This document shows, piece after piece, positions 1 to 64,000 of a stretch of 64,000 bases of DNA. Below the pieces are notes generated by a model that saw only the letters and a list, made by a program, of their open reading frames with translations, was not told where the DNA came from and did not search any database. The position numbers and the translations under genes are program-made. The stretch spans positions 332,752-396,751 of the forward strand of contig NZ_JAPNJX010000001.1 of NCBI RefSeq assembly GCF_026626685.1, written 5' to 3'. Numbering within the stretch: position 1 is the stretch's first letter; the number at the start of each line of letters is the position of its first letter. Source of the DNA: Nannocystis sp. SCPEA4 (GTDB taxonomy: Bacteria > Myxococcota_A > Polyangia > Nannocystales > Nannocystaceae).

Positions 1-887
<887 letters not shown>

Positions 888-1084
888 TCCTCGGGTCTAA
901 GGATCGCGGCCCGCCCACGCACGCGTGCGCGAACCAGCGGAGTCGACCGTAGCGTTTCGGATCGCGAGCGATCGATCAAGCGTGCAAGTCCGCGACGCGC
1001 GTCGTCGTGCCAACAAATTTCACCCGCGAAAACGCCGACGCGGGCCGCTCCAGCCGGAGCGACCCGCGCCGCATGCCACATGAC

Positions 1085-2829
1085 TCACATCGGCTGGATG
1101 CCGCAGTCGTCGACCTCGTTCGGGATGCAACCCTCGCAATCCCACCGGAAGTTGTCGAGCAGCGCCACCGTGGTCAGGTACTGATCGGACATGTCCGCCA
1201 GGAAGAAGCCGATCGTGATCTCGGCACCCGGCTGCACACCCCCCTTGGCGGTGAACCAGTCGGTGCAGGCATGCTGCTCGAAGCCCGTGCCCTGCAGCTG
1301 CGGCTCGGCGTAGGTGTAGCCGGGGCCGTCGTAGTACGGGTCGAGCGCCGTGATCGTCAGCGGCAGGCCGCTGGCCGGATTGTTCGGGTTGGGGATGAAG
1401 GTGACGTTGCCGCTGTACGGGTCGACCGGCGGGTTCGCGTTCGGGTTGTCGGGCGTGGGATCGACCTGGTAGGCGATCAGCAGGTCGTTGTACGACGAAC
1501 CGACCCACGTCGGCCACTCCGCCGAGCAGAACACGAAGTCGAAGGTGTAGCCGAACGTGCCCGCGGGCACCGTCGTATTGAACGTGAAGTAGATGCGGTC
1601 GTTGGCGTTGCCGTTGGTCATCGCCCACTGGGCCTGCAGCGTGTCCGAGCAATCGCGGTCGCCGTTCGGGACGCCGTTGTCGCAGTTCTTGAAGGGCGTG
1701 CCGCCGACGCCGTTGTTGCTGCCGTTCTGGTTCTTGAACGGCGCCGGCAGGGCGTTGCCGTCGGGGTTGCCGTTGTCGTCGTGCGTCTGCGAGTTCGCCG
1801 GCTCGACGACCACGCCCTGGCCGTTCGGCGGGGTGATCGTGCCCGTCGACAGCATCAGGAAGGCCGCGCCCTCGCGCGGGCTGTAGACCAGCTGCGGCGG
1901 CGTATTCGCGTCCATGTCGTGGTCGTAGGTGTACGTGCCGAAGCCCTTCGCCACCTGCCACGAATTGTCGACCGCCTGCGAGAACTGGAAGTTGCTCGTC
2001 ATGATCGAGTCGGCCGGGGCGCTGTTGCAGATGCCCATCGCCTTGAGCGCGTTGTTCTTGTCGGCCTTGTTGCTGATCACGTCCGGCGCGTCGTCGCACA
2101 CGACGTAGTTGGCCGGGGCCTGGCAATTCGCCGGGAAGAACGTGGTGCAGTTGTTGAGGCAGAAGTCGCCGGGGCCGCCGTCGACCTGGTTGCCGTCGTC
2201 GCACTCCTCGCCGGCCTCCTTGATGCCGTTGCCGCACTCGGCCGGCGAGAACGTGCAGTCGGGCTCGCAGCCGTCGCCCGGCGCCATGTTGCCGTCGTCA
2301 CACTGCTCGGGGCGCTCGACCGTGCCGTTGCCGCAGTCCTGCAGGGGCGTGGCCGTCTGGCAGTCGGCGCTGCACTCGTCGCCGTCCTCGGTGTTGCCGT
2401 CGTCACACGCCTCGCCGGCCTCGACGTTGTTGTTGCCGCACACGGCCGTGATCGTGCACGTGGGCTCACAGCCGTCGCCGGCGACGTCGTTGCCGTCGTC
2501 GCACTCCTCGCTGCCCTCCTGCATGCCGTTCCCGCACTCAGGGATGCCCTCCGTCACGCCCTCCGTATCGGCCGCCGTCGTCCCCTCCGTCGTGCCCTGC
2601 GTGGCGCTGTCGCCCACGCCCGTGGTCGGCGTACCCGTCGTCGGCTGCGAGGTCTCGGTCTCCGAGTTGCTGCCCGGGGTCGCGTTGACCGTGGTTTGTG
2701 AGGTGGTGTCCCCCTCCGTCTGACCGCCGGACGCGGTCGTAAGTTTGCCGCCGTCGTCGCCGCACGCGGCGAGCGCCGAGGCGAGAAAGCCTGCCGTAAG
2801 GAGTCGAAAAGTCGGTCGAGTCATCATGG
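1085..2829 (-). CDS. secreted lipoprotein with Myxococcus cysteine-rich repeats and a ~330-aa C-terminal domain of unknown function, paralog 2
   Basis: ORF 1085..2887. I place the start at the internal MMTRPTFRLLTAGFLASALAAC lipobox signal (ATG at 2829). It has five to six CGNGxxExGEECDDGN...GDGCE repeats, then a conserved Cys-containing C-terminal domain ending CEGCIPNEVDDCGIQPM. Confidence 0.75.
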
Positions 2830-3199
2830 TCGTGTCCTGTATGCGAAGCATGCGGGCCGTCCTCAGATGCCTGGCGGTCCCGCCCACGATTCCTCATAAC
2901 TCATGAGTGATCAAGCCGGTGCCCCGCATAGCCGTCAGCAGGCCTCATTGGTGAATCTGCAGGATTCGGCCCGCGCGAGAACCGTCGTTCCGGCGCAGGA
3001 AGCACGCGATTCGCCGTCCATGCCGACGGTGATCCACCGCAAGCTGTCGAGCTCGCTCGATACACCTCGGGCAGACGTCACATTTGTTCGACTCGCGCGA
3101 TTCGACGCAACGTCACATCATCGATTTCGCCCGCTCGAGACACGAACGAGGCGCGCACGTCGCCGTGCGCGCCCCGTCACTCGTACCTCGAGCCGTCGA

Positions 3200-4951
<1,752 letters not shown>

Positions 4952-5268
4952 GGCAAGGAAATTCCTGAACGTGGTGACGCCCGTTTCCAGGACGGGCATG
5001 TCGTGCAGCAGCGGCGCGCGCGCAGAACGACGTGCATCAACCGAGCAGGGATTTCGGACTTCGCCGTCGCGATCAAGCGTCCACCGACCTGGTGCCTTCA
5101 AACCACGCCGGACGACAATTGTGGCAAATCTGCGCCCGCAGAGGCGCTGCCGGCGCCCCGCGGCTCGCTCGCTACTCTAGCAACCGAGATTCTTCGATCC
5201 GGACAACACAGGCGCGGACTCCGCCGCACCTGCGGAGACTGCCATGAATCAACTCCATCATCTGTCCT

Positions 5269-5793
5269 TCAGAACCTGTCTGAAGGACCCTGTCCACTTG
5301 TTGTCGTCACGCGCCCCCGCTGACGAACAGCGGTCAACCGCGCCGGACCGATCCCGCGCACACGCTTCAAGTCATCGACCGTGGAGTATGGTCTTCCTTC
5401 GATGATTCGCCGCGCGAGCTCGGGACCGATCCCCGGCATACTCTCGAGCTCGCTGGCCGACGCTCGATTGAGATCGACGGGCACCGCCAGCGCCTCGAGA
5501 TCGTCTCCTCGCATTCGCCCCCAGCCGAGCCCGCCAGGTCGCGGCGATCCACCTGTGCACAATGATGCACGCACGATGGCATCGCCGTGGCTCAGCGGTC
5601 CGCTCGTGCCGTCGCCGCACACGCTCGCGACGTCGCGCGGCGCCTCGTCGTCGCAGCGCAACACGCCGTCGACCTCGACGGCGAATTCGCAAGCGACCCG
5701 CACCAGCAGCTCCGGCGCCGCCGGCCTCAGCCACGCCGCCAGCGCCACCGCGAGCGCGGCGATCAGCGCGAGCCCTGCCCCGACGCGCACCAC
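5269..5793 (-). CDS. comEA: ComEA-family helix-hairpin-helix DNA-binding (competence) protein
   Basis: An N-terminal hydrophobic anchor is followed by a C-terminal helix-hairpin-helix region (LNRASASELESMPGIGPELARRIIEGRPYSTVDDLKRVRGIGPARL). Confidence 0.75.
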   Translation of the reverse strand: MVRVGAGLALIAALAVALAAWLRPAAPELLVRVACEFAVEVDGVLRCDDEAPRDVASVCGDGTSGPLSHGDAIVRASLCTGGSPRPGGLGWGRMRGDDLEALAVPVDLNRASASELESMPGIGPELARRIIEGRPYSTVDDLKRVRGIGPARLTAVRQRGRVTTTSGQGPSDRF

Positions 5794-5804
5794 CGCGACC
5801 GGCC

Positions 5805-7100
5805 TCAGGCGGCGCTGCTCGCCGGCCCCTCGTGCAGCCCGAACCCGGCGTGCAGCGCCCGCAGGGCCAGCTCGCCGTAGCGCTCGTGCACGATCACCGA
5901 GACCTTGATCTCCGAGGTGGAGACCATCTGGATGTTGATGTTCTCGCGCCCGAGGATCTCGAACGCCTTGGCCGCCACGCCCGCGTGGGTGCGCATGCCG
6001 ACGCCGACGATCGAGATCTTGCAGATGTCGGGGTCGCTGAGGATCTCCATCGGCCCGGCGCCCGGGAGGTCGAGGCTGCGCAGCCCGGCGACCGCCTTCT
6101 TGAGGTCGTTCTCCGGCACCGTGAAGGTGACGTCGGTCGACCCGCCGCGGCTCGCGTTCTGGATGATCATGTCGACGATGATGTCGGCCCCGGCGAGCAC
6201 GCCGAAGATCGATGCGATCGTGCCCGGGACGTCCGGGACGTTGGTGAGGGTGACCTTGGCCTCGTTGCGGTCGAGGGCGACGCCGGTCACGACCGCGGAC
6301 TCCAGACTCTTCTGCTCAGACACGATCCACGTCCCTTCGCTCTCGTTCAGGCTCGATCGCACGTGCACCGGCACGCCGAACTTCATGGCGAACTCGACGC
6401 TGCGGATCTGCAGCACCTTGGCGCCGAGGCTCGCCAGCTCCAGCATCTCCTCGTAGGTGATGCGGTGGATCTTGCGCGCGCGCGGCTCGATGCGCGGGTC
6501 GGTGGTGTAGACCCCGTCGACGTCGGTCAAGATCTCGCAGGCATCGGCCTTCAGCGCGGCCGCCAGCGCGACCGCCGAGGTGTCGGAGCCGCCGCGGCCG
6601 AGCGTGGTGATGTTGCCGGCCGCGTTCAACCCCTGAAAGCCGGCGCACACCACCACGTTGCCGGCGCTAAGCTCCTGGCGGATGCGCCCGTGGGAAAACC
6701 CGAGGATCCGCGCGTTGGTGTAGGTGCCGTCGGTCTGCAGGCCGATCTGGTGACCGACCAGCGAGATGGCCCGACCCCCCGCGTTCTGGATCGCCATCGC
6801 CAGCAGCGCGGCGCTGACGTTCTCGCCGGTGCTGACCAGCTGGTCGAGCTCGCGCTCGTGGGCCCGGTCGCCGGCCCGCTCGCTCGCCACGTACGGCCCC
6901 TTGCTGGTCAGCTGGGCGTCGCCGTCGCTGGCGAGCTGGTTGGACAGGCCGATCAGGCGGTTGGTCTCGCCCGCCATCGCCGAGACGACCACCACGACGT
7001 CTTGACCCGTGCGCTGGGTCGCGAGGACCCGCTGCGCGACGTTGCGGATCCGCTCGAGAGTGGCGACCGACGAGCCGCCGAATTTCTGCACGATGAGCAT
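5805..7100 (-). CDS. lysC: aspartate kinase
   Basis: [12 protein letters not shown]...VVVVSAMAG...[16 protein letters not shown]..., with two C-terminal ACT domains. The ATG at 7100 was verified; the upstream extension of the ORF is spurious. Confidence 0.9.
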
Positions 7101-7164
7101 GGCTTTCGATCGGGACGTGCAGTCCCGTGCGCGCATGCTGTACCTCAATTGCGGTGCAAGGGCA

Positions 7165-7512
7165 CTAGTCTTTTCGCGTCTTGAACAGCGGCAACTGAAA
7201 CAGCGCCTCGGGCGCCCCGCCGTCACGACCGCTGCGGCGGCGCTGCGCCTCTTCCTCGAGGATCGTCTTGATCGCCCCGCGACAGCTGCCGCACCCGGTG
7301 CCCGCCTCGCAGGCGTCGCCGACATCCTCGACGCTGCGGGCCCCCTGGCGCACGCAGGCGACGACCTCGTGCTCGAAGACCGTGTTGCACTGGCACAGCA
7401 GCACCCGCACCCCTCTGGGATACCGCAGCGACCGTCGCCCGTCGACGCCCGTCCGCGAGCGCGGGCGCACGCGCGCACCGCCGCGCGCGCCGCAGGCTGA
7501 CTGTCCGGACAT
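7165..7512 (-). CDS. Bfd-like (2Fe-2S)-binding domain protein
   Basis: CQCN...C...CGSC is the cysteine pattern of bacterioferritin-associated ferredoxin. The start is uncertain: ATG at 7512 (MSGQ...) or TTG at 7521. Confidence 0.55.
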
Positions 7513-7545
7513 GTCTCTCAAGACATGGCTATTCGGACAGTGTGG
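7501..7545. repeat. CTGTCCG-GACATGTCTC-TCAAGACATGG-CTATTCGGACAG element spanning the pdxJ stop and the Bfd-like start
   Basis: Flanking inverted repeat CTGTCCG/CGGACAG. TAG (7529-7531) and ATG (7512-7510) are both embedded in it. Confidence 0.55.
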
Positions 7546-8263
7546 CGAGGTAGTCGGCGACGGCCCGCGCGAGCCCGACGAACAGCGCGTGGCTGATGAG
7601 CGCGTGGCCGATCGAGACCTCGTCGAGGTGCGGCAGGCGGCTGAACAGCGGCAGGTTGTCGAGGTCGAGATCGTGACCGGCGTTGACGCCGAGCCCGAGC
7701 GAGTGCGCCAGCTCGGCCGCGGCGGCGAACTGCGCCAGCGAGGCCTCGCCCGCGCCGGCCGCGAAGGCCCGCGCGTACGGCTCGGTGTACAGCTCGATGC
7801 GCTGCGCGCCGACGTCGGCGGCCCAGCGCACCGCGGCGGGGTCGGCGTCGATGAACAGCGAGACCCGCACCCCGAGCCTGTGCAGCCGGGCCACGATCGC
7901 CCCGAGCTCGGCGCGCGAGGTGTCGGGCGGCCACCCGGCCTGGCTCGTGATCTCGCCCGGCCGCACCGGCACGAGGGTGCACTGGTGCGGCCGCAGCTCC
8001 TCGACCATCGCCAGCAGGTCCGGCCGAGGGTCGCCCTCGATGTTGAACTCGACGCGATCGCGCAGCGGCGCCAGCTCGGCCGCGATCGCCCGCGCGTCGG
8101 CGGCCCGGATGTGGCGCTCGTCGGCCCGCGGATGCACGGTGATGCCCGGCGCGCCGGCCGCGATGATCGTACGCACCGCCTCGATCACGCTCGGGACGTC
8201 GCCGCCGCGGGCGTTGCGGAGGGTGGCGACCTTGTTGACGTTGACGCTGAGGCGGGCGGCCAT
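7529..8263 (-). CDS. pdxJ: pyridoxine 5'-phosphate synthase
   Basis: LSVNVNKVATLRNARG...HPRADERHI...GHDLDLDNL are typical PdxJ motifs. Confidence 0.9.
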   Translation of the reverse strand: MAARLSVNVNKVATLRNARGGDVPSVIEAVRTIIAAGAPGITVHPRADERHIRAADARAIAAELAPLRDRVEFNIEGDPRPDLLAMVEELRPHQCTLVPVRPGEITSQAGWPPDTSRAELGAIVARLHRLGVRVSLFIDADPAAVRWAADVGAQRIELYTEPYARAFAAGAGEASLAQFAAAAELAHSLGLGVNAGHDLDLDNLPLFSRLPHLDEVSIGHALISHALFVGLARAVADYLATLSE

Positions 8264-8556
8264 GCCGCGCGGATAGCATCGGCGCCCGCGCTTGTCACCT
8301 GGCGAGCGCCGCGGGCGGGATGTTCGATCTTTACCTCGCGCCGGATCCGACCCCCCGCCCGGGCGCGAGGCAGGCGCCGGCGTGCGAGGGCGACCTGGGA
8401 CATGGAAGGCTCACTGAACTCGCCGTACGGGCCCGGGCCCGACGGGCTGGCCAGCCTCGCCGCTCGTCGGCGAAGGCCGAGGCGACGAGCGCCCGGAAGT
8501 CCGCGCGCCCTGGCCGGACCCGTTGAAGCCGCCGGCGCCGGGCACTAGGCTGAGGC

Positions 8557-9909
8557 GTGCCGTCCCCGTCCGCGCCCGCCATCGCCGTCGTCGGCGCGGG
8601 CTTCTGCGGCGTCGCCCTCGCCTACCACCTCGTGCGCTCGCCCGTCCGCCCGCGCGTGACCGTGATCGACGCGCGCGGCCAGTTCGGTCCCGGCCTGGCC
8701 TATCGGACAGCCGACCCGCGCCACCTGCTCAACACCCCGGCGGGGCGGATGAGCGCCCTCCCCGACGACCCGGAGCACTTCGTCCGCTGGGTCCGCGCCC
8801 GCGACCCCGGCGTGAACGGGGGCAGCTTCCTGCCGCGCGGCCTCTACGGCGACTACCTGCGCGCGCTGCTGGCCGCCGGCGGCGAGGCCATCACATGTCT
8901 CACGGGCCAGGTCGTCGACGCCCGCCCCCCCGCGGCCGACCGGCCCGCCGCGCTGGCGCTGGCCGACGGCGCCCACGTCACCGCCGACCACGTCGTCCTC
9001 GCCGTCGGCAACTTCGCGCCGCGGCTGCCCGCGGGCCTCGGCGAGGCGGTGCGCGCCGACCCGCGCTACGTCCACGACCCCTGGTCCGCCCCGGCCCTGG
9101 CGCTCGCGCCCGACGCGAGCGCGCTGGTCTTCGGGACAGGTCTGTCCGCGCTCGACCTCGCGCTCGGCCTGGACGGCGCCGGCCACCGCGGACCGATCCA
9201 CCTGCTGTCGCGCCACGGCCTGCTGCCGCACGCCCACCGCGTCCCGGGGCGTCCGCCCGAGCCGCACCCGCCGGCGATCGAGCGCTGGCCCCCCACCGCG
9301 CGCGGGGCCCTGCACGCGCTGCGGGCCGCCGTGCGCGCGGAGGCGGCCCGCGGCGGCGACTGGCGCGACGTCGTCGCCGACCTGCGCCCGGTGACGCAGG
9401 CGATCTGGCGCCGCTGGCCCGCCGAGGAGCGCGAGCGCTTCGTCCGCCACCTGCGCGTGTACTGGGAGATCCACCGCCACCGCGCTGCCCCGGCCACTGC
9501 CGCGGCGATCGCCGCCCTGCGCGCCTCGGGCCGCCTGCAGGTCCACGCCGGCCGGCTCGAAGATCTGTCTTTCGGGACAGACTCGATCCTGGCGACGATC
9601 CGGCCGCGCAGCGGCGGACCCTGCCGCCACCTGCGCGTCGACGCCATGCTCAACGCGACGGGCCCGGCGACCGATCCCCGCGCCGCCGGCGATCCTCTGC
9701 TCGACCGCCTGATGGCGCGCGGCCTGCTGGTGCCCGACCCGCTCGGCGCCGCAGTCGACGACGACGGCGCGCTGCTCGACGCCCATGGCCGCGCCTCGAC
9801 CTGGCTGCACGCCCTCGGCAACCTGCGCCGGCCGCAGCTGTGGGAGACGACCGCCGTGCTCGAGCTGGCCCCGCAGTGCCAGGCCCTCGCCAGCCGCCTG
9901 CTGGCGTAG
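8557..9909 (+). CDS. FAD/NAD(P)-binding oxidoreductase (FAD-NAD(P)-binding family)
   Basis: Rossmann dinucleotide fold at the N-terminus (IAVVGAGFCGVALAYHL) and a second GxGxxG-like segment (LVFGTGLSALD). Confidence 0.75.
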   Translation: MPSPSAPAIAVVGAGFCGVALAYHLVRSPVRPRVTVIDARGQFGPGLAYRTADPRHLLNTPAGRMSALPDDPEHFVRWVRARDPGVNGGSFLPRGLYGDYLRALLAAGGEAITCLTGQVVDARPPAADRPAALALADGAHVTADHVVLAVGNFAPRLPAGLGEAVRADPRYVHDPWSAPALALAPDASALVFGTGLSALDLALGLDGAGHRGPIHLLSRHGLLPHAHRVPGRPPEPHPPAIERWPPTARGALHALRAAVRAEAARGGDWRDVVADLRPVTQAIWRRWPAEERERFVRHLRVYWEIHRHRAAPATAAAIAALRASGRLQVHAGRLEDLSFGTDSILATIRPRSGGPCRHLRVDAMLNATGPATDPRAAGDPLLDRLMARGLLVPDPLGAAVDDDGALLDAHGRASTWLHALGNLRRPQLWETTAVLELAPQCQALASRLLA

Positions 9910-9927
9910 GGACGGACGATCGATACC

Positions 9928-10045
9928 ACAGTGTCTCTTCGGACATGTCGATCGACCCGTCTCCCGGTGTCGATGTCCATGCCCCGAAATCAAGTGTCCC
10001 TTCGGACAGCTCCATCGACCTGTCCCTCAGGTCGCTTCGCGCAAG
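9928..10045. repeat. convergent-intergenic element with two ~30-bp direct repeats (CAGTGTCTCTTCGGACATGTCGATCGACC / CAAGTGTCCCTTCGGACAGCTCCATCGACC) and a central GTGTCGATGTCCATGCC unit
   Basis: Seen directly between the FAD-oxidoreductase stop (9909) and the rarA stop (10058). Confidence 0.55.
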
Positions 10046-10057
10046 CCCGCGCCGGCT

Positions 10058-11425
10058 TCACTCGCCCGGCTCGGGCTCCTCCGCCGCGACCGTCCCGGCG
10101 CGCAGCTGCTGCAGCCGCTCCCACGCGGTCGCCTCCCACCCGCGCGGCCCCGGGTGGGCGTAGCGCTGGCCGCGGAGCGCCTCGGGCAGGTAGCTCTCGT
10201 TGCCCGGGACCACCCCGCCCTCGAAGTCGTGCGGGTACTTGTAGCCGACCCCGTACTGCGCCTCGCGCATCAGCGGCGTCACGGCGTTGCGGACCGCCAG
10301 CGGCACCTCGAGGCTGCCCGCGCGCAGCACGTCCTTGCGCGCGTTCGCGTAGGCCGTCAGGGCAGTGTTGCTCTTCGGCGCCAGGGCCAGGAACAGGGCG
10401 GCCTGCGTCAGCGGCAGCACGGCCTCGGGCATGCCGATCTGGTGGGCCGCCTGCGCGGCGGCCACGGCCACCTGCAGCGCCTGCGGTTCGGCGTTGCCGA
10501 CATCTTCGGCGGCGAAGATCACGATCCGCCGGGCCACGAAGTCGACGTCCTCGCCCGCCTCGAGCATGCGCGCCAGCCAGTACACCGCGGCGTCGGCGTC
10601 GCTGGCCCGCATGCTCTTGATGAAGGCCGAGACGACGTTGTAGTGCTCCTCGCCGGCCTTGTCGTAGCGCAGCGAACGACCGCCGACGGCCTGCTGCGCG
10701 ACCTCGCGGGTCAGCCGCGTCTCGCCCTCGGGCACCAGGTCGACCGCCAGCTCGAGCGCCCCGAGCGCCCGCCGGGCGTCGCCCTGGGCGGTGTGGGCGA
10801 TCGCCGCCAGCAGCCCGTCCTCGACCTCGAGCTTGCGCGCGCCCAGGCCGCGCTCCTCGTCGGTGAGCGCGCGGCGCAGCAGCGCCACCAGGTCGCGGAC
10901 CTCGATCGGCCGCAGCTGCAGCACCCGCACCCGGCTCAGCAGCGCCGCGTTGACCTCGAAGCTGGGGTTCTCCGTGGTCGCCCCGACCAGCGCGCACACC
11001 CCCGCCTCGAGGTGCGGCAGGAGGATGTCCTGCTGCGCCTTGTTGAAGCGGTGGATCTCGTCGACGAACAGCAGCGTCCCGCGACCCTCGTGCGACCTCC
11101 GCCGGCGCGCGGCCTCGACCACCTCGCGCAGCTCGCGGGCCCCCGCCGAGGTGGCCGACAGCACGCAGAACGCGCTCTTGGTGTGCTCGGCCAACAGCCG
11201 TGCCAGCGTCGTCTTGCCCGTGCCCGGCGGCCCCCACAAGATCAGGCTCGGCACCCGCCCGGTGTCGGCGATCCGCCGCAGGATCTTCCCCGGCCCGAGC
11301 AGGTGCGTCTGCCCGACCACCTCGTCGAGGCGGCGCGGCCGCATGCGCTCGGCCAGCGGCACCAGCGAGGGGTCGCGCTGCCAGGCACGCTCGAAGAGGT
11401 CGTCGCTCGCGTGGGACTGCACGGT
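10058..11425 (-). CDS. rarA: replication-associated recombination protein A (AAA+ ATPase)
   Basis: PLAERMRPRRLDEVVGQTHLLGPG...GPPGTGKTTLARLL...FVDEIHRFNKAQQD and the MgsA C-terminal domain are present. The ORF reaches 11713 but that stretch overlaps the divergent gene. The GTG at 11425 (VQSHASDDLFERAW...) fits the RarA N-terminus; the exact start is uncertain. Confidence 0.8.
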   Translation of the reverse strand, partial: TVQSHASDDLFERAWQRDPSLVPLAERMRPRRLDEVVGQTHLLGPGKILRRIADTGRVPSLILWGPPGTGKTTLARLLAEHTKSAFCVLSATSAGARELREVVEAARRRRSHEGRGTLLFVDEIHRFNKAQQDILLPHLEAGVCALVGATTENPSFEVNAALLSRVRVLQLRPIEVRDLVALLRRALTDEERGLGARKLEVEDGLLAAIAHTAQGDARRALGALELAVDLVPEGETRLTREVAQQAVGGRSLRYDKAGEEHYNVVSAFIKSMRASDADAAVYWLARMLEAGEDVDFVARRIVIFAAEDVGNAEPQALQVAVAAAQAAHQIGMPEAVLPLTQAALFLALAPKSNTALTAYANARKDVLRAGSLEVPLAVRNAVTPLMREAQYGVGYKYPHDFEGGVVPGNESYLPEALRGQRYAHPGPRGWEATAWERLQQLRAGTVAAEEPEPGE

Positions 11426-11444
11426 GCGTGGTAGCCTACCAGGC

Positions 11445-11993
11445 GTGACGCGCCGCGCCGCTCCTTCCGCGCCCGCCAGCGACCGCCCGCGGCCGGGCTC
11501 GCTCGCCGCCTCGCGCCGCGGGCTGCTCCTCGCCGTCGCCGTCGCCGCCGCCGCCGGGCCGGCCTGCGACGAGAAGTTCCAGTCGTTCCTGCGCAACGCC
11601 TCCGACCGCCACGTCGAGCGCGAGAAGAAGAAAGAAGCCGACGCCGTCCGCCTGGCCACCGAGGAGGCCGTGATCTCGCCGCCCGTGCGCGCCGCGATCG
11701 CCCTCGTCCGCACCAGCGACTACGACTTCGTGTCGGTCACCTCCGACGGCACGCGCAAGCGCTACAGCGGCTTCGACTTCGCCGGCATGCTCGAGACCAA
11801 GACGCGCTGGCTCGGCCGCGGCCTCGAGGGCCTGCCGACCTGGCTCGACCAGATCGGCGGTCGCACGTTCTTCGGCGGCCGCTCTTACCTCGTCCGCCTC
11901 CCCGACGGCCGCGAGCTCAACTTCCGCAGCTGGCTCGAGGCCGAGATCGCGGCCCTCCCGACCGCACTACCCGTCACCGAACCACCGCCATGA
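11445..11993 (+). CDS. hypothetical exported lipoprotein (twin-arginine-like signal)
   Basis: A Tat-like signal and lipobox (SRRGLLLAVAVAAAAGPAC) with genome-typical codon usage. Its stop overlaps the start of the next gene (ATGA at 11990). The start codon is uncertain: GTG at 11445 and no in-frame ATG. Confidence 0.45.
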   Translation: MTRRAAPSAPASDRPRPGSLAASRRGLLLAVAVAAAAGPACDEKFQSFLRNASDRHVEREKKKEADAVRLATEEAVISPPVRAAIALVRTSDYDFVSVTSDGTRKRYSGFDFAGMLETKTRWLGRGLEGLPTWLDQIGGRTFFGGRSYLVRLPDGRELNFRSWLEAEIAALPTALPVTEPPP

Positions 11994-12385
11994 CCGCAAA
12001 GACAGGAATCATCCTCGCCGGCCTGCTCGGCTTCCTCGGCGTCGCCGCCGGAGCGTTCGGCGCCCACGGCCTGCGCGACCGCGTCAGCCCGCGTGACCTC
12101 GAGATCTGGCACACCGGCGCGCACTACCAGCAGCTGCACGCCGTCGTCCTCCTGGTCGTCGCGCTGTGGGCCCTGTCGCTGCAGGCCCGCGGCGAGGCGA
12201 CCGGCCTCCACGGCGTGGCGATGTCGCTGTTCGTCGCCGGCATCGCGGTGTTCTCCGGCACGCTCTACGCGATCACGCTCGGCGGGCCGCGGGTGCTCGG
12301 CGCGGTCACTCCGCTGGGCGGGCTGTGCCTGCTCGCGGGCTGGCTGACGATCATCGTGCTCGGGCTGCGCCAGGTCGCGCCCTGA
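11990..12385 (+). CDS. DUF423-family membrane protein
   Basis: Four transmembrane helices with GAFGAHG...HTGAHYQ...AITLGG motifs, as in YgdD/TMEM256-like proteins. Confidence 0.75.
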   Translation: MTAKTGIILAGLLGFLGVAAGAFGAHGLRDRVSPRDLEIWHTGAHYQQLHAVVLLVVALWALSLQARGEATGLHGVAMSLFVAGIAVFSGTLYAITLGGPRVLGAVTPLGGLCLLAGWLTIIVLGLRQVAP

Positions 12386-12705
12386 GGCTTTGTGGACCGC
12401 GAGAGGTCACCTGCGCCCGCAAGCGCGGGGCCCTGAAGACCTGGGTGACGGCGGGCACGGAGCGGCGAATCGGGTCCCATCGCGAACGGCGGGCCCCTCC
12501 CGTTTCACGTGCTCGGCGCTCTCGCGTCGAAGATGACCTGGCGAAGAAGACAGGTCCGTCGTGCGTGAGAATGACTGTGCGCCTGCGCGCGGTGAAACGC
12601 GGCTCCGTCCCGCCTGCGTCCCAATTCGCCGCTCCGTGCCCGCCTGCAGCGAGCGTCGCCGGCCCCGCTTGTCGCCGCGCGGAGAATCAATCCACCCGCG
12701 AAGAG

Positions 12706-12756
12706 CAGCGGCGGAGGAACATGCCTCTCTAGACATGTTTCAGGAGACATGCCCAA
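12706..12756. repeat. CATG-unit array (GAACATGCCTCTC TAGACATGTTTC AGGAGACATGCCC AAAGAGAC) in the convergent intergenic region
   Basis: Seen directly, 30 nt downstream of the minus-strand lipoprotein stop (12789). Confidence 0.55.
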
Positions 12757-12788
12757 AGAGACACGAGGCTCGGTGTACCGACGAGGGC

Positions 12789-13841
12789 TCAGTCGACCCC
12801 GCAGTAGCGCAGCGCGCAGCTCGGCGGGGTCGGCAGGCGGTACATGATGAACGGCCCGCAGTTCTGCACGGCGATCGGGGCCTTGAAGTGACAGGTCTCG
12901 CCTTCCCAGTGGAAGCAGACCTCGCGGGCGACCACGCCGTCGGCCTCCGAGGGCTCCTGTCCGTTGAGCCAGCCGGGCGCGTGGGTCCCGCACGAGAACA
13001 TCGGCGGCGCGGTGGTCGGCATGCGCGAGCCCGCCGAGCCGACGAAGCGCGACCACTGGCCCTCGGCCGGCAGGTCGAGGTCGCACTCGACCTCCTCGAT
13101 CTGCGACGCCACGTTGCGGCCCGGCTGCGGCAGCGCCACCGCCTGCCCGCACTCGCCGGGCAGGTTCTCGGTCAGGCAGGCGTTGCAGCCGTCGCCCGCG
13201 GTCTGGTTGCCGTCGTCGCACAGCTCGCCCTCGGCCGTCTGCAGCACGTTGTCGCCGCAGCGGGGCCCGAGCGCCGCGCAGCCGGGCGCGCAGCCCTCGT
13301 AGCTGTTGTCGTTGATCTTGTCGTCGCACACCTCGGTGCCGGCGCGCACGAACCCGTCGCCGCAGGTCGCTTGCTTGCACGTCGACGGGCAGTCGTCGGT
13401 GTCGCTCGAGTTGCCGTCGTCGCACTCCTCGCCGTCCTCGACCACTCCGTTGCCGCAGTCGCTCGGCGGCTCGGTCGTGACGGTGATGGTCGTCACCGTG
13501 ATGGTCTCGGTCGGGAAGGTCGTGAAGGTCGGGTCCGTGAAAGTCGGGTCCGTGATGGTGACGGTCGGCTCGATCGTGTCGGTCGGCTCGATCGTCGTCG
13601 GCGGGTCGATCGTCGTCGGCGGATCGATCGTCGTCGGCGGCAACGTGTCGGTGACCGTCGTCGGCAATGTGTCGGTGACCGTCGTCGGCAGCGTGTCGGT
13701 GATCGTGTCGGTAAGCGTATCGGTGATGGAGGTGGAGAGCGTGTCCGTGGTGTCGACCTTGACCGCGAAGCAGCCCGCGGCGAGGTGCGCAAAAACAATC
13801 GCCCACGTCTCCAACCGCCACCGTCTACAAGCGAGTAACAT
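12789..13841 (-). CDS. secreted lipoprotein with a Thr/Asp/Pro-rich tandem-repeat linker and Myxococcus cysteine-rich repeats
   Basis: Lipobox AHLAAGC, then (TDT[LI]..) repeats of about 90 aa, then CGNGVVEDGEECDDGN...GDGCNAC repeats and a Cys-rich C-terminus. Confidence 0.7.
   Translation of the reverse strand: MLLACRRWRLETWAIVFAHLAAGCFAVKVDTTDTLSTSITDTLTDTITDTLPTTVTDTLPTTVTDTLPPTTIDPPTTIDPPTTIEPTDTIEPTVTITDPTFTDPTFTTFPTETITVTTITVTTEPPSDCGNGVVEDGEECDDGNSSDTDDCPSTCKQATCGDGFVRAGTEVCDDKINDNSYEGCAPGCAALGPRCGDNVLQTAEGELCDDGNQTAGDGCNACLTENLPGECGQAVALPQPGRNVASQIEEVECDLDLPAEGQWSRFVGSAGSRMPTTAPPMFSCGTHAPGWLNGQEPSEADGVVAREVCFHWEGETCHFKAPIAVQNCGPFIMYRLPTPPSCALRYCGVD
13490..13745. repeat. coding tandem DNA repeats (21-24-bp units GTCGGCGG(G/A)TCGATCGTC / GTGTCGGTGACCGTCGTCGGCA) giving the TDT/PTT repeats of the lipoprotein
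   Basis: Direct reading of the plus strand; the protein shows (TDTLPTTV) and (TIDPPT) repeats. Confidence 0.65.
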
Positions 13842-14005
13842 AGGCTTTCAAAGGTACTCGTGCGCCCCGTACCCGTGCAAGGCCGACCCATCGATCAGGC
13901 GCTCCCGGGGCCTTCACCACGCGATCGCGCGCGACTCGTGACGACACCGCTGCGGCCTTTCGGAGTCAGTTGACAGCCGGCGGGCCGTGGCGCATCGAGG
14001 CCTGA

Positions 14006-16141
14006 ATGACGAGGCACACGCACCGCCCATGGTTCGGGGCCGCGCTCGGGCTCGTGTGGTTGGCCGGCTGCCCGAGCAGCCCGACGGCCAACGACACCGA
14101 CGCCGATCCGGTCACGACTGGTAACACGATGTCGTCGCCGACCGGCGCGCCCACCGAGGGCACCGCAGGAGACACCGACGATCCGACCGCCGGCGACCCG
14201 ACCGAGGGCGACGCGGTCGACCCGGGGCGTGTCACCGTGCACCGCCTCAACCGCACCGAGTACAACAACACGGTCAAGGACCTCCTCGGCACCGCGCAGC
14301 GGCCCGCAGACAGCTTCCCGGCCGACGACTTCGGGCTCGGGTTCGACAACATCTCCGACGTCCTCAGCACCTCGCCGCTGCAGGCCGAGCTCTATGAGCG
14401 GGCCGCCGAAGGTCTGATCCTCGAGGCGATGGAGATCCCGATCACCGACCCGGGCACCTGGCAGATCGAGGCCGAGGACGCGCTCGCCTCGGTCGGCGGG
14501 GCCACCGGCGAGGGCTGGAACCTCTACAGCAACGGCGAGGTGTACCAGACCATCGAGCTGCCCTACGACGGCCAGTACAAGTTCAGCGCCCGCGTCTGGG
14601 GCCAGCAGGCCGGCCCCGACCTGCCGCACATGAACCTGACCGTCGATCAGGCCCCGGTGGCGATGTTCGACGTCGAGGCGGTGCAGAACGGCGCGCAGGT
14701 CTACGAGATCACGATCGACGCCACCGCCGGCGTGCACAAGTTCGCGGTCGAGTTCACCAACGACTACTACGACGAGCCGAACATGGCCGACCGCAATCTG
14801 ATCGTCGACTGGTTCAAGGTCGAGGGTCCGATCAACCTGCCGCAGGGCGACAACCCGCTGCGCACGCGGATCATGATCTGCGACCCGGACACCGAGGGCG
14901 AGGAGGTCTGTCTGCGCCAGATCTTGAGCACCTTCACCGAGCGCGCGTGGCGACGCCCGGTCACCGGCGCCGAGCTCGACGCGCTGATGCAGTTCGTCGC
15001 CGACGGCAAGGCGGCCGGCGACACCTGGGAGGCCGGCCTCCGCATCGCCCTGCAGGCCGTGATGGTCTCGCCGTACTTCGTCTACCGCGTCGAGCTCGAC
15101 CCGGCGCCGACCGACCTGACGCCGCACCCGCTCACCGACTTCGAGCTGGCCTCGCGCCTGTCCTACTTCCTGTGGAGCAGCATGCCCGACGACGAGCTGT
15201 TCGCGGCAGCCAGGGCCGGCGCGCTGCAGGACCCCGTCGAGCTCGAGGCCCAGGCCCGGCGCATGCTCGCCGACGACCGCGCTCGCGCACTGATCGACAA
15301 CTTCGCCGGGCAGTGGTGGCTCATCCGCAACATCGCCGTCGCGTTCAAGGACGTCGCCATGTACCCGCAGTGGAACGACGCGATGCGCGAGTCGATGCGC
15401 ACCGAGATGAAGCTGTTCGCCGAGGCGTTCTTCTCCGCCGACCGGGACTTCCTCGAGATGCTGACCGCCACCGACACGTACGTCGACGCCACCCTCGCCG
15501 CCCACTACGGCATCGAGGGCCAGTTCGGGCCCGAGTTCGCCGAGGTCGACTTCGGCGAGCTGCCGTTCCAGGGCATCCTCAACAAGGCCGGCCTGATGAC
15601 GGTGCTCTCGCACGCCGACCACACCTCGCCGGTCAAGCGCGGCAAGTGGGTGCTCGAGAGCCTGCTGTGTCAATCGCCGCCGCCGCCGCCGCCGGGCGTC
15701 GACACCAAGCTCAACCCGATCGAGGGCAAGACGCAGCGCGAGATCCTCGAGGCCCACCGCGACAAGCCCGAGTGCATCGGCTGCCACGTCACCATGGACC
15801 CGCTCGGCTTCGCCCTCGAGCACTACGACCCGCTCGGCGCCTGGCGCGACCTCGACAACGGCCTGCCGATCGACTCCACCGGCACGCTGCCCAACGGCAA
15901 GCCGTTCGCCGACGCGCTCGAGATGCAGGGCCTGATCGCCGCCGAGCCCGAATTCCTGGCCTGCGTCGCCCGCAAGACCTTCATCTACGCCCTCGGGCGC
16001 GCCGTCGGGATCAAGGACACCCCGTACCTCGACGACATCTCGACCGACTTCTCGGGCAACGACCGTCGCTTCTCCGACCTCGTCGTCTCGCTCGTCACGA
16101 GCGACGTGTTCCGCATGCGCCGCGGCGACCCCGCGATGTGA
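14006..16141 (+). CDS. DUF1592/DUF1595/DUF1587/DUF1588/DUF1585-type multidomain lipoprotein carrying a CxxCH motif
   Basis: Lipobox LVWLAGC and the architecture typical of the Planctomycete/Myxobacterial DUF1592 family. CIGCH sits at nt 15773-15787. A DUF1552 partner follows directly. Confidence 0.8.
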   Translation: MTRHTHRPWFGAALGLVWLAGCPSSPTANDTDADPVTTGNTMSSPTGAPTEGTAGDTDDPTAGDPTEGDAVDPGRVTVHRLNRTEYNNTVKDLLGTAQRPADSFPADDFGLGFDNISDVLSTSPLQAELYERAAEGLILEAMEIPITDPGTWQIEAEDALASVGGATGEGWNLYSNGEVYQTIELPYDGQYKFSARVWGQQAGPDLPHMNLTVDQAPVAMFDVEAVQNGAQVYEITIDATAGVHKFAVEFTNDYYDEPNMADRNLIVDWFKVEGPINLPQGDNPLRTRIMICDPDTEGEEVCLRQILSTFTERAWRRPVTGAELDALMQFVADGKAAGDTWEAGLRIALQAVMVSPYFVYRVELDPAPTDLTPHPLTDFELASRLSYFLWSSMPDDELFAAARAGALQDPVELEAQARRMLADDRARALIDNFAGQWWLIRNIAVAFKDVAMYPQWNDAMRESMRTEMKLFAEAFFSADRDFLEMLTATDTYVDATLAAHYGIEGQFGPEFAEVDFGELPFQGILNKAGLMTVLSHADHTSPVKRGKWVLESLLCQSPPPPPPGVDTKLNPIEGKTQREILEAHRDKPECIGCHVTMDPLGFALEHYDPLGAWRDLDNGLPIDSTGTLPNGKPFADALEMQGLIAAEPEFLACVARKTFIYALGRAVGIKDTPYLDDISTDFSGNDRRFSDLVVSLVTSDVFRMRRGDPAM

Positions 16142-16172
16142 ACCACCACCCCAACTTCCCGGAGACATCACG

Positions 16173-17531
16173 ATGCCGCGTCGCTTTTCACTCTCGCGCC
16201 GTACCCTCCTGGGCGGGGCCGGTGCCCTGATCGCCCTACCCTGGCTCGAGGCCATGGCGCCCGCCGGACGGCGGGCTCGCGCGGAGGAGCCCATGGGCCC
16301 GCCGCTGCGCGCCCTCTTCTACTACCTCCCCAACGGGATCCACATGCAGTCGTACACGCCTGCGACCGAGGGCCCGGGCTTCGAGATCACGCCGATCCTC
16401 TCGCCGCTCGTCGACCCGCAGGCGATGGTCGACCTCAAGGGCGACATCCTGGTCCTGACTGGCCTGCAGAACCTGCCCGCAAAGCCAGAAGGCCCGGGCG
16501 ACCACGCCGGCGGCACGTCGGCGTTCCTCACCTGTACGCATGTCACCAAGTCCGAGACCGACATCAACAACGACATCTCGATCGACCAGGTGATCGCCAA
16601 CGCCATCGGCGACGCCACGCCGCACCGCTCGCTGCAGTTCGGGACCGCCAACGGCGCGACCATGGGCAACTGCGACAGCGGCTACAGCTGCGCCTACACC
16701 AGCAACATCTCGTGGGCCGACGCCAAGACCCCGCTGCCCAAGCTGTACGACCCGCAGGTCATCTTCGACCTGCTGTTCTCCGGCTTCGACCCCGAGGCGA
16801 CCGCCGAGGAGCAGGCCAAGCGGCGCGCCAACCGGATCAGCGTCATCGACTACGCGACCGGCCAGGTCGAGTCGCTGCAGACCAAGCTCGGCAAGACCGA
16901 CCGCGACAAGCTCGACCAGTACCTCACCGGCCTGCGCGACCTCGAGAAGCGCCTCACCGCCGAGAACACCGAGGCGGTGTGCTCGCTGCCGGCGATGTTC
17001 TCGGGCGCCTACCCCGACTTCACCACCCACGTCGACCTCATGACCGAGCTGATGGTGCTGGCCTTCCAGTGCGACCAGACCCGCATCATCACGTTCATGC
17101 TCGAGAACGCCGGCAGCTACCGCGACTACTCGTTCATCGGCGCCCAGGGAGCGCACCACGAGATCTCGCACCACATGGACAACCCGGACAACTTCGCCAA
17201 GCTCGAGATCATCGATCGCTGGGAGATGGTCCAGTTCGCCAAGCTGCTGCAGAAGCTCAAGTCGTCGCCCGAGGGCGACGGCACGCTGCTCGACAACTGC
17301 GTGGTGTTCCTGTCGTCCGAGATCAGCGACGGCAACGCGCACAACCACAACAACCTGCCGGTGCTGCTGGCGGGCCGCGCCCAGGGCCAGCTGACGCCCG
17401 GACGCCACGTGAAGTACGGCGACAACCCGCCCCTCGCCAACCTGTTCACCTCGATCGCCGAGATGTTCGACGTGCCCATGGCCGGCTTCGGCGACGACGG
17501 CACCGGCGCGCTGCCGAACCTCAAGGTGTGA
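16173..17531 (+). CDS. DUF1552-family protein with twin-arginine signal
   Basis: MPRRFSLSRRTLLGGAGALIALPWLEAMAP is the canonical Tat signal of DUF1552 proteins, and it is always paired with a DUF1592 gene. Confidence 0.8.
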   Translation: MPRRFSLSRRTLLGGAGALIALPWLEAMAPAGRRARAEEPMGPPLRALFYYLPNGIHMQSYTPATEGPGFEITPILSPLVDPQAMVDLKGDILVLTGLQNLPAKPEGPGDHAGGTSAFLTCTHVTKSETDINNDISIDQVIANAIGDATPHRSLQFGTANGATMGNCDSGYSCAYTSNISWADAKTPLPKLYDPQVIFDLLFSGFDPEATAEEQAKRRANRISVIDYATGQVESLQTKLGKTDRDKLDQYLTGLRDLEKRLTAENTEAVCSLPAMFSGAYPDFTTHVDLMTELMVLAFQCDQTRIITFMLENAGSYRDYSFIGAQGAHHEISHHMDNPDNFAKLEIIDRWEMVQFAKLLQKLKSSPEGDGTLLDNCVVFLSSEISDGNAHNHNNLPVLLAGRAQGQLTPGRHVKYGDNPPLANLFTSIAEMFDVPMAGFGDDGTGALPNLKV

Positions 17532-17533
17532 GC

Positions 17534-17560
17534 GCTGGCTCGCTGCTCCGGCGAGCCAGC
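17534..17560. terminator. GC hairpin just after the DUF1552 stop codon (10-bp stem GCTGGCTCGC/GCGAGCCAGC), between convergent genes
   Basis: Perfect inverted repeat seen directly. There is no U-tract, which is common at this GC content. Confidence 0.5.
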
Positions 17561-17562
17561 AC

Positions 17563-17630
17563 GTTCAGACATGCTCCAAGGAGCATGCCCTTCCGGGCAT
17601 GCTCCTTTGAACATGCCCGGGCGGACAGCT
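17563..17630. repeat. Array of alternating CATG-centred palindromic units (ACATGCTCC aa GGAGCATGCCC ttcc GGGCATGCTCC tttgaa CATGCCC) plus GGACAG
   Basis: Seen directly. Overlapping 9-11-bp inverted repeats form a zig-zag of hairpins. It belongs to a motif family found in all convergent intergenic regions here. Confidence 0.6.
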
Positions 17631-18990
17631 ACGGCTCGGCGAGCTCTTGCCGCGCGACGTCGCCGATCTGCCCGGCCAGCTCCTCGAGCCGGGCGAGGTC
17701 GGGGCCCTCGAGCATGACCCGCAGGCTGGCCTCGGTGCCGGAGTAGCGGACCAGCACGCGGCCGTCGTCGCCGAGCTCGGCCTCCGCCGCGCGCACGGCG
17801 GCGCCGAGCTGCGGCAGGAGGTCGAGCGGGACCTTGCGCGCGACCGGGATCGCGCGCAGCAGCTGCGGGTAGCGCGTCATCACCGACGCGAGGTCGGCCA
17901 GCGCGCGGCCGCTGCGCTGCATGATCGCCAGCACCTGCAGCGCGGCCACCATGCCGTCGCCGGTGGTCCCGTGGTCGAGGAAGACGACGTGCCCCGACTG
18001 CTCGCCGCCGAGGTTGTACGCGCCCTGGACCATCGCCTCGACCACGTAGCGATCGCCGACGGGGGTGCGCACGACGCCGATCCCGTGCCCGGCGAGGCAG
18101 CGCGCCAGGCCCATGTTGGACATCACCGTCGCCACCACCGCGGCCCCGCGCAGGGCCTGGCGCGCGTGCATGTCGAGGGCGCAGATCGCCAGGATCGCGT
18201 CGCCGTCGACGACCGCGCCGCGCGCGTCGCTGAAGACCACGCGGTCGGCGTCGCCGTCGAGGGCGATGCCGAGGTCGGCCCCGTGCTCGACCACCGCGCG
18301 GCACATCGCCTGCGGGTGCACCGCGCCGCAGGCGTCGTTGATGTTGACGCCGTCGGGGCCCGCGCCGATCGCTATCACCGTCGCGCCGAGCTCGCGCAGG
18401 ACCGTGGGCGCGACCTTGTAGGCGGCCCCGTGGGCGCAGTCGACGACGATCTTGAGGCCGTCGAGCTCGAGCGACGACGGGAAGCTGTGCTTGAGGTGCG
18501 TCAGGTAGCGGCCGGCCGCGTCGTCGATGCGCGCCGCCTTGCCGATGTCGCGCCCGCGCGCGACCCGTTCGTCGAGCGCGCCCGGCTCCATCAGCTGCTC
18601 GAGGTGCGCCTCGACATCGTCGGGCAGCTTGAAGCCGTCGGCCGCGAACAGCTTGATGCCATTGTCGGCGAACGGGTTGTGACTGGCGGAGATGACGACG
18701 CCGGCGTCGGCGCGCATCGAGCGGGTGATGTAGGCGATGCCCGGGGTCGGCAGCGGCCCGACGAGCAGCACCTCGGCCCCCATGGCGCACACGCCGGCCG
18801 CCAGCGCCGTCTCGAACATGTAGCCGGACAGCCGCGTGTCCTTGCCGATGACGACGCTGCCGCGCCGACCGAAGTGCGCCGCGACGGCCATGCCCAGCCG
18901 CAACGCGATATCAGGGGTCATCGGCGGGACACCCGCGGGTCCGCGGATCCCGTCGGTGCCGAACAACCGACGCTCGTTCGCCATGCGCAC
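17629..18990 (-). CDS. glmM: phosphoglucosamine mutase
   Basis: [10 protein letters not shown]..., the phosphoserine loop SASHNP and full-length alpha-D-phosphohexomutase domains. Confidence 0.9.
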
Positions 18991-18997
18991 GTCCTTC

Positions 18998-19996
18998 TTA
19001 ATGGCCGCGACTGGCGCCGTCCAGCGGCTTTTCGGCGGGCGGCGGCGGCAGGAGGATGCGCTCCTGAGCTGGCTCCAAGGTCAGGTTGGCCCGCAGCGCC
19101 GGCGGGACGGCCTCGGACAGGCTCAGATCGACCTGCACCGCCCCGACCGGCGCGTCCTCCTGCGGCTTCTGCAGTTGCACGGTCGAGACCACCGCGCTCG
19201 GGATCGCGTCGATCTGGCGCAGCGACGGCACCGGCCCGCGCACCACCGCCGCGACCTTGAGCGGCGCGCCGTACGGCGGTTCCTGGTCGACGGGCCAGGT
19301 CAGCGGGACCTCGTAGCGGCGCTCGCTGACCTTGGGCCGGATCGCCACCGACACGGTGACCTTCGGCACCTCGCCCGGGGCCACGCCGGTGTACTCGGCG
19401 CCCTCGCGCAGTTGGCCGAGCCCGACCACCATCTCGACGTCGGCCGTGGCGCCGCTGACGTCGATCGGATCGGTGTTGAGGTTGGCCAGCTCGCCGACGA
19501 TCTTGCTGCCGCCGTGGACGCGCCAGCGCGGCGGGTCGACGCGCGTCCCGGTGTGCTCGTAGTCGGGGTGGACCAGCCCGCGCACCGCGGCGCTGATCAG
19601 CACCGCGCGCTCGATGACCGGATCGAAGCGGAGGTCGACCTTCTCGTAGTCCATGCCGCGGAAGATCACCCCGGGCGGCATCACGATGGTCGCCGGGTCG
19701 AGCTCGAGCGGCCCCGGCCGCGCGCCCGCGAGGTCGAGCTGGGCGCTGCCGAGGTCGTGGCCCGACAGGCGGTTCATCCGCGCCCACGAGCCGTGCAGCT
19801 CGACCGTCACCGTCTCCGGCAGCTTGGTCAGCAGCACCCGCCGCGGGTCGGTGTTGACCTTGAGCGGGATCGTGAAGCGCCGCGTGACGTCGTCGCGGGT
19901 GAAGATGAAGAACCCGCTGGCGAGGATCAGCGCCGTCAGCTTGGTGAGCAGGTGATTGAACAGCGCCCCGTAGAGCCACCGCAGCGCGCGCGTCAC
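18998..19996 (-). CDS. cdaR: YbbR-domain protein (CdaR-like regulator of diadenylate cyclase)
   Basis: An N-terminal transmembrane helix then repeated YbbR-like beta domains. It sits between cdaA and glmM, overlapping cdaA by 4 nt. Confidence 0.75.
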
Positions 19997-21000
19997 CCCT
20001 CACCTCCCTTGCGCGACAGCGGCGTGAAGTCGGTGACCGACGGCGCGTGGAGGAAGTCGTTGTCGTTCCACTTCTCGTCGGTCGGCGCCGCCCCCTCCTT
20101 GCCGCGCCGCCGCACCGCCGTCATATCGGTCGCGCTCTCGCCGGCCTTGCGCAGGTCCATGTAGCTGCGCGCCGCGCCCTTGGCGACCGCGAGGCTCTCG
20201 CTCGGCGGCGCCTGACGCGACGCCTCGGCCCGCGGTTGCTCGAGCCAGCGGGAGATCCGGGCCTCGAGCTGCTCGGGCGTCAGCGGGTCGGAGATGGCGC
20301 CGCGGTGGACCATGCGGATCTCGCCGCGCTCCTCGCTGAGCACGATGACCAGCGCGTCGCTCTCTTCGCTGACGCCGATGGCCCCGCGGTGGCGGGTGCC
20401 GAACGCCGGGTCGAGGCGGTCGCGCTGGGTGAGCGGGCAGATCACGCCGGCGCGGGCGATCCGCAGGTTCTGGATCAGCACGGCGCCGTCGTGCGTGAGG
20501 TTGATCGAGTACGGGATGAGGAGCGCGACCAGCGTGTCGGCGTGCAGCGAGGCGTCGATCTCGCGGCCGCGGTCGCTGACGACGTCGAGCACGTCGATCT
20601 CGCCCTGCAGGATGAACAGCGCGCCGAGGCGGGCGCGGCTGAGCCGCTCGACCGCCACCACCAGCTCGCTGACGGCGCTGCGGGCCGCGTCGCGGTGGCC
20701 CTGCGGCAACAGGCGCTGGCCCATGTGCAGCAAGATCCGCCGCAGCTCCTGGTGGAACACGACGATGAGGATGATGATGACGTACTCGAGGAAGTAACGG
20801 ACCAGCGCCGCGACCGCGACCATGTCGAGCGCGCTCGCGGCCGCCGCGACGCCGCCGAACACCGCGACCGACAGCAGCACCGGCACCGCCCGCGTGCCCT
20901 GGAGCAGGCGCAGTGCGGCATAGACCAGGATCAGCAGGATCCCGAAGTCGAGCCCGTCGCGCCACGTGAGCGCCTCGATGAAGTCCCGCGGCGTCACCAT
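19993..21000 (-). CDS. cdaA: membrane-anchored diadenylate cyclase (c-di-AMP synthase), CdaA/DacA type
   Basis: Three N-terminal transmembrane helices plus a DAC domain (DGAVLI...GTRHRGAIGVSEESDALVIVLSEERGEI). The start was verified as ATG at 21000 (MVTPRDF...). Confidence 0.85.
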   Translation of the reverse strand: MVTPRDFIEALTWRDGLDFGILLILVYAALRLLQGTRAVPVLLSVAVFGGVAAAASALDMVAVAALVRYFLEYVIIILIVVFHQELRRILLHMGQRLLPQGHRDAARSAVSELVVAVERLSRARLGALFILQGEIDVLDVVSDRGREIDASLHADTLVALLIPYSINLTHDGAVLIQNLRIARAGVICPLTQRDRLDPAFGTRHRGAIGVSEESDALVIVLSEERGEIRMVHRGAISDPLTPEQLEARISRWLEQPRAEASRQAPPSESLAVAKGAARSYMDLRKAGESATDMTAVRRRGKEGAAPTDEKWNDNDFLHAPSVTDFTPLSRKGGEG

Positions 21001-21983
21001 CGCGCTCGCTCGACCTCCTCCGCCTCGCGGCGTGCTGCAGCCGACGCCCGGCGGATCGCCCACGCGACGCGCAGCGCCTCGGCGGTGGGCCCCACGTCGT
21101 GCACACGCACGAGCGCCGCACCGCCGAGCGCCGCCATGATCGCCGCGGTGACGCTGCCGATCAGGCGCTCCTCGACCGGCCGCGGCTTGCCGCCGATGAC
21201 GCCGAGGAACGCCTTGCGACTGGCACCGATGACCACGGGGCAACCTGTCTCTCGCATCAGGTAGTCGGCCGCGCCGACGAGCGCCGCGCTGTGCTCGGCC
21301 GTCTTGCCGAAGCCGATGCCGGGGTCGATGGCGATCCGCTCGGCGGCCACGCCGGCGCGCAGCGCCAGCTCGACCGCCCGACCGAGCTCCGCCGCGACCT
21401 CGGGCAGCACGCGCTCGAAGCGGATGTCGTGCATCATCGTCGCCGGCTCGCCGCGCAGGTGGCCGATCACGAGGCCCGCGCCGGTGTCGGCGGCGACGCG
21501 CGCCATCTCGGGATCGGCGAGCCCGCTGACGTCGTTGATGATCGCCGCACCGGCCGCCATCGCTGCGGCAGCGACCGCGGCGCGCCGTGTGTCGACGCTG
21601 ATCGGCGTGCCCGTCAGCTCCGGATCGGCGACGAGGCCGCGGATCACCGGCAGCACGCGGCGCAGCTCGACGTCGGGCGCCACCGCGGTCGCGCCCGGCC
21701 GCGTCGACTCGCCGCCGACGTCGAGGACATCGGCGCCTTGCTGGCGATACGTGCGACAAAGCCTGGCGGCCACGCTGACGCTCGCGTCGTCGGTCTCCGG
21801 CGCGAGCAGGTTGCCGCCGTCGAAGAAGCTGTCCGGCGTGACGTTGACGATCGCCATCACCCGCGGTGCGTTCACGTCGAGCGCACCACGGGCGTGCACC
21901 CACGCGGGCGCCGGCGCGGGCTCGGGCCGCGCGCCGTCGTCACGGGCGAAGGCGCGGTCGGCGGCGGAGGACATCGCCGCCAT
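20994..21983 (-). CDS. folP: dihydropteroate synthase
   Basis: Pterin-binding domain (NVTPDSFFDGG...DVGGESTRPG...IGFGK). An alternative start at ATG 21857 (MAIVNVTPDSF) is more typical. Its stop overlaps the cdaA start by 7 nt. Confidence 0.85.
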   Translation of the reverse strand: MAAMSSAADRAFARDDGARPEPAPAPAWVHARGALDVNAPRVMAIVNVTPDSFFDGGNLLAPETDDASVSVAARLCRTYRQQGADVLDVGGESTRPGATAVAPDVELRRVLPVIRGLVADPELTGTPISVDTRRAAVAAAAMAAGAAIINDVSGLADPEMARVAADTGAGLVIGHLRGEPATMMHDIRFERVLPEVAAELGRAVELALRAGVAAERIAIDPGIGFGKTAEHSAALVGAADYLMRETGCPVVIGASRKAFLGVIGGKPRPVEERLIGSVTAAIMAALGGAALVRVHDVGPTAEALRVAWAIRRASAAARREAEEVERARW

Positions 21984-21995
21984 GGTAGCGCGGCA

Positions 21996-23384
21996 TCACG
22001 CCAATGACACGCCCGGGTCGCTGTTGTCGCTGTGCCCGCCAGCCGCCCCGCCGCGCCCGGCCGCGAATTGCTTGGCGTCGATCCCGTAGCGGCGCAGCAG
22101 CTTGTGCAGGTACTTGCGGTCCATATCGGCCTCGCGGGCCGCCCGCGAGATGTTGCCCTCGGCCCGCTGGAGCAGCCAGTTCAGGTACGTCTCCTCGAAC
22201 AGCTCGACCGCGCGTTCCTTCTGCTCGCGGAAGGTCAGCGTCGGGTCGAACGCGACCTGCTGCTCGCGCCCGGCGCGCCCGAGGTTGCCCGTGGTGATGA
22301 GGTCGATGACGCCGTCGGGCGAGAGGTAGGCCGAGCGCTCGACGACGTTGCGGAGCTCGCGGACGTTGCCGGGCCAGTCGTAGCCGACCAGGCGGGCCAT
22401 GGCCTCGGGGCCAGGCGCGCGCCACATGCCCGGCGGCAGGCGGCGCGAGAACTGGTCGATGAGCATCGGGATGTCCTCGCGACGGTCGCGCAGCGCCGGC
22501 ACCTCGATGTGGACGACGGCGAGCAGGAAGTACAGGTCCTCGCGGAACTCGCCCGACTTGACCTGCTCCCGCAGCCCGCGGCTCGCGGTCGCCAGCACGC
22601 GGATGTCGACCTCGAGCTCCTCGGTCACTCCGTGTCGCCGGACCTTCCCGTTCTCCAGGGCGCGGGTGAGCTTCGGCTGGAGGTCGGCGGGCAGCTCGCC
22701 GATGTCGTCGAACACCAGCGTGCCGCCGTGGGCGAGCTCGAACGCGCCGCGTCGGTCCTCGTGGCCGAACAGCTCGACCTCCAGTTGTGCAGCGGCCGTT
22801 CCACCGCAGTCGACGACCACGAAGGGGCCGTCGCGCCGCGGCGAAATATCGTGGATAGCCCGAGCCAGCAGAGCCTTGCCGGTGCCTGTCTCGCCGTCGA
22901 GGAGAATGGTCGCCTCGGCGCCTGCGACGCGTTCGAGGACGCCGAAGATCTTGCGCATCGCAAGGCTGCGTCCGCAGACCGGACCGAAGCTGTCGGCTTC
23001 GCTAGGGAGAAGTTCGACACGCGAGTCACGCGGCATGAATCGGACCTGGACCTTGCCGAGTCCGAGAACATCGCCCGGTCGCAGGAACCCGTCGCTGACC
23101 CGCACACCACCGATGAACATGCCGTTCGTCGACTGTTGATCCAGGACGCGATAGCTGTCGCCCTGTCGCCGGATCTCGGCGTGGATCCGGCTCACCGACT
23201 CGTCGGGGAGGACCACGTCGCACTGGCGTGACTTGCCGAGCTGGACGACATCCTGGGTGACATCAATCTCACGGCCGCGGAGCTCGCCGTTCAGGACGAC
23301 CAGCCGAAAACCGGAGTGCCGCATGGGCTCGGCATCGTCCTGGACCACCGTCGAATCCACCGCTGCTTCGATCTCGTGCGCCAT
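21996..23384 (-). CDS. FHA-domain / AAA+ sigma-54-interaction-domain / Fis-HTH transcriptional regulator; the GAFTGA loop appears deleted
   Basis: FHA domain ([22 protein letters not shown]...STNGMF), Walker [46 protein letters not shown]-finger region and a C-terminal Fis-type HTH. The start was verified as ATG at 23384 (MAHEIEAA...). Confidence 0.8.
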
Positions 23385-23494
23385 GTCCTCCACGCTACCA
23401 GGGGGCTCCTCCTGCGGGAAGCACACAACGGCCGGTACAGAGCGTTTGGCGAAGATTGACAGCGTTGAGGTCGCTCGGCCGCAGACAAAAAAAA

Positions 23495-23533
23495 TCGGGG
23501 TGCCTCGGCCCCGAAGCACCCCGAACCTCGCGG
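23495..23533 (-). terminator. Rho-independent terminator (stem CGGGGTGC/GCACCCCG followed by a T8 run on the minus strand)
   Basis: On the minus strand the sequence reads ...CGGGGTGCTTCGGGGCCGAGGCACCCCGATTTTTTTTGT, directly downstream of the 23544 stop codon. Confidence 0.75.
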
Positions 23534-23543
23534 GAAAAACTCC

Positions 23544-24023
23544 TCAGACGTAGAAGTCGACGATGGCCACCCCGCGCTCCGGGGGCTCGGGCAGCGGAGC
23601 CCGCTCGTCGAGCTCGTCAGCGGGCACGCGCGGCAATTCGAGCTCGATCTGCAGCGTCGGAGTCCGCTTGCCCGGGATCTTCTTGCTCGGGACTTGCTTC
23701 TGCTTCTCGAGGGCTGGTCGCATGAACACCTGCCTTTTTCGCCAGAATTCGGGACGCGCTAGCGGGCGGTCTGTCTCAAAGCTCACGAGATCGGCGCTTG
23801 CACCGCCACCCTGCGGGGAGTACCTATCCTCCCCACGAGCGACGTGGTTCGCTCGGCTCGCAGCTCCGACCCTGATGTGCCCACCATCCGGCTCGGAGCG
23901 CCTGAATTCTTGGTTGGCCACCTTACGTTTGAGACTAACGCGGCCACGGATGTTGGCAAGAATTGTCTTCGCGCCGTTTGGCGCCGGGACAGTGTGCGCG
24001 AGGCGTACACCAGCGCCCTGCAT
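23544..24023 (-). CDS. hypothetical 159-aa basic protein in a lower-GC island
   Basis: Open frame with ATG at 24023 and KR-rich composition (KRKVANQEFRR...KQKQVPSKKIPGKRTPTL). Third-position GC is clearly lower than the neighbours. No domain recognised. Confidence 0.4.
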   Translation of the reverse strand: MQGAGVRLAHTVPAPNGAKTILANIRGRVSLKRKVANQEFRRSEPDGGHIRVGAASRANHVARGEDRYSPQGGGASADLVSFETDRPLARPEFWRKRQVFMRPALEKQKQVPSKKIPGKRTPTLQIELELPRVPADELDERAPLPEPPERGVAIVDFYV

Positions 24024-24088
24024 ACGACGGGCGAATTGAGCCCAGGCGCCGCGCACGACCTTGCCGGTCCGCGCCTCCGGCGACAAAC

Positions 24089-24727
24089 TCAGAAGTCGAC
24101 CACGACCCAGCGGGTGCCTTCTCGCTCGAGTCGGGCGACCTCGGCGTTTCCCAGGTCGAGCACCGCCTCGTGGGCGTCCGCGACGATGGGATCGCCCAGC
24201 CGGGCCGCGAGGCGATCGCGGGCCGTCTGCAAGGCGTCGGCATGCTCGCCCTCGGTCCACGCGGCGCGGAGATCGTCTTCCGACAGACCGAGGCGGTAGC
24301 GCTCGGGGGCGAGGCCGAGGAGCACGTCCCAGCGGCGCTGGAGGCTCGCCCGCACCAGGCTCCGCAACGCCGCACGGGGCGTCGACTGGTCGTACACGAG
24401 AGTGGGGTCCTCGCCGAACACCCAGCCGCGCGGCGTCCAGCGGACGTCGATCGGCGAGTCGGCCGCGAGGAAGACGACCGCACGCGGGCGGATCTCCGCC
24501 GGCTTCTTCAGCGACTTGGCCCAGCGCTGGCGCGTCGCCTTGTCGCCGAGGATCGCCGCATAGTCGACGCGAGCGCGCGCGCCGACGAGCACGTGACTCG
24601 ACAGCGCCTTCGCATCGCCGCGACGAACCGCACCGGCGGCTGTCTCGCTGGCGCGCGCGAGGCCGCGGACGTCTCGCTGTGCGCAGGACGCGAGCAGCAG
24701 CGCCACGCACACCGCGTGGATCTTCAC
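24089..24727 (-). CDS. hypothetical lipoprotein
   Basis: Lipobox signal MKIHAVCVALLLASCAQ. Its start overlaps the fabZ stop (ATGA). Confidence 0.55.
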   Translation of the reverse strand: MKIHAVCVALLLASCAQRDVRGLARASETAAGAVRRGDAKALSSHVLVGARARVDYAAILGDKATRQRWAKSLKKPAEIRPRAVVFLAADSPIDVRWTPRGWVFGEDPTLVYDQSTPRAALRSLVRASLQRRWDVLLGLAPERYRLGLSEDDLRAAWTEGEHADALQTARDRLAARLGDPIVADAHEAVLDLGNAEVARLEREGTRWVVVDF

Positions 24728-25182
24728 GCAGCGCCTCCGGCGTCGCTGCGCTTGGGCTCGATGATCGCGGTGAACACGCCCGAACTCTTCACTTGCTCGC
24801 CGACGCGGGTCTCGCCGGAGAACTTGCCGATCCGGCCCAGTCGTTGCGCTTTGACCTCGATCGTCAGCACGTCGCCGGGCACCACGGGCGCGCGGAACTT
24901 GGCCTCCTGGATGGCCATGAAGAAGCAGTTGTGAAGCGCCGGGTCGAACACGCCGGACAGGTTGGCGAGCACCACCGCGGCCTGCGCCATCGCCTCGACC
25001 TGGACCACGCCCGGGAGGATCGGGAAGCCGGGGAAGTGACCTTGCAGGATCGGGTCGCCGACCGACACCAGCTTCTGCGCGACGATCGACTCGTTCGGCG
25101 TCGCCGCGAGCACGCGGTCGATGAACAGGAAGGGGTACCGGTGCGGGAGGATCTTCTGGAGCTGAACGGCGTCGAGGAGCAT
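24724..25182 (-). CDS. fabZ: 3-hydroxyacyl-ACP dehydratase
   Basis: LPHRYPFLFIDRV...GHFPGFPILPGVVQVEAMAQ is a hotdog-fold FabZ signature. Confidence 0.9.
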   Translation of the reverse strand: MLLDAVQLQKILPHRYPFLFIDRVLAATPNESIVAQKLVSVGDPILQGHFPGFPILPGVVQVEAMAQAAVVLANLSGVFDPALHNCFFMAIQEAKFRAPVVPGDVLTIEVKAQRLGRIGKFSGETRVGEQVKSSGVFTAIIEPKRSDAGGAA

Positions 25183-25319
25183 CGGTGGGCGCGTAGCTTA
25201 TCAGACTGCCCGGCGCCGGGCCGGGGCGAGCGCGACGCCGGCCGCAAACGCGAACATCCCGGAGCCGCGCAACGTGGTGCGCGAGTCCGGGACGTGCGAG
25301 CGGCCGGGGCGGCCGGAGC

Positions 25320-25883
25320 TTAGGACGGGTACTTGGCGTTGTAGCGCTTGACGAGCTCGGTCGTGATGTCGAGTCCGGGCTCGACGAACAGCACGGTCGA
25401 GTCGTCGCGGATCAGCACCAGGTCGACGTTCTTCTCGGCGGCCAGCTTGTCGATGATCGTCTGGCAGTTCTTGTAGATGTCCTCGAGGACACGCGACTCC
25501 TGCTGCGTGAGCTCCTGCTGCATGGTCATGTAGATCTGCTGCATCTCCATGTACTCCTTCTGCAGCGCCTCCTCCGCGGCGGCGAGCTTCTCGCCTTGCA
25601 GGCTCTTCAGCTTGCCGGTGTCGGCCTCGAGCTTCTTGCGCTTCTGCTCGAGCTTCTCCTGCTTGGCCTTGGAGCTGTCCTCGAGCTTCTTGCGCGCGGC
25701 CTGGCCCTGCTTGGTGTCGGCGAGGACCTTTTGCATGTCGACGACGGCGACGCCGCGGACCTGCGGAATGGTGGCCTGAGCGGGCGTGACGAAGTTGGGG
25801 GCGAGGCCGGCGCCGCCCGCGAAGGCGAGCGCGACGGCGGCGGCGGAGAGCAGACGACCGAGACGACGCTGGGGGGTGGGCAT
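25320..25883 (-). CDS. skp: OmpH/Skp-family periplasmic chaperone
   Basis: Signal peptide, then a coiled-coil segment rich in K, E and Q, as in OmpH. Start taken at the ATG with an AAGGA RBS (MPTPQRRLG...); the ORF begins at 25910. Confidence 0.7.
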   Translation of the reverse strand: MPTPQRRLGRLLSAAAVALAFAGGAGLAPNFVTPAQATIPQVRGVAVVDMQKVLADTKQGQAARKKLEDSSKAKQEKLEQKRKKLEADTGKLKSLQGEKLAAAEEALQKEYMEMQQIYMTMQQELTQQESRVLEDIYKNCQTIIDKLAAEKNVDLVLIRDDSTVLFVEPGLDITTELVKRYNAKYPS

Positions 25884-25906
25884 GGCGGAACGATCCTTCA
25901 CGTGAG

Positions 25907-26458
25907 TCACTTGTGCTTCTTGTCGTAGGCGACGATCACGCGGTTGGTGATGTCGAGCTTGGGGTTGGCGTAGAGGACCGTCGCCGGGGAGCGGACCAGG
26001 ACGATCTGCAGACTGTCCTCGGCCGCGATGTCTTTCACGATGGCCGCGACGTTCTTGTAGATCTTCTCGGTGAGCTGCGCTTCCTTCGTCGCCACGTCCT
26101 CCTGGAGCTGGGCGTACAGCTGCTGCAGCTCCTGGTCCTTGACGACGAGCTCTTGCTGGCGCTTGGCGATCTCTCCGTCGGAGAGCAGCGTCCGCTTCGC
26201 CATCAGGTCCTCGTACTTCTTCTTGAGGTCCTCGGTCTTCTTGTCGAGCTGCGACTGGCCCTTCGCGAACGCCGACTCGAGGTCCTTCTTGCCCTTGGTG
26301 CCCTGCGTGGTCTCCAGCAGGCAGCGCTGCAGGTCGACGAGGGCGACCTGTTTGAGGGCGTTGACGGTGGCAGCCGGCGCGGCGGCGACCGTGGAGGCGC
26401 CGAGAACGCCGGCTGTCATGGCCGCTACGAGGAGGAGGACGCGCGAGGTAGAGGGCAT
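25907..26458 (-). CDS. skp: OmpH/Skp-family periplasmic chaperone, second tandem paralog
   Basis: Same architecture as the downstream copy. Start taken at MPSTSRVLLLVAAMTAGVLGAST (26458); the ORF begins at 26497. Confidence 0.7.
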   Translation of the reverse strand: MPSTSRVLLLVAAMTAGVLGASTVAAAPAATVNALKQVALVDLQRCLLETTQGTKGKKDLESAFAKGQSQLDKKTEDLKKKYEDLMAKRTLLSDGEIAKRQQELVVKDQELQQLYAQLQEDVATKEAQLTEKIYKNVAAIVKDIAAEDSLQIVLVRSPATVLYANPKLDITNRVIVAYDKKHK

Positions 26459-26629
26459 AATGGGCGGGACCTTAGCCGGGGCCGCGCAGGGGGGCAACCG
26501 GGCTGGCCTCGGACGCGCGGTCTCACAGGCGCATTCATATGGTCTGCGGACCTAGCCGGGCGGCCGGGGTGTGGCCTAGCTCACCCCTTTCGCCGCTGTA
26601 AGCGCCGAAAACGGGCCCGGCGGCGGTTT

Positions 26630-29249
26630 TCAGAAGCTGTTGCCGACGTTGAACTCGAACACCACCGGTTCGTCGCCGTAATAGAACTCGGTCGGAGGCA
26701 GACGGTCGAGCGGGAAGCCCCACTCGAACCGCAGCGGACCGATCGGCGACTGCCAGCGGAAGCCGAAGCCGATCGAGCGGCGCAACGACTTGAGGAAGCC
26801 GGGCGCGCCGGGGCGCAGCAGCGTGCACGGGTCGCTCTTCGGCTGCTCGACCGGGTTGGCCTCGACGCAGTACAGCGGCTCGGTGTTGTAGGCGTTGCCG
26901 ATGTCCATGAAGACCACGCCCTTGATGTTGGCGGGCGGGACCATCATGAACTCGAGCTCGAGGTTGAGCGCGGTGAGCAGGTTGCCGCCGATCGTGTACG
27001 GGATCAGGGTCGCCGTCGGGTCGGAGCTGCCGAGCACCTTGATCGCCGGACCGAGGCTGCGCAGACGGTAGCCGCGGATACCGCCGTCGCCGAAGATACC
27101 GCCGGGGAAGTAGCGCTCGAACACCGGCACGCCCTTGTCCTGCGGGCTGTGGATGAAGCCGACCTGCAGGCGGGTCTTGAACACGAGCCACGCGCGGAAC
27201 GCCTGCTTGCTGCGGATGATCGGGAAGTAGAAGCGGAAGTTCGCGTCGTAGCGGTTGAAGCGGTTCTGCGAGCCCCAGTACTTGTTGGCGAACTCGGCCC
27301 GGATCTCGTGCCGCATGCCCTCGGTCGGGAACAGGTAGTTGTCGGTCGTGTCGTAGCGGAGGCTGGCCGTGATCGCCGAGGTGATGCCGTTGTTGAACAG
27401 GTTCGAGATCAGCGCCGAGCCGCTGTAGAGCGTCGAGTAGGCGCCGCCGGTGAACAGGCCGGCGCCGCCTAGCCCGCCGACCCCGCCGAACGAGCCGAAG
27501 TTGCCGAAGCCGACCTTGATGTACTCGAACGAGTAACCGGCGAACAGGATCAGGTTGGGCACGCGCGGGATCGGGTAACCCCACGACAGGCGCACGCCGG
27601 TGCTCTCACGCGAGAACCCGGGGAACACGTTGCGCGAGTTGAAGATGTTGAACGAGAAATTCCAGCGCGAGTCGAGGAAGTAGCGCGTGATGTAGGCGAG
27701 GTTGAACAGGCGCCGCAGGCTCGACATCTGGGCCACGAGAGTCACCGTGGTGCCGCGGCCGAGGAAGTTGTCGTACTGGATCTGCGCCTGCAGCACGAAG
27801 TTCTCGATCGTGCTGAAGCCGGCGCCGACCTGGAACGTGCCGGTCAGGCGCTCGGTCACCTCGACGTTGAGGACGATCTTGTCCTCGGCGCTGCCCTTGC
27901 TGGTCGAGATCGTGACCTGGTTGAAGTAGCCGAGCCGCATCGCGTTGAACTCGGACTGCTCCTTGCCGCTCTCGGAGTAGAGGTCGCCCTCGCGCAGCGC
28001 CATCTCGCGGCGGATGACCTTGTCGGCGGTCTTGTCGTTGCCGCTGATGTTGATGCGCTCGATGTAGACGAGCGGGCCCTTGCCGACCTCGAGCGTCATG
28101 TAGAGCTTGAGGTTCTCGCGGTCCTGGCGGCCGTCGGGGATGACGTTGACGTAGGCGTGGCCGGCGTCCTTGTAGCGGCGCTCGATGTCCTGGATGATCG
28201 TCTGGATCTTCCCCATCGAGGCGACGTCGCCCTCCTTGATGACGGGGTTGATCGAGTCGGCCAGGATGTTCTCGTTGTAGAGCGCCTTCTCGCCGCGCCC
28301 GAGGACCTCCTTCGCGCGGATCTTGCCGACGCGGTACTGCGGGCCCTCGTCGACCGGGACGGTGACGTAGACGAACCGACGGTCGGGGCTGAGGCTCAGC
28401 TCCGGGTCCTTGACGTTGGCGTCGAGGTAGCCGTTGTCGGTGTAGAACTGCTTCAACATCTGGAAGTCGCCGGCGAACGCCTCCTTGTTGAAGACGCCGC
28501 CGGCCTTCTTCGTGACGACGCTGAGGTAGCCGCCGACGCGCGTGATCATGTGCTTGCGCAGCTCGTCGTCGGTGAACGCTTGGTTGCCGATGAACGTGAT
28601 CTTGCGGACGATCGTCTCGGCCGCCTCGCTGATCACGATCTGGATGTCAACCTTGCCGATCTCGTCCTCGACCGGGCGCAGGCCGTAGGTGACCTCGGCG
28701 AGGAAGAAGCCCTTTTCGACGTAGAGCTGCTTGACCTTCTCGACGTTGGCCCGGACCGCGCCGACGTCGAGGATGGCGTTGAGCTTGAGGTCGAGCTGCT
28801 CGTTGATGTCGTCGAGCTTGATCTTGCTGTTGCCCTCGACGACGATCTTCCGGATCGTCGGCCGCTCCTTGACGATGTAGGTCAAGACCACGCCCGATGG
28901 CGTCAACTCGCCCTCGATGCGGATGTCGTCGAACTTGCCGAGGCCCCACAGCCGCTTGATGTCGGTCGCCAGGTTGCGCGGGTTGACGACCGCGTCGATG
29001 TGGCTCTCGAGCTCGAGCATCATCGCCTCGCTCTCGACGCGGCGATTGCCCTCGAAGCGGATGTCGACGATCGGCTGACCGTACAGCTCCTGCGGCACGC
29101 CGGCGGCGGCGGCGCGGAAGAACATGTCCATGCCGATCTCGGCCATGCTCGGGCGCGCGCCAGCGACCTGTCCGAACAGACAGACCAGCGCGCAGGCCAG
29201 CAACGCCAGGGCGCGCGCCAGCGAGGCGCCGCGACGGACGAGATGCACG
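26630..29249 (-). CDS. bamA: outer-membrane protein assembly factor BamA
   Basis: Five POTRA repeats plus a C-terminal Omp85 beta-barrel ending in an aromatic residue (..FNVGNSF). A signal peptide is required, so the start is placed at GTG 29249 (HLVRRGASLARALALLACALVCLFGQVAGA). The ORF-track start at 29398 is likely upstream read-through. Confidence 0.85.
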
Positions 29250-29292
29250 GGGAGGACTACTCCGCGGGCGGAGCTGTGAGGACGACGCTCCG

Positions 29293-30096
29293 TCACTGGG
29301 CTTTCGCGGCGCTCCGCTCGTCGCCGGCGCGGCCCGGGCCGCGCTGATCGTCGACGAGACGTCCGTCTTCCATGCGGATCCGGCGCGGGACCTTCCACGC
29401 CAGCTCCATGTTGTGGGTGACGATCAGCAGCGTCATCTTCCGCTCCTCGTTGAGGCGGAAGAGCAGGTCGTGCACCTCTTCGCTGGTCCGCGTGTCGAGG
29501 TTGCCGGTCGGCTCGTCGGCCAGCAGCAGGGCCGGCTGCATCACCAGCGCGCGGGCGATGGCGACGCGCTGCTGCTCGCCGCCCGACAGCTCACCCGGCC
29601 GGTGATTGAGGCGGTGGGACAGGCCGACGGCCGCGAGCATCTCCCCTGCCCGCTCACGCGCCTCCTTGACCGCCACCCGCCCGATCAGCGCCGGCATCAT
29701 CGCGTTCTCCAGCGCGGTGAACTCGGCCAGCAAGTGGTGGAACTGAAACACGAAGCCGATCGTCTGGTTGCGGAAGCTGGCCAGCTCGGGCGGCGACAGC
29801 CGCGTGATGTCGGTCGACCCGAAGAAGATGCTCCCGCGCGTCGGCAGGTCGAGCGTGCCGAGGCAGTGCAACAGCGTCGACTTGCCCGCACCCGAGGCGC
29901 CGATGATCGTGACCATCTCGCCCGGCTCGAGCGTGAGGTCGACGCCACGCAGCACCTGCAGCACCTGGGCGCCGTGCGTGAATTCCTTGACCATGTTGAC
30001 GACGCGCACGAGCGCCGTCCCGCCGGACGACACAGGTCCAGAACCCGCGCTCCCGCCCGTTTCAGGCCGTACAGCTCGATCAGCGCTCGCACTCAT
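29293..30096 (-). CDS. lolD: lipoprotein-releasing system ATP-binding protein
   Basis: ABC ATPase with Walker [10 protein letters not shown], signature [15 protein letters not shown], Walker [13 protein letters not shown]. The start was verified as ATG at 30096. Confidence 0.85.
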
Positions 30097-30157
30097 GGGG
30101 GCCGTTGCCGGCGCAACCCTAGACGCGCTGAAATCCCCTGTCAATGCGGCTTGCGGG

Positions 30158-31993
30158 TCACTCGCCGCGCCGGAGCCCGTCGACAGGACGCAGCGCCGCC
30201 GCGGCACGCGCGGGGAGCACGCTGGCCAGGCCCACGAGCACGAGCGCGGCGGCAGCGACGAGCGCGACCTCCCACGGATCGACGCGCAGCGGCAGCGCTT
30301 CGAGGGTGAACGCACTGCTGCGCAGGGGGATGCCGTGCTCGCCGAACCACGCGCAGAGGGCCAGACCCGCGGCGATCCCACCGACACAACCGACGCCGCC
30401 GACGATTATTCCCTCGAGCGCGAAGATTCCGGCGATCAGGCGATCACGGGCCCCCATGGCCTTCAGGATGGCGATCTCGGCCGACCGTTCCATGACGCTC
30501 ATCATGTTGGTGGCGAGGATCCCGAACGCGGCGACGAGGATCACGAACAGCAGCGCGACGAACATCGCGACCTTCTCGAGGAACATCGCGGAGAACAGAC
30601 CATGGTGGATCTGGCGCCAGTCCTCGACCACCAGCTCCGGGTCGGCGACGGCGACGACGGCGGCCTTGGCGGCGGCGAGCGCCTCGGGGTCGCCGAGACG
30701 GACGGCGATCGAGGTGACCGCGCCCGGCGCCCGCAGGAACGCCTGGGCGTCGGTCAGCGGGACGTAGGCGTAGTCGCGATCGTCGTCGTAGACGCCGGTG
30801 GCGTAGACGCCGGCGACCCGGGCCTGCAGGACGCCGGGCACCAGCCCCGCGGGGGTCATGCGGCCCTCCGGGGTGATGAGCTGCACCGGGTCGCCGGCGC
30901 TGACGCTGAGCTCGGCCGCGAGCTCGATGCCCAGCAGCACCGGCACGGTCCGCGGCTCGTCCGCCGCCGGACTCTCGGGCTCGGCCGCCTCCGCGGGCTC
31001 CTCGGCCGGCGGCTCCTCCTCGACCACGGGCGGCCGGGCAGCGGGGATCTTGCCCTCGGCGCGCAGCCGCGGGATCTCCTGCTCCGGATCTTCCCAGCCG
31101 CCGCCGTCGTCCTCGTCGTCCGCGACGGGTGGCGGCGACACCACCACCGGGGCGCGCGCAGGCGGGATGCTCCCCTCGGCGCGCAGCCGCGGGATCTCCT
31201 GCTCCGGATCCTCCCAGCCGCCGTCGTCGTCCCCGTCGTCGCCGGCCGGCGGATCGACATGGTCTTCGGAACCTGTCTCTTCAGACCTGCCTGGGAGGAC
31301 ATCCGATTCGCGGGGCTCGGGCTCGGGCTCGATCGCGTCCGGCAGCGTGGGGAACGGGCGCTGCGGCAGCAGCGACGGGTCGAGGAAGGCGGTGTAGTCG
31401 CCCTCGACGACCTCGCCGGGCAGGCCCGAGGCGCGCGCGTGCAGGACGGGATCGACGCCGACGAGGTTGACGCCGGCGCGGCCGAAGCCGCTGCGGATCA
31501 TGATCGGGCCGGCGAGCTCGGGGCTGACGCCGACGACCTCGGGCACCGCCTCGACGCGAGCCACCAGCGGCTCGGGGGTCACGATCTCGGAGCCCGGCGG
31601 CGGCGAGATCCGCAGGTGCGCGCGGTGTCCGAGCAAGCGCCGTTGCAGGTCGCCCTCGAGGCCGTCGAGCAGGCTCAGGACCAACACCAGCGCGGCGCAG
31701 CCCTGGGCCACCGAGTAGCCGGTGATCGCCACGAGGAGCGTGAAGCCGCGGATCGTCGCGGCGAAGCTGAGCACGAGCAGGCCGATGAACAGGCCCAAGC
31801 TGCCGAGCACGTAGGCGAGCGTCGGCAGCGGCATCTCGTCGTCGATGAGCGAGACCGGCTGGCCGCGCGACCACAGCACCGCGGCCGCGCCGGCGATCAC
31901 GAGGACGAGCGCGCAGGCGCCGAGCGGGCGAGCCCAGCGCGCTGGCTGGCGGGCTCGCAGGTGCCGCCAGGCCACCCGCAGCGACAGGCTCAT
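30158..31993 (-). CDS. lolE: LolC/LolE-family lipoprotein-release permease (FtsX-like) with an expanded acidic/Pro-rich periplasmic insert
   Basis: N-terminal [12 protein letters not shown] with TM1, a C-terminal FtsX 3-TM bundle ([16 protein letters not shown]...), and the insert [19 protein letters not shown](S/K)IP repeated twice. The start was verified as ATG at 31993, 4 nt into lolC. Confidence 0.8.
31045..31270. repeat. Near-identical ~118-bp tandem duplication inside lolE, encoding the two ...[25 protein letters not shown]... segments
   Basis: The unit CTCGGCGCGCAGCCGCGGGATCTCCTGCTCCGGATC(T/C)TCCCAGCCGCCG... occurs at about 31055 and about 31173 with only a few mismatches. Confidence 0.7.
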
Positions 31994-34041
31994 CGCTCCG
32001 CCTGCCGGAGGGCGTCGACCGGGCGCATGCGCGAGGCGATCCGCGCCGGGTAGAGGCTCGACAGCCAGACGATGACGAGCGACGACACGCCGACCAGGAC
32101 GACCTCGAACCCGTCGATGAAGACGGGCAGCTGCTCGAAGCTCTGCAGCGTGCCGCCGAGCGGCAGGCCGAAACGGTCGAGGAGGCCGCACAGGCCGATG
32201 CCGGTGACGATGCCGAGGATCCCGCCGAGGATCCCGAGGCACAGGCCCTCGGAGATGAAGATCCGCTGGATGAGCGCGTCGGTGCAGCCCATCGTCTTGA
32301 GGATCGCTATCTCCTTCGACTTCTCGAGCACGCTCATGAGGTTGGAGCCGAGGATCCCGAACGAGGCGACCAGGATCACGCACAGCAGCGCGACGAACAC
32401 GGCGATCTTCTCGAGCGCCATCGCCGAGAACAGGCTGCGGTTCAGCTCCTGCCAGTCCTGGACGATGAGGTCGCTGCGCCCTGCGGCGTCGACCGCGTCC
32501 TGAACCGCCTGCTTGCGCACGTCGAGCTGCTCGATGTCGTCGACCTTGACCTCGAGGCCGGTGACGCGGTCGCCGGCGCGCAGGAACGCCTGGGCGACCG
32601 GCAGCGAGGCGTACACGAGCCAGCGGTCGTAGTCGTAGTGGTCGGCGTCGAACACCCCGGCGACGCGCACGGCCATGACGCCGGGGATCCGGCCGGCCGG
32701 AGTCATGCGCCCGATCGGGGTGATCAGCTGGACCTGATCGCCGGTGCGGGCAGCCAGCTCCTTGGCCTTCTCGCTGCCGATCAAGAGGCCGTCGACCAGC
32801 GCGCGGCTCGACCCCGGTTCCTCGGTGTCGACGTCGACCGCGGGCTCCGGCGGCGGCGGCGGCGTCGCCTCGCTCGGCTTCGGCGGCGGCAACTTGCCGG
32901 ACGCGCGCAGCTTGCCGATCTCGACCTCCGGGTCCTCCCAGCCCTCGTCCTCGTCGCCGCTGGCGACCACGCCGAACGGGCTGCGCGGGATGGTCGGGAT
33001 CGCGGTGGCCGGCGAGGTCGGGACGGCGGGCGGCTTGTCCTCGATCACCGGCTTGGCCGCCGGGATCACGCCCTTCTTTCGCAGCGCCGGGATCTCGACC
33101 TCGGGGTCCTCCCAGCCGCCGTCGGGGTCGTCGTCGACGGCCTGGCTCGGGATGTCCTCGGGGACATGGTCTTCAGAACCTGTCGGAAGAGGCAGGCCCG
33201 TGGCGCCGCCGCCCTTGTCGTCGGGGGCCGCGTCCGGCTCGTCGCTCTTCGGCGGCTCGACCGGCGTGATGTCGAAGCCGAACTCCGACTCGGGGATCCG
33301 CTCGGGGTGCGAGAGGAACTCGTAGTCGCCCTCGCGCATGATGTCGGGCAGGTTCGACACGCTGCGGTGCAGCTCGGGGTCGATGCCGAGGAGGATCCCG
33401 CCCTGGCGCTGGAAGCCGCTGCGGACCATCACCTCGCCCTGCAGGTAGGGGCTGGCGCCGAGGATCCCGGGTTTGTCGGCGATCGCGTGGGCGAGGTCGC
33501 GGTAGTCGGCGAACGGGCGCCCGTCGGCCGCGCTGACGCGGATGTGCGCGCGCTGGCCGAGGATCTTGTCGCGCAGCTCGAGCTCGAGGCCGGTCATCAG
33601 GCTGAGCACGACGACCAGCGCCATGCAGCCGAGCATGACGCTGACGGTGATGACGGTGGCCAGCAGCGTGAACACCAGCGACAGCACGGCGCCGAGCAGC
33701 AGGCCCGCGCCGAGCAACAGGGTGATCGCGCCGAGGACCCCGAAGTACGCCTGCGCCGGCGGCGGCAGGTGCAACGTCGGGTCGAAGCCGAGACCGACGA
33801 GGCTCGAGTCGAGCGCGACGCGCTCGGGCAGGCTCGGATCGACCGGCGCGAAGCCGTAGAGGGCGTACAGCACGAAGCCGCCGCCGACGATCAGGAGATA
33901 GACGGCGAGGCCGACGGCCGGCCAGGCCCAGCTCGGCGGGCGATCGCCGGCCCGCAGGTGCCGCCACGCGATCTGCCAGTGGAGGCTCGGGGGAGCCTCC
34001 GCCCTGGGCGGCGCGGCGGGGCGGGCGGCGTTGCGACTCAC
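31990..34041 (-). CDS. lolC: LolC/LolE-family lipoprotein-release permease with an expanded periplasmic insert
   Basis: HWQIAWRHLRAG N-terminus and a C-terminal FtsX domain. The insert carries (D/E)GGWEDPEVEI..L(R/K)..G.IP motifs twice. The GTG start at 34041 overlaps the prfB stop. Confidence 0.8.
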   Translation of the reverse strand: MSRNAARPAAPPRAEAPPSLHWQIAWRHLRAGDRPPSWAWPAVGLAVYLLIVGGGFVLYALYGFAPVDPSLPERVALDSSLVGLGFDPTLHLPPPAQAYFGVLGAITLLLGAGLLLGAVLSLVFTLLATVITVSVMLGCMALVVVLSLMTGLELELRDKILGQRAHIRVSAADGRPFADYRDLAHAIADKPGILGASPYLQGEVMVRSGFQRQGGILLGIDPELHRSVSNLPDIMREGDYEFLSHPERIPESEFGFDITPVEPPKSDEPDAAPDDKGGGATGLPLPTGSEDHVPEDIPSQAVDDDPDGGWEDPEVEIPALRKKGVIPAAKPVIEDKPPAVPTSPATAIPTIPRSPFGVVASGDEDEGWEDPEVEIGKLRASGKLPPPKPSEATPPPPPEPAVDVDTEEPGSSRALVDGLLIGSEKAKELAARTGDQVQLITPIGRMTPAGRIPGVMAVRVAGVFDADHYDYDRWLVYASLPVAQAFLRAGDRVTGLEVKVDDIEQLDVRKQAVQDAVDAAGRSDLIVQDWQELNRSLFSAMALEKIAVFVALLCVILVASFGILGSNLMSVLEKSKEIAILKTMGCTDALIQRIFISEGLCLGILGGILGIVTGIGLCGLLDRFGLPLGGTLQSFEQLPVFIDGFEVVLVGVSSLVIVWLSSLYPARIASRMRPVDALRQAER

Positions 34042-35187
34042 GACGGCGCTTCCGCGGGCGACTGCGACTGTTGCAGCAGGTAGGCCTCGATGAACTCGTC
34101 GAGGTCACCGTCGAGGACGGCGTGCACGGCCGAGCTCTTGAGCTCGGTGCGGTGGTCGTTGACCTGCTGGTACGGCTGCAGCACGTACGAGCGGATCTGG
34201 CTGCCCCACTCGATCTTCTTGCGCTCACCCTGCAGGGTCTCGCGCTCGGCCTCGCGGCGCTGCTGCTCGAGGTCCCACAGCTTGGCCTTCAGCATGCGCA
34301 TCGCCGTGGCCTTGTTCTTGTGCTGCGAGCGCTCGACCTGGCAGGCGACGACGATGCCGGACGGCAAGTGGCGCAGGCGCACCGCCGAGTCGGTCTTGTT
34401 GACGTGCTGACCGCCGGCGCCGCTCGAGCGGAAGGTGTCGACCTCGAGGTCGGCCTCGTTGACCTCGATGTCGAAGTCCTCGTCGCCGAGATCGGGCAGC
34501 GCCATGACGCTGGCGAAGCTGGTCTGACGGCGCGCGTTGGCGTCGAACGGCGAGATCCGGACCAGCCGGTGCACGCCGATCTCCGAGCGCAGGTAGCCGT
34601 AGGCGAACTCGCCGGTGATGGCGAGCTCGGCGCTGCGGATGCCGGCCTGCTCGGCGTCCTGGACGTCGAGCACCTCGACCTTGAAGCCGTGGCGCTCGGC
34701 CCAGCGCATGTACATGCGCATCAGCATCTGCGCCCAGTCCTGGCTGTCGACTCCGCCGGCGCCGGCGTTGATGCTGAGCAGCACGCCCTTCTCGTCGTGC
34801 TGCCCCGACAACATGCGGCGGAACTCCATCTTGCCGACACGCGCGTCGAGCGACTCGAGCGCCGACCAGGCGTCGCGGATGGTGGCGTCGTCGCCCTCCT
34901 CGCGCCCGAGCTCGTACAGCGTCTGCGCGTCGTCGTAGCGGGTCTTGGCCTCGTCGAGGTCGCCGATGACCTTCTTCAGCGTCGACTGCTCGCGCAGCAC
35001 GTCCTGCGCGCGATCGGCGTTGGCCCAGAACGCCGGGTCGGCGGTCTGCGCGTCGAGCTCCTCTAACTTCTCACGCTTGCCGTCGTAGTCAAAGATGCCT
35101 CCGCAGCTCGTTCAGGCGGTGCGCCAGGCGGGCGAGCTGCTCGGTGACCTTGTTGTGCTCGGGGAGGATGCTCGTTGCGTCGTTCAT
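34038..35187 (-). CDS. prfB: peptide chain release factor 2, expressed through a programmed +1 ribosomal frameshift
   Basis: ATG at 35187 gives MNDATSILPEHNKVTEQLARLAHRLNELRRHL in frame 0, then CTT TGA C (35094-35088). The +1 frame continues DYDGKREKLEELD...VLREQSTLKK through to GGQ (SSGAGGQHVNKT). The ORF track shows only the +1 part, 34038..35000. Confidence 0.85.
35088..35097 (-). other. RF2 autoregulatory frameshift site: AGG cat CTT TGA C (SD-like, slippery CTT, in-frame UGA)
   Basis: Read directly on the minus strand. This is the canonical prfB recoding signal. Confidence 0.85.
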
Positions 35188-35203
35188 GATGCAGCACCAG
35201 TGC

Positions 35204-36592
<1,389 letters not shown>

Positions 36593-36678
36593 GGCGCGCG
36601 AAGCGTAGCAGCACGCAACCAGCGAGGCCGGGCGGCGCCACCGCCGAAGTCGTGAGCCGACGCGCGGACAGCTGCTCG

Positions 36679-37080
36679 CTAACCGGCGACCGCGCGCGTG
36701 ACCAACATCTGCAGCAGCGTCAGACCGATCGCCGCCCACAGCGCCGTGCGCCAGCGGACGAAGCGGACCCCGTCGACCAGGTTCTCGGTGATGATGAGCA
36801 GGATCGCGTTGACGAACGCCTGGACCAAAAAGGCGCCCAGCGGGCCGCTGATCAAGATCGGGAAGAAGAACACCAGCGACAGCAGGAAGAACAGCACCTT
36901 GCCGAGCACGGCGCTGAGGAACCCGCAGATCACGGCGGCTTTGAAGGCGCTCCACAGGTCACGCACCATCATCCCCGGCAGGAGCGCCGAGCAGACGATC
37001 AGGCCGAAGGTGAACGCGAGGCAGGAAGCGACGAGCGACGTCATCGCCGCCAGCGTGACCCGCCCGCCTCCGGTTTGCAA
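36679..37080 (-). CDS. DUF360 / phage-holin-family-4-like small membrane protein
   Basis: A 133-aa protein with four predicted transmembrane helices ([34 protein letters not shown]), inserted between purC and purF. Confidence 0.5.
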
Positions 37081-37091
37081 GGCTCGCCGCT

Positions 37092-38084
37092 TCAGCGCGG
37101 CGGCAGGCCGAGGTTCCGCCGCAGGCGCGCGACCGGCGGTTCGACGTCGGGCTCGAAGGTCCGCCCGGTGATGAGCTCGTGGACCTCGATGTAGCGCCGC
37201 GCCGCTTCCGCGCGGATCTCGTCAGGCAACACCGGCGGCGGACCCTCGCCGCGGAAGCCCTGCGAGACCAGCCAGCGCCGCAGGTACTCCTTGTCGAGGC
37301 TGCGCGGATCCTCGCTGCGGGCCATCGCCTGCGCATAGCTGTCGGCGTACCAGTAGCGCGAGCTGTCGGGGGTGTGGATCTCGTCGATGAGCACGATCTC
37401 GCCGTCGGGTCGGACGCCGAGCTCGTACTTGGTGTCGACGAGGATGAGCCCGCGCTCGCCGGCGATCTTCTGCCCGGCGGCGAACAGCGCCAGGCAGCGG
37501 CGCTCGAGCACGTCGTAGCGCTCGCGGTCGATGAGGCCGCGCTCGACCAGCCAGTCGCGGCTGACGCTGATGTCGTGCTGACCCTTGGGCGCCTTGGTCG
37601 AGGGCGTCAGCAGGCTCTCCGGCAGCTTGTCGTGGCGGCGCAGGCCGTCGGGCAAGGCGTGGCCGCAGAAGCTCCGCTCGCCGCGCTCGTAAGCGCGGGC
37701 GATGCTGGTGTCGCTGACGCCGGTGAGGTAGCCCCGGACCACGAACTCGACCGGGATCGGCGTGCACTCGACCGCCCGCATGGCCTGAGGGTCAGGTACG
37801 CCGAGCATGTGATTGGGGAAGATCGCGGCGGTGGCGTCGAACCAGAAGCGCGCGAGGCCGTTGAGCACCTGGCCCTTGAACGGGATGGTGCCGAGCACGA
37901 CGTCGAAGGCGCTGACGCGGTCGGTGACGAGGATCAGGCGCTCGCCGCCGCGCGTGAAGTTCTCGCGGACCTTGCCGCTGTAGCGCGCGCCGAGGACGTC
38001 GAAATCGTCCGGCAACGCGTCGAGGGTGCCGCCCGGCGCCAGCGCGCGCCGCATCTCGGGGGACGTGGAGTCGGTGACCGCCAT
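37092..38084 (-). CDS. purC: phosphoribosylaminoimidazole-succinocarboxamide synthase (long form)
   Basis: SAICAR synthetase motifs YSGKVRE..., [12 protein letters not shown] and LVDTKYELG. Confidence 0.9.
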
Positions 38085-38127
38085 GCGGCGCGGACCATAC
38101 CCGGACCGCGCCGCGCGGGGGGCGCGC

Positions 38128-39687
38128 TCAGGTGAACGCCCACGCCAGGACGACGGCGAGCAGCAGCGCGGCGATCACCAGCCAGAAGCCGCTGTCGGTC
38201 CGCTTCGGCGCGGGAAGCTCCGGCGGCTTGGGCACCGGCGGACGCGACTCGGCGGCCGGCGACGGCAGCGACACGAGCGGCGTGACCGGGGGCTCGGGGG
38301 CCGGCGCCGCAGCTGCCGGCGCTTCCACTTTCTTCTCTTCACGCTCGCGCACATCGGAGCGGCTCGCCGCCGGGATGCTCTCGCTGACGCTCGGCTCGAT
38401 GACGATGTCGGGCCGCGACGGCGAGCCGCGGCGCACGATGCTGTCCTCGGTGAGGACGTGCACGCGGCGCAGCCCGCTGTTGGAGCGCCCCGACGGATCT
38501 TGCGGGTTGGCGAAGCCGCCGGCGCTGACCGCCGCGAAGGTGCCCGAGGGGATCGAGCTCGAGCGCAGCGCCGCCACGCTGTTGGGCCGGATCGAGCCCT
38601 CGCCGAACAGCAGATCTTCGAGGCCCATGACCGGCTGCTCGACCGGCGCCGAGGCGGTGACCTTCGGCGGCTCCCTGACCGAAACGCCAGGTGCCGAAGG
38701 GCCTGTTGGAACGGACAGGGTCTCGAGGACAGGTGGCACCGCGACCGGCGGCGGCGCCAACGGCAGCGGCGCCGAGTTCGACACCGGCGGCTTGGTGTTG
38801 GGCCGCGGCGGCGGAGGCGGCGGCGTGGCCGGGGTGAGATCGATGATCGGCTCGGGCGCGGCCTCGGCGGTGCCGGCGAGCGCGAGCGACTCGAGCCGCC
38901 GCACCAGCTCGGCGCCGCCCTGCGGACGGGCCGACGGGTCGGCGGACAGGCTGGCGCCGATCAGCGCCCACAGGCCGGCCTGCAGCCCCGGCGGCTCGGC
39001 GGCGCGGAGGGCCGCGGCGCCGCGCAGACCGGTGGCGAACTCCATGAGCGCGACGCCCCACGCGTAGGTGTCGGACAGCGGCGTGAAGCCGCCGCCGGCC
39101 AGCACCTCGGGCGCGAGCAACGACTGATCGACGGTGCTCCACCGCCGCTCGAGCTCGGCGCGAGCGCACAGCGGGGCGAACCCGTGCTGGAACGCCGCCG
39201 GGCCGCGCGGACCGACGAACACCGCCTCGCCCGCGAGCATGCCGTGGACGCGGTCGCGGGCGTGCAAGGTCGCGAGGGCGCGCGCGAGCTGACGCGCGAG
39301 CCGCTGCAGCTCGTTGGCGAGGTCCGACGAGCGCGGGCCGTCGTCCATGTCGCGCAGCGCGAACGCCCCCTGCAGCGGGTCGTAACAGACGACCACGCGA
39401 TCGCCGTCTTGACCGACGAACACCTGGGGCACGAGCGAGGAGTCCTGCAGCTCGCCGAGCTCGCCGAGCTCGCGCACGAAGGCGGCGCGGGCCTCGGGCG
39501 TGGGCAACAGCGCAGCGTCGAGGACACAGGCGCGAGCCGGCTCGCCGCTCTGGGTGTCGAGGACCGCGAGCGTGGGGCCGAAGAGCTGCACGCCGGTGTT
39601 GGCGGGCTCCTCGCGCATGAGCTCGAAGCGCCCGCACAACATGGTGTGGGTCTCGTCCGAGTTCGAAGTGCCGGGGCTCAACTCCAT
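38128..39687 (-). CDS. tail-anchored protein with a degenerate Ser/Thr protein-kinase-like domain (probable pseudokinase) and a Pro-rich linker
   Basis: It has a kinase-like fold (APEVLAGGGFTPLSDTYAWGVALMEFATG) but lacks the VAIK lysine (ARACVLD) and a canonical HRD/DFG (LHARDRVHGMLAG). A C-terminal transmembrane helix (FWLVIAALLLAVVLAWAFT) is the last feature. Confidence 0.55.
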   Translation of the reverse strand: MELSPGTSNSDETHTMLCGRFELMREEPANTGVQLFGPTLAVLDTQSGEPARACVLDAALLPTPEARAAFVRELGELGELQDSSLVPQVFVGQDGDRVVVCYDPLQGAFALRDMDDGPRSSDLANELQRLARQLARALATLHARDRVHGMLAGEAVFVGPRGPAAFQHGFAPLCARAELERRWSTVDQSLLAPEVLAGGGFTPLSDTYAWGVALMEFATGLRGAAALRAAEPPGLQAGLWALIGASLSADPSARPQGGAELVRRLESLALAGTAEAAPEPIIDLTPATPPPPPPRPNTKPPVSNSAPLPLAPPPVAVPPVLETLSVPTGPSAPGVSVREPPKVTASAPVEQPVMGLEDLLFGEGSIRPNSVAALRSSSIPSGTFAAVSAGGFANPQDPSGRSNSGLRRVHVLTEDSIVRRGSPSRPDIVIEPSVSESIPAASRSDVREREEKKVEAPAAAAPAPEPPVTPLVSLPSPAAESRPPVPKPPELPAPKRTDSGFWLVIAALLLAVVLAWAFT

Positions 39688-39702
39688 GAGACGCTCCCGC
39701 GG

Positions 39703-40155
39703 CTAGACGCCGGTGCTGCCGAAGCCACCTTCACCCCGCTCGGCCGCCGGCAGGTCGGAGACCTCGACGACTGCGGGAAAGACGACAGGGGCGACCACGA
39801 GCTGAGCGATCCGCTCGCCGTGCGCGACGACGAACGGCGCGGCCCCGAGATTGACCAGGATGACCTTGAGCTCCCCACGGTAGTCGGCGTCGATTGTACC
39901 TGGTGCGTTCACGATCGAGAGCCCGTGCTTCAGGGCCAACCCCGATCGCGGACGCACCTGACCCTCGTGGCCGGCCGGGATAGCGACGGCGACGCCCGTG
40001 GGAATTAAACGGCGTTCCCCGGGCGCCAGCTCGATCGGGCCCGCGGGCAGACAGGCCGCCAGGTCCATTCCGGCCGCTTCTGCGCTCATGCGCGCCGGCA
40101 GCTGGGCGTCAGGATGGACCTTGCGGACCAGCAGCGTCGGCGCGACGTGCGACAT
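39703..40155 (-). CDS. dut: dUTP diphosphatase
   Basis: dUTPase motifs [28 protein letters not shown] and RIAQLV. The ATG at 40155 was verified. Confidence 0.85.
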
Positions 40156-40159
40156 TCGC

Positions 40160-42265
40160 TCACCCTCGCAGGTTCTGGACCTCGGAGGGGTCGACCCCGA
40201 AGGCGGCGCGGCGGCTGAGGCGGATCTTGCCGGTGGGATCGACATTGATGACCTTCACCACGACCTCGTCGCCCTCCTGGACCACGTCGGTCACGCGGTC
40301 GACGCGCTTGTCCTCGAGCTCCGAGATGTGGACGAGGCCGTCGGTGCCCGGGAGGATCTCGACGAAGGCGCCGAAGTCGACGATCCGCTTGACCACCCCG
40401 TGGTAGGTCGCGCCCACCTCGGGCTCGGCGATCAGGCCCTCGATGAGCCGCTTGGCCCGCTCGATCTGGGCGATGTCGTTGCTGGCGATCGCCACCCGGC
40501 CCGAGTCCTCGATGTTGATGACGCAGCCGGTCTGCTCGATGATCGCGCGGATCGTCTTGCCGCCGGGGCCGATGACCTCGCGGATCTTGTCGACCTTGAC
40601 CTGCATCGTGACGATGCGCGGCGCGTGCTTGCTGATGTCGGCGCGCGGCTCGGCGAGCACCTCGAGCATCTTGCCGAGGATGTGCAGCCGGGACTCGCGC
40701 GCCTGGTCGAGCGCGGCCTCGAGGATCTGACGCGTCAGGCCCTCGATCTTGATGTCCATCTGCAGCGCGGTGATGCCGGTCTTGGTGCCGGTCACCTTGA
40801 AGTCCATGTCGCCGAGGTGATCCTCGTCGCCGAGGATGTCGGAGAGGATGGCGATCTCGCCGCCCTCCTGCATCAGGCCCATGGCGACGCCGGCGACCGG
40901 CGCCTTGATCGGCACGCCGGCGTCCATCATCGCCAGGCAGCCGCCGCACACCGCCGCCATCGACGACGAGCCGTTCGACTCGAGCGTCTCGCTGACGATC
41001 CGGATGGTGTACGGGAACTTCTCGTGCGCCGGCAGGACGTACTTCAGCGCCCGCTCGGCCAGCGCGCCGTGGCCGACCTCGCGCCGCGACTGGCCGCGGA
41101 TCGGCTTGGCCTCGCCGGTGCAGAACGGGAGGAAGTTGTAGTGCAGCATGAAGCTGCGCGTGACGTCGCCGCGGATGGTGTCGAGCCGCTGCGCGTCGCT
41201 CTCGGTGCCGAGAGTGACGGTCGCCAGCGCCTGCGTCTCGCCGCGCTGGAACAGCGCCGAGCCGTGCGGCCGCGGGAACGGGTGGGCCTCGATGTAGATC
41301 GGGCGCACGTCGCGAGTGCCGCGGCCGTCGAGCCGGCGGCCCTCCTTGATCACGCGGCTGCGCACGACCTTCTTCTCGAGCTTGCCGAGCGCCGCGAACA
41401 CCTCGGAGGTGCGCTCGGGGTGGCTGGCGGCGAAGCGCTCGATCACCTTCTTGTTGGCGGCCGCGAGCGCGTCGCGGCGCTCGTGCTTGCCGGTGATCGA
41501 GAACGCGGCCCGCACGTCGGCGTCGGCCGCGGCCATGACCTCGGCGCGGAACGCCTCGTCGACGGTCGGCTCGACGTGCACGCGCTTGGGCTTGCCGGAG
41601 TGCTCGCGCAGGCGCTCCTGCGCCTCGAGCAGCGGCTGCGCCGACTCGTGCGCGAACATGAGGGCGTCGATCATGTCCTTCTCGGGGATCTGATCGCCGC
41701 CGCCCTCGACCATCACGATCGCGTCGCGGCTGGCCGCGACGACGAGCAGGATGTCGGCGACCTTCATCTGGTCCCACGACGGGAACGCGACCAGCTTGCC
41801 CTGCACACGCGCGACGCGGACGCCGGCGATCGGCCCGGCCCACGGCGCGTCGCTGATGTGCAGCGCCGCCGAGGCGCCGGTGATCGCCAGGATATCGGGC
41901 TCGTGCACCTTGTCGTGCGACAGCACGGTGGCGATGATCTGGGTGTCGCTGCGATAGCTCTTGGGGAAGAGCGGCCGGATCGGCCGATCGATGAAGCGAC
42001 AGGTCAAGGTCTCCCACTCGGTGGGGCGACCTTCACGCTTGAAATAACCGCCGGGGATCTTGCCGGCAGCGGCGGGGTACTCGCGGTACTCGCAGGTGAG
42101 CGGGAGGAACGGAAGATCCTTCGGCTCCTTGCTGCTGACCGCCGTGACGAGCACGGCTGTCTCGCCGCAGCGCACGACGACGGCGCTGGACTGCTTGGCG
42201 AGCTTGCCGGTCTCGATGCTGATCTGGACCTCGCCGACGGCGCAGGTCTCGGTGATGACGTTCAT
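40160..42265 (-). CDS. pnp: polynucleotide phosphorylase
   Basis: Two RNase PH domains, a KH domain and an S1 domain ([20 protein letters not shown]). The ATG at 42265 was verified ([11 protein letters not shown]). Confidence 0.9.
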
Positions 42266-42393
42266 TGGGGGAAACTTTCCGCCGTGGACTCGAAATCTTT
42301 GTCCCGCCCGTCGGGGCGTCGGACGTGTCGCGCCCGCGCCGGCGTTCCGGCGCGTTCCCACGGCCGATCAGCGCGGCTGACCTGCGCGGGCGC

Positions 42394-42423
42394 CAGCGGC
42401 ACAAAAGCGAAAAGGGGGACGTG
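42394..42423 (-). terminator. rpsO-pnp intercistronic hairpin followed by a T-rich tract (attenuator/terminator)
   Basis: The minus strand reads GGGGGCACGTCCCCC then CTTTTCGCTTTTGT, just after the rpsO stop. The position matches the classic rpsO terminator / RNase III processing site upstream of pnp. Confidence 0.6.
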
Positions 42424-42443
42424 CCCCCCTTCCTGCTCTCGGC

Positions 42444-42713
42444 CTACTTGCGGATGTTGAGCGCCCCGATCAGGGTCCGGTAGCGGTCGACGCTGCGGTT
42501 GCGCAGATAGTCGAGCAGGCGACGGCGTTGACCGACGAGCTTCAGCAGACCCCGACGCGAGTGGAAGTCCTTGGCGTGGCCGCGGAAGTGCTCGGTGAGG
42601 TAGTTGATCCGCGAAGTGAGGAGGGCGATCTGCACCTCCGGGGACGCGGTGTCGTTCGGGTGGGTCTGGAACTTGCTGACGATCTCGGCCGTGCGGTCAG
42701 GAGAAAGAGACAT
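42444..42713 (-). CDS. rpsO: 30S ribosomal protein S15
   Basis: [15 protein letters not shown]...[32 protein letters not shown]. The ATG at 42713 was verified. Confidence 0.9.
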
Positions 42714-42846
42714 TTTCGCATTCTCGGTGCGGGCGGCCCGTGCCCCCGCAGAAGGTGTTGTGCTTTTTGTGTAGGCGGAAAATCCAGGCAAAACCCCGGC
42801 GTGTCAAGGCCGCTCACGCACGCGTCGACGCTTTTCTGCATGGCGG

Positions 42847-43875
42847 TCACGACGGGGTGACAGGGGCGGCGGCCGCGGCATGGATCATTTTCTCCGGGCG
42901 CCACAGCGGCCCGTCGAGACGAACCACGACCAGCGCGTCGCGGAACCACAGAGCTTGCCTCGCCGCCCGGTCTTGACCCTCGGCCAGGGTCGGCGCGACC
43001 TCCGGCAGCGCAGCGGCGTCGACGCCACGGCCGTGTAGGAGGCCCCGGAACGCGTCGGCCTCGGCCTCGTCGAGGCGGCGCACCGGAAACGGCAACACCT
43101 CCCCGAGGGCCAGCAAGGCCGCCTCGAGCCGGGCCCGCATGGCGTCGCGACTTTCGGCGCCCGCGAGGCCCAGGCGGTACTTGGGCGGCGCTCCGGCCAG
43201 ATCCGGCAAACGCGCGGAAACGCCCACGGGCACGGTGCGAGGATCGACGAGGCCGAGGCTTCCGCAGGCGGTGCGCCGCAACGCCGCCAGATGCGCCGGC
43301 AGCCCGACGCGCCGACCGAGCTCCTCCGCGAGGCTGCGAATATAGGTGCCCTTGCTCACGGCACACGAGGCGTCGATCGCGTCCTCGCCGACCTCGATCT
43401 CGGTCGCGGACCGCAACTCCATGGGTCGCGGCGGCAGCGCCAGGACCTCGCCGCGACGGGCGCGAGCGTGGGCCGGACGACCCTCGAGCTTGACCGCCGA
43501 GTACGCGGGCGGCGGCAGCTCGAGCGCGCCGCACATGTCCTTCAGGACATCCGCCGCCGCGACCACCTGCGCCGGCGCGACCGCGACCTCGGCGATCGTC
43601 TCGCCCTCGCGATCGGCCGTGGTCGTCGCCCGCCCGAGGCCGAAGCGCGCGCGGTAGACCTTGTCGACGGCGCTCAGGTACGGCACGAGCCGCGTCGCCC
43701 CGCCGACGCACACGACCAGCAGGCCCGAGGCGAGCGGGTCGAGGGTGCCGCAGTGGCCGACCTGCTTCTCGTTCAGGACCCAGCGGACGAAGCCGACCAC
43801 GTCGTGCGAGGTCGGCCCCTCCGGCTTGTCGACCAGCAGGACGCCGCAGCGCTCAGCCTGGGTCACCCTGGCCAC
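42847..43875 (-). CDS. truB: tRNA pseudouridine(55) synthase
   Basis: GVLLVDKPEGPTSHDVV...GHCGTLDPLASGLLVV (catalytic Asp) plus an extended C-terminal region. Confidence 0.85.
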   Translation of the reverse strand: MARVTQAERCGVLLVDKPEGPTSHDVVGFVRWVLNEKQVGHCGTLDPLASGLLVVCVGGATRLVPYLSAVDKVYRARFGLGRATTTADREGETIAEVAVAPAQVVAAADVLKDMCGALELPPPAYSAVKLEGRPAHARARRGEVLALPPRPMELRSATEIEVGEDAIDASCAVSKGTYIRSLAEELGRRVGLPAHLAALRRTACGSLGLVDPRTVPVGVSARLPDLAGAPPKYRLGLAGAESRDAMRARLEAALLALGEVLPFPVRRLDEAEADAFRGLLHGRGVDAAALPEVAPTLAEGQDRAARQALWFRDALVVVRLDGPLWRPEKMIHAAAAAPVTPS

Positions 43876-44263
43876 CGTCGCCGTCGCCCTCGTCGCCGGC
43901 CTTCGGGGCCGGCGGCGTGGCGATCTCGGACAGGATCGTCTCGATCCGCAGGCCGCGCTGGATGCTCTCGTCGAACTCGAAGCGCAGCTCCGGGATCCGG
44001 CGCAGCTGCACCCGACCCTGCAGCTCGCGCCGCACTGCCCCCGCGGCCGAGCGCAGCCCCGCGAGCACCGTGGCGCGGTCGCGGTCCGGCGACAGCAGGT
44101 CGACGAACACGCGGGCCAGAGTCAGCTCGGTGTCGACCTTGACGCCGGTGACGCTGAAGTTGACGCCCTGCAGCCGCGGGTCGTTGATCGAGCCGAACAG
44201 GAGCGCGTCGGCGATCCCGCGGCGCAGGGTCTCTTCGACCCGTTGCATCCGGTTACTCGCCAT
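43853..44263 (-). CDS. rbfA: ribosome-binding factor A
   Basis: RMQRVEETLRRGIADALLF...VTGVKVDTELTLARVFV. It lies between infB and truB. Confidence 0.85.
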   Translation of the reverse strand: MASNRMQRVEETLRRGIADALLFGSINDPRLQGVNFSVTGVKVDTELTLARVFVDLLSPDRDRATVLAGLRSAAGAVRRELQGRVQLRRIPELRFEFDESIQRGLRIETILSEIATPPAPKAGDEGDGDGGQGDPG

Positions 44264-44290
44264 ACGCGCTCCCCTCGCCTACCCGCCGCC

Positions 44291-47200
44291 TCACAGCGTC
44301 GGGGCGATCGTCTCGATCTCGAACGCCTGCAGGATGTCGCCCGGCTCCACCTCGGGGAACGAGTCGATCACGATGCCGCACTCGAAGCCCTCGCGGACCT
44401 CCTTCACGTCCTCCTTGACGACGCGAAGGCTCGAGATCCTGCCCTTGTGGATGACCGTGCCGCCACGGACCACGCGGACGTGGTGCGTGCGCTGGATGAG
44501 GCCCCGCATCACGCGGCAACCCGCGACCACACCGACCTTCGGGATCGGGAACAGCGCCCGCACCTCGGCCTCGCCCTGATCGCGCTCGCGGTACTCGGGC
44601 TCGAGCAGGCCGACCATCAACTCACGCGTCTTGTCGAGCGCGTTGTAGATGACGTTGAAGGTGTGGACCGGCACCTTCTCGGCGTCGGCGATCTGACCGG
44701 CCTTGCCGACCGGCTTGGTGTTGAAGCCGATGATCACGGCCTCGCCCGCCGAGGCGGTCTTCACGTCGGTCTGGGTGATCGCACCGACGCCGGACGAGAT
44801 GACCTCGACCTTGACCTTGTCGGTCGACAGCTCGAGCAGCGCCTGCTTGAGCGCCTCGGCCGAGCCCTGCACGTCGGCCCGCAGGACGATCTTGAGGGTC
44901 GGCGTCTTCTTGCGCTGGATGAAGTCGGCGATGCTGGGCCCCGAGCGCGCGCTCTCCTTGCGGCGGCGGACCTCGCGGCGGTGCGTCACGAGCTGGCGCG
45001 CGGCCTTCTCGCTCTCCACCACGTTGAAGCGGTCGCCGGCCGACGGCACGCCGTCGAGACCGAGGACCTCGACCGGCGTCGAGGGCCCCACGTCTTCGAG
45101 CGCGCGGCCGCGGTCGTCGAGCATGCCGCGGACCTTGCCGCTGAACTCGTTGGCGACCACGATGTCGCCCTTGCGCAGCGTGCCGGCCTCGACGAGGACG
45201 GTGGCGATCGGACCGCGGCCCTTGTCGACGCGCGCCTCGAGCACGACGCCGATCGCCCGGCCCTCGGTGGTGGCCCGGAGATCGAGGATCTCCGACTGGA
45301 TGGCCAACATCTCGAGCAGGTGCTCGATGCCCTTGCCGGTCTTCGCCGACACCTCGCAGATGATGGTGTCGCCGCCGTACTCCTCGCCGACCAAGCTGTG
45401 CTCCATCAGCATCTGCTTGACGCGGCCGGGGTTGGCGTCGGGCTTGTCGATCTTGTTGAGCGCCACCACCAGCGGGACGTTGGCCTCCCGCGCGTGCTTG
45501 ATGGCCTCGACCGTGGTCGGCATGATGCCGTCGTCGGCGGCGACCACCAGCACGACGACGTCGGTGACCTGGGCCCCGCGGGCGCGCATCGCCGAGAACG
45601 CCTCGTGACCGGGCGTGTCGAGGAACACCACGTCGCCCTTGGCCGTGCTGACCTTGTAGGCGCCGATGTGCTGGGTGATGCCGCCGGCCTCGCCCTCGGC
45701 CACCGTGGCCTTGCGGATCCGGTCGAGCAGCGAGGTCTTGCCGTGGTCGACGTGGCCCATGATGGTGACCACGGGCGCGCGCGTCTCGCCGGCCCCCTCC
45801 TCGCTCTCGTCGAAGTACTGGTCCTCCTGGAAGGCCACGTTCTCGACGGTGTAGCCGTACTCGGCCGCGACCAGCTCGGCCGTCTCGGCGTCGATCGAGC
45901 TGTTGATGGTGACGCCGCGCAGGCCCATGCCCCACAGCGTCTTGAGCAGCATCGTCGCCTTCTTGCCCATCTGGTGCGCGAGGTCGGCGACCGGGATCGC
46001 CTCGTCGACGCGGATGCGCTTCTTCGACTCCGACATCTCCTGCGTGGAGGGTCGGGCTCCGGGCGCGCCGGGGCGGCCGCGGACGTTGCGGACCATCGTC
46101 TTGCGCTTGCGGCCCTGTTGCTGCGCCCGCTCCTCGCGCTCCTTGCGGATCGTGGCGCGGCCGCGCTGCTGGCTGTCGCTGGCGTCGGTGATGATCACCT
46201 GCTGCGGCCGCGGGCGGTTCGCCAGCTGGACGAACCCGACGATGCGCGGCTCGGCCCGTTGCGGGGCGGCGCCGACGATCACGCCGGACTCGTCGCGCAC
46301 GACGCGACGACTGGCGGCGTCGTCGAGCGCAGCCTGTGAGGCCGGCTGCGCCTGCTGCGGCGGCTGCTGTTGCTGCTGCTGCGCCTGCGGAGCCGCGGGC
46401 GCCGCGGGGCGACCCGACGGGCCGCCGGACGGGCGCTCACCCGGACGGGCTGCCACCGGCGCCGGCTGCACGACCTGTCCCCGGGGACCGGTCTGGCCCA
46501 ACTGCGGCCCGCTGCCCAGCGGACGCGTGCCGGTCTGGGTCGGCGCACCCGGCTTGCCGGGGCCCGGACGGGTCTGGACGCCCGGACGGAGCGGCGTGCC
46601 GACGGGACCGACCTGGCCCTGCGGCGGCGTGCCGCGGGGACCGTCGGGCGAGCGACGGTGCGGCTCGCCGCGCGGCATGTCACGCGCTTCACCACCGCGC
46701 GGGTGGTCTTCCATGCGCGACGCGACGCCGCCCGGCAGGCGCTTGGTGCCCGGCGGGAGCTGGATCCGCGTGCCCACCTCGGGCGCGGGCGCCCGCGGAG
46801 CGGCCTGTTGCGGCTGCGGCCGCGACGGCTCCGGACGGCGGACCTCCGGACGCGACTCGCCGGCCGGTCGCGAGGCCGGCTGCGCGGGACGCTGCACCGG
46901 GGCCTGCGGCTGCTGCACCACGGGCCGCTGCGGCGGGGCCGGCTGGACCGGCGCCTGGACCACGGGGGCCGGCGGCGCGACGGGCTGCGGCGGCGCGACA
47001 GGCTGCGGCGGAGGCGCGGCCACGACCGGCTCGGCCGGCGCTTGCACCGGCTCGGGACGGACCGGCTCGGCTGGCGCCTGCACCGGCTCGCTCGGCGTCG
47101 TCACCACGGGCCGCGCCTCGACCGGCGGCGCCGGCGGCTCGGTTTGCACCGGCGCCTGCACCGGCTGGCTCGGACGCGCCTCGACCGGCTCGCTCACCCG

Positions 47201-47728
47201 CTCACGCACCTCGACCGACTCGGCCACGCTCCTCACCTCACGCTGCGGCTCCCGCGGCTGCGTCACCGCGGGGGTGGCCCACGGCGTCTCGGGCGGCCGC
47301 GTCGGCTCGCTCGGCCGCACCGGGGCGCTGGGACGCACGACCGGCTGGGCCGCGGCGGGCGGCGGCACCGGACGCCGGATCACCGGCGCGGGCTGCTGCT
47401 GCTGCGGGGGCTGCTGTACCGGCGACGGGCGCACGATCGGCGGCGCCGGACGGGCGACCTCCGACTCATCCTCACCCTCGTCGCTCGGACGCGGGCCGCG
47501 ACCGGGACGACGAATGACCGCCGGACCGCCAGCGCGGGCCGTGTCGGTGCGCTCGGGCTCGCGGCGACCGCCGCCTTGAATGTGGCGACGGACGAGCTCG
47601 GCCTGATCGTCGTCGAGCGTGCTCATGACGCCCTTGATCTCGACCCCGAGGCCGCGGATCAGGTTCTCCATCACCTTGTTGTCCTTGCCCAGCTCTTTGG
47701 CGAGCTCGTAGACGCGAATCTTGGCCAT
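44291..47728 (-). CDS. infB: translation initiation factor IF-2 with a long Pro/Ala/Gln-rich N-terminal extension
   Basis: [15 protein letters not shown]-terminus, roughly 500 aa of low-complexity sequence, then a G domain ([12 protein letters not shown]...DTPGHEAF...NKID) and C-terminal IF2 domains. Confidence 0.9.
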
Positions 47729-47731
47729 AAC

Positions 47732-48142
47732 TCAGGAAACCCTCCCCACCGCGGCGCGCATGGCGGTCGCCAGGGCAGCGAGACGTTGGACGCGCGGCGC
47801 AGCGGCTGTGCCGCTGCGGTTCAGGAGATCGATCATGCCCGCGAGCACCTCGCCGTGCGCGCTCCACAGCGCGGCGGGGTCCACTGGCGGCATCTTGCGG
47901 GCGAACGCGCGGGCGAAGCCGCCGCGGCGGGCTGCGCGCTCCATGCAGGCGCGCGCCGGGCACACGTAAGCCGAGCGCCCGGAACTGGCCCGAAGGCCAG
48001 GGCGCTTTGCACATGTCCGAACAGACTGGTCCGGAAGAATCTGCTCCTTGTCGGCGTCGAGCTCGTACAGCTTCGAACGCAGGAGCTCCGCCTGGGGGCG
48101 GACGGCGCGGCAGCCCACGCAAGTGCGCATCGGCGCGTGCAT
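47732..48142 (-). CDS. ylxR: YlxR/DUF448-family putative RNA-binding protein (nusA-infB operon)
   Basis: The RTCVGCR motif and its position between nusA and infB. The start is ambiguous among 48172, 48142 and 48130. Confidence 0.65.
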   Translation of the reverse strand: MHAPMRTCVGCRAVRPQAELLRSKLYELDADKEQILPDQSVRTCAKRPGLRASSGRSAYVCPARACMERAARRGGFARAFARKMPPVDPAALWSAHGEVLAGMIDLLNRSGTAAAPRVQRLAALATAMRAAVGRVS

Positions 48143-48143
48143 G

Positions 48144-49556
<1,413 letters not shown>

Positions 49557-49577
49557 AGACCGATGACCTCTGCTGTC

Positions 49578-50249
49578 CTAGCCGTGCCCCCCCGTAACCG
49601 GGGGCGAGTACACCAGGTTGGCCCGCCGGATGTCGGCGAGCGAGATCTTGTAGATGGTATCACTGTCGAGCGATCGCAAGAGCACCGTGCCGCGGCGATC
49701 GTCGCCAGGATCGGCGGCGTCGACTTCGGTGCCGACGATCCGCCCGTGAAAAGTCCGCTGATCGGCGCTGCCCTGGCCCGCCAGCGGGTGGAACGTGCGG
49801 ACCACCGCGCGCCCACCGACGAAGCGGGCGAAGTGACTGAGGCGCACCAGCGGCCGATCGACGCCGGGCGAGCTGACCTCGAGCGTGTACGGCTGCGACA
49901 GCAACGCGGCCAGCTCCGGCGTCTCCGGATCGGCCTCGGCGGCGTCGAGCGCGTTGCTCAGCACCCCGCTCATGCGTGAGCAATCGTCGAGCGAGACCCC
50001 GTTGGGATGGTCGAGGTACACCCGCGCCACCCGGCCGCCGCGCCCGCCGGCCCACTCGATCAGCACCACCTCGAAGCCCATCGCCCGCGCCACCGGCTCG
50101 ACCGCCCCTTCGAGCAGCCGCACCGCCCCCTCGTGCACGTCGTGGCCCGCGCCGTCGTGCTCGGACTCGGTGCCTGCGACGTCGTCGACCACCGCGGGCT
50201 GCGGTGGGACCTTCGAGCGGGAGTTGTGTGTCGGGCGCCTCGTGGCCAT
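49578..50249 (-). CDS. rimP: ribosome maturation factor RimP (N-terminally extended)
   Basis: [17 protein letters not shown]...[17 protein letters not shown] at 50249 was verified but the true start could be further downstream. Confidence 0.75.
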
Positions 50250-50262
50250 GCGCGTGGGATTC

Positions 50263-50304
50263 GAGACAAACAAAAAAGCGAGCTGGGCCAGTTGCCTGCT
50301 CGCT
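50263..50304 (-). terminator. hairpin (GCGAGC..GCTCGC) plus a T-run on the minus strand, 15-25 nt upstream of rimP: leader attenuator or terminator
   Basis: The minus strand reads GCGAGCAGGCAACTGGCCCAGCTCGC TTTTTTGTTTGT. I see no gene upstream of it on that strand. Confidence 0.5.
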
Positions 50305-50451
50305 TGCGAAAGGCAATTTGCTGGCCGGGCCTGTAGCACGGCGCTTGAAGGCGAGCAACCCCCTTCCCGGACCGTGAGGTCTGAAGACCCCACACCGAAG
50401 CGGCGCTGGAGTCAGGCTTGGCGGCCGGCGTTTTCTCGCTACCATCGCCCC

Positions 50452-51357
50452 GTGCGAGACCTCTGCGCAGCCCTGATCCAGCTCGGCAGCGGGGCCGACC
50501 CCGTGCCGAGCCTCGCCCGCGCCGCCGAACTCACGCGCGAGGCGCTCGCGCACGGCGCCGAGCTGGTCGTGTTGCCCGAAAACTTCTGGGCCGTGGCCCC
50601 GCCGGGCCTGGACCGCCGCCCGTGGGCCGTCGATCTCGGCGCCCTGGGGCCAGGCGGCGATCTCCGCGGCGATCCGCCGCCGGTGCTGCGTCCCTTCCTC
50701 TCTCTCTCGCACGAGTACCCCGCGGCGGTGCTGATCCTCGGCGGCTTGCCCGAGCTGCCGCCCTCGGGCGAGCCGGGCAAGTTCTACAACACCCTGGTCG
50801 CCCTGTTCGGCGGCCGCGTGGTCGCGGTCTACCGCAAGATCCACCGCTTCGACGCCACCTTGCCGGACGGCTCGCGCGCCTCCGAGTCCGACGTGATCCT
50901 CGCGGGCGAGACTCCGCACGTGCTCGCGGCGCCGTTCGGCAAGATCGGCCTCAGCATCTGCTACGACCTTCGCTTCCCGGAGCTGTATCGCGCGCTCTCC
51001 GCCGCCGGCGCGGAGATCCTCGTCGTCCCCTCGGCCTTCACCCTGCTGACCGGCATCGACCACTGGGAGCCGCTCCTCCGCGCCCGCGCGATCGAGAACC
51101 AGGCCTACGTGCTGGCGCCGGCGCAGTACGGCCCGCACGGCCACGGTCGTCACAGCTTCGGCCACAGCCTCGCCGTCGACCCCTGGGGCGCCGTGATCGC
51201 CCAGGTCTCGCGCGGCGAGGGCATGGCCCTCACCTGGCTGCGCGCCGACCTGCTGCAGCGCGTCCGCAGCGACCTGCCCGCGCTCACGCACCGCCGGCTC
51301 CACGGCGTAACTCCGGCCGAGGTCGTCACGTTGTCGGCCGACGAGACCTCCGCGTGA
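50452..51357 (+). CDS. carbon-nitrogen hydrolase (nitrilase superfamily, Nit/omega-amidase-like)
   Basis: Glu-Lys-Cys triad context (VVLPENF, YRKIHRF, LSICYDLRFPE). The GTG start at 50452 is inferred. Confidence 0.7.
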   Translation: MRDLCAALIQLGSGADPVPSLARAAELTREALAHGAELVVLPENFWAVAPPGLDRRPWAVDLGALGPGGDLRGDPPPVLRPFLSLSHEYPAAVLILGGLPELPPSGEPGKFYNTLVALFGGRVVAVYRKIHRFDATLPDGSRASESDVILAGETPHVLAAPFGKIGLSICYDLRFPELYRALSAAGAEILVVPSAFTLLTGIDHWEPLLRARAIENQAYVLAPAQYGPHGHGRHSFGHSLAVDPWGAVIAQVSRGEGMALTWLRADLLQRVRSDLPALTHRRLHGVTPAEVVTLSADETSA

Positions 51358-52031
51358 CCACCACCGGCACCGGCCGCGCGACCCAGGAGGGCCGCAGCGC
51401 TCCGGCGGGCCTCCACGCGCTGATGGACCGCTACCTCGACGGCGACGCGCGGGCCTTCGCCGCGCTGCACGCCGCCCTCGCCCCTCGCCTCACCGCCTTC
51501 CTCGTGCACCTCGTCCGCGACACCGCCGCCGCTGAAGACCTGGTCCAGGCGACCTGGCTCAAGGCGCACCTGGCCCGCGCCCGCTTCCACGTCCAGGGCG
51601 CCAGCCCGGACGGCGCCGTCCAGGCCTGGTACTTCACGATCGCCCGCAACCTCGCCGTCGACCACCTGCGGGCCCAGGTCCGCGACCGCCGCCGGCGCGA
51701 GCCCGGCGATGACGGCGGCGAGCGCGACCGCCTGGCGGAGATCCCGTCCGACCTGCCCACCGCCGAGGACCTGGAGATCGGCGAGGCCGAGGCGCAGGAG
51801 ATCACCTCGCGCGTGCGCGACGCCCTCGCCCAGCTGCCCGCCGGCCAGCGCGAGATCGTCGAGCTTCACAAGTTCCAGGGCCTGAGCATGGCCGAGATCG
51901 CGGCGCGCCTGCGGATCCGCGAGGGCGCCGTGCGCGTCCGGGCCCACCGCGCCTACAAGGCCCTCGCCCGCTGGCTCACGCCGACGCTCCGCGCCCTGCT
52001 CCTGCTGCTCGCACGAGGAGGCGGCGCATGA
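51354..52031 (+). CDS. ECF-family RNA polymerase sigma factor
   Basis: Region 2 (AAAEDLVQATWLKAH...YFTIARNLAVDHLR) and region 4 (EIVELHKFQGLSMAEIAARLRIREGAVRVRAHRAYKAL). The start is either GTG at 51354, overlapping the upstream stop, or ATG at 51423. Confidence 0.75.
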   Translation: MTTTGTGRATQEGRSAPAGLHALMDRYLDGDARAFAALHAALAPRLTAFLVHLVRDTAAAEDLVQATWLKAHLARARFHVQGASPDGAVQAWYFTIARNLAVDHLRAQVRDRRRREPGDDGGERDRLAEIPSDLPTAEDLEIGEAEAQEITSRVRDALAQLPAGQREIVELHKFQGLSMAEIAARLRIREGAVRVRAHRAYKALARWLTPTLRALLLLLARGGGA

Positions 52032-52159
52032 CCGCGGTCGACGACCTCGATGGCTCCGCGCCCGCTCACGCCGCGCACGACGTCGGCGCGCCCCCTCCTT
52101 TCGTCTGCGCCGCGGCGCATGCCGCCGCCACCCCAGCCGCGAGAGGGGCTCGCCCATGA
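52028..52159 (+). CDS. 43-codon upstream ORF (MTAVDDLDGS...) between the sigma and anti-sigma genes; its first 5 codons duplicate the anti-sigma start (MTAVD)
   Basis: Its ATG overlaps the sigma-factor TGA (ATGA at 52028) and its TGA overlaps the ATG of the next gene (52156-52159). ATGACCGC(G/A)GTCGAC occurs at both starts. Confidence 0.35.
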   Translation: MTAVDDLDGSAPAHAAHDVGAPPPFVCAAAHAAATPAARGARP

Positions 52160-52794
52160 CCGCAGTCGACGCCAAGGCGCTGATCGCCGGCGATCTCGCC
52201 GAGCGCCGGCGCGAGCGCCTGCAGCACTTCCGGCCGGCCTGGCTGCTCACCGCCGCGATCCCGATCGTCGGCCTCGTCCTCACCGGCGCGCGCGACGACT
52301 TCTGGGCCCAGCCGGCGTGGATCCTCGGCCTGCAGGCGCTGGTGTGGGGTCTCGCACTGTTCGCCCTGCCGGCGCTCGGGCTCGGCCTGTGGTTCCCCGG
52401 CCGCGCCGCGCGGCTCGTCCTCGGCCTGCTCGCCGCCGCGGTCGCCTTCGTCGTCGCCGCCGGACCTGCGCTTTTCGACATGTCCTATCCGACAGGCATG
52501 GAAGACCATCCGATCTACCAGGTCGGCTGCGCCTCCCTGACCCTCGGGGCAGGTGCCCTGGTCCTGGCCGTGTGCGCCCTGAGCGGCGCGTTCGTCCAGC
52601 GCCGGCGCTCCGCGGGCGCGCTGTGGCTGGCCGCCGCGATCGCCCTGCTCGGCGTCCTGACCACCACCTGGCACTGCGTCATCACCGGCCTCGATCACAC
52701 CTTGCCGTCGCACCTCGGCGCCGGCGTCCTCATGCTGCTCGTCGCCGGCCTCGTCGGCGCCGGCCTGCACCGGCGCCAGCGCGACCAAGCCTGA
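52156..52794 (+). CDS. DUF1109/NrsF-like polytopic membrane protein (putative anti-sigma factor)
   Basis: A 212-aa protein with six predicted transmembrane helices, lying directly downstream of the ECF sigma gene. The N-terminal MTAVDAKALIAGDLAE resembles NrsF. Confidence 0.6.
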   Translation: MTAVDAKALIAGDLAERRRERLQHFRPAWLLTAAIPIVGLVLTGARDDFWAQPAWILGLQALVWGLALFALPALGLGLWFPGRAARLVLGLLAAAVAFVVAAGPALFDMSYPTGMEDHPIYQVGCASLTLGAGALVLAVCALSGAFVQRRRSAGALWLAAAIALLGVLTTTWHCVITGLDHTLPSHLGAGVLMLLVAGLVGAGLHRRQRDQA

Positions 52795-52845
52795 GTCCGT
52801 CGGAAGCAGGCGCGGCTGCGGCTTTCTGCGCTAGGCTGCGCCCGC

Positions 52846-53901
52846 GTGGCCACCGAACACCTCCTCACCCGCGGGCTCGACACCATCCGGATCGTCCATG
52901 ACGACTGCGACCTCGTCACCGGCGAGGGCGAGCATGCCGTCACCCAGACCTTCGACGACGTCGACGACGCCCGCTCGCACCTCGAGTACGTCCTGAAGCG
53001 GATGCGCCGCGACGGCTACGGCCTCACCTCGCGCCCGATCAGCCTCGAGGACGGCCAGCGCGACATCGCCGACGGCCTGTTCGAGTGGGACCCCGAGCGC
53101 CGCCGCCTCAAGTGCGTGTTCGTCGAGGACGACGGCGTCCGCGTCCGCTGCGAGCTGCTGCCCGACGTCGCCGAAGCGCGCGGGGCCGCCGGTCTGCACT
53201 TCGTGTGCGACCACGCGATCCCCGGCCCCGCCCTGTCGGCCGCGCTCGCCGGGCGGCCGCTGCCGCAGATCCGCAGCTTCATCTTCGACACCCCGTTCCA
53301 GACGATCACCCGCCAGTACGCCAACACCCCCGGGCGGCTCGACCTCGTCTTCCACGGCCTGCCCGCCCTCGAGTCCGCCTACGTCACCGGTGCGCCCGAG
53401 CTGCGCCGCTGCGGCCACACCCGCCTGAAGCACCTGCACCTGCTCGGCGATCCGCTGCCACCGGCCACCCTGGCCGGCCTCGGCGACAGCGACTTCCCCG
53501 CGCTCGAGCGCCTGGTGCTGTGCCTCAGCCGCGACGCCGAGCCCGCGCCGGCGGTCGACGTCGTGCGAGCGCTGCGAAGCCTGCGCGCGCCGGCGCTGCG
53601 CCACGTCTACCTGTCCGGCAGCGACGACCTCGTGGCCCTGATCGACGCGCTCTGCGATCGCCCCCTGCCCGCCTCGTGGACGGTCCTCTCGCTCGAGGGC
53701 GTCCTGCGCGACGAGGACGACCTGCTCGCCGTCCTCGAGGACCGCGCCCCCGTCCTCGGCCGGCTCCAGCGCCTCGCCCTCCCGCTCGCCGACGACCTGT
53801 CCGACGACGCCGCCGACCGCGTCCTCGCCCTCCTGCCCGCCGTCGTCGACCGCGACGAGCTGCCCGACCAGCTGCTGCCCAGCGTCTACGAGGACTGGTG
53901 A
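52846..53901 (+). CDS. hypothetical protein with C-terminal leucine-rich-repeat-like region
   Basis: GTG start. L..L.L..L-type repeats in residues 200-330. No recognisable catalytic motifs. Confidence 0.5.
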   Translation: MATEHLLTRGLDTIRIVHDDCDLVTGEGEHAVTQTFDDVDDARSHLEYVLKRMRRDGYGLTSRPISLEDGQRDIADGLFEWDPERRRLKCVFVEDDGVRVRCELLPDVAEARGAAGLHFVCDHAIPGPALSAALAGRPLPQIRSFIFDTPFQTITRQYANTPGRLDLVFHGLPALESAYVTGAPELRRCGHTRLKHLHLLGDPLPPATLAGLGDSDFPALERLVLCLSRDAEPAPAVDVVRALRSLRAPALRHVYLSGSDDLVALIDALCDRPLPASWTVLSLEGVLRDEDDLLAVLEDRAPVLGRLQRLALPLADDLSDDAADRVLALLPAVVDRDELPDQLLPSVYEDW

Positions 53902-53905
53902 TCTG

Positions 53906-53986
53906 CCTGTCCTCCAGGACATTTTCAAAAGGGCATGCCGTAACGAGCATGTCCTTTTGAGCATCGCTCTCTGAACATGTCCTGAA
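53906..53986. repeat. CATG-palindrome array (GGACATTTTC aaaaGGGCATGCC gtaacgaGCATGTCCtttt GAGCATCGC tctctGAACATGTCC) between convergent genes
   Basis: Seen directly. AAAAGG(G/A)CATG ... CATGTCCTTTT is a near-perfect inverted repeat. Confidence 0.6.
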
Positions 53987-54008
53987 AGATAGCGTCCCCG
54001 CGCTCGCC

Positions 54009-54998
54009 TCAGCTCTGCCCCGCGAGCCAGGCCGCCGTCCGCCGCAGCCCCTCCTCGAGCTCGACCTCCGCGCGGAACCCCAGCAGCTCCGCCGCCTTCT
54101 CGGTCACCGCCGCCGAGCGCGCGATCTCCCCCGCGCGCGCCGCCGCGAACGCGATCGGCTGGTCCTCCCCGCACACCCGCTGCACCGCGGCCGCCAGCTC
54201 GAGGATCGACGTCTCGCGCCCGGAGCCGACGTTGATCCCCGCCGGCTCCGGCGGCGTGTCCCCTGCCTTTAAAAGGACATGTCCTGTGGGACCTGGCCCG
54301 ACGGCCAGCGCGATCGCCCGCGCCACGTCGCCGACGTACACCAGGTCGCGCGTCTGCGTGCCGTCGCCGAAGATCACCAGCGACTCGCCGCGGCGCGCCC
54401 GCGCCAGGAACGCCGCCACCACCCCCGAGTACGGGCTGTGCGGGTCCTGCCGCGGCCCGTAGACGTTGAACAGGCGCAGGCACGCCGTCGCCACCCCGTA
54501 CAGCGGACCGAGGCAGCCGAGGTACAGCTCGGCCGCCCGCTTGGCCGCGCCGTAGGGCGACAGCGGCGCGGTCGGGTCGCTCTCGGCCACCGGCACCCGC
54601 CGCGGCTCGCCGTAGACCGCCGCCGACGACGCGAACACGAACCGCCGCGCCCCCGCCGCGGCCGCCCACAGCAGCAGCCGCGCCGTCGCGCGCAGGTTGA
54701 GGTCGAGGTCGTCGATCGGCGCGGAGATCGATCGCACCACCGACGTCTGGGCCGCCAGGTGGACCACCGCCGCGAACGGTCCGCGGCCGGCCAGCAGCGC
54801 GGCCACGTCGCCGCGCACGTCGCCGGCGATCACCTCGACCTGCGAATCACCTGTCCATTCGGCCAGGTTCTCGCGCCTTCCCGTGCTGAAGTCGTCGAGC
54901 ACGACCACACGCCGGCCGGCGGCGCGCAGGGCCGCGACCGTGTGCGAGCCGATGAACCCGGCCCCGCCGGTCACGAGCACCGCGTCGTCCACGGCCAC
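54009..54998 (-). CDS. NAD-dependent epimerase/dehydratase (UDP-sugar 4-epimerase family)
   Basis: VLVTGGAGFIGSH Rossmann motif and the YGAAK catalytic motif. Confidence 0.85.
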   Translation of the reverse strand: MAVDDAVLVTGGAGFIGSHTVAALRAAGRRVVVLDDFSTGRRENLAEWTGDSQVEVIAGDVRGDVAALLAGRGPFAAVVHLAAQTSVVRSISAPIDDLDLNLRATARLLLWAAAAGARRFVFASSAAVYGEPRRVPVAESDPTAPLSPYGAAKRAAELYLGCLGPLYGVATACLRLFNVYGPRQDPHSPYSGVVAAFLARARRGESLVIFGDGTQTRDLVYVGDVARAIALAVGPGPTGHVLLKAGDTPPEPAGINVGSGRETSILELAAAVQRVCGEDQPIAFAAARAGEIARSAAVTEKAAELLGFRAEVELEEGLRRTAAWLAGQS

Positions 54999-55002
54999 CA
55001 GC

Positions 55003-55473
55003 CTAGCAGCGCCGCGACGCCAGCGCGAACGGGTTCTCCGGCCACACCGACGCGTCGCCCTGCACGATCTGCAGCTGCTGCTCGGACAGCGGCAGCGCCA
55101 TCTGCCGGTACAGCGCCGCCGTCGAGAACCCGTACGGCTCGCCGTCGGCGTTGCTGTACGCGAACACCACCCGCGGCACCCCGGCCAGGTGCAGCGCCGC
55201 CAGGCACATCGGGCACGGCTGCCCGCTCGCGTACACCGTGCAGTCGTCGAGCCGCACCCGCCCCAGGGCCGCCGCGGCCGCGCGCAGCGCCAGCATCTCC
55301 GCGTGGGCCGAGGGGTCGGGCCGCAGGTGCAGCTCGTTCACTCCCTCGGCCGCGATCGTCTCGCCCCGCACCACCACCGCCCCGTACGGCCGGCCGCCGC
55401 TGCGCACGTTGGCGCAGGCCAGCTCGATCGCGCGACGGAGGAACACCTCGTCGGTACTCACGACTAAAACCAT
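55003..55473 (-). CDS. CMP/dCMP-type nucleoside deaminase (TadA/GuaD-like)
   Basis: HAEMLAL and PCPMC zinc-binding motifs. The ATG at 55473 was verified. Confidence 0.8.
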   Translation of the reverse strand: MVLVVSTDEVFLRRAIELACANVRSGGRPYGAVVVRGETIAAEGVNELHLRPDPSAHAEMLALRAAAAALGRVRLDDCTVYASGQPCPMCLAALHLAGVPRVVFAYSNADGEPYGFSTAALYRQMALPLSEQQLQIVQGDASVWPENPFALASRRC

Positions 55474-55484
55474 GCACGCCGCGG

Positions 55485-56339
55485 TCAGACCGCCAGCTGG
55501 GTGCGGCTCACGGCCACTTCTTCGCGCCCGTGGGGCAGCTCGAGGCCCTCGCCGGAGAACCGCGCGATCGCCACCGTCACGTTGTCGGGCCCGCCGGCGG
55601 CGCAGGCGGCCTCGGTCAGGGCCCGGCAGCAGCGCAGCGGGTCCTCGTAGCGCAGCATCAGCCCGAGGATCTGCTCGTCGGTGACCGGCCCGGTGAGGCC
55701 GTCGCTGCACAGCAGCAGCACGTCGCCGGCGCGCAGCTGGACCACGTCGAACTCGGGCCCGACCCGCGGCTGCACGCCCAGCGCCTGCAGCAGCACGTTG
55801 CGGTGCTCGTAGTCGCGGGCCTGCTCGGGGCGCAGGCGGCCGGCCGCGATCAGCTGCCCGACCACGCTGTGGTCGGTCGTGACCTGCGTCAGCGAGCGGC
55901 CGCGGCGGATGTACGCCCGCGAGTCGCCCACATGTCCGATCAGCAATTCTGGCCCAAAGGCCAGGGCCGCCGTCAGCGTCGTGCCCATCCCGTGGCGGGC
56001 CGGATCTTCGACCGCGGCCGCGCGGATCTTGTCGTTGACCGCCGTGATCGCCTCGTGCATCACGTCCTGGGCCATGGCCGTGCTGGCGAACGGCGCCTTG
56101 GCGTGGACCACCGCCGACAGCACGTCGACCGCGATCCCCGAGGCCACGTCGCCGGCCGCCGCGCCGCCCATCCCGTCGCACACCGCGATCAGCGTCCCGC
56201 GCGACGTCAGCTGCTGCACGCGCTGGTGCGGCAGCAGCCCGCGCTCCCCCGTCTGAAGGTTTTGGACCACGAAGTGGTCCTCGTTGCGCTTGCGGACGCA
56301 ACCGACCTCGGTCCTCGCGAACACCTCGAGCTGCGCCAC
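55485..56339 (-). CDS. PP2C-family Ser/Thr protein phosphatase
   Basis: GCVRKRNEDHF, CDGMGGAAAGDVAS, GDSRAY, CSDGL and GGPDNVTV are the PPM signature motifs. Confidence 0.85.
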   Translation of the reverse strand: MAQLEVFARTEVGCVRKRNEDHFVVQNLQTGERGLLPHQRVQQLTSRGTLIAVCDGMGGAAAGDVASGIAVDVLSAVVHAKAPFASTAMAQDVMHEAITAVNDKIRAAAVEDPARHGMGTTLTAALAFGPELLIGHVGDSRAYIRRGRSLTQVTTDHSVVGQLIAAGRLRPEQARDYEHRNVLLQALGVQPRVGPEFDVVQLRAGDVLLLCSDGLTGPVTDEQILGLMLRYEDPLRCCRALTEAACAAGGPDNVTVAIARFSGEGLELPHGREEVAVSRTQLAV

Positions 56340-56340
56340 C

Positions 56341-57696
56341 TCAGTGCATCCTCACGCGGAAGATCTGGTCCCCGACCCGGAACATGTCGCCCGGTTGAAG
56401 GATGACATCCCCGCGGATCCTGAGGTAGGTCCCGTTGGCCGAGCGGAGGTCGGTGAGGAGGACGGTCATCGCGTCTCCGCGCAGCTCCATCGCCAACTGC
56501 GCGTGTTGCCAGCTGACGAAGGGGTCGGTCGGGAAGATGATGTCGCCGAGTTCGCGGCCGAACACGATCTGCGGCGCGCGCAGGCAGTGGACCTCGGCTT
56601 CGGCTCCGCCGACCCCGATCAGCGTCAGGCGGCCCCACGCCGGCTGCATCGGCGTGCCGAACAGGCGCGTCGCCTCGCCGTCGAGCTCCTGCTCGCGTCC
56701 GCCCGGCGGCAGGTTCTCCAGCCGCAGCAAATGGTGACCCACGAGGAAGAGATCGCCCGGAAACACCGGTTCCGGCCGCGAGATCCGGACGTAGACCCCG
56801 TTGCGCGATCCCAGATCGCCCAGGCGGACCCCGCCGCCGGGCGCCGGCTCGAGGCGGGCGTGGGCCGGACTGAGGAACTCGTCGCTCGGGAACATCAGGT
56901 CGCCCTGCTTGCGGCCCACCACCAGCGTCCCGCGCAGCGCCACCGACTCGCCCTCCGAGCCGTCGCGCTTCACCAGCACGATCCGCAGCGGCGCCGTCCC
57001 GGCCGAGCGCCGCGACGACTCGACTGCCAACCTCGCCATCGGCGCCGACCACGACGGCCCGCCCGGCGAGCCCGTCACCGACACCTGCGCCTGCTCCGAC
57101 GGCAGGGCCGCCTGACCCATCCGCGCCGTGTCGCCGGGCCCTGGTCCCTCGCGCGGCACCGGCACGTCGTCGGCCGGCGGTCGCAGCCCGACCACGCGGG
57201 CCACCCCCCACGAGCCCTGGCCCACTTCGGCGCTGGCCTCCGCGTTGCCGGCGTGGCCGCCGCTGTCGGCGGCGAGGAGCGGGGGCTCGGCCTCGCTGGC
57301 GTTCGGGACAGGTGCGGCCGGCGGCGCCGGGCTCGCCGGCGGGACGATCCCGGCCTCGGGCGCCGGGGTCGGTTCACTCGCGGAAGAACGCGGCGCCGGA
57401 TCGGGTACGGGGGGTCGTGCCGGCTCCACCTCGCCCGTGCCCTCGAGCAATCGTCGCGGGATCAACTTCATGCTCTGGGTGCTCGGGCGCGGCAGCCGGG
57501 AGTGCACGCGCAGGCCGCAGATCTGGCAGAACTCGAAGCCGTCACCGAGCGGCTGCCCGCAGCGCGCGCACTTCGGGAGCGCGCTCACTGGCGCCGGTTG
57601 CGACAAACGATAACCGCAGATCTCGCACGCAGCAGCCTCTGGGGCGTGTTCGGTGCCACAGGCGGGACAGGGGATCCACTCCGTCATCGGCCTCAT
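56341..57696 (-). CDS. double zinc-ribbon plus two-FHA-domain protein
   Basis: CPACG...CEICG and CARCG...CQICG zinc ribbons at the N-terminus, a Pro-rich linker, then two FHA domains (GRKQGDLMFPSDEFLSPAHARL..., GRELGDIIFPTDPFVSWQHAQL...). It abuts the PP2C gene. Confidence 0.8.
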   Translation of the reverse strand: MRPMTEWIPCPACGTEHAPEAAACEICGYRLSQPAPVSALPKCARCGQPLGDGFEFCQICGLRVHSRLPRPSTQSMKLIPRRLLEGTGEVEPARPPVPDPAPRSSASEPTPAPEAGIVPPASPAPPAAPVPNASEAEPPLLAADSGGHAGNAEASAEVGQGSWGVARVVGLRPPADDVPVPREGPGPGDTARMGQAALPSEQAQVSVTGSPGGPSWSAPMARLAVESSRRSAGTAPLRIVLVKRDGSEGESVALRGTLVVGRKQGDLMFPSDEFLSPAHARLEPAPGGGVRLGDLGSRNGVYVRISRPEPVFPGDLFLVGHHLLRLENLPPGGREQELDGEATRLFGTPMQPAWGRLTLIGVGGAEAEVHCLRAPQIVFGRELGDIIFPTDPFVSWQHAQLAMELRGDAMTVLLTDLRSANGTYLRIRGDVILQPGDMFRVGDQIFRVRMH

Positions 57697-57869
57697 GCCT
57701 GGAGAAGGCTTGCCAGGGTCGCGCGCGTGGGATAGACCCGCGCTCGCCCGCGATTCGCCCCGTCAGGGTACCCGTCCGGCTCGGACCGCGTCAATTGAGC
57801 GTCGCCATTGCACAGTCAGGCTCGTCGCCGCCGCCCTCCGCGCCCGAGCAATCCGGGTCTGCCGGGCCC

Positions 57870-59384
57870 ATGGGCCCCGCGTGGCCGTCGCACGTGCGCG
57901 ATCCGTCGGGGGTGAACGCCTCGCCCATCCGGCCCGACCGCGACGGACCTCAGTGGCTGCTCCGCCCCGACTCGTCCTCACGGACCTCACGGAGCTCACG
58001 GAGTAGTGGCGCCGGATCGCCTCCCTCGCCCGCGCGGCGGCTCGCGCGAGCCGTCTTCGCCGCCGTCGCCGCGCTGTGTCTGCCCACGCTCGTGGCCTGC
58101 GCCCCGATCGTGCGTCCGCCTGCCTTCGTGGGCGCGCGCGACCTCGTCACCGACGCCTCGCTGCTCGGCCCCTTCGACGGTCAGGTCGTCGACGCCGCCA
58201 CCAGCGAGCCGATCGCCGAGGCCACCGTCGTCGCCGTCTGGTCGTACGACCGCGGCGACGGCTTCATCGGCCCGTGGGGCGCGGAAACGTCCAGCGTCAC
58301 CACCGACGCCGCCGGCCGCTACCGGATCCCTCCGGCCAGGCTCAGCGTGCGCGGCTCGACCGCGCGGCTCGTCGACGCCTACCTCATCGTCTACAAGCGC
58401 GGCTACGCCGGCTACCGCTCCGACGCCGTCCCCACCGGCGGCCCCCGCTCCGACTTCACCGTGCGACACAACCGCGTCGAGCTGCGCAAGTGGCAGAACA
58501 GCGACTCGCACGCCGATCATCTGTTGTTCCTGGCGCCGCCGCGGCCGCTGCACAAGGCTGTGCGCTGGGAGGCCGACCTCGCCAACCTCGACCTGTTCCG
58601 CGCTCTCGGCGGCGCCGGCGGTCCAGTCGTCGCGGTCGAAGAGGAGGAGGGCGGCAAGCCGGCCGGGCCGGTGGTCGCCGAGGTGCTCGACGCCACCGCC
58701 CTGCTCACCCCCGACGAGGTCCGCCAGCGCACCGGCTACACCGAGGCCTTCGAGGTCAAGGACCTCACCGACCTCAAGCGCACCGGCTTCTACCACGGTG
58801 TCCACCTGCAGGCGGTCCACAGCGACGAGCGCCACGACCTCGCCTTGCGGGTGTGGAGCGCCCCGCCCGGCGGCATGGACCCGGTCGCGGCGACGATCCA
58901 GGAGACCTTCGGCAAGGTCAAGCCGGCCGGCGACATCACCCCCGAGACGTGGAGCACCACCGCCGACGGCGTGCACGCGATCGGCTTCGTCGACCGCGAG
59001 CAGAAGATCGGCGTGCTGCTGACCTGCGGCGACCAGCAGTGCCACGACCTCGACAGCGCGCTGATCCTCGCCAAGCACGTCTACCGCAACCTCGACCGCC
59101 TCAAGCAGGTACCCGACCCGGCCGCGACCGCGCCCGCCGCGACCACGCCGGCCGGGACCACGCCGGCCCCCTCGGGTGTCCCGGGCGGCGCCGTCCCGGG
59201 CAAGTCCGCCGCCCCGAGCGGCAGCGGCGGCGCGACCAACCCCGCCGGCGTCGCCAGTCCCAAGGGACAGGGCAATTCGACCATGTCCCCAGAGTCAGGT
59301 CCAACCACCAGTCCCAAGGACCAGGGCGCTTCGACCATGTCCCCAGAGTCAGGCCAGCCGGCCGGGAAGGGCCGGCGCCCGTGA
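57870..59384 (+). CDS. lipoprotein with carboxypeptidase-regulatory-like beta domain and a C-terminal SPKGQ/SPKDQ repeat tail
   Basis: Lipobox AALCLPTLVAC preceded by RRLARAV. Domain GQVVDAATSEPIAEATVVAVWSYDRGDG. Tail ...ASPKGQGNSTMSPESGPTTSPKDQGASTMSPESGQ. The start is uncertain: ATG at 57870 gives an unusually long leader. Confidence 0.5.
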   Translation: MGPAWPSHVRDPSGVNASPIRPDRDGPQWLLRPDSSSRTSRSSRSSGAGSPPSPARRLARAVFAAVAALCLPTLVACAPIVRPPAFVGARDLVTDASLLGPFDGQVVDAATSEPIAEATVVAVWSYDRGDGFIGPWGAETSSVTTDAAGRYRIPPARLSVRGSTARLVDAYLIVYKRGYAGYRSDAVPTGGPRSDFTVRHNRVELRKWQNSDSHADHLLFLAPPRPLHKAVRWEADLANLDLFRALGGAGGPVVAVEEEEGGKPAGPVVAEVLDATALLTPDEVRQRTGYTEAFEVKDLTDLKRTGFYHGVHLQAVHSDERHDLALRVWSAPPGGMDPVAATIQETFGKVKPAGDITPETWSTTADGVHAIGFVDREQKIGVLLTCGDQQCHDLDSALILAKHVYRNLDRLKQVPDPAATAPAATTPAGTTPAPSGVPGGAVPGKSAAPSGSGGATNPAGVASPKGQGNSTMSPESGPTTSPKDQGASTMSPESGQPAGKGRRP

Positions 59385-61513
59385 CCCGCCCGCGCTCGTG
59401 GCTCCGCCGGGTCGGCCGCGCCCTCGGCCTCGGACTCGCCCTCTCCCTCGCGCTCCCGGCCGCGCCGGCGGGCGCGTGGGACGCCCGCGCCACCCACCTC
59501 GGCATGGTCGACCGCGCCCTGCTGGAGAGCGCGCTGCACCTGCGCTGGATGGCCCAGAGCGAACTCCAGCGCGGCCTCTTCACCCCCCTGCGCGTCGATC
59601 CCAGGCGGCTCAGCGCCCCCGAGCGGCGCATGCTCACCGCCGCCCTGCAGCACGGCGGCCTCCAGGCGCTCGGCGGCCCCGGCTCCTGCCCCGGCCTCGG
59701 CGCCCCGATCGAGACCCAGAAGTACTGCGTCGAAGGCGACGTGTGGGAGCTGCCGGCGCTGCAGTGGCTGCAGGTCGGCGTGCTCGCCGAGCTGGTGCCC
59801 TCGGCCCGCGCCGTCCACCACTTCGTCGACCGCGACGACCCGCTCGCGCCGAACTTCGCCGACCCGCAGCCGCGCCCCGGCCTGGTGCGCCTGCGCCAGG
59901 TCCGCCACAACGGCGGCTCGGCCGCAGCCCTGGCCACGCAGACAGGTTTCTCGGGACAGGGCCCTTCGGTCATCTCGTTCCTGCGCGACGACACCGATCC
60001 GCTGGCCCCGCCGCACATGTGGCGCCACCTCGAGCTCGCCTCCACCCTGCCCGAGGCGGACGCGCGGGCGCACCACCTCGCGCTGGCGCTGGTCGGCCTC
60101 GGCGCCCTGCTGCACGTCGTCCAGGACCTCGCCGTCCCCGCCCACGCGCGCGGCGACGTCACCGGCTTCTTCAGCCCGCTGTCGCCGAGCCCCGGCGATC
60201 GCGGCCTGCCGTTTGCGGAACTGGCGCGTCTGGCGTTCGGTCGCAGCGCCCTGCCCGGCCGCCCCGCCCAGGACGAGGTCGCCCGCGCCCGCGGGATCCC
60301 GGTCGCCGGCTCGCTGGCCGAGCACCTGTTCGGCGGCGCCCCGGCCAGCAAGGACCCTGGCGCATTGGTCATGCCCGAAGGGACAGGTTACGAGGGCCTG
60401 GCGGTGTTCACCGCGCGCCGGTTCCTGTCCGAGGCCAGCGTCCCCGCGCCGCGCCACCTCGACGACGACCTCACGCCCGAGGCCGCCGCCGCCGAGCTGC
60501 TGCAGGCCAGCCGCCTCGACCCGGTCGAGCTCCAGGGCGCCCGCATGCACCCGTGGCCGGCCGCGCGCGGCTACATCCAGAGCGGCACCGGCCGCCCGCT
60601 GGCCGCCTTCGACACCGACGACGACGGCCGCGTCCGCCCGTACATCGACGAGGCCGTCTACCGCGAGCAGTTCGTCCACCTGGCGCCCCGCGCGGTCGAG
60701 GTCACGCGCTCGCTGCTCGACTGGCTGTGGCCGACCTGGCCCGAGCTCACCTTCGACGCCACCGGCGGCAACCTCGACTTCGTGGTCCCGCCCGGCCTCG
60801 TCGACGCCGTCGTCCTCGTGCTGCGCCAGGACGCCGCCGGCGCGCGCACGATCGTCCGCAAGGTCACCCTTCGCCCCGGCGAGCGCAACCGCGTCTCCGG
60901 GATCCCCACCGGCCTCGGCGAAGGCGAGCGCGCCGTCGTCGTCCTCCGCGCCCGCCGGCCCAGCGGCGAGCCGCTCCTGCTCGAGCACGTGCTCGGCAGC
61001 GAGAGCAAGGTCTTCCCCGTCGTCCCCGCGCCCTACGTCGCGCCCGAGCCCGAGCTCGCCGCGCCCGAGACGGCCGAGGAACCCGCGCCCGAGCCCGAGC
61101 CGGAGCCCGAGCCCGAGCCCGAGCCCGAGCTGGCGCCGCCGACCAGTCCCAAGGGACAGCCCGCCAAGCCCCAGCAAGGCCAGGGCAAGACCAGGGGTCA
61201 GCCCGTCGAGCCCGTCACCAGTCCCAAGGGACAGCCCGCCGCCACCAGTCCCAAGGGACAGCCAGGCAAGCCCCAGCAAGGCCAGCCCGCGGCCGGCACC
61301 ACTCCCGCGACCAGTCCCAAGGGACAACCCGCTGCCAAGCCCCAGCAGGGCCCATCCACGACCAGTCCCAAGGGACAGCCCGGCGATGCGACCCCCGCCC
61401 CGGGTCCCAAGGGACAGCCCGCCGCCAAGCCCCAGCAGGGCCAGCCCCCTGCCGGCACGAACCCCGTCAGCAGTCCCAAGGGACCGCCCCCGAGCGGCAA
61501 GAACCGCGGCTGA
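59381..61513 (+). CDS. large secreted protein with a possible zinc-dependent PLC/P1-nuclease-like N-terminal domain and a tail of at least seven TSPKGQP(A)AKPQQGQ repeats
   Basis: Signal peptide ...LALPAAPAGA then W-D-A-R-A-T-H (the Trp1/His pattern of the S1-P1 nuclease/PLC fold), with further H..D motifs (HHFVDRDD, HVVQDLAVPAHARGD). An EPEP-rich linker is followed by repeated DNA units CCAGTCCCAAGGGACAGCC. The GTG start overlaps the upstream stop. Confidence 0.55.
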   Translation: MTRPRSWLRRVGRALGLGLALSLALPAAPAGAWDARATHLGMVDRALLESALHLRWMAQSELQRGLFTPLRVDPRRLSAPERRMLTAALQHGGLQALGGPGSCPGLGAPIETQKYCVEGDVWELPALQWLQVGVLAELVPSARAVHHFVDRDDPLAPNFADPQPRPGLVRLRQVRHNGGSAAALATQTGFSGQGPSVISFLRDDTDPLAPPHMWRHLELASTLPEADARAHHLALALVGLGALLHVVQDLAVPAHARGDVTGFFSPLSPSPGDRGLPFAELARLAFGRSALPGRPAQDEVARARGIPVAGSLAEHLFGGAPASKDPGALVMPEGTGYEGLAVFTARRFLSEASVPAPRHLDDDLTPEAAAAELLQASRLDPVELQGARMHPWPAARGYIQSGTGRPLAAFDTDDDGRVRPYIDEAVYREQFVHLAPRAVEVTRSLLDWLWPTWPELTFDATGGNLDFVVPPGLVDAVVLVLRQDAAGARTIVRKVTLRPGERNRVSGIPTGLGEGERAVVVLRARRPSGEPLLLEHVLGSESKVFPVVPAPYVAPEPELAAPETAEEPAPEPEPEPEPEPEPELAPPTSPKGQPAKPQQGQGKTRGQPVEPVTSPKGQPAATSPKGQPGKPQQGQPAAGTTPATSPKGQPAAKPQQGPSTTSPKGQPGDATPAPGPKGQPAAKPQQGQPPAGTNPVSSPKGPPPSGKNRG
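61141..61500 (+). repeat. coding tandem repeats (SPKGQP units; DNA core CCAGTCCCAAGGGACAGCC, at least 8 copies)
   Basis: Direct reading. The same unit appears twice at the 3' end of the preceding gene (59255-59345). Confidence 0.7.
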
Positions 61514-61529
61514 GCATCGGGACCCGAGG

Positions 61530-61730
61530 GTCCCTCCGCTCGTCCGCCACCTGTCCCCCGAGCGAGCAGCCCGGAGCTGAACGGCCCCGACAGCCTCACC
61601 CGTTGCCGCGACCTGTCCCCGAGGTCGCCGGCCGGAGCCGAACGTCGCGACCCTCCTCGCTCGTCCCGCCACCTGTCGCGAGCGACTGTCCCGCCGACCC
61701 CAGCTACCTGTCCCCGAAGACAGCCTGTCC
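61530..61730. repeat. non-coding degenerate direct repeats (five copies of an ACCTGTCCCCGAG-like core; two ~57-bp units share CGGAGC(T/C)GAACG)
   Basis: Copies are CCACCTGTCCCCCGAG (61538), CGACCTGTCCCCGAGG (61599), CCACCTGTCGCGAGCG (61659), CTACCTGTCCCCGAAG (61694) and CAGCCTGTCCTCTCG (61711). Confidence 0.55.
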
Positions 61731-61814
61731 TCTCGCCCCCTTGCTCACGGTCGCGCCAGCGGCCCGCCCACTGGTAGCTTCCGCCCGGCGCGACGCCCGG
61801 CCGACCTCGCGCTG

Positions 61815-63209
61815 GTGACAGCCGCCACCCCGCGCGGACCGTCCACATCAGCCCGCCGGCGGTCCGCGTCAGGCGTCCAGGCGGCTGTGCTACACCTCCA
61901 CGCCGTGTCGACCGAGCGTGATGACGACGGCCTGATGTTGCCGCCCCAGGACGAGCGTCGCACCCTGCTCGACCAGCTCGTCGCGCTCGTCAAGGCGCGC
62001 GGTCCGGCGCCGCTGCTCGTCGCGCCGCTGCTCGAGCCGAACCCGCGCTTCTTCCCCGATCGCTGGCAGGCCGGCGACGGCAGCCTGCGCCGGCTCGTGC
62101 GGCGCCTGCTCGGCTACGCCGGCCTGGGTCAGCTGCGCGTCGAGGTCGCCATCTACGACGCCGACCCGGCGCGACGCGGCGAGGTCCTCGGCAAGCCCAG
62201 CTCCACGCGCGGCCAGGACCTCGTCGTCTGGCTCGCCGGCATCGAGCGCGACCTCGTCAAGATCGGCGCCGAGGGTTCGGCCATGGTCGACCCGCACACC
62301 ATCGTCGCCGCCGCCGCCCGCGTGGTCGCCCACGTCTACCGCCGACACTTCGGCCTCACCACCGGCGACGCCTTCGATCCGCGCATCGACCTCACCGGCG
62401 TCTACCTCGGCTTCGGCGTCCTCACGGCCGACGCCGCCCTGCGCTACACCGTCCGCACCGCCGCCGGCCCGATGCAGACCCGGCGCACCCCCTCGCGGCT
62501 CGGCGTCCTCTCGCCGCAGTCGCTGTGCTTTCTCCTGGCCGCGCAGCTGCACGCGCGCGCCCTCCCGCGGGCCGAGCGGCAGCGGATCGGCAAGCTCCTC
62601 CAGGCCAACCAGGCCGCCTTTCTGCGCCACGCCTACGCCGCCCTCGACCGCGCCGAGCCGCCGGTCGCCCAGCAGCTCGGCGTCCCGCCGCAGGAGCAGT
62701 GGCCACCCGCGCTCGACCTCGCCGCGCTCACCGTCCCGTTCACCGACGACCCCGATGCTGTCCCCGAGGCCAGGCGCGACGAGGACCCCGGCATCGCCGG
62801 CATCAACGCCGGCAAGCCCGTGTTCCGCGTCGAGCGCAGCATGGCCGCGCGCCTCGGTCGCACCCTCGGCATGGGCGCGCTCATGCTCGGCGGCGTGGTA
62901 GCCGGCATGAAGGGCGGCCTCCAGCTCGACGCCGGCACGATCCCCATGATCGCCCTCGGCCTCGGCGTCACTGGCCTCGTCCTCGGCCGCTTCCTCCGCG
63001 AGTCGCGCTGCTCCGAGCCGCGCTGCGGCGCCCCGCTGGCCCCCGGCGACCGCGTCTGCCCGCGCTGCCGCGGCGAGGTCGTCGGCGTCATCCACCACCC
63101 GCGCGAGCGCCTCGCCGCCGAGGAGGCCTGGCGCCGCGCCCACCCCGAGGCCGGCGAGCCCGACCCATCCGAGTCGACCCCGGCCGCCGCCGCGCCGCCT
63201 GTCTCTTGA
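61815..63209 (+). CDS. hypothetical protein with two C-terminal transmembrane helices and a CxxC...CxxC zinc ribbon
   Basis: GTG start. Transmembrane helices GMGALMLGGVVAGM and IPMIALGLGVTGLVLGRFL, then CSEPRCG...CPRCRG. Confidence 0.5.
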   Translation: MTAATPRGPSTSARRRSASGVQAAVLHLHAVSTERDDDGLMLPPQDERRTLLDQLVALVKARGPAPLLVAPLLEPNPRFFPDRWQAGDGSLRRLVRRLLGYAGLGQLRVEVAIYDADPARRGEVLGKPSSTRGQDLVVWLAGIERDLVKIGAEGSAMVDPHTIVAAAARVVAHVYRRHFGLTTGDAFDPRIDLTGVYLGFGVLTADAALRYTVRTAAGPMQTRRTPSRLGVLSPQSLCFLLAAQLHARALPRAERQRIGKLLQANQAAFLRHAYAALDRAEPPVAQQLGVPPQEQWPPALDLAALTVPFTDDPDAVPEARRDEDPGIAGINAGKPVFRVERSMAARLGRTLGMGALMLGGVVAGMKGGLQLDAGTIPMIALGLGVTGLVLGRFLRESRCSEPRCGAPLAPGDRVCPRCRGEVVGVIHHPRERLAAEEAWRRAHPEAGEPDPSESTPAAAAPPVS

Positions 63210-63300
63210 GGCAGACCCGAGGCTGGTCCTCGTATGTCTCTCATCTCATGTCCATTGCGACATGCTCGTTCGAACATGCCCTATCGCGCATGTTCGAAGG
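63199..63300. repeat. CATG-palindrome array between convergent genes, including a perfect 10-bp inverted repeat TCGAACATGC(n8)GCATGTTCGA (63270-63297)
   Basis: Seen directly. Other units in the same array are CATGTCC and GACATGCTCG. Confidence 0.6.
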
Positions 63301-63301
63301 C

Positions 63302-64000
63302 TCACGCCCGCACCACCCGCCGCACCACCCGCCGCGCCTCTTCGGGCCTGAGGAACGCCAGGTAGCTGGCCAGCGTCAGCGGCGTGAACCACTCGACGTA
63401 CATCATCAGCTGGATGCCGACGTGCATCGCCACGCCGAAGCCGAGGAACAGCCAGCGGAGGTCGGGGATCCGCCGCCAGCGCTCGCGCAGCCAGTGGGCC
63501 GCGACGAACCCGGAGAACGCCACCTCCCACACCAGCACCAGCCACGTGATCGGCCGCAGCACGAACGGCTGCAGCGACGCCAGCGCGCGCGTCAGGTCGA
63601 AGTGGCGGTTGTAGGGGCTGACCAGCGAGAAGTAGATCGCCGTCCCCTCGGACTTCCAGGTCGCCCCGTGCTTGGCCAGTCCCGTCGTCGTGTAGAGCAC
63701 TGCCAGCTGCAGCTGCACGATCCGGCGGCACCACACCGGCACCGGCCCGCCCTTGCCGCGCCAGCGCGCGTCGAGGCTGAGCCCGCGGCCGCTCGGCATC
63801 AGCGCCAGCCACACGATCATCGCCGTGTGCAGCTGGTCGGGCATCGCATAGAGGAGCGGGTTGCGGCCGACCAGGCTGACCCACACCAGCGCGCTCACCA
63901 GCGCCGCCGGCCGCGTGAACAGCCCGACCAGCCACAGCACGTGCGCCACCACCCCGGCGGCGAAGATCGCCTGCACCGCCAGCGGGTCGTCGATCGAGAA
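63302..64000 (-). CDS. HTTM-domain (vitamin-K-dependent gamma-carboxylase-like) membrane protein, 5' end probably beyond window
   Basis: Polytopic membrane protein with W-rich HTTM-like helices. The frame is open to the window edge, and the start shown in the ORF track (63976) is a GTG. Confidence 0.55.
   Translation of the reverse strand, partial: FSIDDPLAVQAIFAAGVVAHVLWLVGLFTRPAALVSALVWVSLVGRNPLLYAMPDQLHTAMIVWLALMPSGRGLSLDARWRGKGGPVPVWCRRIVQLQLAVLYTTTGLAKHGATWKSEGTAIYFSLVSPYNRHFDLTRALASLQPFVLRPITWLVLVWEVAFSGFVAAHWLRERWRRIPDLRWLFLGFGVAMHVGIQLMMYVEWFTPLTLASYLAFLRPEEARRVVRRVVRA

Follow-up and report, generated by a model that had tools for sequence, protein, structure and literature searches.

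Periodic arrays of a 14-bp dyad behind stop codons in Nannocystis

Palindromic arrays in the window

The window, by which we mean the whole 64-kb stretch of Nannocystis DNA that was analysed, contains five spacers between convergent genes, and all of them (5/5) harbor palindromic elements of the kind described here. The element under study lies between a gene encoding a DUF1552 protein and glmM. It is built from a short unit, the 14-bp dyad TGYCC-N4-GGRCA, and where two such dyads abut, a CATG tetranucleotide forms the joint between them. The sites of the window that belong to this family, or that have been considered for it, are as follows.

17565-17634, no strand assigned: focal array in the spacer between the DUF1552 gene (plus) and glmM (minus), with CATG joints at 17570, 17584, 17598 and 17612, four abutting dyads at 17572-17627 (TGCTC-caag-GAGCA, TGCCC-ttcc-GGGCA, TGCTC-cttt-GAACA and TGCCC-gggc-GGACA) and an inward-facing terminal half-unit, GGACAG
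12715-12770, no strand assigned: array of three CATG units and one CACG unit in the spacer between DUF423 (plus) and a D8C/DUF4215 protein gene (minus)
53901-53998, no strand assigned: array of six to seven units with the cores CCTG, CATT, CATG, CATG, CATC, CATG and TAGC; PWM score 65.8 bits
63228-63311, no strand assigned: array of five to six units (TATG, four CATG, CACG) between the gene at 61815-63209 (plus) and an HTTM gene (minus)
9925-10035, no strand assigned: irregular, decayed set of dyads in the spacer between an FAD oxidoreductase gene (plus) and MgsA/RarA (minus)
7497-7546, no strand assigned: two to three dyads at the 16-nt junction from pdxJ to Fer2_BFD, both genes on the minus strand
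5256-5297, minus strand: three one-sided half-sites of the GGACAG type with a 14-bp period, holding a 9-bp hairpin, between aspartokinase and the next minus-strand gene
25478-25491, no strand assigned: isolated exact dyad TGTCC-tcga-GGACA inside an OmpH-like gene, identical in an N. pusilla-like genome (L001)
33153, 43536 and 60372: further intragenic single dyads

Arrays in the five convergent spacers had already been reported in a first-pass annotation of the sequence, and they were indeed present where it had placed them; the convergent setting of each was established by Pfam matches together with a codon-usage gene caller. The focal array ends 1 nt short of the glmM stop codon (17629-17631, minus strand), the array at 12715-12770 is located 18 bp from the minus-strand stop, that at 53901-53998 extends from the plus-strand gene's stop codon to 10 bp before the epimerase stop, and that at 63228-63311 overlaps the HTTM stop by 10 bp. 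Within the set at 9925-10035 (GTGTC-tcttc-GGACA, TGTCC-cttc-GGACA, CTGTCC...), indels break the register. Related elements had also been assigned to two tandem junctions. The one at 7497-7546 is real and is kept in N. bainbridge (CTGTCC-gttc-GGACATGTCC-ctca-cGACATGTC), its dyads overlapping the pdxJ stop codon (7529-7531) as well as the following gene's start codon (CAT, 7510-7512). The site at 5256-5297, however, is weaker, with one-sided half-sites and a PWM score of 17.7 bits that falls inside the shuffle range, and its membership in the dyad family is uncertain.

Throughout the window, RRCATGYY occurs 31 times compared to 10.8±3.1 expected, and the dyad TGYCC-N4-GGRCA 8 times compared to 0.32 expected. 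CATG tetranucleotides follow each other at distances of 14 bp (ten times), 28 bp (six times) and 42 bp (four times), and three CATGs at 14-bp spacing were found five times as opposed to 0.00 expected (zero in 100 shuffles). When printed in 14-bp register, the arrays comprise three to seven units with the consensus nnGGR-CATG-YCCnn; this strict register of the CATG cores is a feature that the first-pass annotation had missed. Tandem Repeats Finder reported no array (0) in the window because the units are too divergent, and Rfam, applied to the whole window at gathering thresholds, gave no match. Head-to-tail copies that are alike across the whole unit, as in a minisatellite, were not observed: the spacers are unrelated between units.

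A stretch at 47979-48048, within the unusually long (415 bp) nusA-infB spacer (47729-48143), is weakly array-like (one CATG, 27.7 bits) and was left out of the family. Two matches of the PWM array finder, at 31253 and 33146, were rejected as false positives in coding DNA. They represent a nucleotide motif, CATGGTCTTCRGAACCTGTC, which is common to two adjacent paralogous FtsX/MacB-type permease genes (30158-32383 and 31990-34041, whose longest ORFs overlap by ~390 bp) and mimics an array in the PWM scan. Because of such false positives in coding DNA, exact-dyad spacing scans were relied on instead.

Directly 3' of the DUF1552 stop codon, a perfect 12-bp GC-rich hairpin (GCTGGCTCGCTG...GCGAGCCAGC, 17533-17561) was observed, which is separate from the dyad array of the same spacer and may be the ordinary terminator of this plus-strand gene. 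The orthologous glmM spacers carry a different GC hairpin (GGCCCGCG...CGCGGGCC). Direct repeats of ~60 bp (59257-59353) and 27 bp (61212-61263), which have AGTCCCAAGGGACAG in common, sit inside the ORFs 58092-59384 and 59381-61513, for which Pfam matches are absent or weak; these repeats hold GGGACAGGG and GACCATGTCC motifs resembling dyad half-sites. At the left edge of the window, an ORF contains a 105-bp tandem repeat of 3.5 copies (240-588) and looks like a DUF4215-kind cysteine-rich repeat protein, the same kind being encoded at 3200-5101 and 12789-13841.

Architecture of the unit and position relative to genes

The unit had initially been described as a decamer centred on CATG. This phasing is off by half a unit, and the family is better described by the dyad. 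In a scan over half-site spacings, k=4 gave 136 occurrences of TGYCC-Nk-GGRCA, against 0-5 for each other k up to 17, and k=0 gave 94 of GGRCA-Nk-TGYCC. At either side of a CATG run, the outermost units retain the inward half alone (xxTG-YCC on the left, GGR-CAxx on the right), and the array ends are complete dyads. Outside the CATG arrays, 92 exact dyads were identified, often CCTGTCC-N4-GGACAGG and devoid of any CATG; about half of them read CC...GG, and CATG is often missing at one or both flanks, with half-sites and spacing kept. The half-unit array ends, the spacings of k=4 and k=0 and the 92 non-array dyads together demonstrate that the unit is TGYCC-N4-GGRCA. Such dyads occur either singly, in which case they extend to 7-bp stems (CC...GG or CA...TG), or packed head-to-tail with zero gap, giving rise to a CATG at each joint and to the strict 14-bp period. 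The alternating orientation of neighbouring units that had been proposed holds statistically (42 neighbours vs 27 expected).

A census of gene junctions, based on our own gene calls in 450 kb of Nannocystis DNA, identified an array at 47 of 65 convergent junctions (72%), at 34 of 206 tandem junctions (17%) and at a single one of 59 divergent junctions (2%). These junction types hold 4.4, 0.91 and 0.06 arrays per kb of spacer, respectively, and all divergent spacer, 17.8 kb in total, yielded one array only; hardly any arrays are situated upstream of genes. The array-free convergent junctions mostly lack the length for an array or contain dyads that are isolated or irregular. At tandem junctions, the arrays are located at a median distance of 16 bp from the upstream stop codon and 183 bp from the next start; arrays are usually found within ~20 bp of a stop codon and often start at it or overlap with it. 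The earlier proposal that these short palindromic units of 3' intergenic spacers form a single, diverging family is supported.

The density of dyads is ~10-fold greater in non-coding than in coding DNA. Within genes, exact dyads are nevertheless 20-fold enriched, with 33 in 377 kb of coding DNA compared to 1.6 expected, and they are encountered anywhere along the gene and in all frames (6, 12 and 16 in frames 0, 1 and 2). As a 14-bp insertion shifts the reading frame, these intragenic single dyads cannot be insertions. True arrays also occur in-frame within protein linkers. In the small subunit of methylmalonyl-CoA mutase, an array encodes a peptide, VLSQAPWPNVHALKSMSEVQ. All six aligned Nannocystis orthologues contain this peptide, three more distant homologues (54-72% identity) have it in recognisable form, and it is missing from still more distant ones. 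The length of this protein varies from 664 to 847 aa between species, and the linker around VLSQAPWPNVHALKSMSEVQ is variable; two hypervariable low-complexity insertions were observed in the protein (L069 6433-7998), the second of which contains the peptide. Within this ORF, there would be no selection for a terminator, but a site acting at the DNA level, or a drive, is conceivable.

Distribution and turnover across species

Over 21 kb, the window is 91-92% identical at the DNA level to N. pusilla and N. bainbridge, and its GlmM is 94% identical to that of N. pusilla and 92% to that of N. bainbridge, so that the window belongs to a further species of the genus. The orthologous glmM spacers of both species harbor five-unit arrays in unchanged register, so that an array abuts the glmM stop codon in three species including that of the window. 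The GlmM of the window (17629-18990) has 453 aa, +2 aa as compared to 451 in the orthologs, and its stop codon is displaced by 6 nt into the array's terminal half-unit. In the DUF423 spacer, the number of CATG units per array is 3 in the window and 4 and 6 in the orthologous spacers. The spacer between MgsA and the oxidoreductase is 148 bp long in the window; in N. bainbridge (L002), it measures 49 bp and accommodates a three-dyad array. In the same spacer of the N. pusilla-like genome (L001 18840-19098), eight tandem ~33-bp copies were observed, each with one CCTGTCC-N4-GGACAG dyad.

About nine orthologous loci were compared, including pairs other than those above, and all of them are occupied in each species examined; one 14-bp indel was noted in these other pairs. 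Recent tandem duplications of 14, 28, 33 and ~95 bp were recognised within arrays. Among 21 in-register orthologous unit pairs, identity amounts to 92% in the core, 72% at positions ±3-5 and 43% in the spacers, and the coding DNA adjoining the compared arrays is 91-94% identical. Array position, register and half-sites are kept, and the 4-bp spacers and the number of units turn over quickly in 14-bp steps. The difference between core and spacer identity indicates that locus, register and half-sites are retained and that the filler is exchanged at a rate beyond that of point mutation, and the half-sites appear to be under purifying selection.

To determine the range of the family, we rely on a scan of 185,579 species, one genome each, for four CATGs at 14-bp spacing, in which genome counts are lower bounds. 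Of the 120 blocks listed, 43 come from at least seven Nannocystis genomes. The GGR/YCC flanks match at 76% of positions in Nannocystis compared to 36% in the other listed matches, and the listed matches outside Nannocystis are due to chance or represent perfect tandem repeats of the ordinary kind. In related Nannocystaceae with a GlmM of 69-79% identity, no array was detected in 83 kb, and the convergent spacers of these relatives are merely 12-43 bp long. Three dyads were found in 117 kb of relatives' DNA, one of them exactly between two convergent stops. One lineage of the Nannocystaceae (L127) is intermediate and may have a weaker 'dialect'. Judged from these sequences, the dyad family appears to be Nannocystis-specific, with the motif nearly missing from related Nannocystaceae. 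In lineage L127, we also observed a 310-bp spacer 3' of a Ro60/TROVE gene (4656-4967) in which a tRNA-like stretch, GGGGCGGTAGCTCAGCGGTAGAGCAC, is accompanied by repeated GAATGCC(G/T)G...ACT(A/C)CAT segments; this spacer could be a Y-RNA/tRNA-like module.

The first-pass annotation had left room for the arrays being no more frequent than expected from composition, or absent from close relatives. They are, however, vastly enriched in one genus, and the spacers of N. pusilla and N. bainbridge retain them. The density in Nannocystis is ~1 array per 8-13 kb, which by extrapolation amounts to ~1,000-1,500 arrays per genome of 11-13 Mb. In the full-text literature on palindromic intergenic repeats of myxobacteria or Nannocystis, no description of the dyad family was found, and it is apparently new to the literature.

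Possible functions of the dyad arrays

Several findings suggest an element that acts in the transcript. Transcripts that run into an array could fold into tandem or nested hairpins, the same for either strand given the palindromic units, and these might end transcription in the absence of a U-tract or hinder 3' exonucleases. Such hairpins would amount to a bidirectional terminator or to a stabiliser, the latter being a role that REP has for mRNA. Arrays abut stop codons, occupy 72% of the convergent junctions and fold far better than shuffles, with z of -3 to -7 on both strands. Adjacent units are complementary through the spacer at 6.46 of 10 positions vs 5.45±0.18, with a tendency towards one such pair per array, and this excess would fit hairpins, as would the alternating orientation, the 7-bp stems of isolated dyads and the single dyad that a relative bears between two convergent stops. 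In addition, canonical U-tract terminators are present in 14 kb of the window at chance level (6 vs 3.2±1.4 in shuffles), so that something else must end the transcripts. The arrays resemble bidirectional intrinsic terminators in that a GC-rich dyad is positioned between two stops and provides the same hairpin for both transcripts, and the focal hairpin GGAGCATGCCC-ttcc-GGGCATGCTCC is terminator-like in being flanked by A-rich and T-rich triplets.

However, the canonical bidirectional intrinsic terminator, which had been offered as one option, does not fit, as the arrays possess no U-tract; accordingly, a hairpin-plus-T-run scan of the window from 5 to 19 kb (U-tract defined as 5 or more in 8) reported none of them. 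The arrays further differ from such terminators by a stem sequence that is the same genome-wide, an invariant loop length and gap-free copies, and hairpins would need neither an identical stem throughout the genome nor an invariant 4-nt loop nor zero-gap abutment. At the variable Y/R stem position, no covariation was detected among isolated dyads (Fisher p=0.45), and Watson-Crick pairing at this position in arrays is 0.33-0.40 as compared to ~0.41 for random unit pairs. Stem positions 3-5 are paired within arrays in a third to 60% of cases, only about half, and in 41-56% for random unit pairs. On the sense strand of junctions transcribed one way, U·G (34) and C·A (35) showed no bias and hence no preference for G·U, and the loops revealed no enrichment of UUCG or GNRA, no strand bias and no preferred tetraloop. 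The compensatory changes or the match to a curated model that would mark a structured RNA were not found. Moreover, arrays are conserved within an ORF and across a start codon, and the 20-fold enrichment of single dyads in coding DNA would be unexpected for a terminator but normal for a DNA-binding site. With these observations weighed, we regard an RNA-level element as a possible but doubtful explanation.

The rigid geometry, together with half-sites that are conserved without covariation, argues for sequence-specific, dyad-symmetric recognition rather than for a plain RNA terminator, and each scenario requires a recogniser of half-sites with dyad symmetry and fixed geometry. Among the options raised in the first-pass annotation, the factor-binding dyad is the one that the internal statistics of the sequence seem to favour. 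Fixed half-sites and spacing, strict register and free spacers, as characteristic of operator arrays, are all present. Similar to MetJ met-boxes, omega heptads and ParR/TubR iterons, two to seven short, gap-free dyad or repeat units follow each other in strict register, and sequence, not pairing, is conserved. Those arrays are located in promoters or at one centromere per replicon, whereas the Nannocystis arrays reside behind stops at about a thousand loci, and we know of no 14-bp period described for any of these families.

We tentatively favour a dimeric DNA-binding protein that would sit side by side on the dyads, the arrays serving as roadblock, insulator or topological element at gene ends; both the protein and the function are predicted from sequence. 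Such a sequence-specific dimer would read the dyad as double-stranded DNA, with one dimer per 14 bp and neighbours rotated by ~120 degrees and touching each other, and an array would nucleate a short cooperative protein block at the end of the gene. Its likeliest job would be to stop or insulate transcription and the accompanying supercoiling between neighbouring, especially convergent, units. A role of this kind, halting or insulating transcription and supercoiling between adjacent units, has been proposed for the BIME arrays of E. coli. Transcript hairpins of the same sequence may add 3'-end stability as a secondary effect.

A number of points speak against the dimer model. RNA elements are classically located at 3' ends, and the arrays do fold well; extended complementarity of adjacent units and alternating orientation are not predicted by pure binding sites. 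The arrays in the linker of the mutase ORF and at the pdxJ operon junction would be roadblocks if binding were tight, and a dimer spacing of 14 bp is sterically demanding for common helix-turn-helix regulators. Nor do array neighbourhoods point to a candidate binding protein: a search beside array-rich loci or rare promoter-side dyads for a RAYT-like or DNA-binding gene revealed ordinary genes only. It might further be speculated, although this more far-reaching version seems rather unlikely, that a dedicated protein polymerises on the gap-free 14-bp dyads behind stops and provides a roadblock or insulator which terminates transcription, or restrains its supercoiling, at about a thousand gene ends, thereby replacing the U-tract terminators that this genome lacks. 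This would be a bacterial factor-and-site termination system with a logic analogous to that of mTERF and Reb1/TTF-I.

A likeness to REP/BIME elements had also been pointed out. REPs are extragenic and frequent between convergent genes; gyrase, IHF and Pol I bind to them, and roles in attenuation and in the stabilisation of mRNA have been considered (PMC1525189). The likeness holds with respect to many extragenic copies, convergent preference and alternating clusters, all of which are found here: as in the REP/BIME elements of enterobacteria and pseudomonads, BIME-2 arrays in particular, short palindromes are present in hundreds to thousands of extragenic copies, prefer convergent spacers, form alternating clusters with fixed linkers, vary in copy number between orthologs and have a lineage-specific sequence. 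It does not extend to the unit, which in REP/BIME is an imperfect palindrome of 20-40 nt as opposed to a 14-bp dyad whose stem of 5-7 bp encloses a loop of 4 nt. The GTAG/GTGG 5' foot of REPs is missing in Nannocystis, where GTAG or CTAC lies within 25 bp of just 7 of 67 arrays and does not appear in the flank profile. In further contrast to REP/BIME, the dyads abut with zero gap, only a 10-position consensus, in place of high overall identity, is common to the copies and singles are enriched inside genes. REPs also have a cognate RAYT gene flanked by repeats, and none was seen among the 16 array- or dyad-flanking proteins of Nannocystis that were compared with Pfam. The family is REP/BIME-like in behaviour, not a member of the REPs.

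Self-propagation without host function, either REP/REPIN-like or driven by slippage, is unlikely. Dyads would be copied in 14- or 28-bp steps, or spread by a dyad-recognising enzyme, and would persist where insertions are harmless, namely at gene 3' ends and in protein linkers. This would account for the recent tandem duplications within arrays, for orthologs that differ in unit number, for a spacer identity (43%) that implies replacement of units rather than point mutation, and for the confinement to one genus; REPs, too, favour convergent spacers (PMC1525189). The in-frame arrays in ORF linkers are reminiscent of Rickettsia palindromic elements (RPEs), likewise palindromic repeats in-frame in tolerant linkers and translated in different frames, but RPEs are mobile elements of 100-150 bp, whereas the in-ORF copies of Nannocystis are arrays of 14-bp units. 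On the other hand, the occupation of all compared orthologous junctions leaves no presence/absence polymorphism, and intact cores amid randomised spacers require selection or continuous drive at each locus. Arrays in tandem spacers hug the upstream stop instead of occupying free DNA, divergent spacer is nearly devoid of them (one in 17.8 kb), and the intragenic singles, at 14 bp, would be frameshifts if they were insertions. Finally, a Pfam search of 16 array- or dyad-flanking proteins, drawn from ~450 kb of the 11-13-Mb genomes, identified no Y1 (RAYT-type) transposase.

A dyad preferred by a DNA-uptake or recombination machine might accumulate genome-wide, with inverted pairs at gene ends, as do DUS in Neisseria and USS in Haemophilus and other Pasteurellaceae. 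The over-representation in spacers and in coding DNA in all frames, which characterises DUS/USS, is found for the dyad, and the lineage specificity with a possible weaker 'dialect' in one relative and the conserved cores with free flanks would be in line with this idea. Known uptake signals, however, are asymmetric 9-12-mers with variable pair spacing, and the dyad is palindromic and rigidly spaced, forms periodic, gap-free arrays and has a ~10-fold greater density in non-coding DNA with strong polarity towards stops. No uptake specificity is known for it and, to our knowledge, sequence-preferring competence has not been described for Nannocystis, so that we consider such a drive improbable. 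A CATG methylation target, also suggested earlier, is hardly credible, nor is a restriction target or an origin of the palindromes by chance in AT-richer spacers. Within arrays, no tetranucleotide is better conserved than CATG, but it was rejected as a methylation site since the terminal units and many of the 92 non-array dyads lack a flanking CATG with half-sites and spacing kept. CATG is not depleted elsewhere (220 in 64 kb vs ~170 expected, an estimate from base composition), shuffles never reproduce the arrays and orthologous conservation excludes chance.

Little is understood of how very GC-rich bacteria close their transcription units when U-tract terminators are lacking, and here one genus fills most of its convergent spacers with a rigid periodic element of conserved sequence which is kept across species while the filler turns over. 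If a dimeric protein reads the dyads, as we tentatively favour, a DNA duplex or RNA of three to four dyads would be a sharply defined bait for this reader, with about a thousand natural sites. The arrays may also serve to recognise Nannocystis contigs in metagenomes, as a signature diagnostic of the genus, and as candidate terminator or insulator parts for the engineering of myxobacterial natural-product producers, and within Nannocystis itself proteins receive in-frame linker insertions from them.

What the first reader, a model, noticed from the sequence alone, without database searches (positions are those of the whole stretch)
21996..23384. FHA-domain bacterial enhancer-binding protein whose sigma-54-contact GAFTGA loop is deleted
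The AAA+ domain has Walker A ([15 protein letters not shown]), ELFGHE, Walker B ([13 protein letters not shown]) and R-finger regions. Between GHE and GGTL it reads only [10 protein letters not shown], which aligns to the post-loop GRFEQAD of NtrC. The roughly 9-residue KGAFTGA(NT) L1 loop that contacts sigma-54 is therefore absent. 

By analogy with GAFTGA-less EBPs such as HupR, this regulator probably cannot activate sigma-54 holoenzyme. It may act on sigma-70 promoters or as a repressor, or sequester partner EBPs. The N-terminal FHA input links it to Ser/Thr phosphorylation, typical of myxobacterial Nla-type regulators. It sits immediately upstream of folP-cdaA-cdaR-glmM in the same orientation.
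Basis: partly seen in the sequence, partly recalled or inferred. Interest (0 to 1): 0.6.

Follow-up and report, generated by a model that had tools for sequence, protein, structure and literature searches.

The report
Sigma-54 activator that lost its activating parts
A Nannocystis (myxobacterial) regulator descended from sigma-54 activators has lost its sigma-54-contact loop and two ATP-hydrolysis residues yet is under very strong purifying selection, so it is a working regulator that most likely acts without sigma-54.

Summary
The gene is on the minus strand (21996-23384, 462 aa: FHA, EBP-type AAA+, HTH). It has a clean 9-residue gap exactly where ZraR, FlrA and FleQ carry GAFTGA.

The Walker B catalytic Glu is Asp (FDD). 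The trans-acting arginine finger is Leu (YFLL instead of YYRL).

It is not an error or a pseudogene. Two other Nannocystis genomes encode it: the RBIL2 copy has the identical protein despite 80 nucleotide differences, and the FL3 copy differs at a few residues. dN/dS is about 0.01, against 0.1-0.26 for its neighbours.

Orthologues across Nannocystaceae all precede folP-cdaA-cdaR-glmM and share a near-invariant HTH. Their L1 loop is either canonical GAFTGA or decayed to 7-32 residues, in at least three separate lineages.

GAFTGA-intact loci lie next to a divergent Glt/Nfs-like envelope operon. GAFTGA-less loci instead follow bamA-skp-skp-fabZ, a lipoprotein gene and a conserved 59-aa microprotein gene.

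Best reading: an "atypical EBP" in the sense of NtrX, VpsR, TyrR and HupR. It would be a sigma-54-independent, probably hydrolysis-dead, FHA-controlled DNA-binding regulator. Its targets and mode of action are untested. It is a new variant of a known kind.

The parts
21996..23384 (-). CDS of the FHA-AAA+-HTH regulator (462 aa), a degenerate or 'atypical' EBP
   Evidence: Translation. Pfam domains. The RBIL2 copy (L001) encodes the identical protein with 80 nucleotide differences, 76 of them at third codon positions, and the FL3 copy (L002) differs at a few residues. dN/dS 0.008-0.024.
23031..23297 (-). N-terminal FHA domain (aa 30-118). The 'GR' phosphothreonine-binding Arg is Lys (LGKSR). SxxH and NG are present.
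   Evidence: Pfam FHA 59.4 bits and Yop-YscD_cpl 64.6 bits. Alignment.
22503..22976 (-). EBP-type AAA+ core (Sigma54_activat, aa 137-294)
   Evidence: Pfam 149.5 bits. Aligns to NtrX, ZraR, FleQ and NtrC1.
22872..22895 (-). Walker A, GETGTGKA. Intact, but the near-invariant Asp after the Lys is Ala (A171).
22746..22763 (-). L1 stub HEDRRG: the site of the 9-residue deletion that removes GAFTGA
   Evidence: HMMER alignments to solved EBPs. Orthologue alignment. AF2 mini-hairpin at residues 207-212.
22698..22721 (-). Walker B, TLVFDDIG: the catalytic Glu (PspF E108 / NtrC1 E239) is replaced by Asp227
   Evidence: The role of E108 is taken from PMC7175178.
22515..22547 (-). [11 protein letters not shown]: the arginine-finger position (NtrC1 R299 / PspF R168) is Leu287. 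The upstream Arg281 is retained.
   Evidence: R299 = R168 is taken from PMC7175178.
22581..22601 (-). Sensor-I segment RVLATAS (canonical R(V/I)IAAT(H/N))
22299..22490 (-). AAA+ lid (aa 299-362), including the sensor-II motif GNVRELRN. Almost invariant across the family.
   Evidence: Pfam AAA_lid_14 64.9 bits. Conservation.
22071..22157 (-). C-terminal Fis-type [32 protein letters not shown]. Near-invariant in GAFTGA-intact and GAFTGA-less orthologues alike.
   Evidence: Pfam HTH_8 17.7 bits, below the 22-bit cut-off. Invariant columns.
23392..23400 (-). Extended -10 element TGGTAGCGT, ending 7 nt before the ATG. Putative sigma-A-type promoter giving a leaderless or near-leaderless mRNA.
   Evidence: TGnTAGC[GCT]T lies 6-10 nt before the ATG/GTG start in 18 of 20 orthologous loci. 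Function is inferred.
23485..23524 (-). Intrinsic terminator (13-bp stem plus T8) separating the upstream microprotein gene from the regulator
   Evidence: Conserved in Nannocystis. Analogous stem plus T-run in L084-L087.
23544..23723 (-). Conserved 59-aa microprotein gene (…LELP…RGVAIVDFYV*). Present immediately upstream of every GAFTGA-less orthologue examined.
   Evidence: Family of 271 hypothetical proteins, with only Nannocystaceae and unclassified myxobacterial names.
17629..21983 (-). Co-directional downstream genes: folP (20994-21983), cdaA (about 19993-20940), cdaR/YbbR (18998-19996), glmM (17629-19080). Conserved with the regulator in all 20 orthologous loci.
   Evidence: Pfam. Synteny.

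Best explanation
The gene encodes a functional transcription factor that descends from a canonical FHA-type sigma-54 enhancer-binding protein but no longer works as one.

In the Nannocystis lineage it has lost four things:
- the L1 GAFTGA loop that contacts sigma-54 region I;
- the Walker B glutamate that activates water for ATP hydrolysis;
- the trans-acting arginine finger;
- the canonical sensor-I motif.

It keeps Walker A, sensor II, the lid and an invariant Fis-type HTH.

The most likely mechanism (inferred, not shown) has three steps. The protein still binds nucleotide but hydrolyses it poorly or not at all. Its FHA domain gates oligomerisation or DNA binding in response to a phospho-Thr (or other) partner. 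It then regulates sigma-A/sigma-70-type promoters as a repressor or class I/II-type activator, as described for NtrX, VpsR, TyrR, HupR and the Rhodobacter and Caulobacter NtrC proteins.

It is transcribed from its own extended -10 promoter as the first gene of a conserved unit, regulator-folP-cdaA-cdaR-glmM. Its retained function is therefore probably tied to envelope-precursor and c-di-AMP housekeeping, not to the Glt/Nfs-like envelope operon that accompanies the GAFTGA-intact orthologues.
For: Shown:
- A 9-residue L1 deletion.
- DE to DD and Arg finger to Leu. The roles of these residues are taken from PMC7175178.
- Zero amino-acid changes against 80 nucleotide changes versus Nannocystis sp. 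RBIL2. dN/dS is 0.008-0.024, against 0.09-0.26 for BamA, FabZ, GlmM, FolP and CdaA in the same locus. This is strong purifying selection on the degenerate form.
- The HTH and lid are near-invariant across 70 orthologues whatever the loop state.
- Of 130 aligned sequences, 123 are family members: 28 canonical (GAFTGA, DE, R), 59 with GAFTGA lost or partial but DE and R kept, 35 that have additionally lost DE and/or R, and P0116 (GSFTGA kept, finger Met). The other 7 are outgroup paralogues, all canonical. Apart from P0116, whose family membership is uncertain, no GAFTGA-intact member has lost DE or R. This order of decay is what is expected if hydrolysis served only sigma-54 remodelling.
- GAFTGA-less loci fall into at least three bootstrap-supported groups, in both the EBP tree and the FolP+CdaA+CdaR tree.
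- The best PDB sequence and fold match is the atypical EBP NtrX.
- A canonical GSFTGA FHA-EBP paralogue coexists in the same MAG as a degenerate orthologue (L015 with L005). The loss is therefore gene-specific and not a loss of the sigma-54 system.
- No -24/-12 promoter lies near the gene.

Literature precedent: atypical EBPs act at sigma-70 promoters, and VpsR has an ND Walker B and no ATPase activity.
Against: - No target, binding site or activity was observed. I found no conserved palindrome or k-mer upstream of the gene.
- Asp at the Walker B Glu position could retain some hydrolysis.
- Caulobacter NtrC, which is GAFTGA-less, still needs ATP hydrolysis, so 'hydrolysis-dead' is an inference.
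- Co-transcription with folP-glmM is inferred only from 12-nt spacing and conserved synteny.
- The FHA phosphothreonine-binding Arg is Lys, so kinase coupling is uncertain.
- The trees are neighbour-joining trees on linked genes only.
Confidence: 0.7

Rival explanations
1. The protein is a 'poison' or modulatory subunit. It co-assembles with GAFTGA-intact FHA-EBP paralogues into mixed rings. There, its missing arginine finger and L1 loop would damp or tune sigma-54 activation, making it an anti-activator rather than a stand-alone transcription factor.
For: Canonical FHA-EBP paralogues coexist in related genomes (L015). The oligomerisation surfaces and lid are highly conserved. A subunit lacking a trans-acting Arg finger would cripple its neighbour's active site (established AAA+ knowledge).
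Against: The paralogues are only about 42% identical. The protein keeps its own invariant DNA-binding domain. The same HTH is kept in GAFTGA-intact orthologues, which argues for a shared set of own DNA targets. Hetero-oligomeric EBPs are rare.
Confidence: 0.1
2. The degenerate AAA+ pocket has been repurposed as a ligand sensor, for example for a cyclic dinucleotide such as the c-di-AMP made by the co-operonic CdaA. This would parallel c-di-GMP binding by FleQ and VpsR. The regulator would then couple nucleotide second-messenger levels to transcription.
For: The derived substitutions cluster around the nucleotide site: A171 next to the Walker A Lys, F225, D227, the sensor-I changes and L287. 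Linkage to cdaA-cdaR-glmM is conserved in all 20 loci. There is precedent from FleQ and VpsR.
Against: This rests on analogy only. GAFTGA-intact orthologues share the cdaA linkage, so linkage does not explain the degeneration. The FleQ c-di-GMP-binding motifs were not examined. No data on ligands.
Confidence: 0.12
3. It is an artefact or a decaying pseudogene: an assembly error, frameshift or recent inactivating deletion in a gene on its way out.
For: Several catalytic motifs are degenerate at once.
Against: The ORF is intact. The protein is identical in Nannocystis sp. RBIL2 despite 5.8% nucleotide divergence, and near-identical in N. punicea FL3. dN/dS is about 0.01, the lowest in the locus. 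The same loop is found in metagenomic proteins. The AF2 model is confident.
Confidence: 0.01

Closest known systems
Atypical (GAFTGA-less) EBPs: Brucella/alphaproteobacterial NtrX, Vibrio cholerae VpsR, E. coli TyrR, P. putida PhhR, R. capsulatus HupR and NtrC, Caulobacter NtrC, M. xanthus HsfA
   Same: An EBP-type AAA+ domain with the L1 sigma-54-contact loop deleted or degenerate. The DNA-binding domain is retained. Walker B is non-consensus, as in VpsR (ND). NtrX is the best PDB match by sequence (195 bits) and by fold.
   Different: The input domain is FHA, not REC or ACT/PAS. The arginine finger is also lost. It is not an NtrX orthologue (NCBIfam NtrX 247.6 bits against a cut-off of 600). 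No paper in the searched library describes an FHA-type atypical EBP.
Canonical FHA-domain sigma-54 EBPs of Myxococcota (the 'Nla'-type regulators of Myxococcus xanthus) and the GAFTGA-intact orthologues of this same family (e.g. L009, L010, P0057)
   Same: The same FHA-AAA+-HTH architecture. 65-72% identity to the intact orthologues. Identical HTH and lid. The same position upstream of folP-cdaA-cdaR-glmM.
   Different: GAFTGA, the Walker B Glu and the Arg finger are all missing here. The intact orthologues sit next to a divergent Glt/Nfs-like operon, which is absent from this locus and from the whole 64-kb window.
PspF / NtrC1 / ZraR (structural reference EBPs)
   Same: The AAA+ fold superposes at 1.6-3 Å rmsd over about 230-240 residues. 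Walker A and sensor II are conserved.
   Different: A 9-residue L1 deletion. Asp at the E108/E239 equivalent. Leu at the R168/R299 equivalent.

Membership tests
Sigma-54-dependent bacterial enhancer-binding proteins (functional bEBPs) | EBP-clade AAA+ domain (Pfam PF00158 Sigma54_activat) | tested here: met
   149.5 bits against a cut-off of 20.2, covering aa 137-294 and profile positions 2-168 of 168.
Sigma-54-dependent bacterial enhancer-binding proteins (functional bEBPs) | L1 loop carrying GAFTGA (the sigma-54 region I contact) | tested here: not met
   A 9-residue gap at GAFTGA in alignments to ZraR, FlrA, FleQ, NtrC1 and PspF. The AF2 model shows a 2+2-residue stub.
Sigma-54-dependent bacterial enhancer-binding proteins (functional bEBPs) | Walker B hhhhDE with catalytic Glu (PspF E108) | tested here: not met
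   VFDD: D226-D227.
Sigma-54-dependent bacterial enhancer-binding proteins (functional bEBPs) | Trans-acting arginine finger (NtrC1 R299 / PspF R168) | tested here: not met
   Leu287 in FREDLYFLL.
Sigma-54-dependent bacterial enhancer-binding proteins (functional bEBPs) | Walker A GxxGxGK and sensor II Arg | tested here: met
   GETGTGK (aa 164-170) and GNVRELRN (aa 339-346).
Sigma-54-dependent bacterial enhancer-binding proteins (functional bEBPs) | A cognate -24/-12 (GG-N10-GC) promoter under its control | tested here: inconclusive
   No convincing TGGCAC-N5-TTGC site within the orthologous loci or in the intergenic regions. Targets could lie elsewhere in the genome.
Sigma-54-dependent bacterial enhancer-binding proteins (functional bEBPs) | ATP-dependent open-complex formation with sigma-54 holoenzyme | not testable with these tools
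   Requires biochemistry.
Atypical, sigma-54-independent EBP-like regulators (NtrX, VpsR, TyrR, HupR, R. capsulatus and Caulobacter NtrC) | EBP-type AAA+ domain lacking a functional GAFTGA while retaining a DNA-binding domain | tested here: met
   The class is defined in the literature.
Atypical, sigma-54-independent EBP-like regulators (NtrX, VpsR, TyrR, HupR, R. capsulatus and Caulobacter NtrC) | Regulates sigma-70-type promoters independently of rpoN | not testable with these tools
   No expression or binding data. Only its own promoter looks sigma-A-type.
NtrX (NCBIfam NF051870) | Equivalog score at or above 600 bits, with an N-terminal receiver domain | tested here: not met
   247.6 bits, and the match covers only the AAA+ and HTH part. 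The N-terminus is FHA, not REC.
FHA-domain signalling proteins (phosphothreonine readers) | FHA fold with the conserved Gly-Arg, Ser-x-x-His and Asn-Gly phosphothreonine-binding residues | tested here: inconclusive
   Pfam FHA 59.4 bits. SRIH and TNG are present. The 'GR' motif is GK (K51) in at least 90% of the family. Phosphopeptide binding was not tested.

The most novel reading that the evidence does not exclude
This family may be a natural series in which a sigma-54 activator turns into a sigma-54-independent regulator several times over.

On this reading, the conserved core job of all members is sigma-54-independent. It would be carried out by the invariant HTH and lid, under FHA control, probably on the envelope-precursor and c-di-AMP unit folP-cdaA-cdaR-glmM.

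Sigma-54 activation would be an accessory function. It is kept only in genomes where the gene sits next to a Glt/Nfs-like envelope machine.

When that cluster is lost, GAFTGA decays first, followed by the ATPase catalytic residues. The Nannocystis protein would be the end state: a nucleotide-binding pseudo-ATPase, possibly working with the co-occurring 59-aa microprotein.
Probability: 0.3. Interest if true: 0.7.

Novelty: new variant of a known kind. Interest (0 to 1): 0.5.

Why it matters
GAFTGA-less "atypical EBPs" have been known for decades, but only as isolated cases with receiver or ACT/PAS inputs. This one differs in three ways.
- It has an FHA input.
- It has lost the sigma-54 loop, the catalytic glutamate and the arginine finger together.
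- It is nevertheless the most strongly constrained gene in its locus.

Its syntenic orthologues span every stage, from fully canonical to fully degenerate. The loop state tracks the presence or absence of a neighbouring Glt/Nfs-like gene cluster. That makes the family a ready-made comparative system for asking how an ATP-driven sigma-54 activator becomes an ordinary transcription factor, and which residues become dispensable in which order.

There is also a practical point. Public annotations call these proteins "sigma-54-dependent/interacting regulator", "QseF" or "AcoR". For the degenerate members that is very probably wrong, and it would distort sigma-54 regulon reconstructions in Myxococcota.

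Tried and rejected
1. Sigma-54 promoter search. I used a weighted GG-N10-GC scan on the window region and on 12 orthologous loci, then scanned the intergenic regions of the GAFTGA-intact loci. Only noise-level hits appeared, and none was conserved.

2. Conserved inverted repeats upstream of the gene, as possible autoregulatory sites. No half-site and spacer combination was shared by more than 2 of 9 lineages.

3. Shared 8-mers (up to 1 mismatch) within 130 nt upstream of the -10 element in 15 loci. The best motif occurred in 11 loci. Shuffled controls gave a mean of 11.1 and a maximum of 13, so there is no signal.

4. Rfam scan of the whole window: nothing.

5. The idea that the divergent Glt/Nfs-like operon is the sigma-54 target of the intact orthologues. 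This is not supported. All 7 such loci carry a conserved sigma-A-type promoter, TTGAC(G/T)-N18-TA(C/G)G(A/C)T, and no -24/-12 element. The association with GAFTGA therefore remains unexplained.

6. The longer GTG-23519 start. Rejected, because it would begin inside the terminator.

7. The 388-aa ORF at 23544-24710. Rejected as a gene. Codon-phase analysis shows that only 24089-24727 (lipoprotein) and 23544-23723 (microprotein) are coding.

8. The PexR paper (M. xanthus GAF-EBP) turned out to describe a canonical EBP and is not relevant.

9. A single loss of GAFTGA followed by drift. Rejected. 0 of 100 bootstrap replicates gave a clean GAFTGA+/GAFTGA- split, and conflicting groupings have 91-99.8% support. 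The caveat is that these are neighbour-joining trees on linked genes.
Full report
**1. What is there**

The ORF lies on the minus strand, 21996-23384 (462 aa). The plus-strand translation of these coordinates is full of stops.

The start is the ATG at 23384.
- The N-terminus MAHEIE is conserved in Nannocystis orthologues.
- An intrinsic terminator (23524-23485) lies about 100 nt upstream.
- An extended -10 element, TGGTAGCGT (23400-23392), ends 7 nt before the ATG.

Pfam finds four domains:
- FHA, aa 48-110.
- Sigma54_activat, aa 137-294, 149.5 bits.
- AAA_lid_14, aa 299-362.
- A sub-threshold HTH_8, aa 393-433.

The window is high-GC (about 70%) core chromosome of a Nannocystis species. The protein is identical to that of Nannocystis sp. 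RBIL2 and nearly identical to that of N. punicea FL3. The upstream microprotein is 100% identical to one from Nannocystis sp. SCPEA4.

**2. The observation**

HMMER alignments to solved EBPs place a clean 9-residue gap exactly where ZraR, FlrA and FleQ have (K)GAFTGA. The sequence reads ELFGHE|[14 protein letters not shown].

The best PDB hit is Brucella NtrX, which is itself GAFTGA-less. This holds by sequence (195 bits) and by fold.

An AlphaFold2 model built on 71 orthologues is confident in this region (pLDDT 96-98). It shows only a 2+2-residue mini-hairpin where the L1 β-hairpin should be.

- Walker B is VFDD. The catalytic Glu, equivalent to PspF E108 and NtrC1 E239, is Asp227.
- The trans-acting arginine finger, NtrC1 R299 = PspF R168, is Leu287 (FREDLYFLL against FREDLYYRL).
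- Sensor I reads LATAS rather than (I/V)AAT(H/N).
- The near-invariant acidic residue after the Walker A lysine is Ala171.

The roles of E108 and of R299/R168 are taken from the bEBP review PMC7175178.

Of the few positions where the query departs from at least 85%-conserved family columns, most surround the nucleotide pocket.

**3. Not an artefact, not a pseudogene**

The same 10-residue connector occurs in two other Nannocystis genomes and in three metagenome-derived proteins.

Against Nannocystis sp. RBIL2, the 1389-nt gene has 80 nucleotide differences and no amino-acid difference. 76 of the 80 are at third codon positions.

Nei-Gojobori dN/dS is 0.008 (RBIL2) and 0.024 (FL3). The corresponding values for FolP, CdaA, CdaR, GlmM, FabZ, the two Skp proteins, BamA and the lipoprotein in the same locus are 0.09-0.26. 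The degenerate regulator is the most constrained gene in its neighbourhood.

**4. The family**

About 120 close homologues (59-94% identity, apart from two 50-51% outgroup paralogues) and 20 genomic loci were examined. The sequences with organism names come from Nannocystaceae: Nannocystis, Enhygromyxa, Plesiocystis, Pseudenhygromyxa and strain ST9.

In every locus the regulator directly precedes folP-cdaA-cdaR-glmM. These are therefore positional orthologues.

The HTH ([29 protein letters not shown]) and the lid are nearly invariant throughout.

The L1 segment, in contrast, is hypervariable. In the 130-sequence alignment, 123 sequences are family members and 7 are outgroup paralogues, all canonical.

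| State | Family members |
|---|---|
| Canonical: KGAFTGA, DE, Arg finger | 28 |
| GAFTGA lost or partial (connector 7-32 residues), DE and Arg finger kept | 59 |
| GAFTGA lost or partial, and DE and/or the Arg finger also lost | 35 |
| GSFTGA kept, Arg finger Met (P0116) | 1 |

- The third group includes the Nannocystis clade (DD plus R→L).
- Its sister clades have DD plus R→M or R→N, with half-decayed loops such as PGGFAGA and TGPFSG.
- Only one GAFTGA-intact sequence has a degenerate finger: P0116, at 59% identity and of uncertain family membership.

The implied order of decay is loop first, catalytic residues afterwards. That order is expected if ATP hydrolysis in this family served only sigma-54 remodelling.

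**5. How many losses**

I built bootstrapped neighbour-joining trees of the regulator and, independently, of FolP+CdaA+CdaR. Both place the GAFTGA-less loci in at least three groups:

| Group | Support (concatenated 4 genes) |
|---|---|
| {window, L001-L005, L011} | 100% |
| {L084, L085} with GAFTGA-intact L010 | 91% |
| {L008, L086, L087} with GAFTGA-intact L006, L007, L081 | 99.8% |

A clean GAFTGA+/GAFTGA- split was never recovered.

Regaining GAFTGA is implausible, so this indicates at least three independent losses. Two caveats apply: the method is a distance method, and all markers are physically linked.

**6. An unexpected correlate**

Loop state tracks the upstream context without exception in the loci I could read.

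GAFTGA-less loci (13 of 13):
- The upstream order is bamA-skp-skp-fabZ (no fabZ was called in L087), then a lipoprotein gene, then a 56-70-aa microprotein gene (…LxLP…RGVAVIDFYI*), then a terminator.

GAFTGA-intact loci:
- Six loci have a divergently transcribed operon of at least 8 genes. One further contig matches by gene sizes. One locus (L006, short flank) shows only the operon's promoter.
- Two of the operon's genes are OMP_myx_plus β-barrel paralogues (TIGR04565, 62.9 and 102.2 bits against a cut-off of 60).
- The others include a 669-aa GltC-like TPR protein (99.8 bits, below cut-off), a TPR protein of about 1060 aa, and a GltE-like TPR protein (93 bits, below cut-off).
- Together this is a Glt/Nfs-like envelope module. 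For the gene families see PMC3169522.

The operon has no homologue anywhere in the 64-kb window.

I expected this operon to be the sigma-54 target of the intact orthologues. It is not obviously so. All seven loci carry a conserved sigma-A-type promoter, TTGAC(G/T)-N18-TA(C/G)G(A/C)T, and no -24/-12 element. The association is strong but remains mechanistically unexplained.

The simplest evolutionary scenario is repeated deletion of the Glt/Nfs-like cluster, followed by relaxation of selection on GAFTGA. I could not test this with the flanks available.

**7. Is the sigma-54 system still present?**

The MAG that carries a degenerate orthologue (L005) also encodes a paralogous FHA-EBP with canonical GSFTGA, DE and Arg finger (L015). 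In addition, sigma-54-type promoters are reported as conserved in Nannocystineae (PMC12754779). The decay is therefore gene-specific.

**8. Mechanism**

Shown:
- The protein cannot present a GAFTGA loop.
- It lacks two residues required for efficient hydrolysis in every studied EBP.
- It is under intense purifying selection.
- It retains an invariant DNA-binding domain.

Inferred:
- It is a sigma-54-independent DNA-binding regulator of the atypical-EBP type. It probably binds nucleotide but hydrolyses it poorly, and its FHA domain gates assembly or DNA binding.
- There is literature precedent. R. capsulatus NtrC and HupR, TyrR, PhhR, NtrX, M. xanthus HsfA, VpsR (Walker B ND, no ATPase) and Caulobacter NtrC act at sigma-70 promoters as activators or repressors.
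- Its own gene has an extended -10 promoter 6-10 nt before the start codon in 18 of 20 loci. This suggests a leaderless mRNA heading the regulator-folP-cdaA-cdaR-glmM unit. folP starts 12 nt after its stop codon.

I found no operator motif, so activator versus repressor, and the identity of the targets, remain open.

The FHA domain has SxxH and NG, but Lys replaces the canonical 'GR' arginine in the whole subfamily. Kinase coupling is plausible but not established.

**9. Comparison with known systems, and novelty**

It works like the atypical EBPs and passes their defining sequence test.

It fails three defining features of functional sigma-54 activators: GAFTGA, the Walker B Glu and the Arg finger. 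It should therefore not be filed as one, whatever the public names say ('sigma-54 interacting', 'QseF', 'AcoR').

It is not an NtrX orthologue (247.6 bits against a cut-off of 600, and FHA instead of REC).

I found no paper describing an FHA-type atypical EBP.

My rating is a new variant of a known kind. What is new:
- the FHA input;
- the triple degeneration under strong constraint;
- the graded, repeated decay across syntenic orthologues, tied to the presence or absence of a Glt/Nfs-like cluster.

Interest is moderate (0.5). The single-gene observation is ordinary for the field. The family-wide pattern is a useful natural experiment.

Noticed in passing
window 23544-23723 (-), plus L001-L005, L008, L011, L013, L084-L087: A conserved microprotein gene of 56-70 aa (…LxLP…RGVAVIDFYI* at the C-terminus) with its own intrinsic terminator lies 126-243 nt upstream of every GAFTGA-less orthologue examined (13 of 13). 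It is absent upstream of the GAFTGA-intact ones. A profile search finds 271 'hypothetical' proteins with no Pfam domain. The only names attached are Nannocystaceae or unclassified myxobacterial MAGs. At least 14 further hits share their longest-contig length with GAFTGA-less regulators. Function unknown; it is a possible partner of the regulator.
   Followed up: partly
L007, L009, L010, L081/L088, L082, L083 (upstream of the regulator, opposite strand): GAFTGA-intact orthologues are divergently paired with an operon of at least 8 genes resembling the Glt/Nfs envelope machines: two OMP_myx_plus β-barrel proteins, GltC-like and GltE-like TPR proteins, and a TPR protein of about 1060 aa. The operon is driven by a conserved sigma-A-type promoter, TTGAC(G/T)-N18-TA(C/G)G(A/C)T, not by a -24/-12 promoter. 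Why GAFTGA retention tracks this cluster is unexplained.
   Followed up: partly
window 23392-23400 (-) and the equivalent position in 18 of 20 orthologous loci: An extended -10 element, TGnTAGC(G/C/T)T, lies 6-10 nt upstream of the ATG/GTG start. This implies a leaderless or near-leaderless mRNA for the regulator in both GAFTGA-intact and GAFTGA-less lineages. Several database gene calls for orthologues start too far downstream.
   Followed up: partly
window about 23900-23990 (-): A strongly conserved non-coding block is shared by all five Nannocystis loci, upstream of the microprotein gene: GCGAAGACAnnTCTTGCCA…GGCGTTAGTCT…AAGGTGGCCAACCAAGAATTCAGG. It looks like a promoter (TTGCCA-N16-TAGTCT) followed by a conserved 5' leader. 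There is no Rfam match. It is specific to the genus Nannocystis.
   Followed up: partly
window 24089-24727 (-): The 212-aa ORF between fabZ and the microprotein gene is a real gene: codon-phase periodicity is clear and the lipobox is LLASC. It is conserved (51-94% identity) in the GAFTGA-less loci whose upstream flank was compared by BLAST (L001-L005, L008, L011, L013) and has no Pfam or NCBIfam family. The overlapping 388-aa ORF (23544-24710) is spurious.
   Followed up: yes
regulator aa 192 (window 22809-22811) and aa 51 (window 23232-23234): Two subfamily-wide oddities are also present in the GAFTGA-intact orthologues and in the outgroup paralogues. The 'switch asparagine' of the EBP glutamate switch (PspF N64) is Asp (VVVDCGG). 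The FHA 'GR' arginine is Lys (LGKSR).
   Followed up: no
window 56341-57762 (-) and 38128-39702 (-): The window also encodes a second FHA-domain protein with N-terminal double zinc ribbons, and a weak Ser/Thr-kinase-like protein (Pfam E = 1.3e-6). These are possible components of FHA/kinase signalling, and neither is adjacent to the regulator.
   Followed up: no
window 14006-17531 (+); 1085-5176 (-) and 12789-13847 (-): A DUF1585/1587/1588/1592/1595 (PSD/PSCyt) protein paired with a DUF1552 protein, the gene pair typical of Planctomycetes, sits just beyond glmM. Three large secreted proteins with DUF4215 Cys-rich repeats are also present, one with a uromodulin-like D8C domain.
   Followed up: no
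Homologous-protein output, (P0011, P0078, P0084 and others): Public annotations name GAFTGA-less members 'sigma 54-interacting/dependent transcriptional regulator', 'QseF' or 'AcoR'. These names are very likely functionally misleading.
   Followed up: no

Follow-up and report, generated by a model that had tools for sequence, protein, structure and literature searches.

SPKGQP repeat tails of two Nannocystis secreted proteins: probably translated arrays of a short palindromic DNA element

The REP and BIME elements associated with RAYT transposases are dispersed, over-represented hairpin palindromes that lie mostly outside genes, at gene 3' ends. The Rickettsia palindromic elements (RPEs) are said to be in-frame palindromic insertions, translated and tolerated on the protein surface, and reportedly occur as single insertions of about 100-150 bp. 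Intragenic REPs, which are GTAG- or CGTC-tagged palindromic repeats inside ORFs, have been described in detail (Di Nocera, De Gregorio & Rocco 2013, PMC3733652). These repeats are found mainly 3' of ORFs or between convergently transcribed genes; a smaller share is in frame within unrelated genes, often at termini or in flexible regions, and their intragenic clusters encode tens of residues. That study (PMC3733652) refers to the RPEs but does not mention myxobacteria. Here, a 64,000-nucleotide stretch of Nannocystis sp. SCPEA4 DNA (the window) was analyzed, in which two adjacent genes end in SPKGQP-type repeats. It is concluded that the SPKGQP tail probably consists of tandem, translated copies of a short DNA palindrome and is not a secretion or attachment signal.

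The features of the locus are collected in Table 1. The stop of gene 1 overlaps the start of gene 2 by four nucleotides (GTGA, 59381-59384), and the pair with this overlap is conserved in Nannocystaceae contigs. Gene 1 has a weak match to CarboxypepD_reg (E 5.5e-6, under the Pfam cut-off); its start is uncertain, as 57870 would leave 73 residues ahead of the lipobox, and its frame closes at 59384 with the C-terminal end VASPKGQGNSTMSPESGPTTSPKDQGASTMSPESGQPAGKGRRP. Among the 134 gene 2 homologues (Nannocystis, Nannocystaceae, Myxococcales), all named ones are "hypothetical". Predicted cleavage after AGA would make Trp33 the first mature residue, and A32 and W33 are invariant in the homologue alignment (A2). 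The gene 2 body has the all-helical fold of the zinc-dependent phospholipase C/S1-P1 nuclease superfamily, in which an N-terminal Trp of the mature protein and His/Asp/Glu zinc ligands would be expected; H39, H53, D73, H146/H147, D150, H245, D249 and H255, which vary little or not at all, are candidate ligands judged by conservation. No Pfam family was matched at E <= 0.1, the Zn_dep_PLPC and S1-P1_nuclease profiles included, and no PDB sequence at E <= 1. Compared with zinc-dependent phospholipase C/alpha-toxin and S1-P1 nucleases, the domain has roughly double the length and carries large insertions. The body is described as a zinc phospholipase C-like secreted enzyme, with putative metal site and substrate.

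Table 1. Features of the locus and palindrome copies in the window
Feature	Coordinates	Strand	Basis or remarks
Palindrome TGTCCCTTCGGACA	9995..10008	.	Between convergent genes
Palindrome TGTCCTCGAGGACA	25478..25491	.	Within minus-strand ORF (RVLEDIY)
Palindrome TGTCCTCGGGGACA	33153..33166	.	Within minus-strand ORF (HVPEDIP)
Palindrome TGTCCTTCAGGACA	43536..43549	.	Within minus-strand ORF (DVLKDMC)
Palindrome TGTCCTCCAGGACA, then TTTT	53908..53921	.	7 nt past stop of 52795-53901 ORF
Gene 1, lipoprotein-like	57870..59384	+	ORF and GC3 frame; lipobox LVAC at 58089
Gene 1 tail	59253..59360	+	Two 54-nt units, each AGTCCCAAGG(G)AC(C)AG (SPKGQ / SPKDQ) then ATGTCCCCAGAGTCAGG (MSPESG)
Gene 2, secreted protein, 710 aa	59381..61513	+	Translation; GTG start
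Gene 2 signal peptide	59381..59476	+	Sequence; cleavage site inferred
Gene 2 folded body: helical domain (zinc phospholipase C / S1-P1 nuclease fold), then C-terminal beta-sandwich	59477..61021	+	
Site A, CAGACAGGTTTCTCGGGACAGGGCCCT	59936..59968	+	Two GACAGG half-sites in rare codons; identical in 9/9 Nannocystis-clade taxa
Site B, CCCGAAGGGACAGGTTACG	60374..60392	+	Degenerate palindrome ATGCCC-GAAG-GGACAG
Acidic Pro-Glu linker (PEPEPE...)	61039..61137	+	CCCGAG hexamer repeat
Gene 2 SPKGQP array	61141..61500	+	Seven copies of [A/G]GTCC-CAAG-GGAC[A/C]; frame xxC AGT CCC AAG GGA CAG
Region 3' of gene 2	61514..61814	.	Five CCTGTC(CCC) copies at 61550, 61612, 61672, 61707, 61724; also GGGACCCGAGGGTCCC at 61519-61534 and CTGTCCCCGAAGACAG at 61708-61723

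The repeat tails reported in the earlier sequence-only reading, together with the GTGA overlap, are real: gene 1 ends in one SPKGQ and one SPKDQ unit, and gene 2 has seven units, starting at 61145, 61220, 61247, 61313 and 61364 (SPKGQP), 61403 (GPKGQP) and 61472 (SPKGPP). All seven follow the pattern (S/G)PKG(Q/P) and are encoded by AGTCCCAAGGGACAG-like DNA, and four of them are followed by (A)(A/G)KPQQG. Allowing up to three mismatches, AGTCCCAAGGGACAGCC was matched 8 times, with 0.16 expected, a count reached by none of 100 shuffles. The last 126 residues of gene 2 (P32 G20 Q18 A14 K13 T11 S9) contain no hydrophobic stretch, in agreement with the earlier statement that a C-terminal membrane anchor is lacking, and close with a conserved basic end, G-K/R-x-R/K-G. 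In an AlphaFold2 model, residues 565-710 have a pLDDT of 36-43 and no secondary structure, which predicts a disordered tail. Its codons are unusual as well. GC3 is 0.9-1.0 as far as about 61100 and about 0.78 in the SPKGQP array; AGT is used for 0 of the 171 Ser codons and GGA for 2.3% of the Gly codons of the gene 2 body, and both are nearly universal in the tail motif, in which Ser-to-Gly variants are written GGT and GTCCC is so retained.

The tail unit differs at one position from a palindrome of 14-16 bp, (C)TGTCC-N4-GGACA(G). The core, TGTCC-N4-GGACA, measures 14 bp; with arms of up to 8 bp (ACCTGTCC / GGACAGGT) the element reaches 18-20 bp, with the consensus A[C/G][C/A]TGTCC-N4-GGACA[G/T][G/C]T. 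In about 200 kb of Nannocystaceae DNA, 36 copies of TGTCC-N0-8-GGACA were counted where 1.05 would be expected, a roughly 30-fold excess in a sample that is much of it orthologous to the gene 1/gene 2 locus rather than whole-genome; in the window outside the tail, 6 copies stand against 0.59 expected. The spacer is 4 nt in almost every copy, and copies are also present in two unrelated loci (L037, L092). About 18 of the 29 non-tail copies are non-coding, with no coding frame running through them, and several lie 7-21 nt past stop codons or between convergent genes. Perfect copies of TGTCC-N4-GGACA occupy the position equivalent to the region downstream of gene 2 in L001, L013 and L023, and in L001 and L023 the gene 1 unit is present two to three further times between the two genes. 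The recurrence of the GTCCC/GGGAC mini-palindrome and of GGGACAG in the window, remarked on previously, was confirmed by counting (GTCCC-N0-8-GGGAC, 9 versus 1.6 expected; GGGACAG, 21 versus 11.2).

Comparison of orthologues revealed changes of both copy number and reading frame. The gene 1 tail is kept in five other Nannocystis genomes. A gene 2 protein with 96% identity (P0001) lacks one 9-residue tail unit, and 3 to 7 units are found across Nannocystis species, so that the tandem copy number does vary, as had been anticipated. Every gene 2 orthologue has some low-complexity tail, which outside the genus is PVPKDSKP, ASKPAEP or acidic. Sister-clade orthologues carry the palindrome at the equivalent place in another frame (PVPKDS, PVPEDS): L103 (P0028) has seven copies of ACA CCT GTC CCC AAG GAC AGC, read as TPVPKDS, and L105 (P0032) has CCT GTC CCC GAG GAC AGC, a 16-mer of which recurs without change in the intergenic copies that follow gene 2 in L023. 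The L104 unit, AAG TCC CCG AAG ACA GG, closely matches CTGTCCCCGAAGACAG, the intergenic sequence of the window at 61708, and L106 (ASKPAEP) has a repeat tail without the palindrome. A DNA-level element behind the protein repeat, as the sequence-only reading had suspected, is therefore supported by the excess of the family, the different reading frame in sister clades and the AGT and GGA codons that are otherwise almost absent.

Palindrome arrays are not restricted to this protein pair. A metagenome scan for two palindromes spaced 8-38 nt apart, in contigs most of which are without established taxonomy (one, L148, was placed near Nannocystis), found at least 120 loci with arrays. Among the array loci listed, 48 clusters look coding, in three frames (28 PVPxDS, 17 LSxGT and 3 weak Cys-frame), whereas in 27 the spacing is not divisible by 3. 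The hosts include MoeA, a MafB19/TadA-like deaminase, HlyD, Ser/Thr kinases and a TPR protein; the arrays lie outside Pfam domains, in linkers and tails, also of cytoplasmic proteins (MoeA, deaminase, kinases). MoeA orthologues with 83-92% identity have 0, 1, 2 and 7 units at one gene junction, a series in which gain and amplification are visible, as they are in the additional gene 1 units of L001 and L023.

These observations can be combined into a model in which a REP-like palindrome, residing mostly in non-coding DNA just 3' of genes, would be gained at gene ends or junctions and would afterwards expand into head-to-tail copies, probably as hairpin-forming units slip or undergo unequal exchange. 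Copies in frame would be translated to a low-complexity peptide whose sequence is set by the reading frame alone: CTG TCC NNN GGG ACA would give LSxGT, xCT GTC CNN NNG GAC AGx would give (P/A)VPxD(S/R) and xxC TGT CCN NNN GGA CAG would give CPxGQ. The Nannocystis unit ACC AGT CCC AAG GGA CAG would be the CPxGQ frame after a presumed change of TGT to AGT, Cys to Ser, and this origin would explain the odd Ser AGT and Gly GGA codons. The 126-residue Pro/Gly/Gln/Lys tail would then be a tolerated extension of the secreted zinc phospholipase C-like enzyme, with two copies carried by the translationally coupled lipoprotein upstream. The tail would have no specific function in this model; at most, it may be a passive flexible spacer or stalk.

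It is possible, but less likely, that the palindromes inside ORFs are functional cis-elements, such as DNA or mRNA hairpins, protein sites, terminators, attenuators or 3'-end stabilisers, and that the tail peptide is the cost of an end-of-operon site array. In five Nannocystis species, 24/28 and 26/28 copies retain the rare third bases that form the palindrome, versus 8/63 for other A/T third positions; the DNA or RNA palindrome may thus be selected in its own right within the ORF. In the folded body, GGGACAGG persists at sites A and B, written in rare codons, in 9/9 taxa, and L103, L105 and L106 keep CAT GTC CTT CAG GAC ATG (HVLQDM, with rare CAT and CTT) in the gene body. The RNA of the gene 2 SPKGQP array folds better than shuffles (z -2.9), intergenic copies directly follow stops, one of them preceding a T run, and 17 of the 32 GGGACA matches in the window cluster at 57305-62759. 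On the other hand, the stems are short (5-8 bp), the region downstream of gene 2 folds no better than shuffles, neither a canonical terminator or promoter nor a matching Rfam family was found, young re-amplified units would look conserved without selection, and in the more distant L101, L102 and L107 the palindrome decays and the peptide persists. More specifically, the reading that the palindrome is more than selfish or neutral DNA and is recognised by a protein, as a DNA site or RNA hairpin that Nannocystaceae keep by selection even inside ORFs and that is dually coding in almost-unused codons, is rather doubtful. If it held, a single regulatory or RNA-processing module would comprise the end-of-operon array, half-sites A and B and the cluster downstream, and the arm sequence, common to a dispersed Caulobacter repeat, would point to machinery in common.

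A tail selected as a peptide module common to both proteins (a stalk, a matrix- or polymer-binding segment, or an attachment or secretion tag), with an incidental DNA palindrome, appears improbable. SPKGQ is found on both neighbours and both tails are kept across Nannocystis species, and in L101, L102 and L107 SPKGQ is kept while AGT changes to AGC and GGA to GGC, a drift count biased by the choice of units by peptide pattern in these distant relatives. This persistence, which L101 and L107 illustrate through synonymous change, suggests some selection on the peptide, so that the tail may be more than a by-product, and it would also fit a passive spacer or stalk. The conserved basic end points the same way, as does the order of an acidic PE block and then a basic KP-rich one, which resembles the proline-rich spacer of TonB. 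However, sister-clade orthologues encode other peptides from the palindrome or have palindrome-free tails, palindrome-encoded tails also occur on cytoplasmic enzymes, and peptide selection leaves the codon anomalies unaccounted for. For gene 1, the basic end (GKGRRP) is explained by its overlap with the start codon and ribosome-binding site of gene 2, which constrain it. An exact 17-mer of the tail DNA, searched as DNA irrespective of copies in other codons, occurs at a single locus, gene 1/gene 2, in each of six Nannocystis genomes. Further SPKGQP-tailed loci were thus not found by exact DNA match, and the tail is conserved across Nannocystis species; the proposal of a new secretion or attachment tag, which should recur on many exported proteins, is left unsupported by this confinement, by the different tails outside the genus and by the cytoplasmic hosts. 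Ordinary local slippage of an arbitrary short unit that resembles the palindrome by chance, already disfavoured, is most improbable: Myxococcota proteins often have low-complexity Pro-rich tails, every gene 2 orthologue has one and that of L106 repeats without the palindrome, but the roughly 30-fold over-representation, the identical 16-mers in coding tails and intergenic DNA of orthologous loci, the at least 120 independent arrays and the rare codons exactly at the palindrome arms all speak against it.

The preferred reading, a translated palindrome array, can finally be set against known systems. To C-terminal sorting signals the tail is alike only in its extreme C-terminal position on a secreted protein; it differs by having no hydrophobic helix, folded C-terminal domain or genome-wide recurrence of the exact 17-mer. 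MYXO-CTERM, PEP-CTERM, LPXTG and GlyGly-CTERM were rejected, as the hydrophobic helix that should lie between their signature and basic end is absent, and a T9SS C-terminal domain was rejected as residues 565-710 stay below a pLDDT of 50. With REP/BIME elements the palindrome shares a predominantly extragenic location at gene 3' ends; judged from the census of about 200 kb it would also be dispersed and over-represented, and as a putative hairpin it lies at the lower edge of the REP size range of 20-40 bp. The defining terminal tetranucleotide is absent. GTAG/CTAC was found in the flanks of 2/27 copies and CGTC/GACG in 8/27, neither at a fixed position, and neither a RAYT or other transposase gene nor a target duplication was seen in the loci examined, so that any mobility of the element would be hypothetical. 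The element resembles intragenic REPs in its location 3' of genes and its in-frame minority, but its core is shorter (14-16 bp), it has no GTAG/CGTC tag and its coding copies are lined up head to tail in long arrays with a period of 21-54 nt. Like RPEs it is translated in frame, but as tandem 16-mer arrays, in a host of another lineage and base composition. It lies in frame in ORFs of unrelated families, and it is present or absent among close orthologues in the MoeA series, at site B (a segment missing from the sister-clade orthologue L103) and in the clade-specific tails. The closest known kind is that of intragenic REP or RPE-like palindromes.

The sequence-only reading placed SPKGQP repeat tails at the ends of both secreted-protein genes, and these were confirmed. 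In the window, whose G+C content is 71%, AGTCCCAAGGGACAGCC with up to three mismatches has 8 matches vs 0.16 expected and GTCCC-N0-8-GGGAC has 9 vs 1.6 expected; the SPKGQP repeat count is far above chance. The lipoprotein-like gene 1, which has a lipobox and matches CarboxypepD_reg weakly, ends in ...VASPKGQGNSTMSPESGPTTSPKDQGASTMSPESGQPAGKGRRP followed by the stop codon, with a basic end, GKGRRP, whose DNA overlaps the start codon of gene 2 and its ribosome-binding site. The two plus-strand genes share GTGA at 59381-59384. Gene 2 (59381-61513, 710 aa) closes with a PEPEPE linker and seven repeat units (Table). Residues 565-710 are predicted by AlphaFold2 to be disordered (pLDDT 36-43), and the tail has no hydrophobic segment, in agreement with the earlier exclusion of a C-terminal transmembrane segment. 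Several His and Asp residues of the folded body do not vary, and neither does Trp33, the residue after the predicted cleavage site of the signal peptide. A zinc phospholipase C / P1 nuclease fold can be assigned to gene 2 and to roughly 130 'hypothetical' relatives; 134 homologues were found, and the named ones (Nannocystis, Nannocystaceae, Myxococcales) all carry that label.

Repeat units, related sites and dispersed copies (window positions unless a compared locus, L, is named)
Feature	Position or locus	Strand	Remark
SPKGQP units, gene 2 tail	61145, 61220, 61247, 61313, 61364	+	
GPKGQP unit, gene 2 tail	61403	+	
SPKGPP unit, gene 2 tail	61472	+	
Site A, gene 2 body	59936-59968		two direct GACAGG half-sites; identical in 9 taxa
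Site B, gene 2 body	60374-60392		degenerate palindrome; identical in 9 taxa
Tandem duplications, 90-95 nt	L001:3496-3790, L023:5360-5710		gene 1 tail unit + first gene 2 codons
Caulobacter/Caulobacterales repeat	L002, L005, L006, L008, L010-L012, L016, L018-L020 + about 45 more loci		

The codons of the tail differ sharply from those of the protein that carries it. The gene 2 body has a GC3 of 0.9-1.0, the tail one of about 0.78. None of the 171 Ser codons of the body is AGT, which occurs in nearly every SPKGQ, and GGA rises from 2.3% of the body's Gly codons to about 95% in the motif. Where Ser is replaced by Gly in the tail the codon is GGT, and GTCCC is thereby preserved. The tail unit, cAGTCC-CAAG-GGACAg, differs from CTGTCC-N4-GGACAG by a single mismatch. 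The earlier suspicion of a DNA-level element behind the repeat was supported and can be widened to a family of palindromes across Nannocystaceae. Outside the tail, TGTCC-N0-10-GGACA occurs 6 times in the window (0.59 expected), and in about 200 kb of Nannocystaceae DNA there are 36 matches to TGTCC-N0-8-GGACA (1.05 expected). Nearly all copies have a 4-nt spacer, and the arms reach A[CG][CA]TGTCC / GGACA[GT][GC]T. About 18 of 29 copies outside tails are non-coding. Several stand between convergent genes or 7-21 nt past stop codons, TTTT follows the copy at 53908, and further copies are present just 3' of gene 2 in the window (61550-61729) and in three of the compared loci (L001, L013, L023). 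A consensus scan of 57000-62500 found no promoter or terminator consensus, and no Rfam family was found in 57000-62200. RNA folding of 61510-61815 is not unusual on either strand compared to shuffles (z -0.8) and gives no evidence of structured RNA there; folding of the tail RNA is better than that of its shuffles (z -2.9). A single half-palindrome, ACCTGTCCC, is also present inside the minus-strand FHA gene (57305-57313), where it is read as P-V-P (CCT GTC CCG) in a disordered linker.

Orthologues from other clades read the element in other frames. The gene 2 tail of the sister-clade locus L103 has seven copies of ACA CCT GTC CCC AAG GAC AGC (TPVPKDS), a perfect palindrome CTGTCC-CCAA-GGACAG with the rare codon CCT. 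In a second sister-clade orthologue, L105, the unit is CCT GTC CCC GAG GAC AGC, and its 16-mer is identical to intergenic copies 3' of gene 2 in a Nannocystis pusilla assembly (L023); the unit of L104, AAG TCC CCG AAG ACA GG, closely matches the intergenic CTGTCCCCGAAGACAG of the window. Since the frame differs between clades, what they have in common is the DNA element, not the peptide. The Nannocystis unit would represent the third frame (CPxGQ) with TGT changed to AGT; in this inferred history, a single change would remove a repeated Cys and explain the AGT codon.

The same element was found in proteins unrelated to this pair. Metagenomes scanned for pairs of CTGTCC-N4-GGACAG copies 8-38 nt apart yielded at least 120 loci. 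Among the matches listed, 110 clusters lie in contigs with a G+C of at least 0.62; 48 are coding-like (every spacing a multiple of 3 and a flank GC3 of at least 0.85) and 27 others are spaced by distances not divisible by 3. The coding arrays, again among the matches listed, use the frames (P/A)VPxD(S/R) in 28 cases, LSxGT in 17 and a weak CPxGQ in only 3. Their hosts comprise MoeA, a MafB19/TadA-like deaminase, an HlyD-family protein, Ser/Thr kinases, a kinase-WD40 and a TPR protein, with the arrays outside the Pfam domains. Gain and amplification can be followed in MoeA orthologues that are 83-92% identical and have Nannocystis MoeA as their closest named relatives: 0, 1, 2 and 7 units separate the conserved LFDGP from the stop codon, at the junction with an overlapping downstream gene. 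In one MoeA orthologue (L228:1870-1896) a single palindrome, ACCTGTCC-CGGA-GGACATGT, spans this junction and contains the ATG start codon of the downstream gene.

At the gene 1/gene 2 locus, copy number varies from 3 to 7 across the genus Nannocystis, where both tails are kept, and P0001, the gene 2 homologue of a strain 96% identical to the window, is missing one 9-residue unit; the predicted variability of the array was borne out. In L001 and L023 the 58-63-nt gene 1 tail unit has 2-3 more copies in the stretch that separates the two genes, along with a duplicated gene 2 start. When one genome per species was scanned, CCAGTCCCAAGGGACAG clusters appeared at one locus each in six Nannocystis genomes (RBIL2, exedens, bainbridge, pusilla, radixulma, about 97% identical to the window, and punicea), and within these six no copy of the 17-mer was found outside the tail locus. 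In Nannocystis MAGs (L078:1142, L022, L074), a different protein has a single TSPKGQV from the same 17-mer just past its signal peptide. Given the tandem duplications between the two genes (Table), P0004, the annotated RBIL2 gene 2 product (770 aa), would have about 67 extra residues before its signal peptide; translation probably begins at the internal start instead. P0005 (N. pusilla, 12.2 Mb contig) ends in HQSQGTASRRG..., the +1 frame of the same tail DNA; the cause is probably an assembly frameshift, since the tail reads in frame in L023, the other assembly of N. pusilla.

The gene pair belongs to a conserved synteny in which an epimerase, a PP2C phosphatase and an FHA/zinc-ribbon protein occupy one strand and gene 1 and gene 2, with their 4-nt overlap, the opposite one. 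In the window (55485-57696, minus) and in L101-L106, the FHA plus double zinc-ribbon protein, PP2C phosphatase and NAD-dependent epimerase are always divergent from the pair, for which they may form a conserved signalling neighbourhood.

Selection may act on the palindrome. Among copies from five Nannocystis species, 24 of 28 and 26 of 28 retain the third bases that form the palindrome, compared to 8 of 63 for other A/T third positions (Fisher p about 1e-11, with copies that are not independent). In the gene 2 body, the 7 columns with an A/T third base kept in 7/7 genomes all fall within sites A and B, which both hold GGGACAGG and have rare-codon clusters (ACA GGT, GGA, CCT, GAA). The segment around site B is absent from L103, and site B resembles an old palindrome insertion. 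Recent re-amplification of units and selection on the palindrome are indistinguishable in these data. In the active-site region of three sister-clade orthologues (L103:4735, L105:3256, L106:3274), HVLQDM is encoded by a perfect 18-nt palindrome, CAT GTC CTT CAG GAC ATG, with rare CAT and CTT codons; the window counterpart is CAC GTC GTC CAG GAC CTC.

Selection may also act on the peptide. In three loci of about 70% identity (L101, L102, L107), SPKGQ/GPKGQ is kept with AGC for AGT and GGC for GGA. Such retention through synonymous drift suggests some constraint on the peptide, the count being biased because units were picked by peptide pattern. A new secretion or attachment tag, as first proposed, was not supported. 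Beyond Nannocystis the gene 2 tails are still Pro-rich and consist of other units (PVPKDSKP, ASKPAEP, KPAAT, or acidic); a tail-only search of 5.8 billion proteins gave 2054 word-sharing candidates, none with E <= 0.01, and was uninformative with this low-complexity query. Co-variation of the two tails across clades was rejected on the basis of L103 and L101, where gene 1 tails of TPTG and GPSGQ accompany gene 2 tails of PVPKDS and SPKGQ; common units occur only within Nannocystis. A LexA box was considered as a mere lead, as CTGTC-N6-GACAG fits the E. coli pattern CTGT-N8-ACAG, and dropped because the spacer of the real family is 4 nt and a copy comes about every 7 kb.

In Caulobacter and Caulobacterales MAGs (Table), CCAGTCCCAAGGGACAG is also the core of a structured repeat that spans about 90 nt and is dispersed, with dozens of copies in one MAG, the layout TTGGGACTG..CCTGTCCCC-loop-GGGGACAGGctatCCAGTCCCAAGGGACAGGaaagCCTGTCCCC and the arm sequence of the Nannocystaceae palindrome. 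No Rfam family was found at ten Caulobacter loci.

Short DNA palindromes write protein sequence in this case: one 16-bp element, read in several frames, provides the LSxGT, PVPxDS and SPKGQ repeats of many unrelated Nannocystaceae proteins, where they occupy linkers and tails. Palindrome arrays are a concrete source of rapid copy-number and length variation at gene ends and operon junctions, and low-complexity tails in large myxobacterial genomes should be checked at the DNA level before they are called sorting signals or adhesion modules. With the family defined, its candidate roles as terminator, binding site or mobile element are open to testing.

The literature searched held no description of TGTCC/GGACA palindromes, of myxobacterial REPs or of such elements in Nannocystis. 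A survey of REPs that does not mention myxobacteria located them mainly 3' of ORFs, with a minority within unrelated genes, where clusters encode 43-82 residues, and equated some intragenic REPs with Rickettsia palindromic elements (Di Nocera et al., 2013; PMC3733652). Like these, the Nannocystaceae element resides mostly 3' of ORFs and sometimes within unrelated genes; unlike them, it has a shorter core, carries no GTAG or CGTC tag and builds long head-to-tail coding arrays. The SPKGQP tail DNA is filed with the translated REP/RPE-like palindromes.
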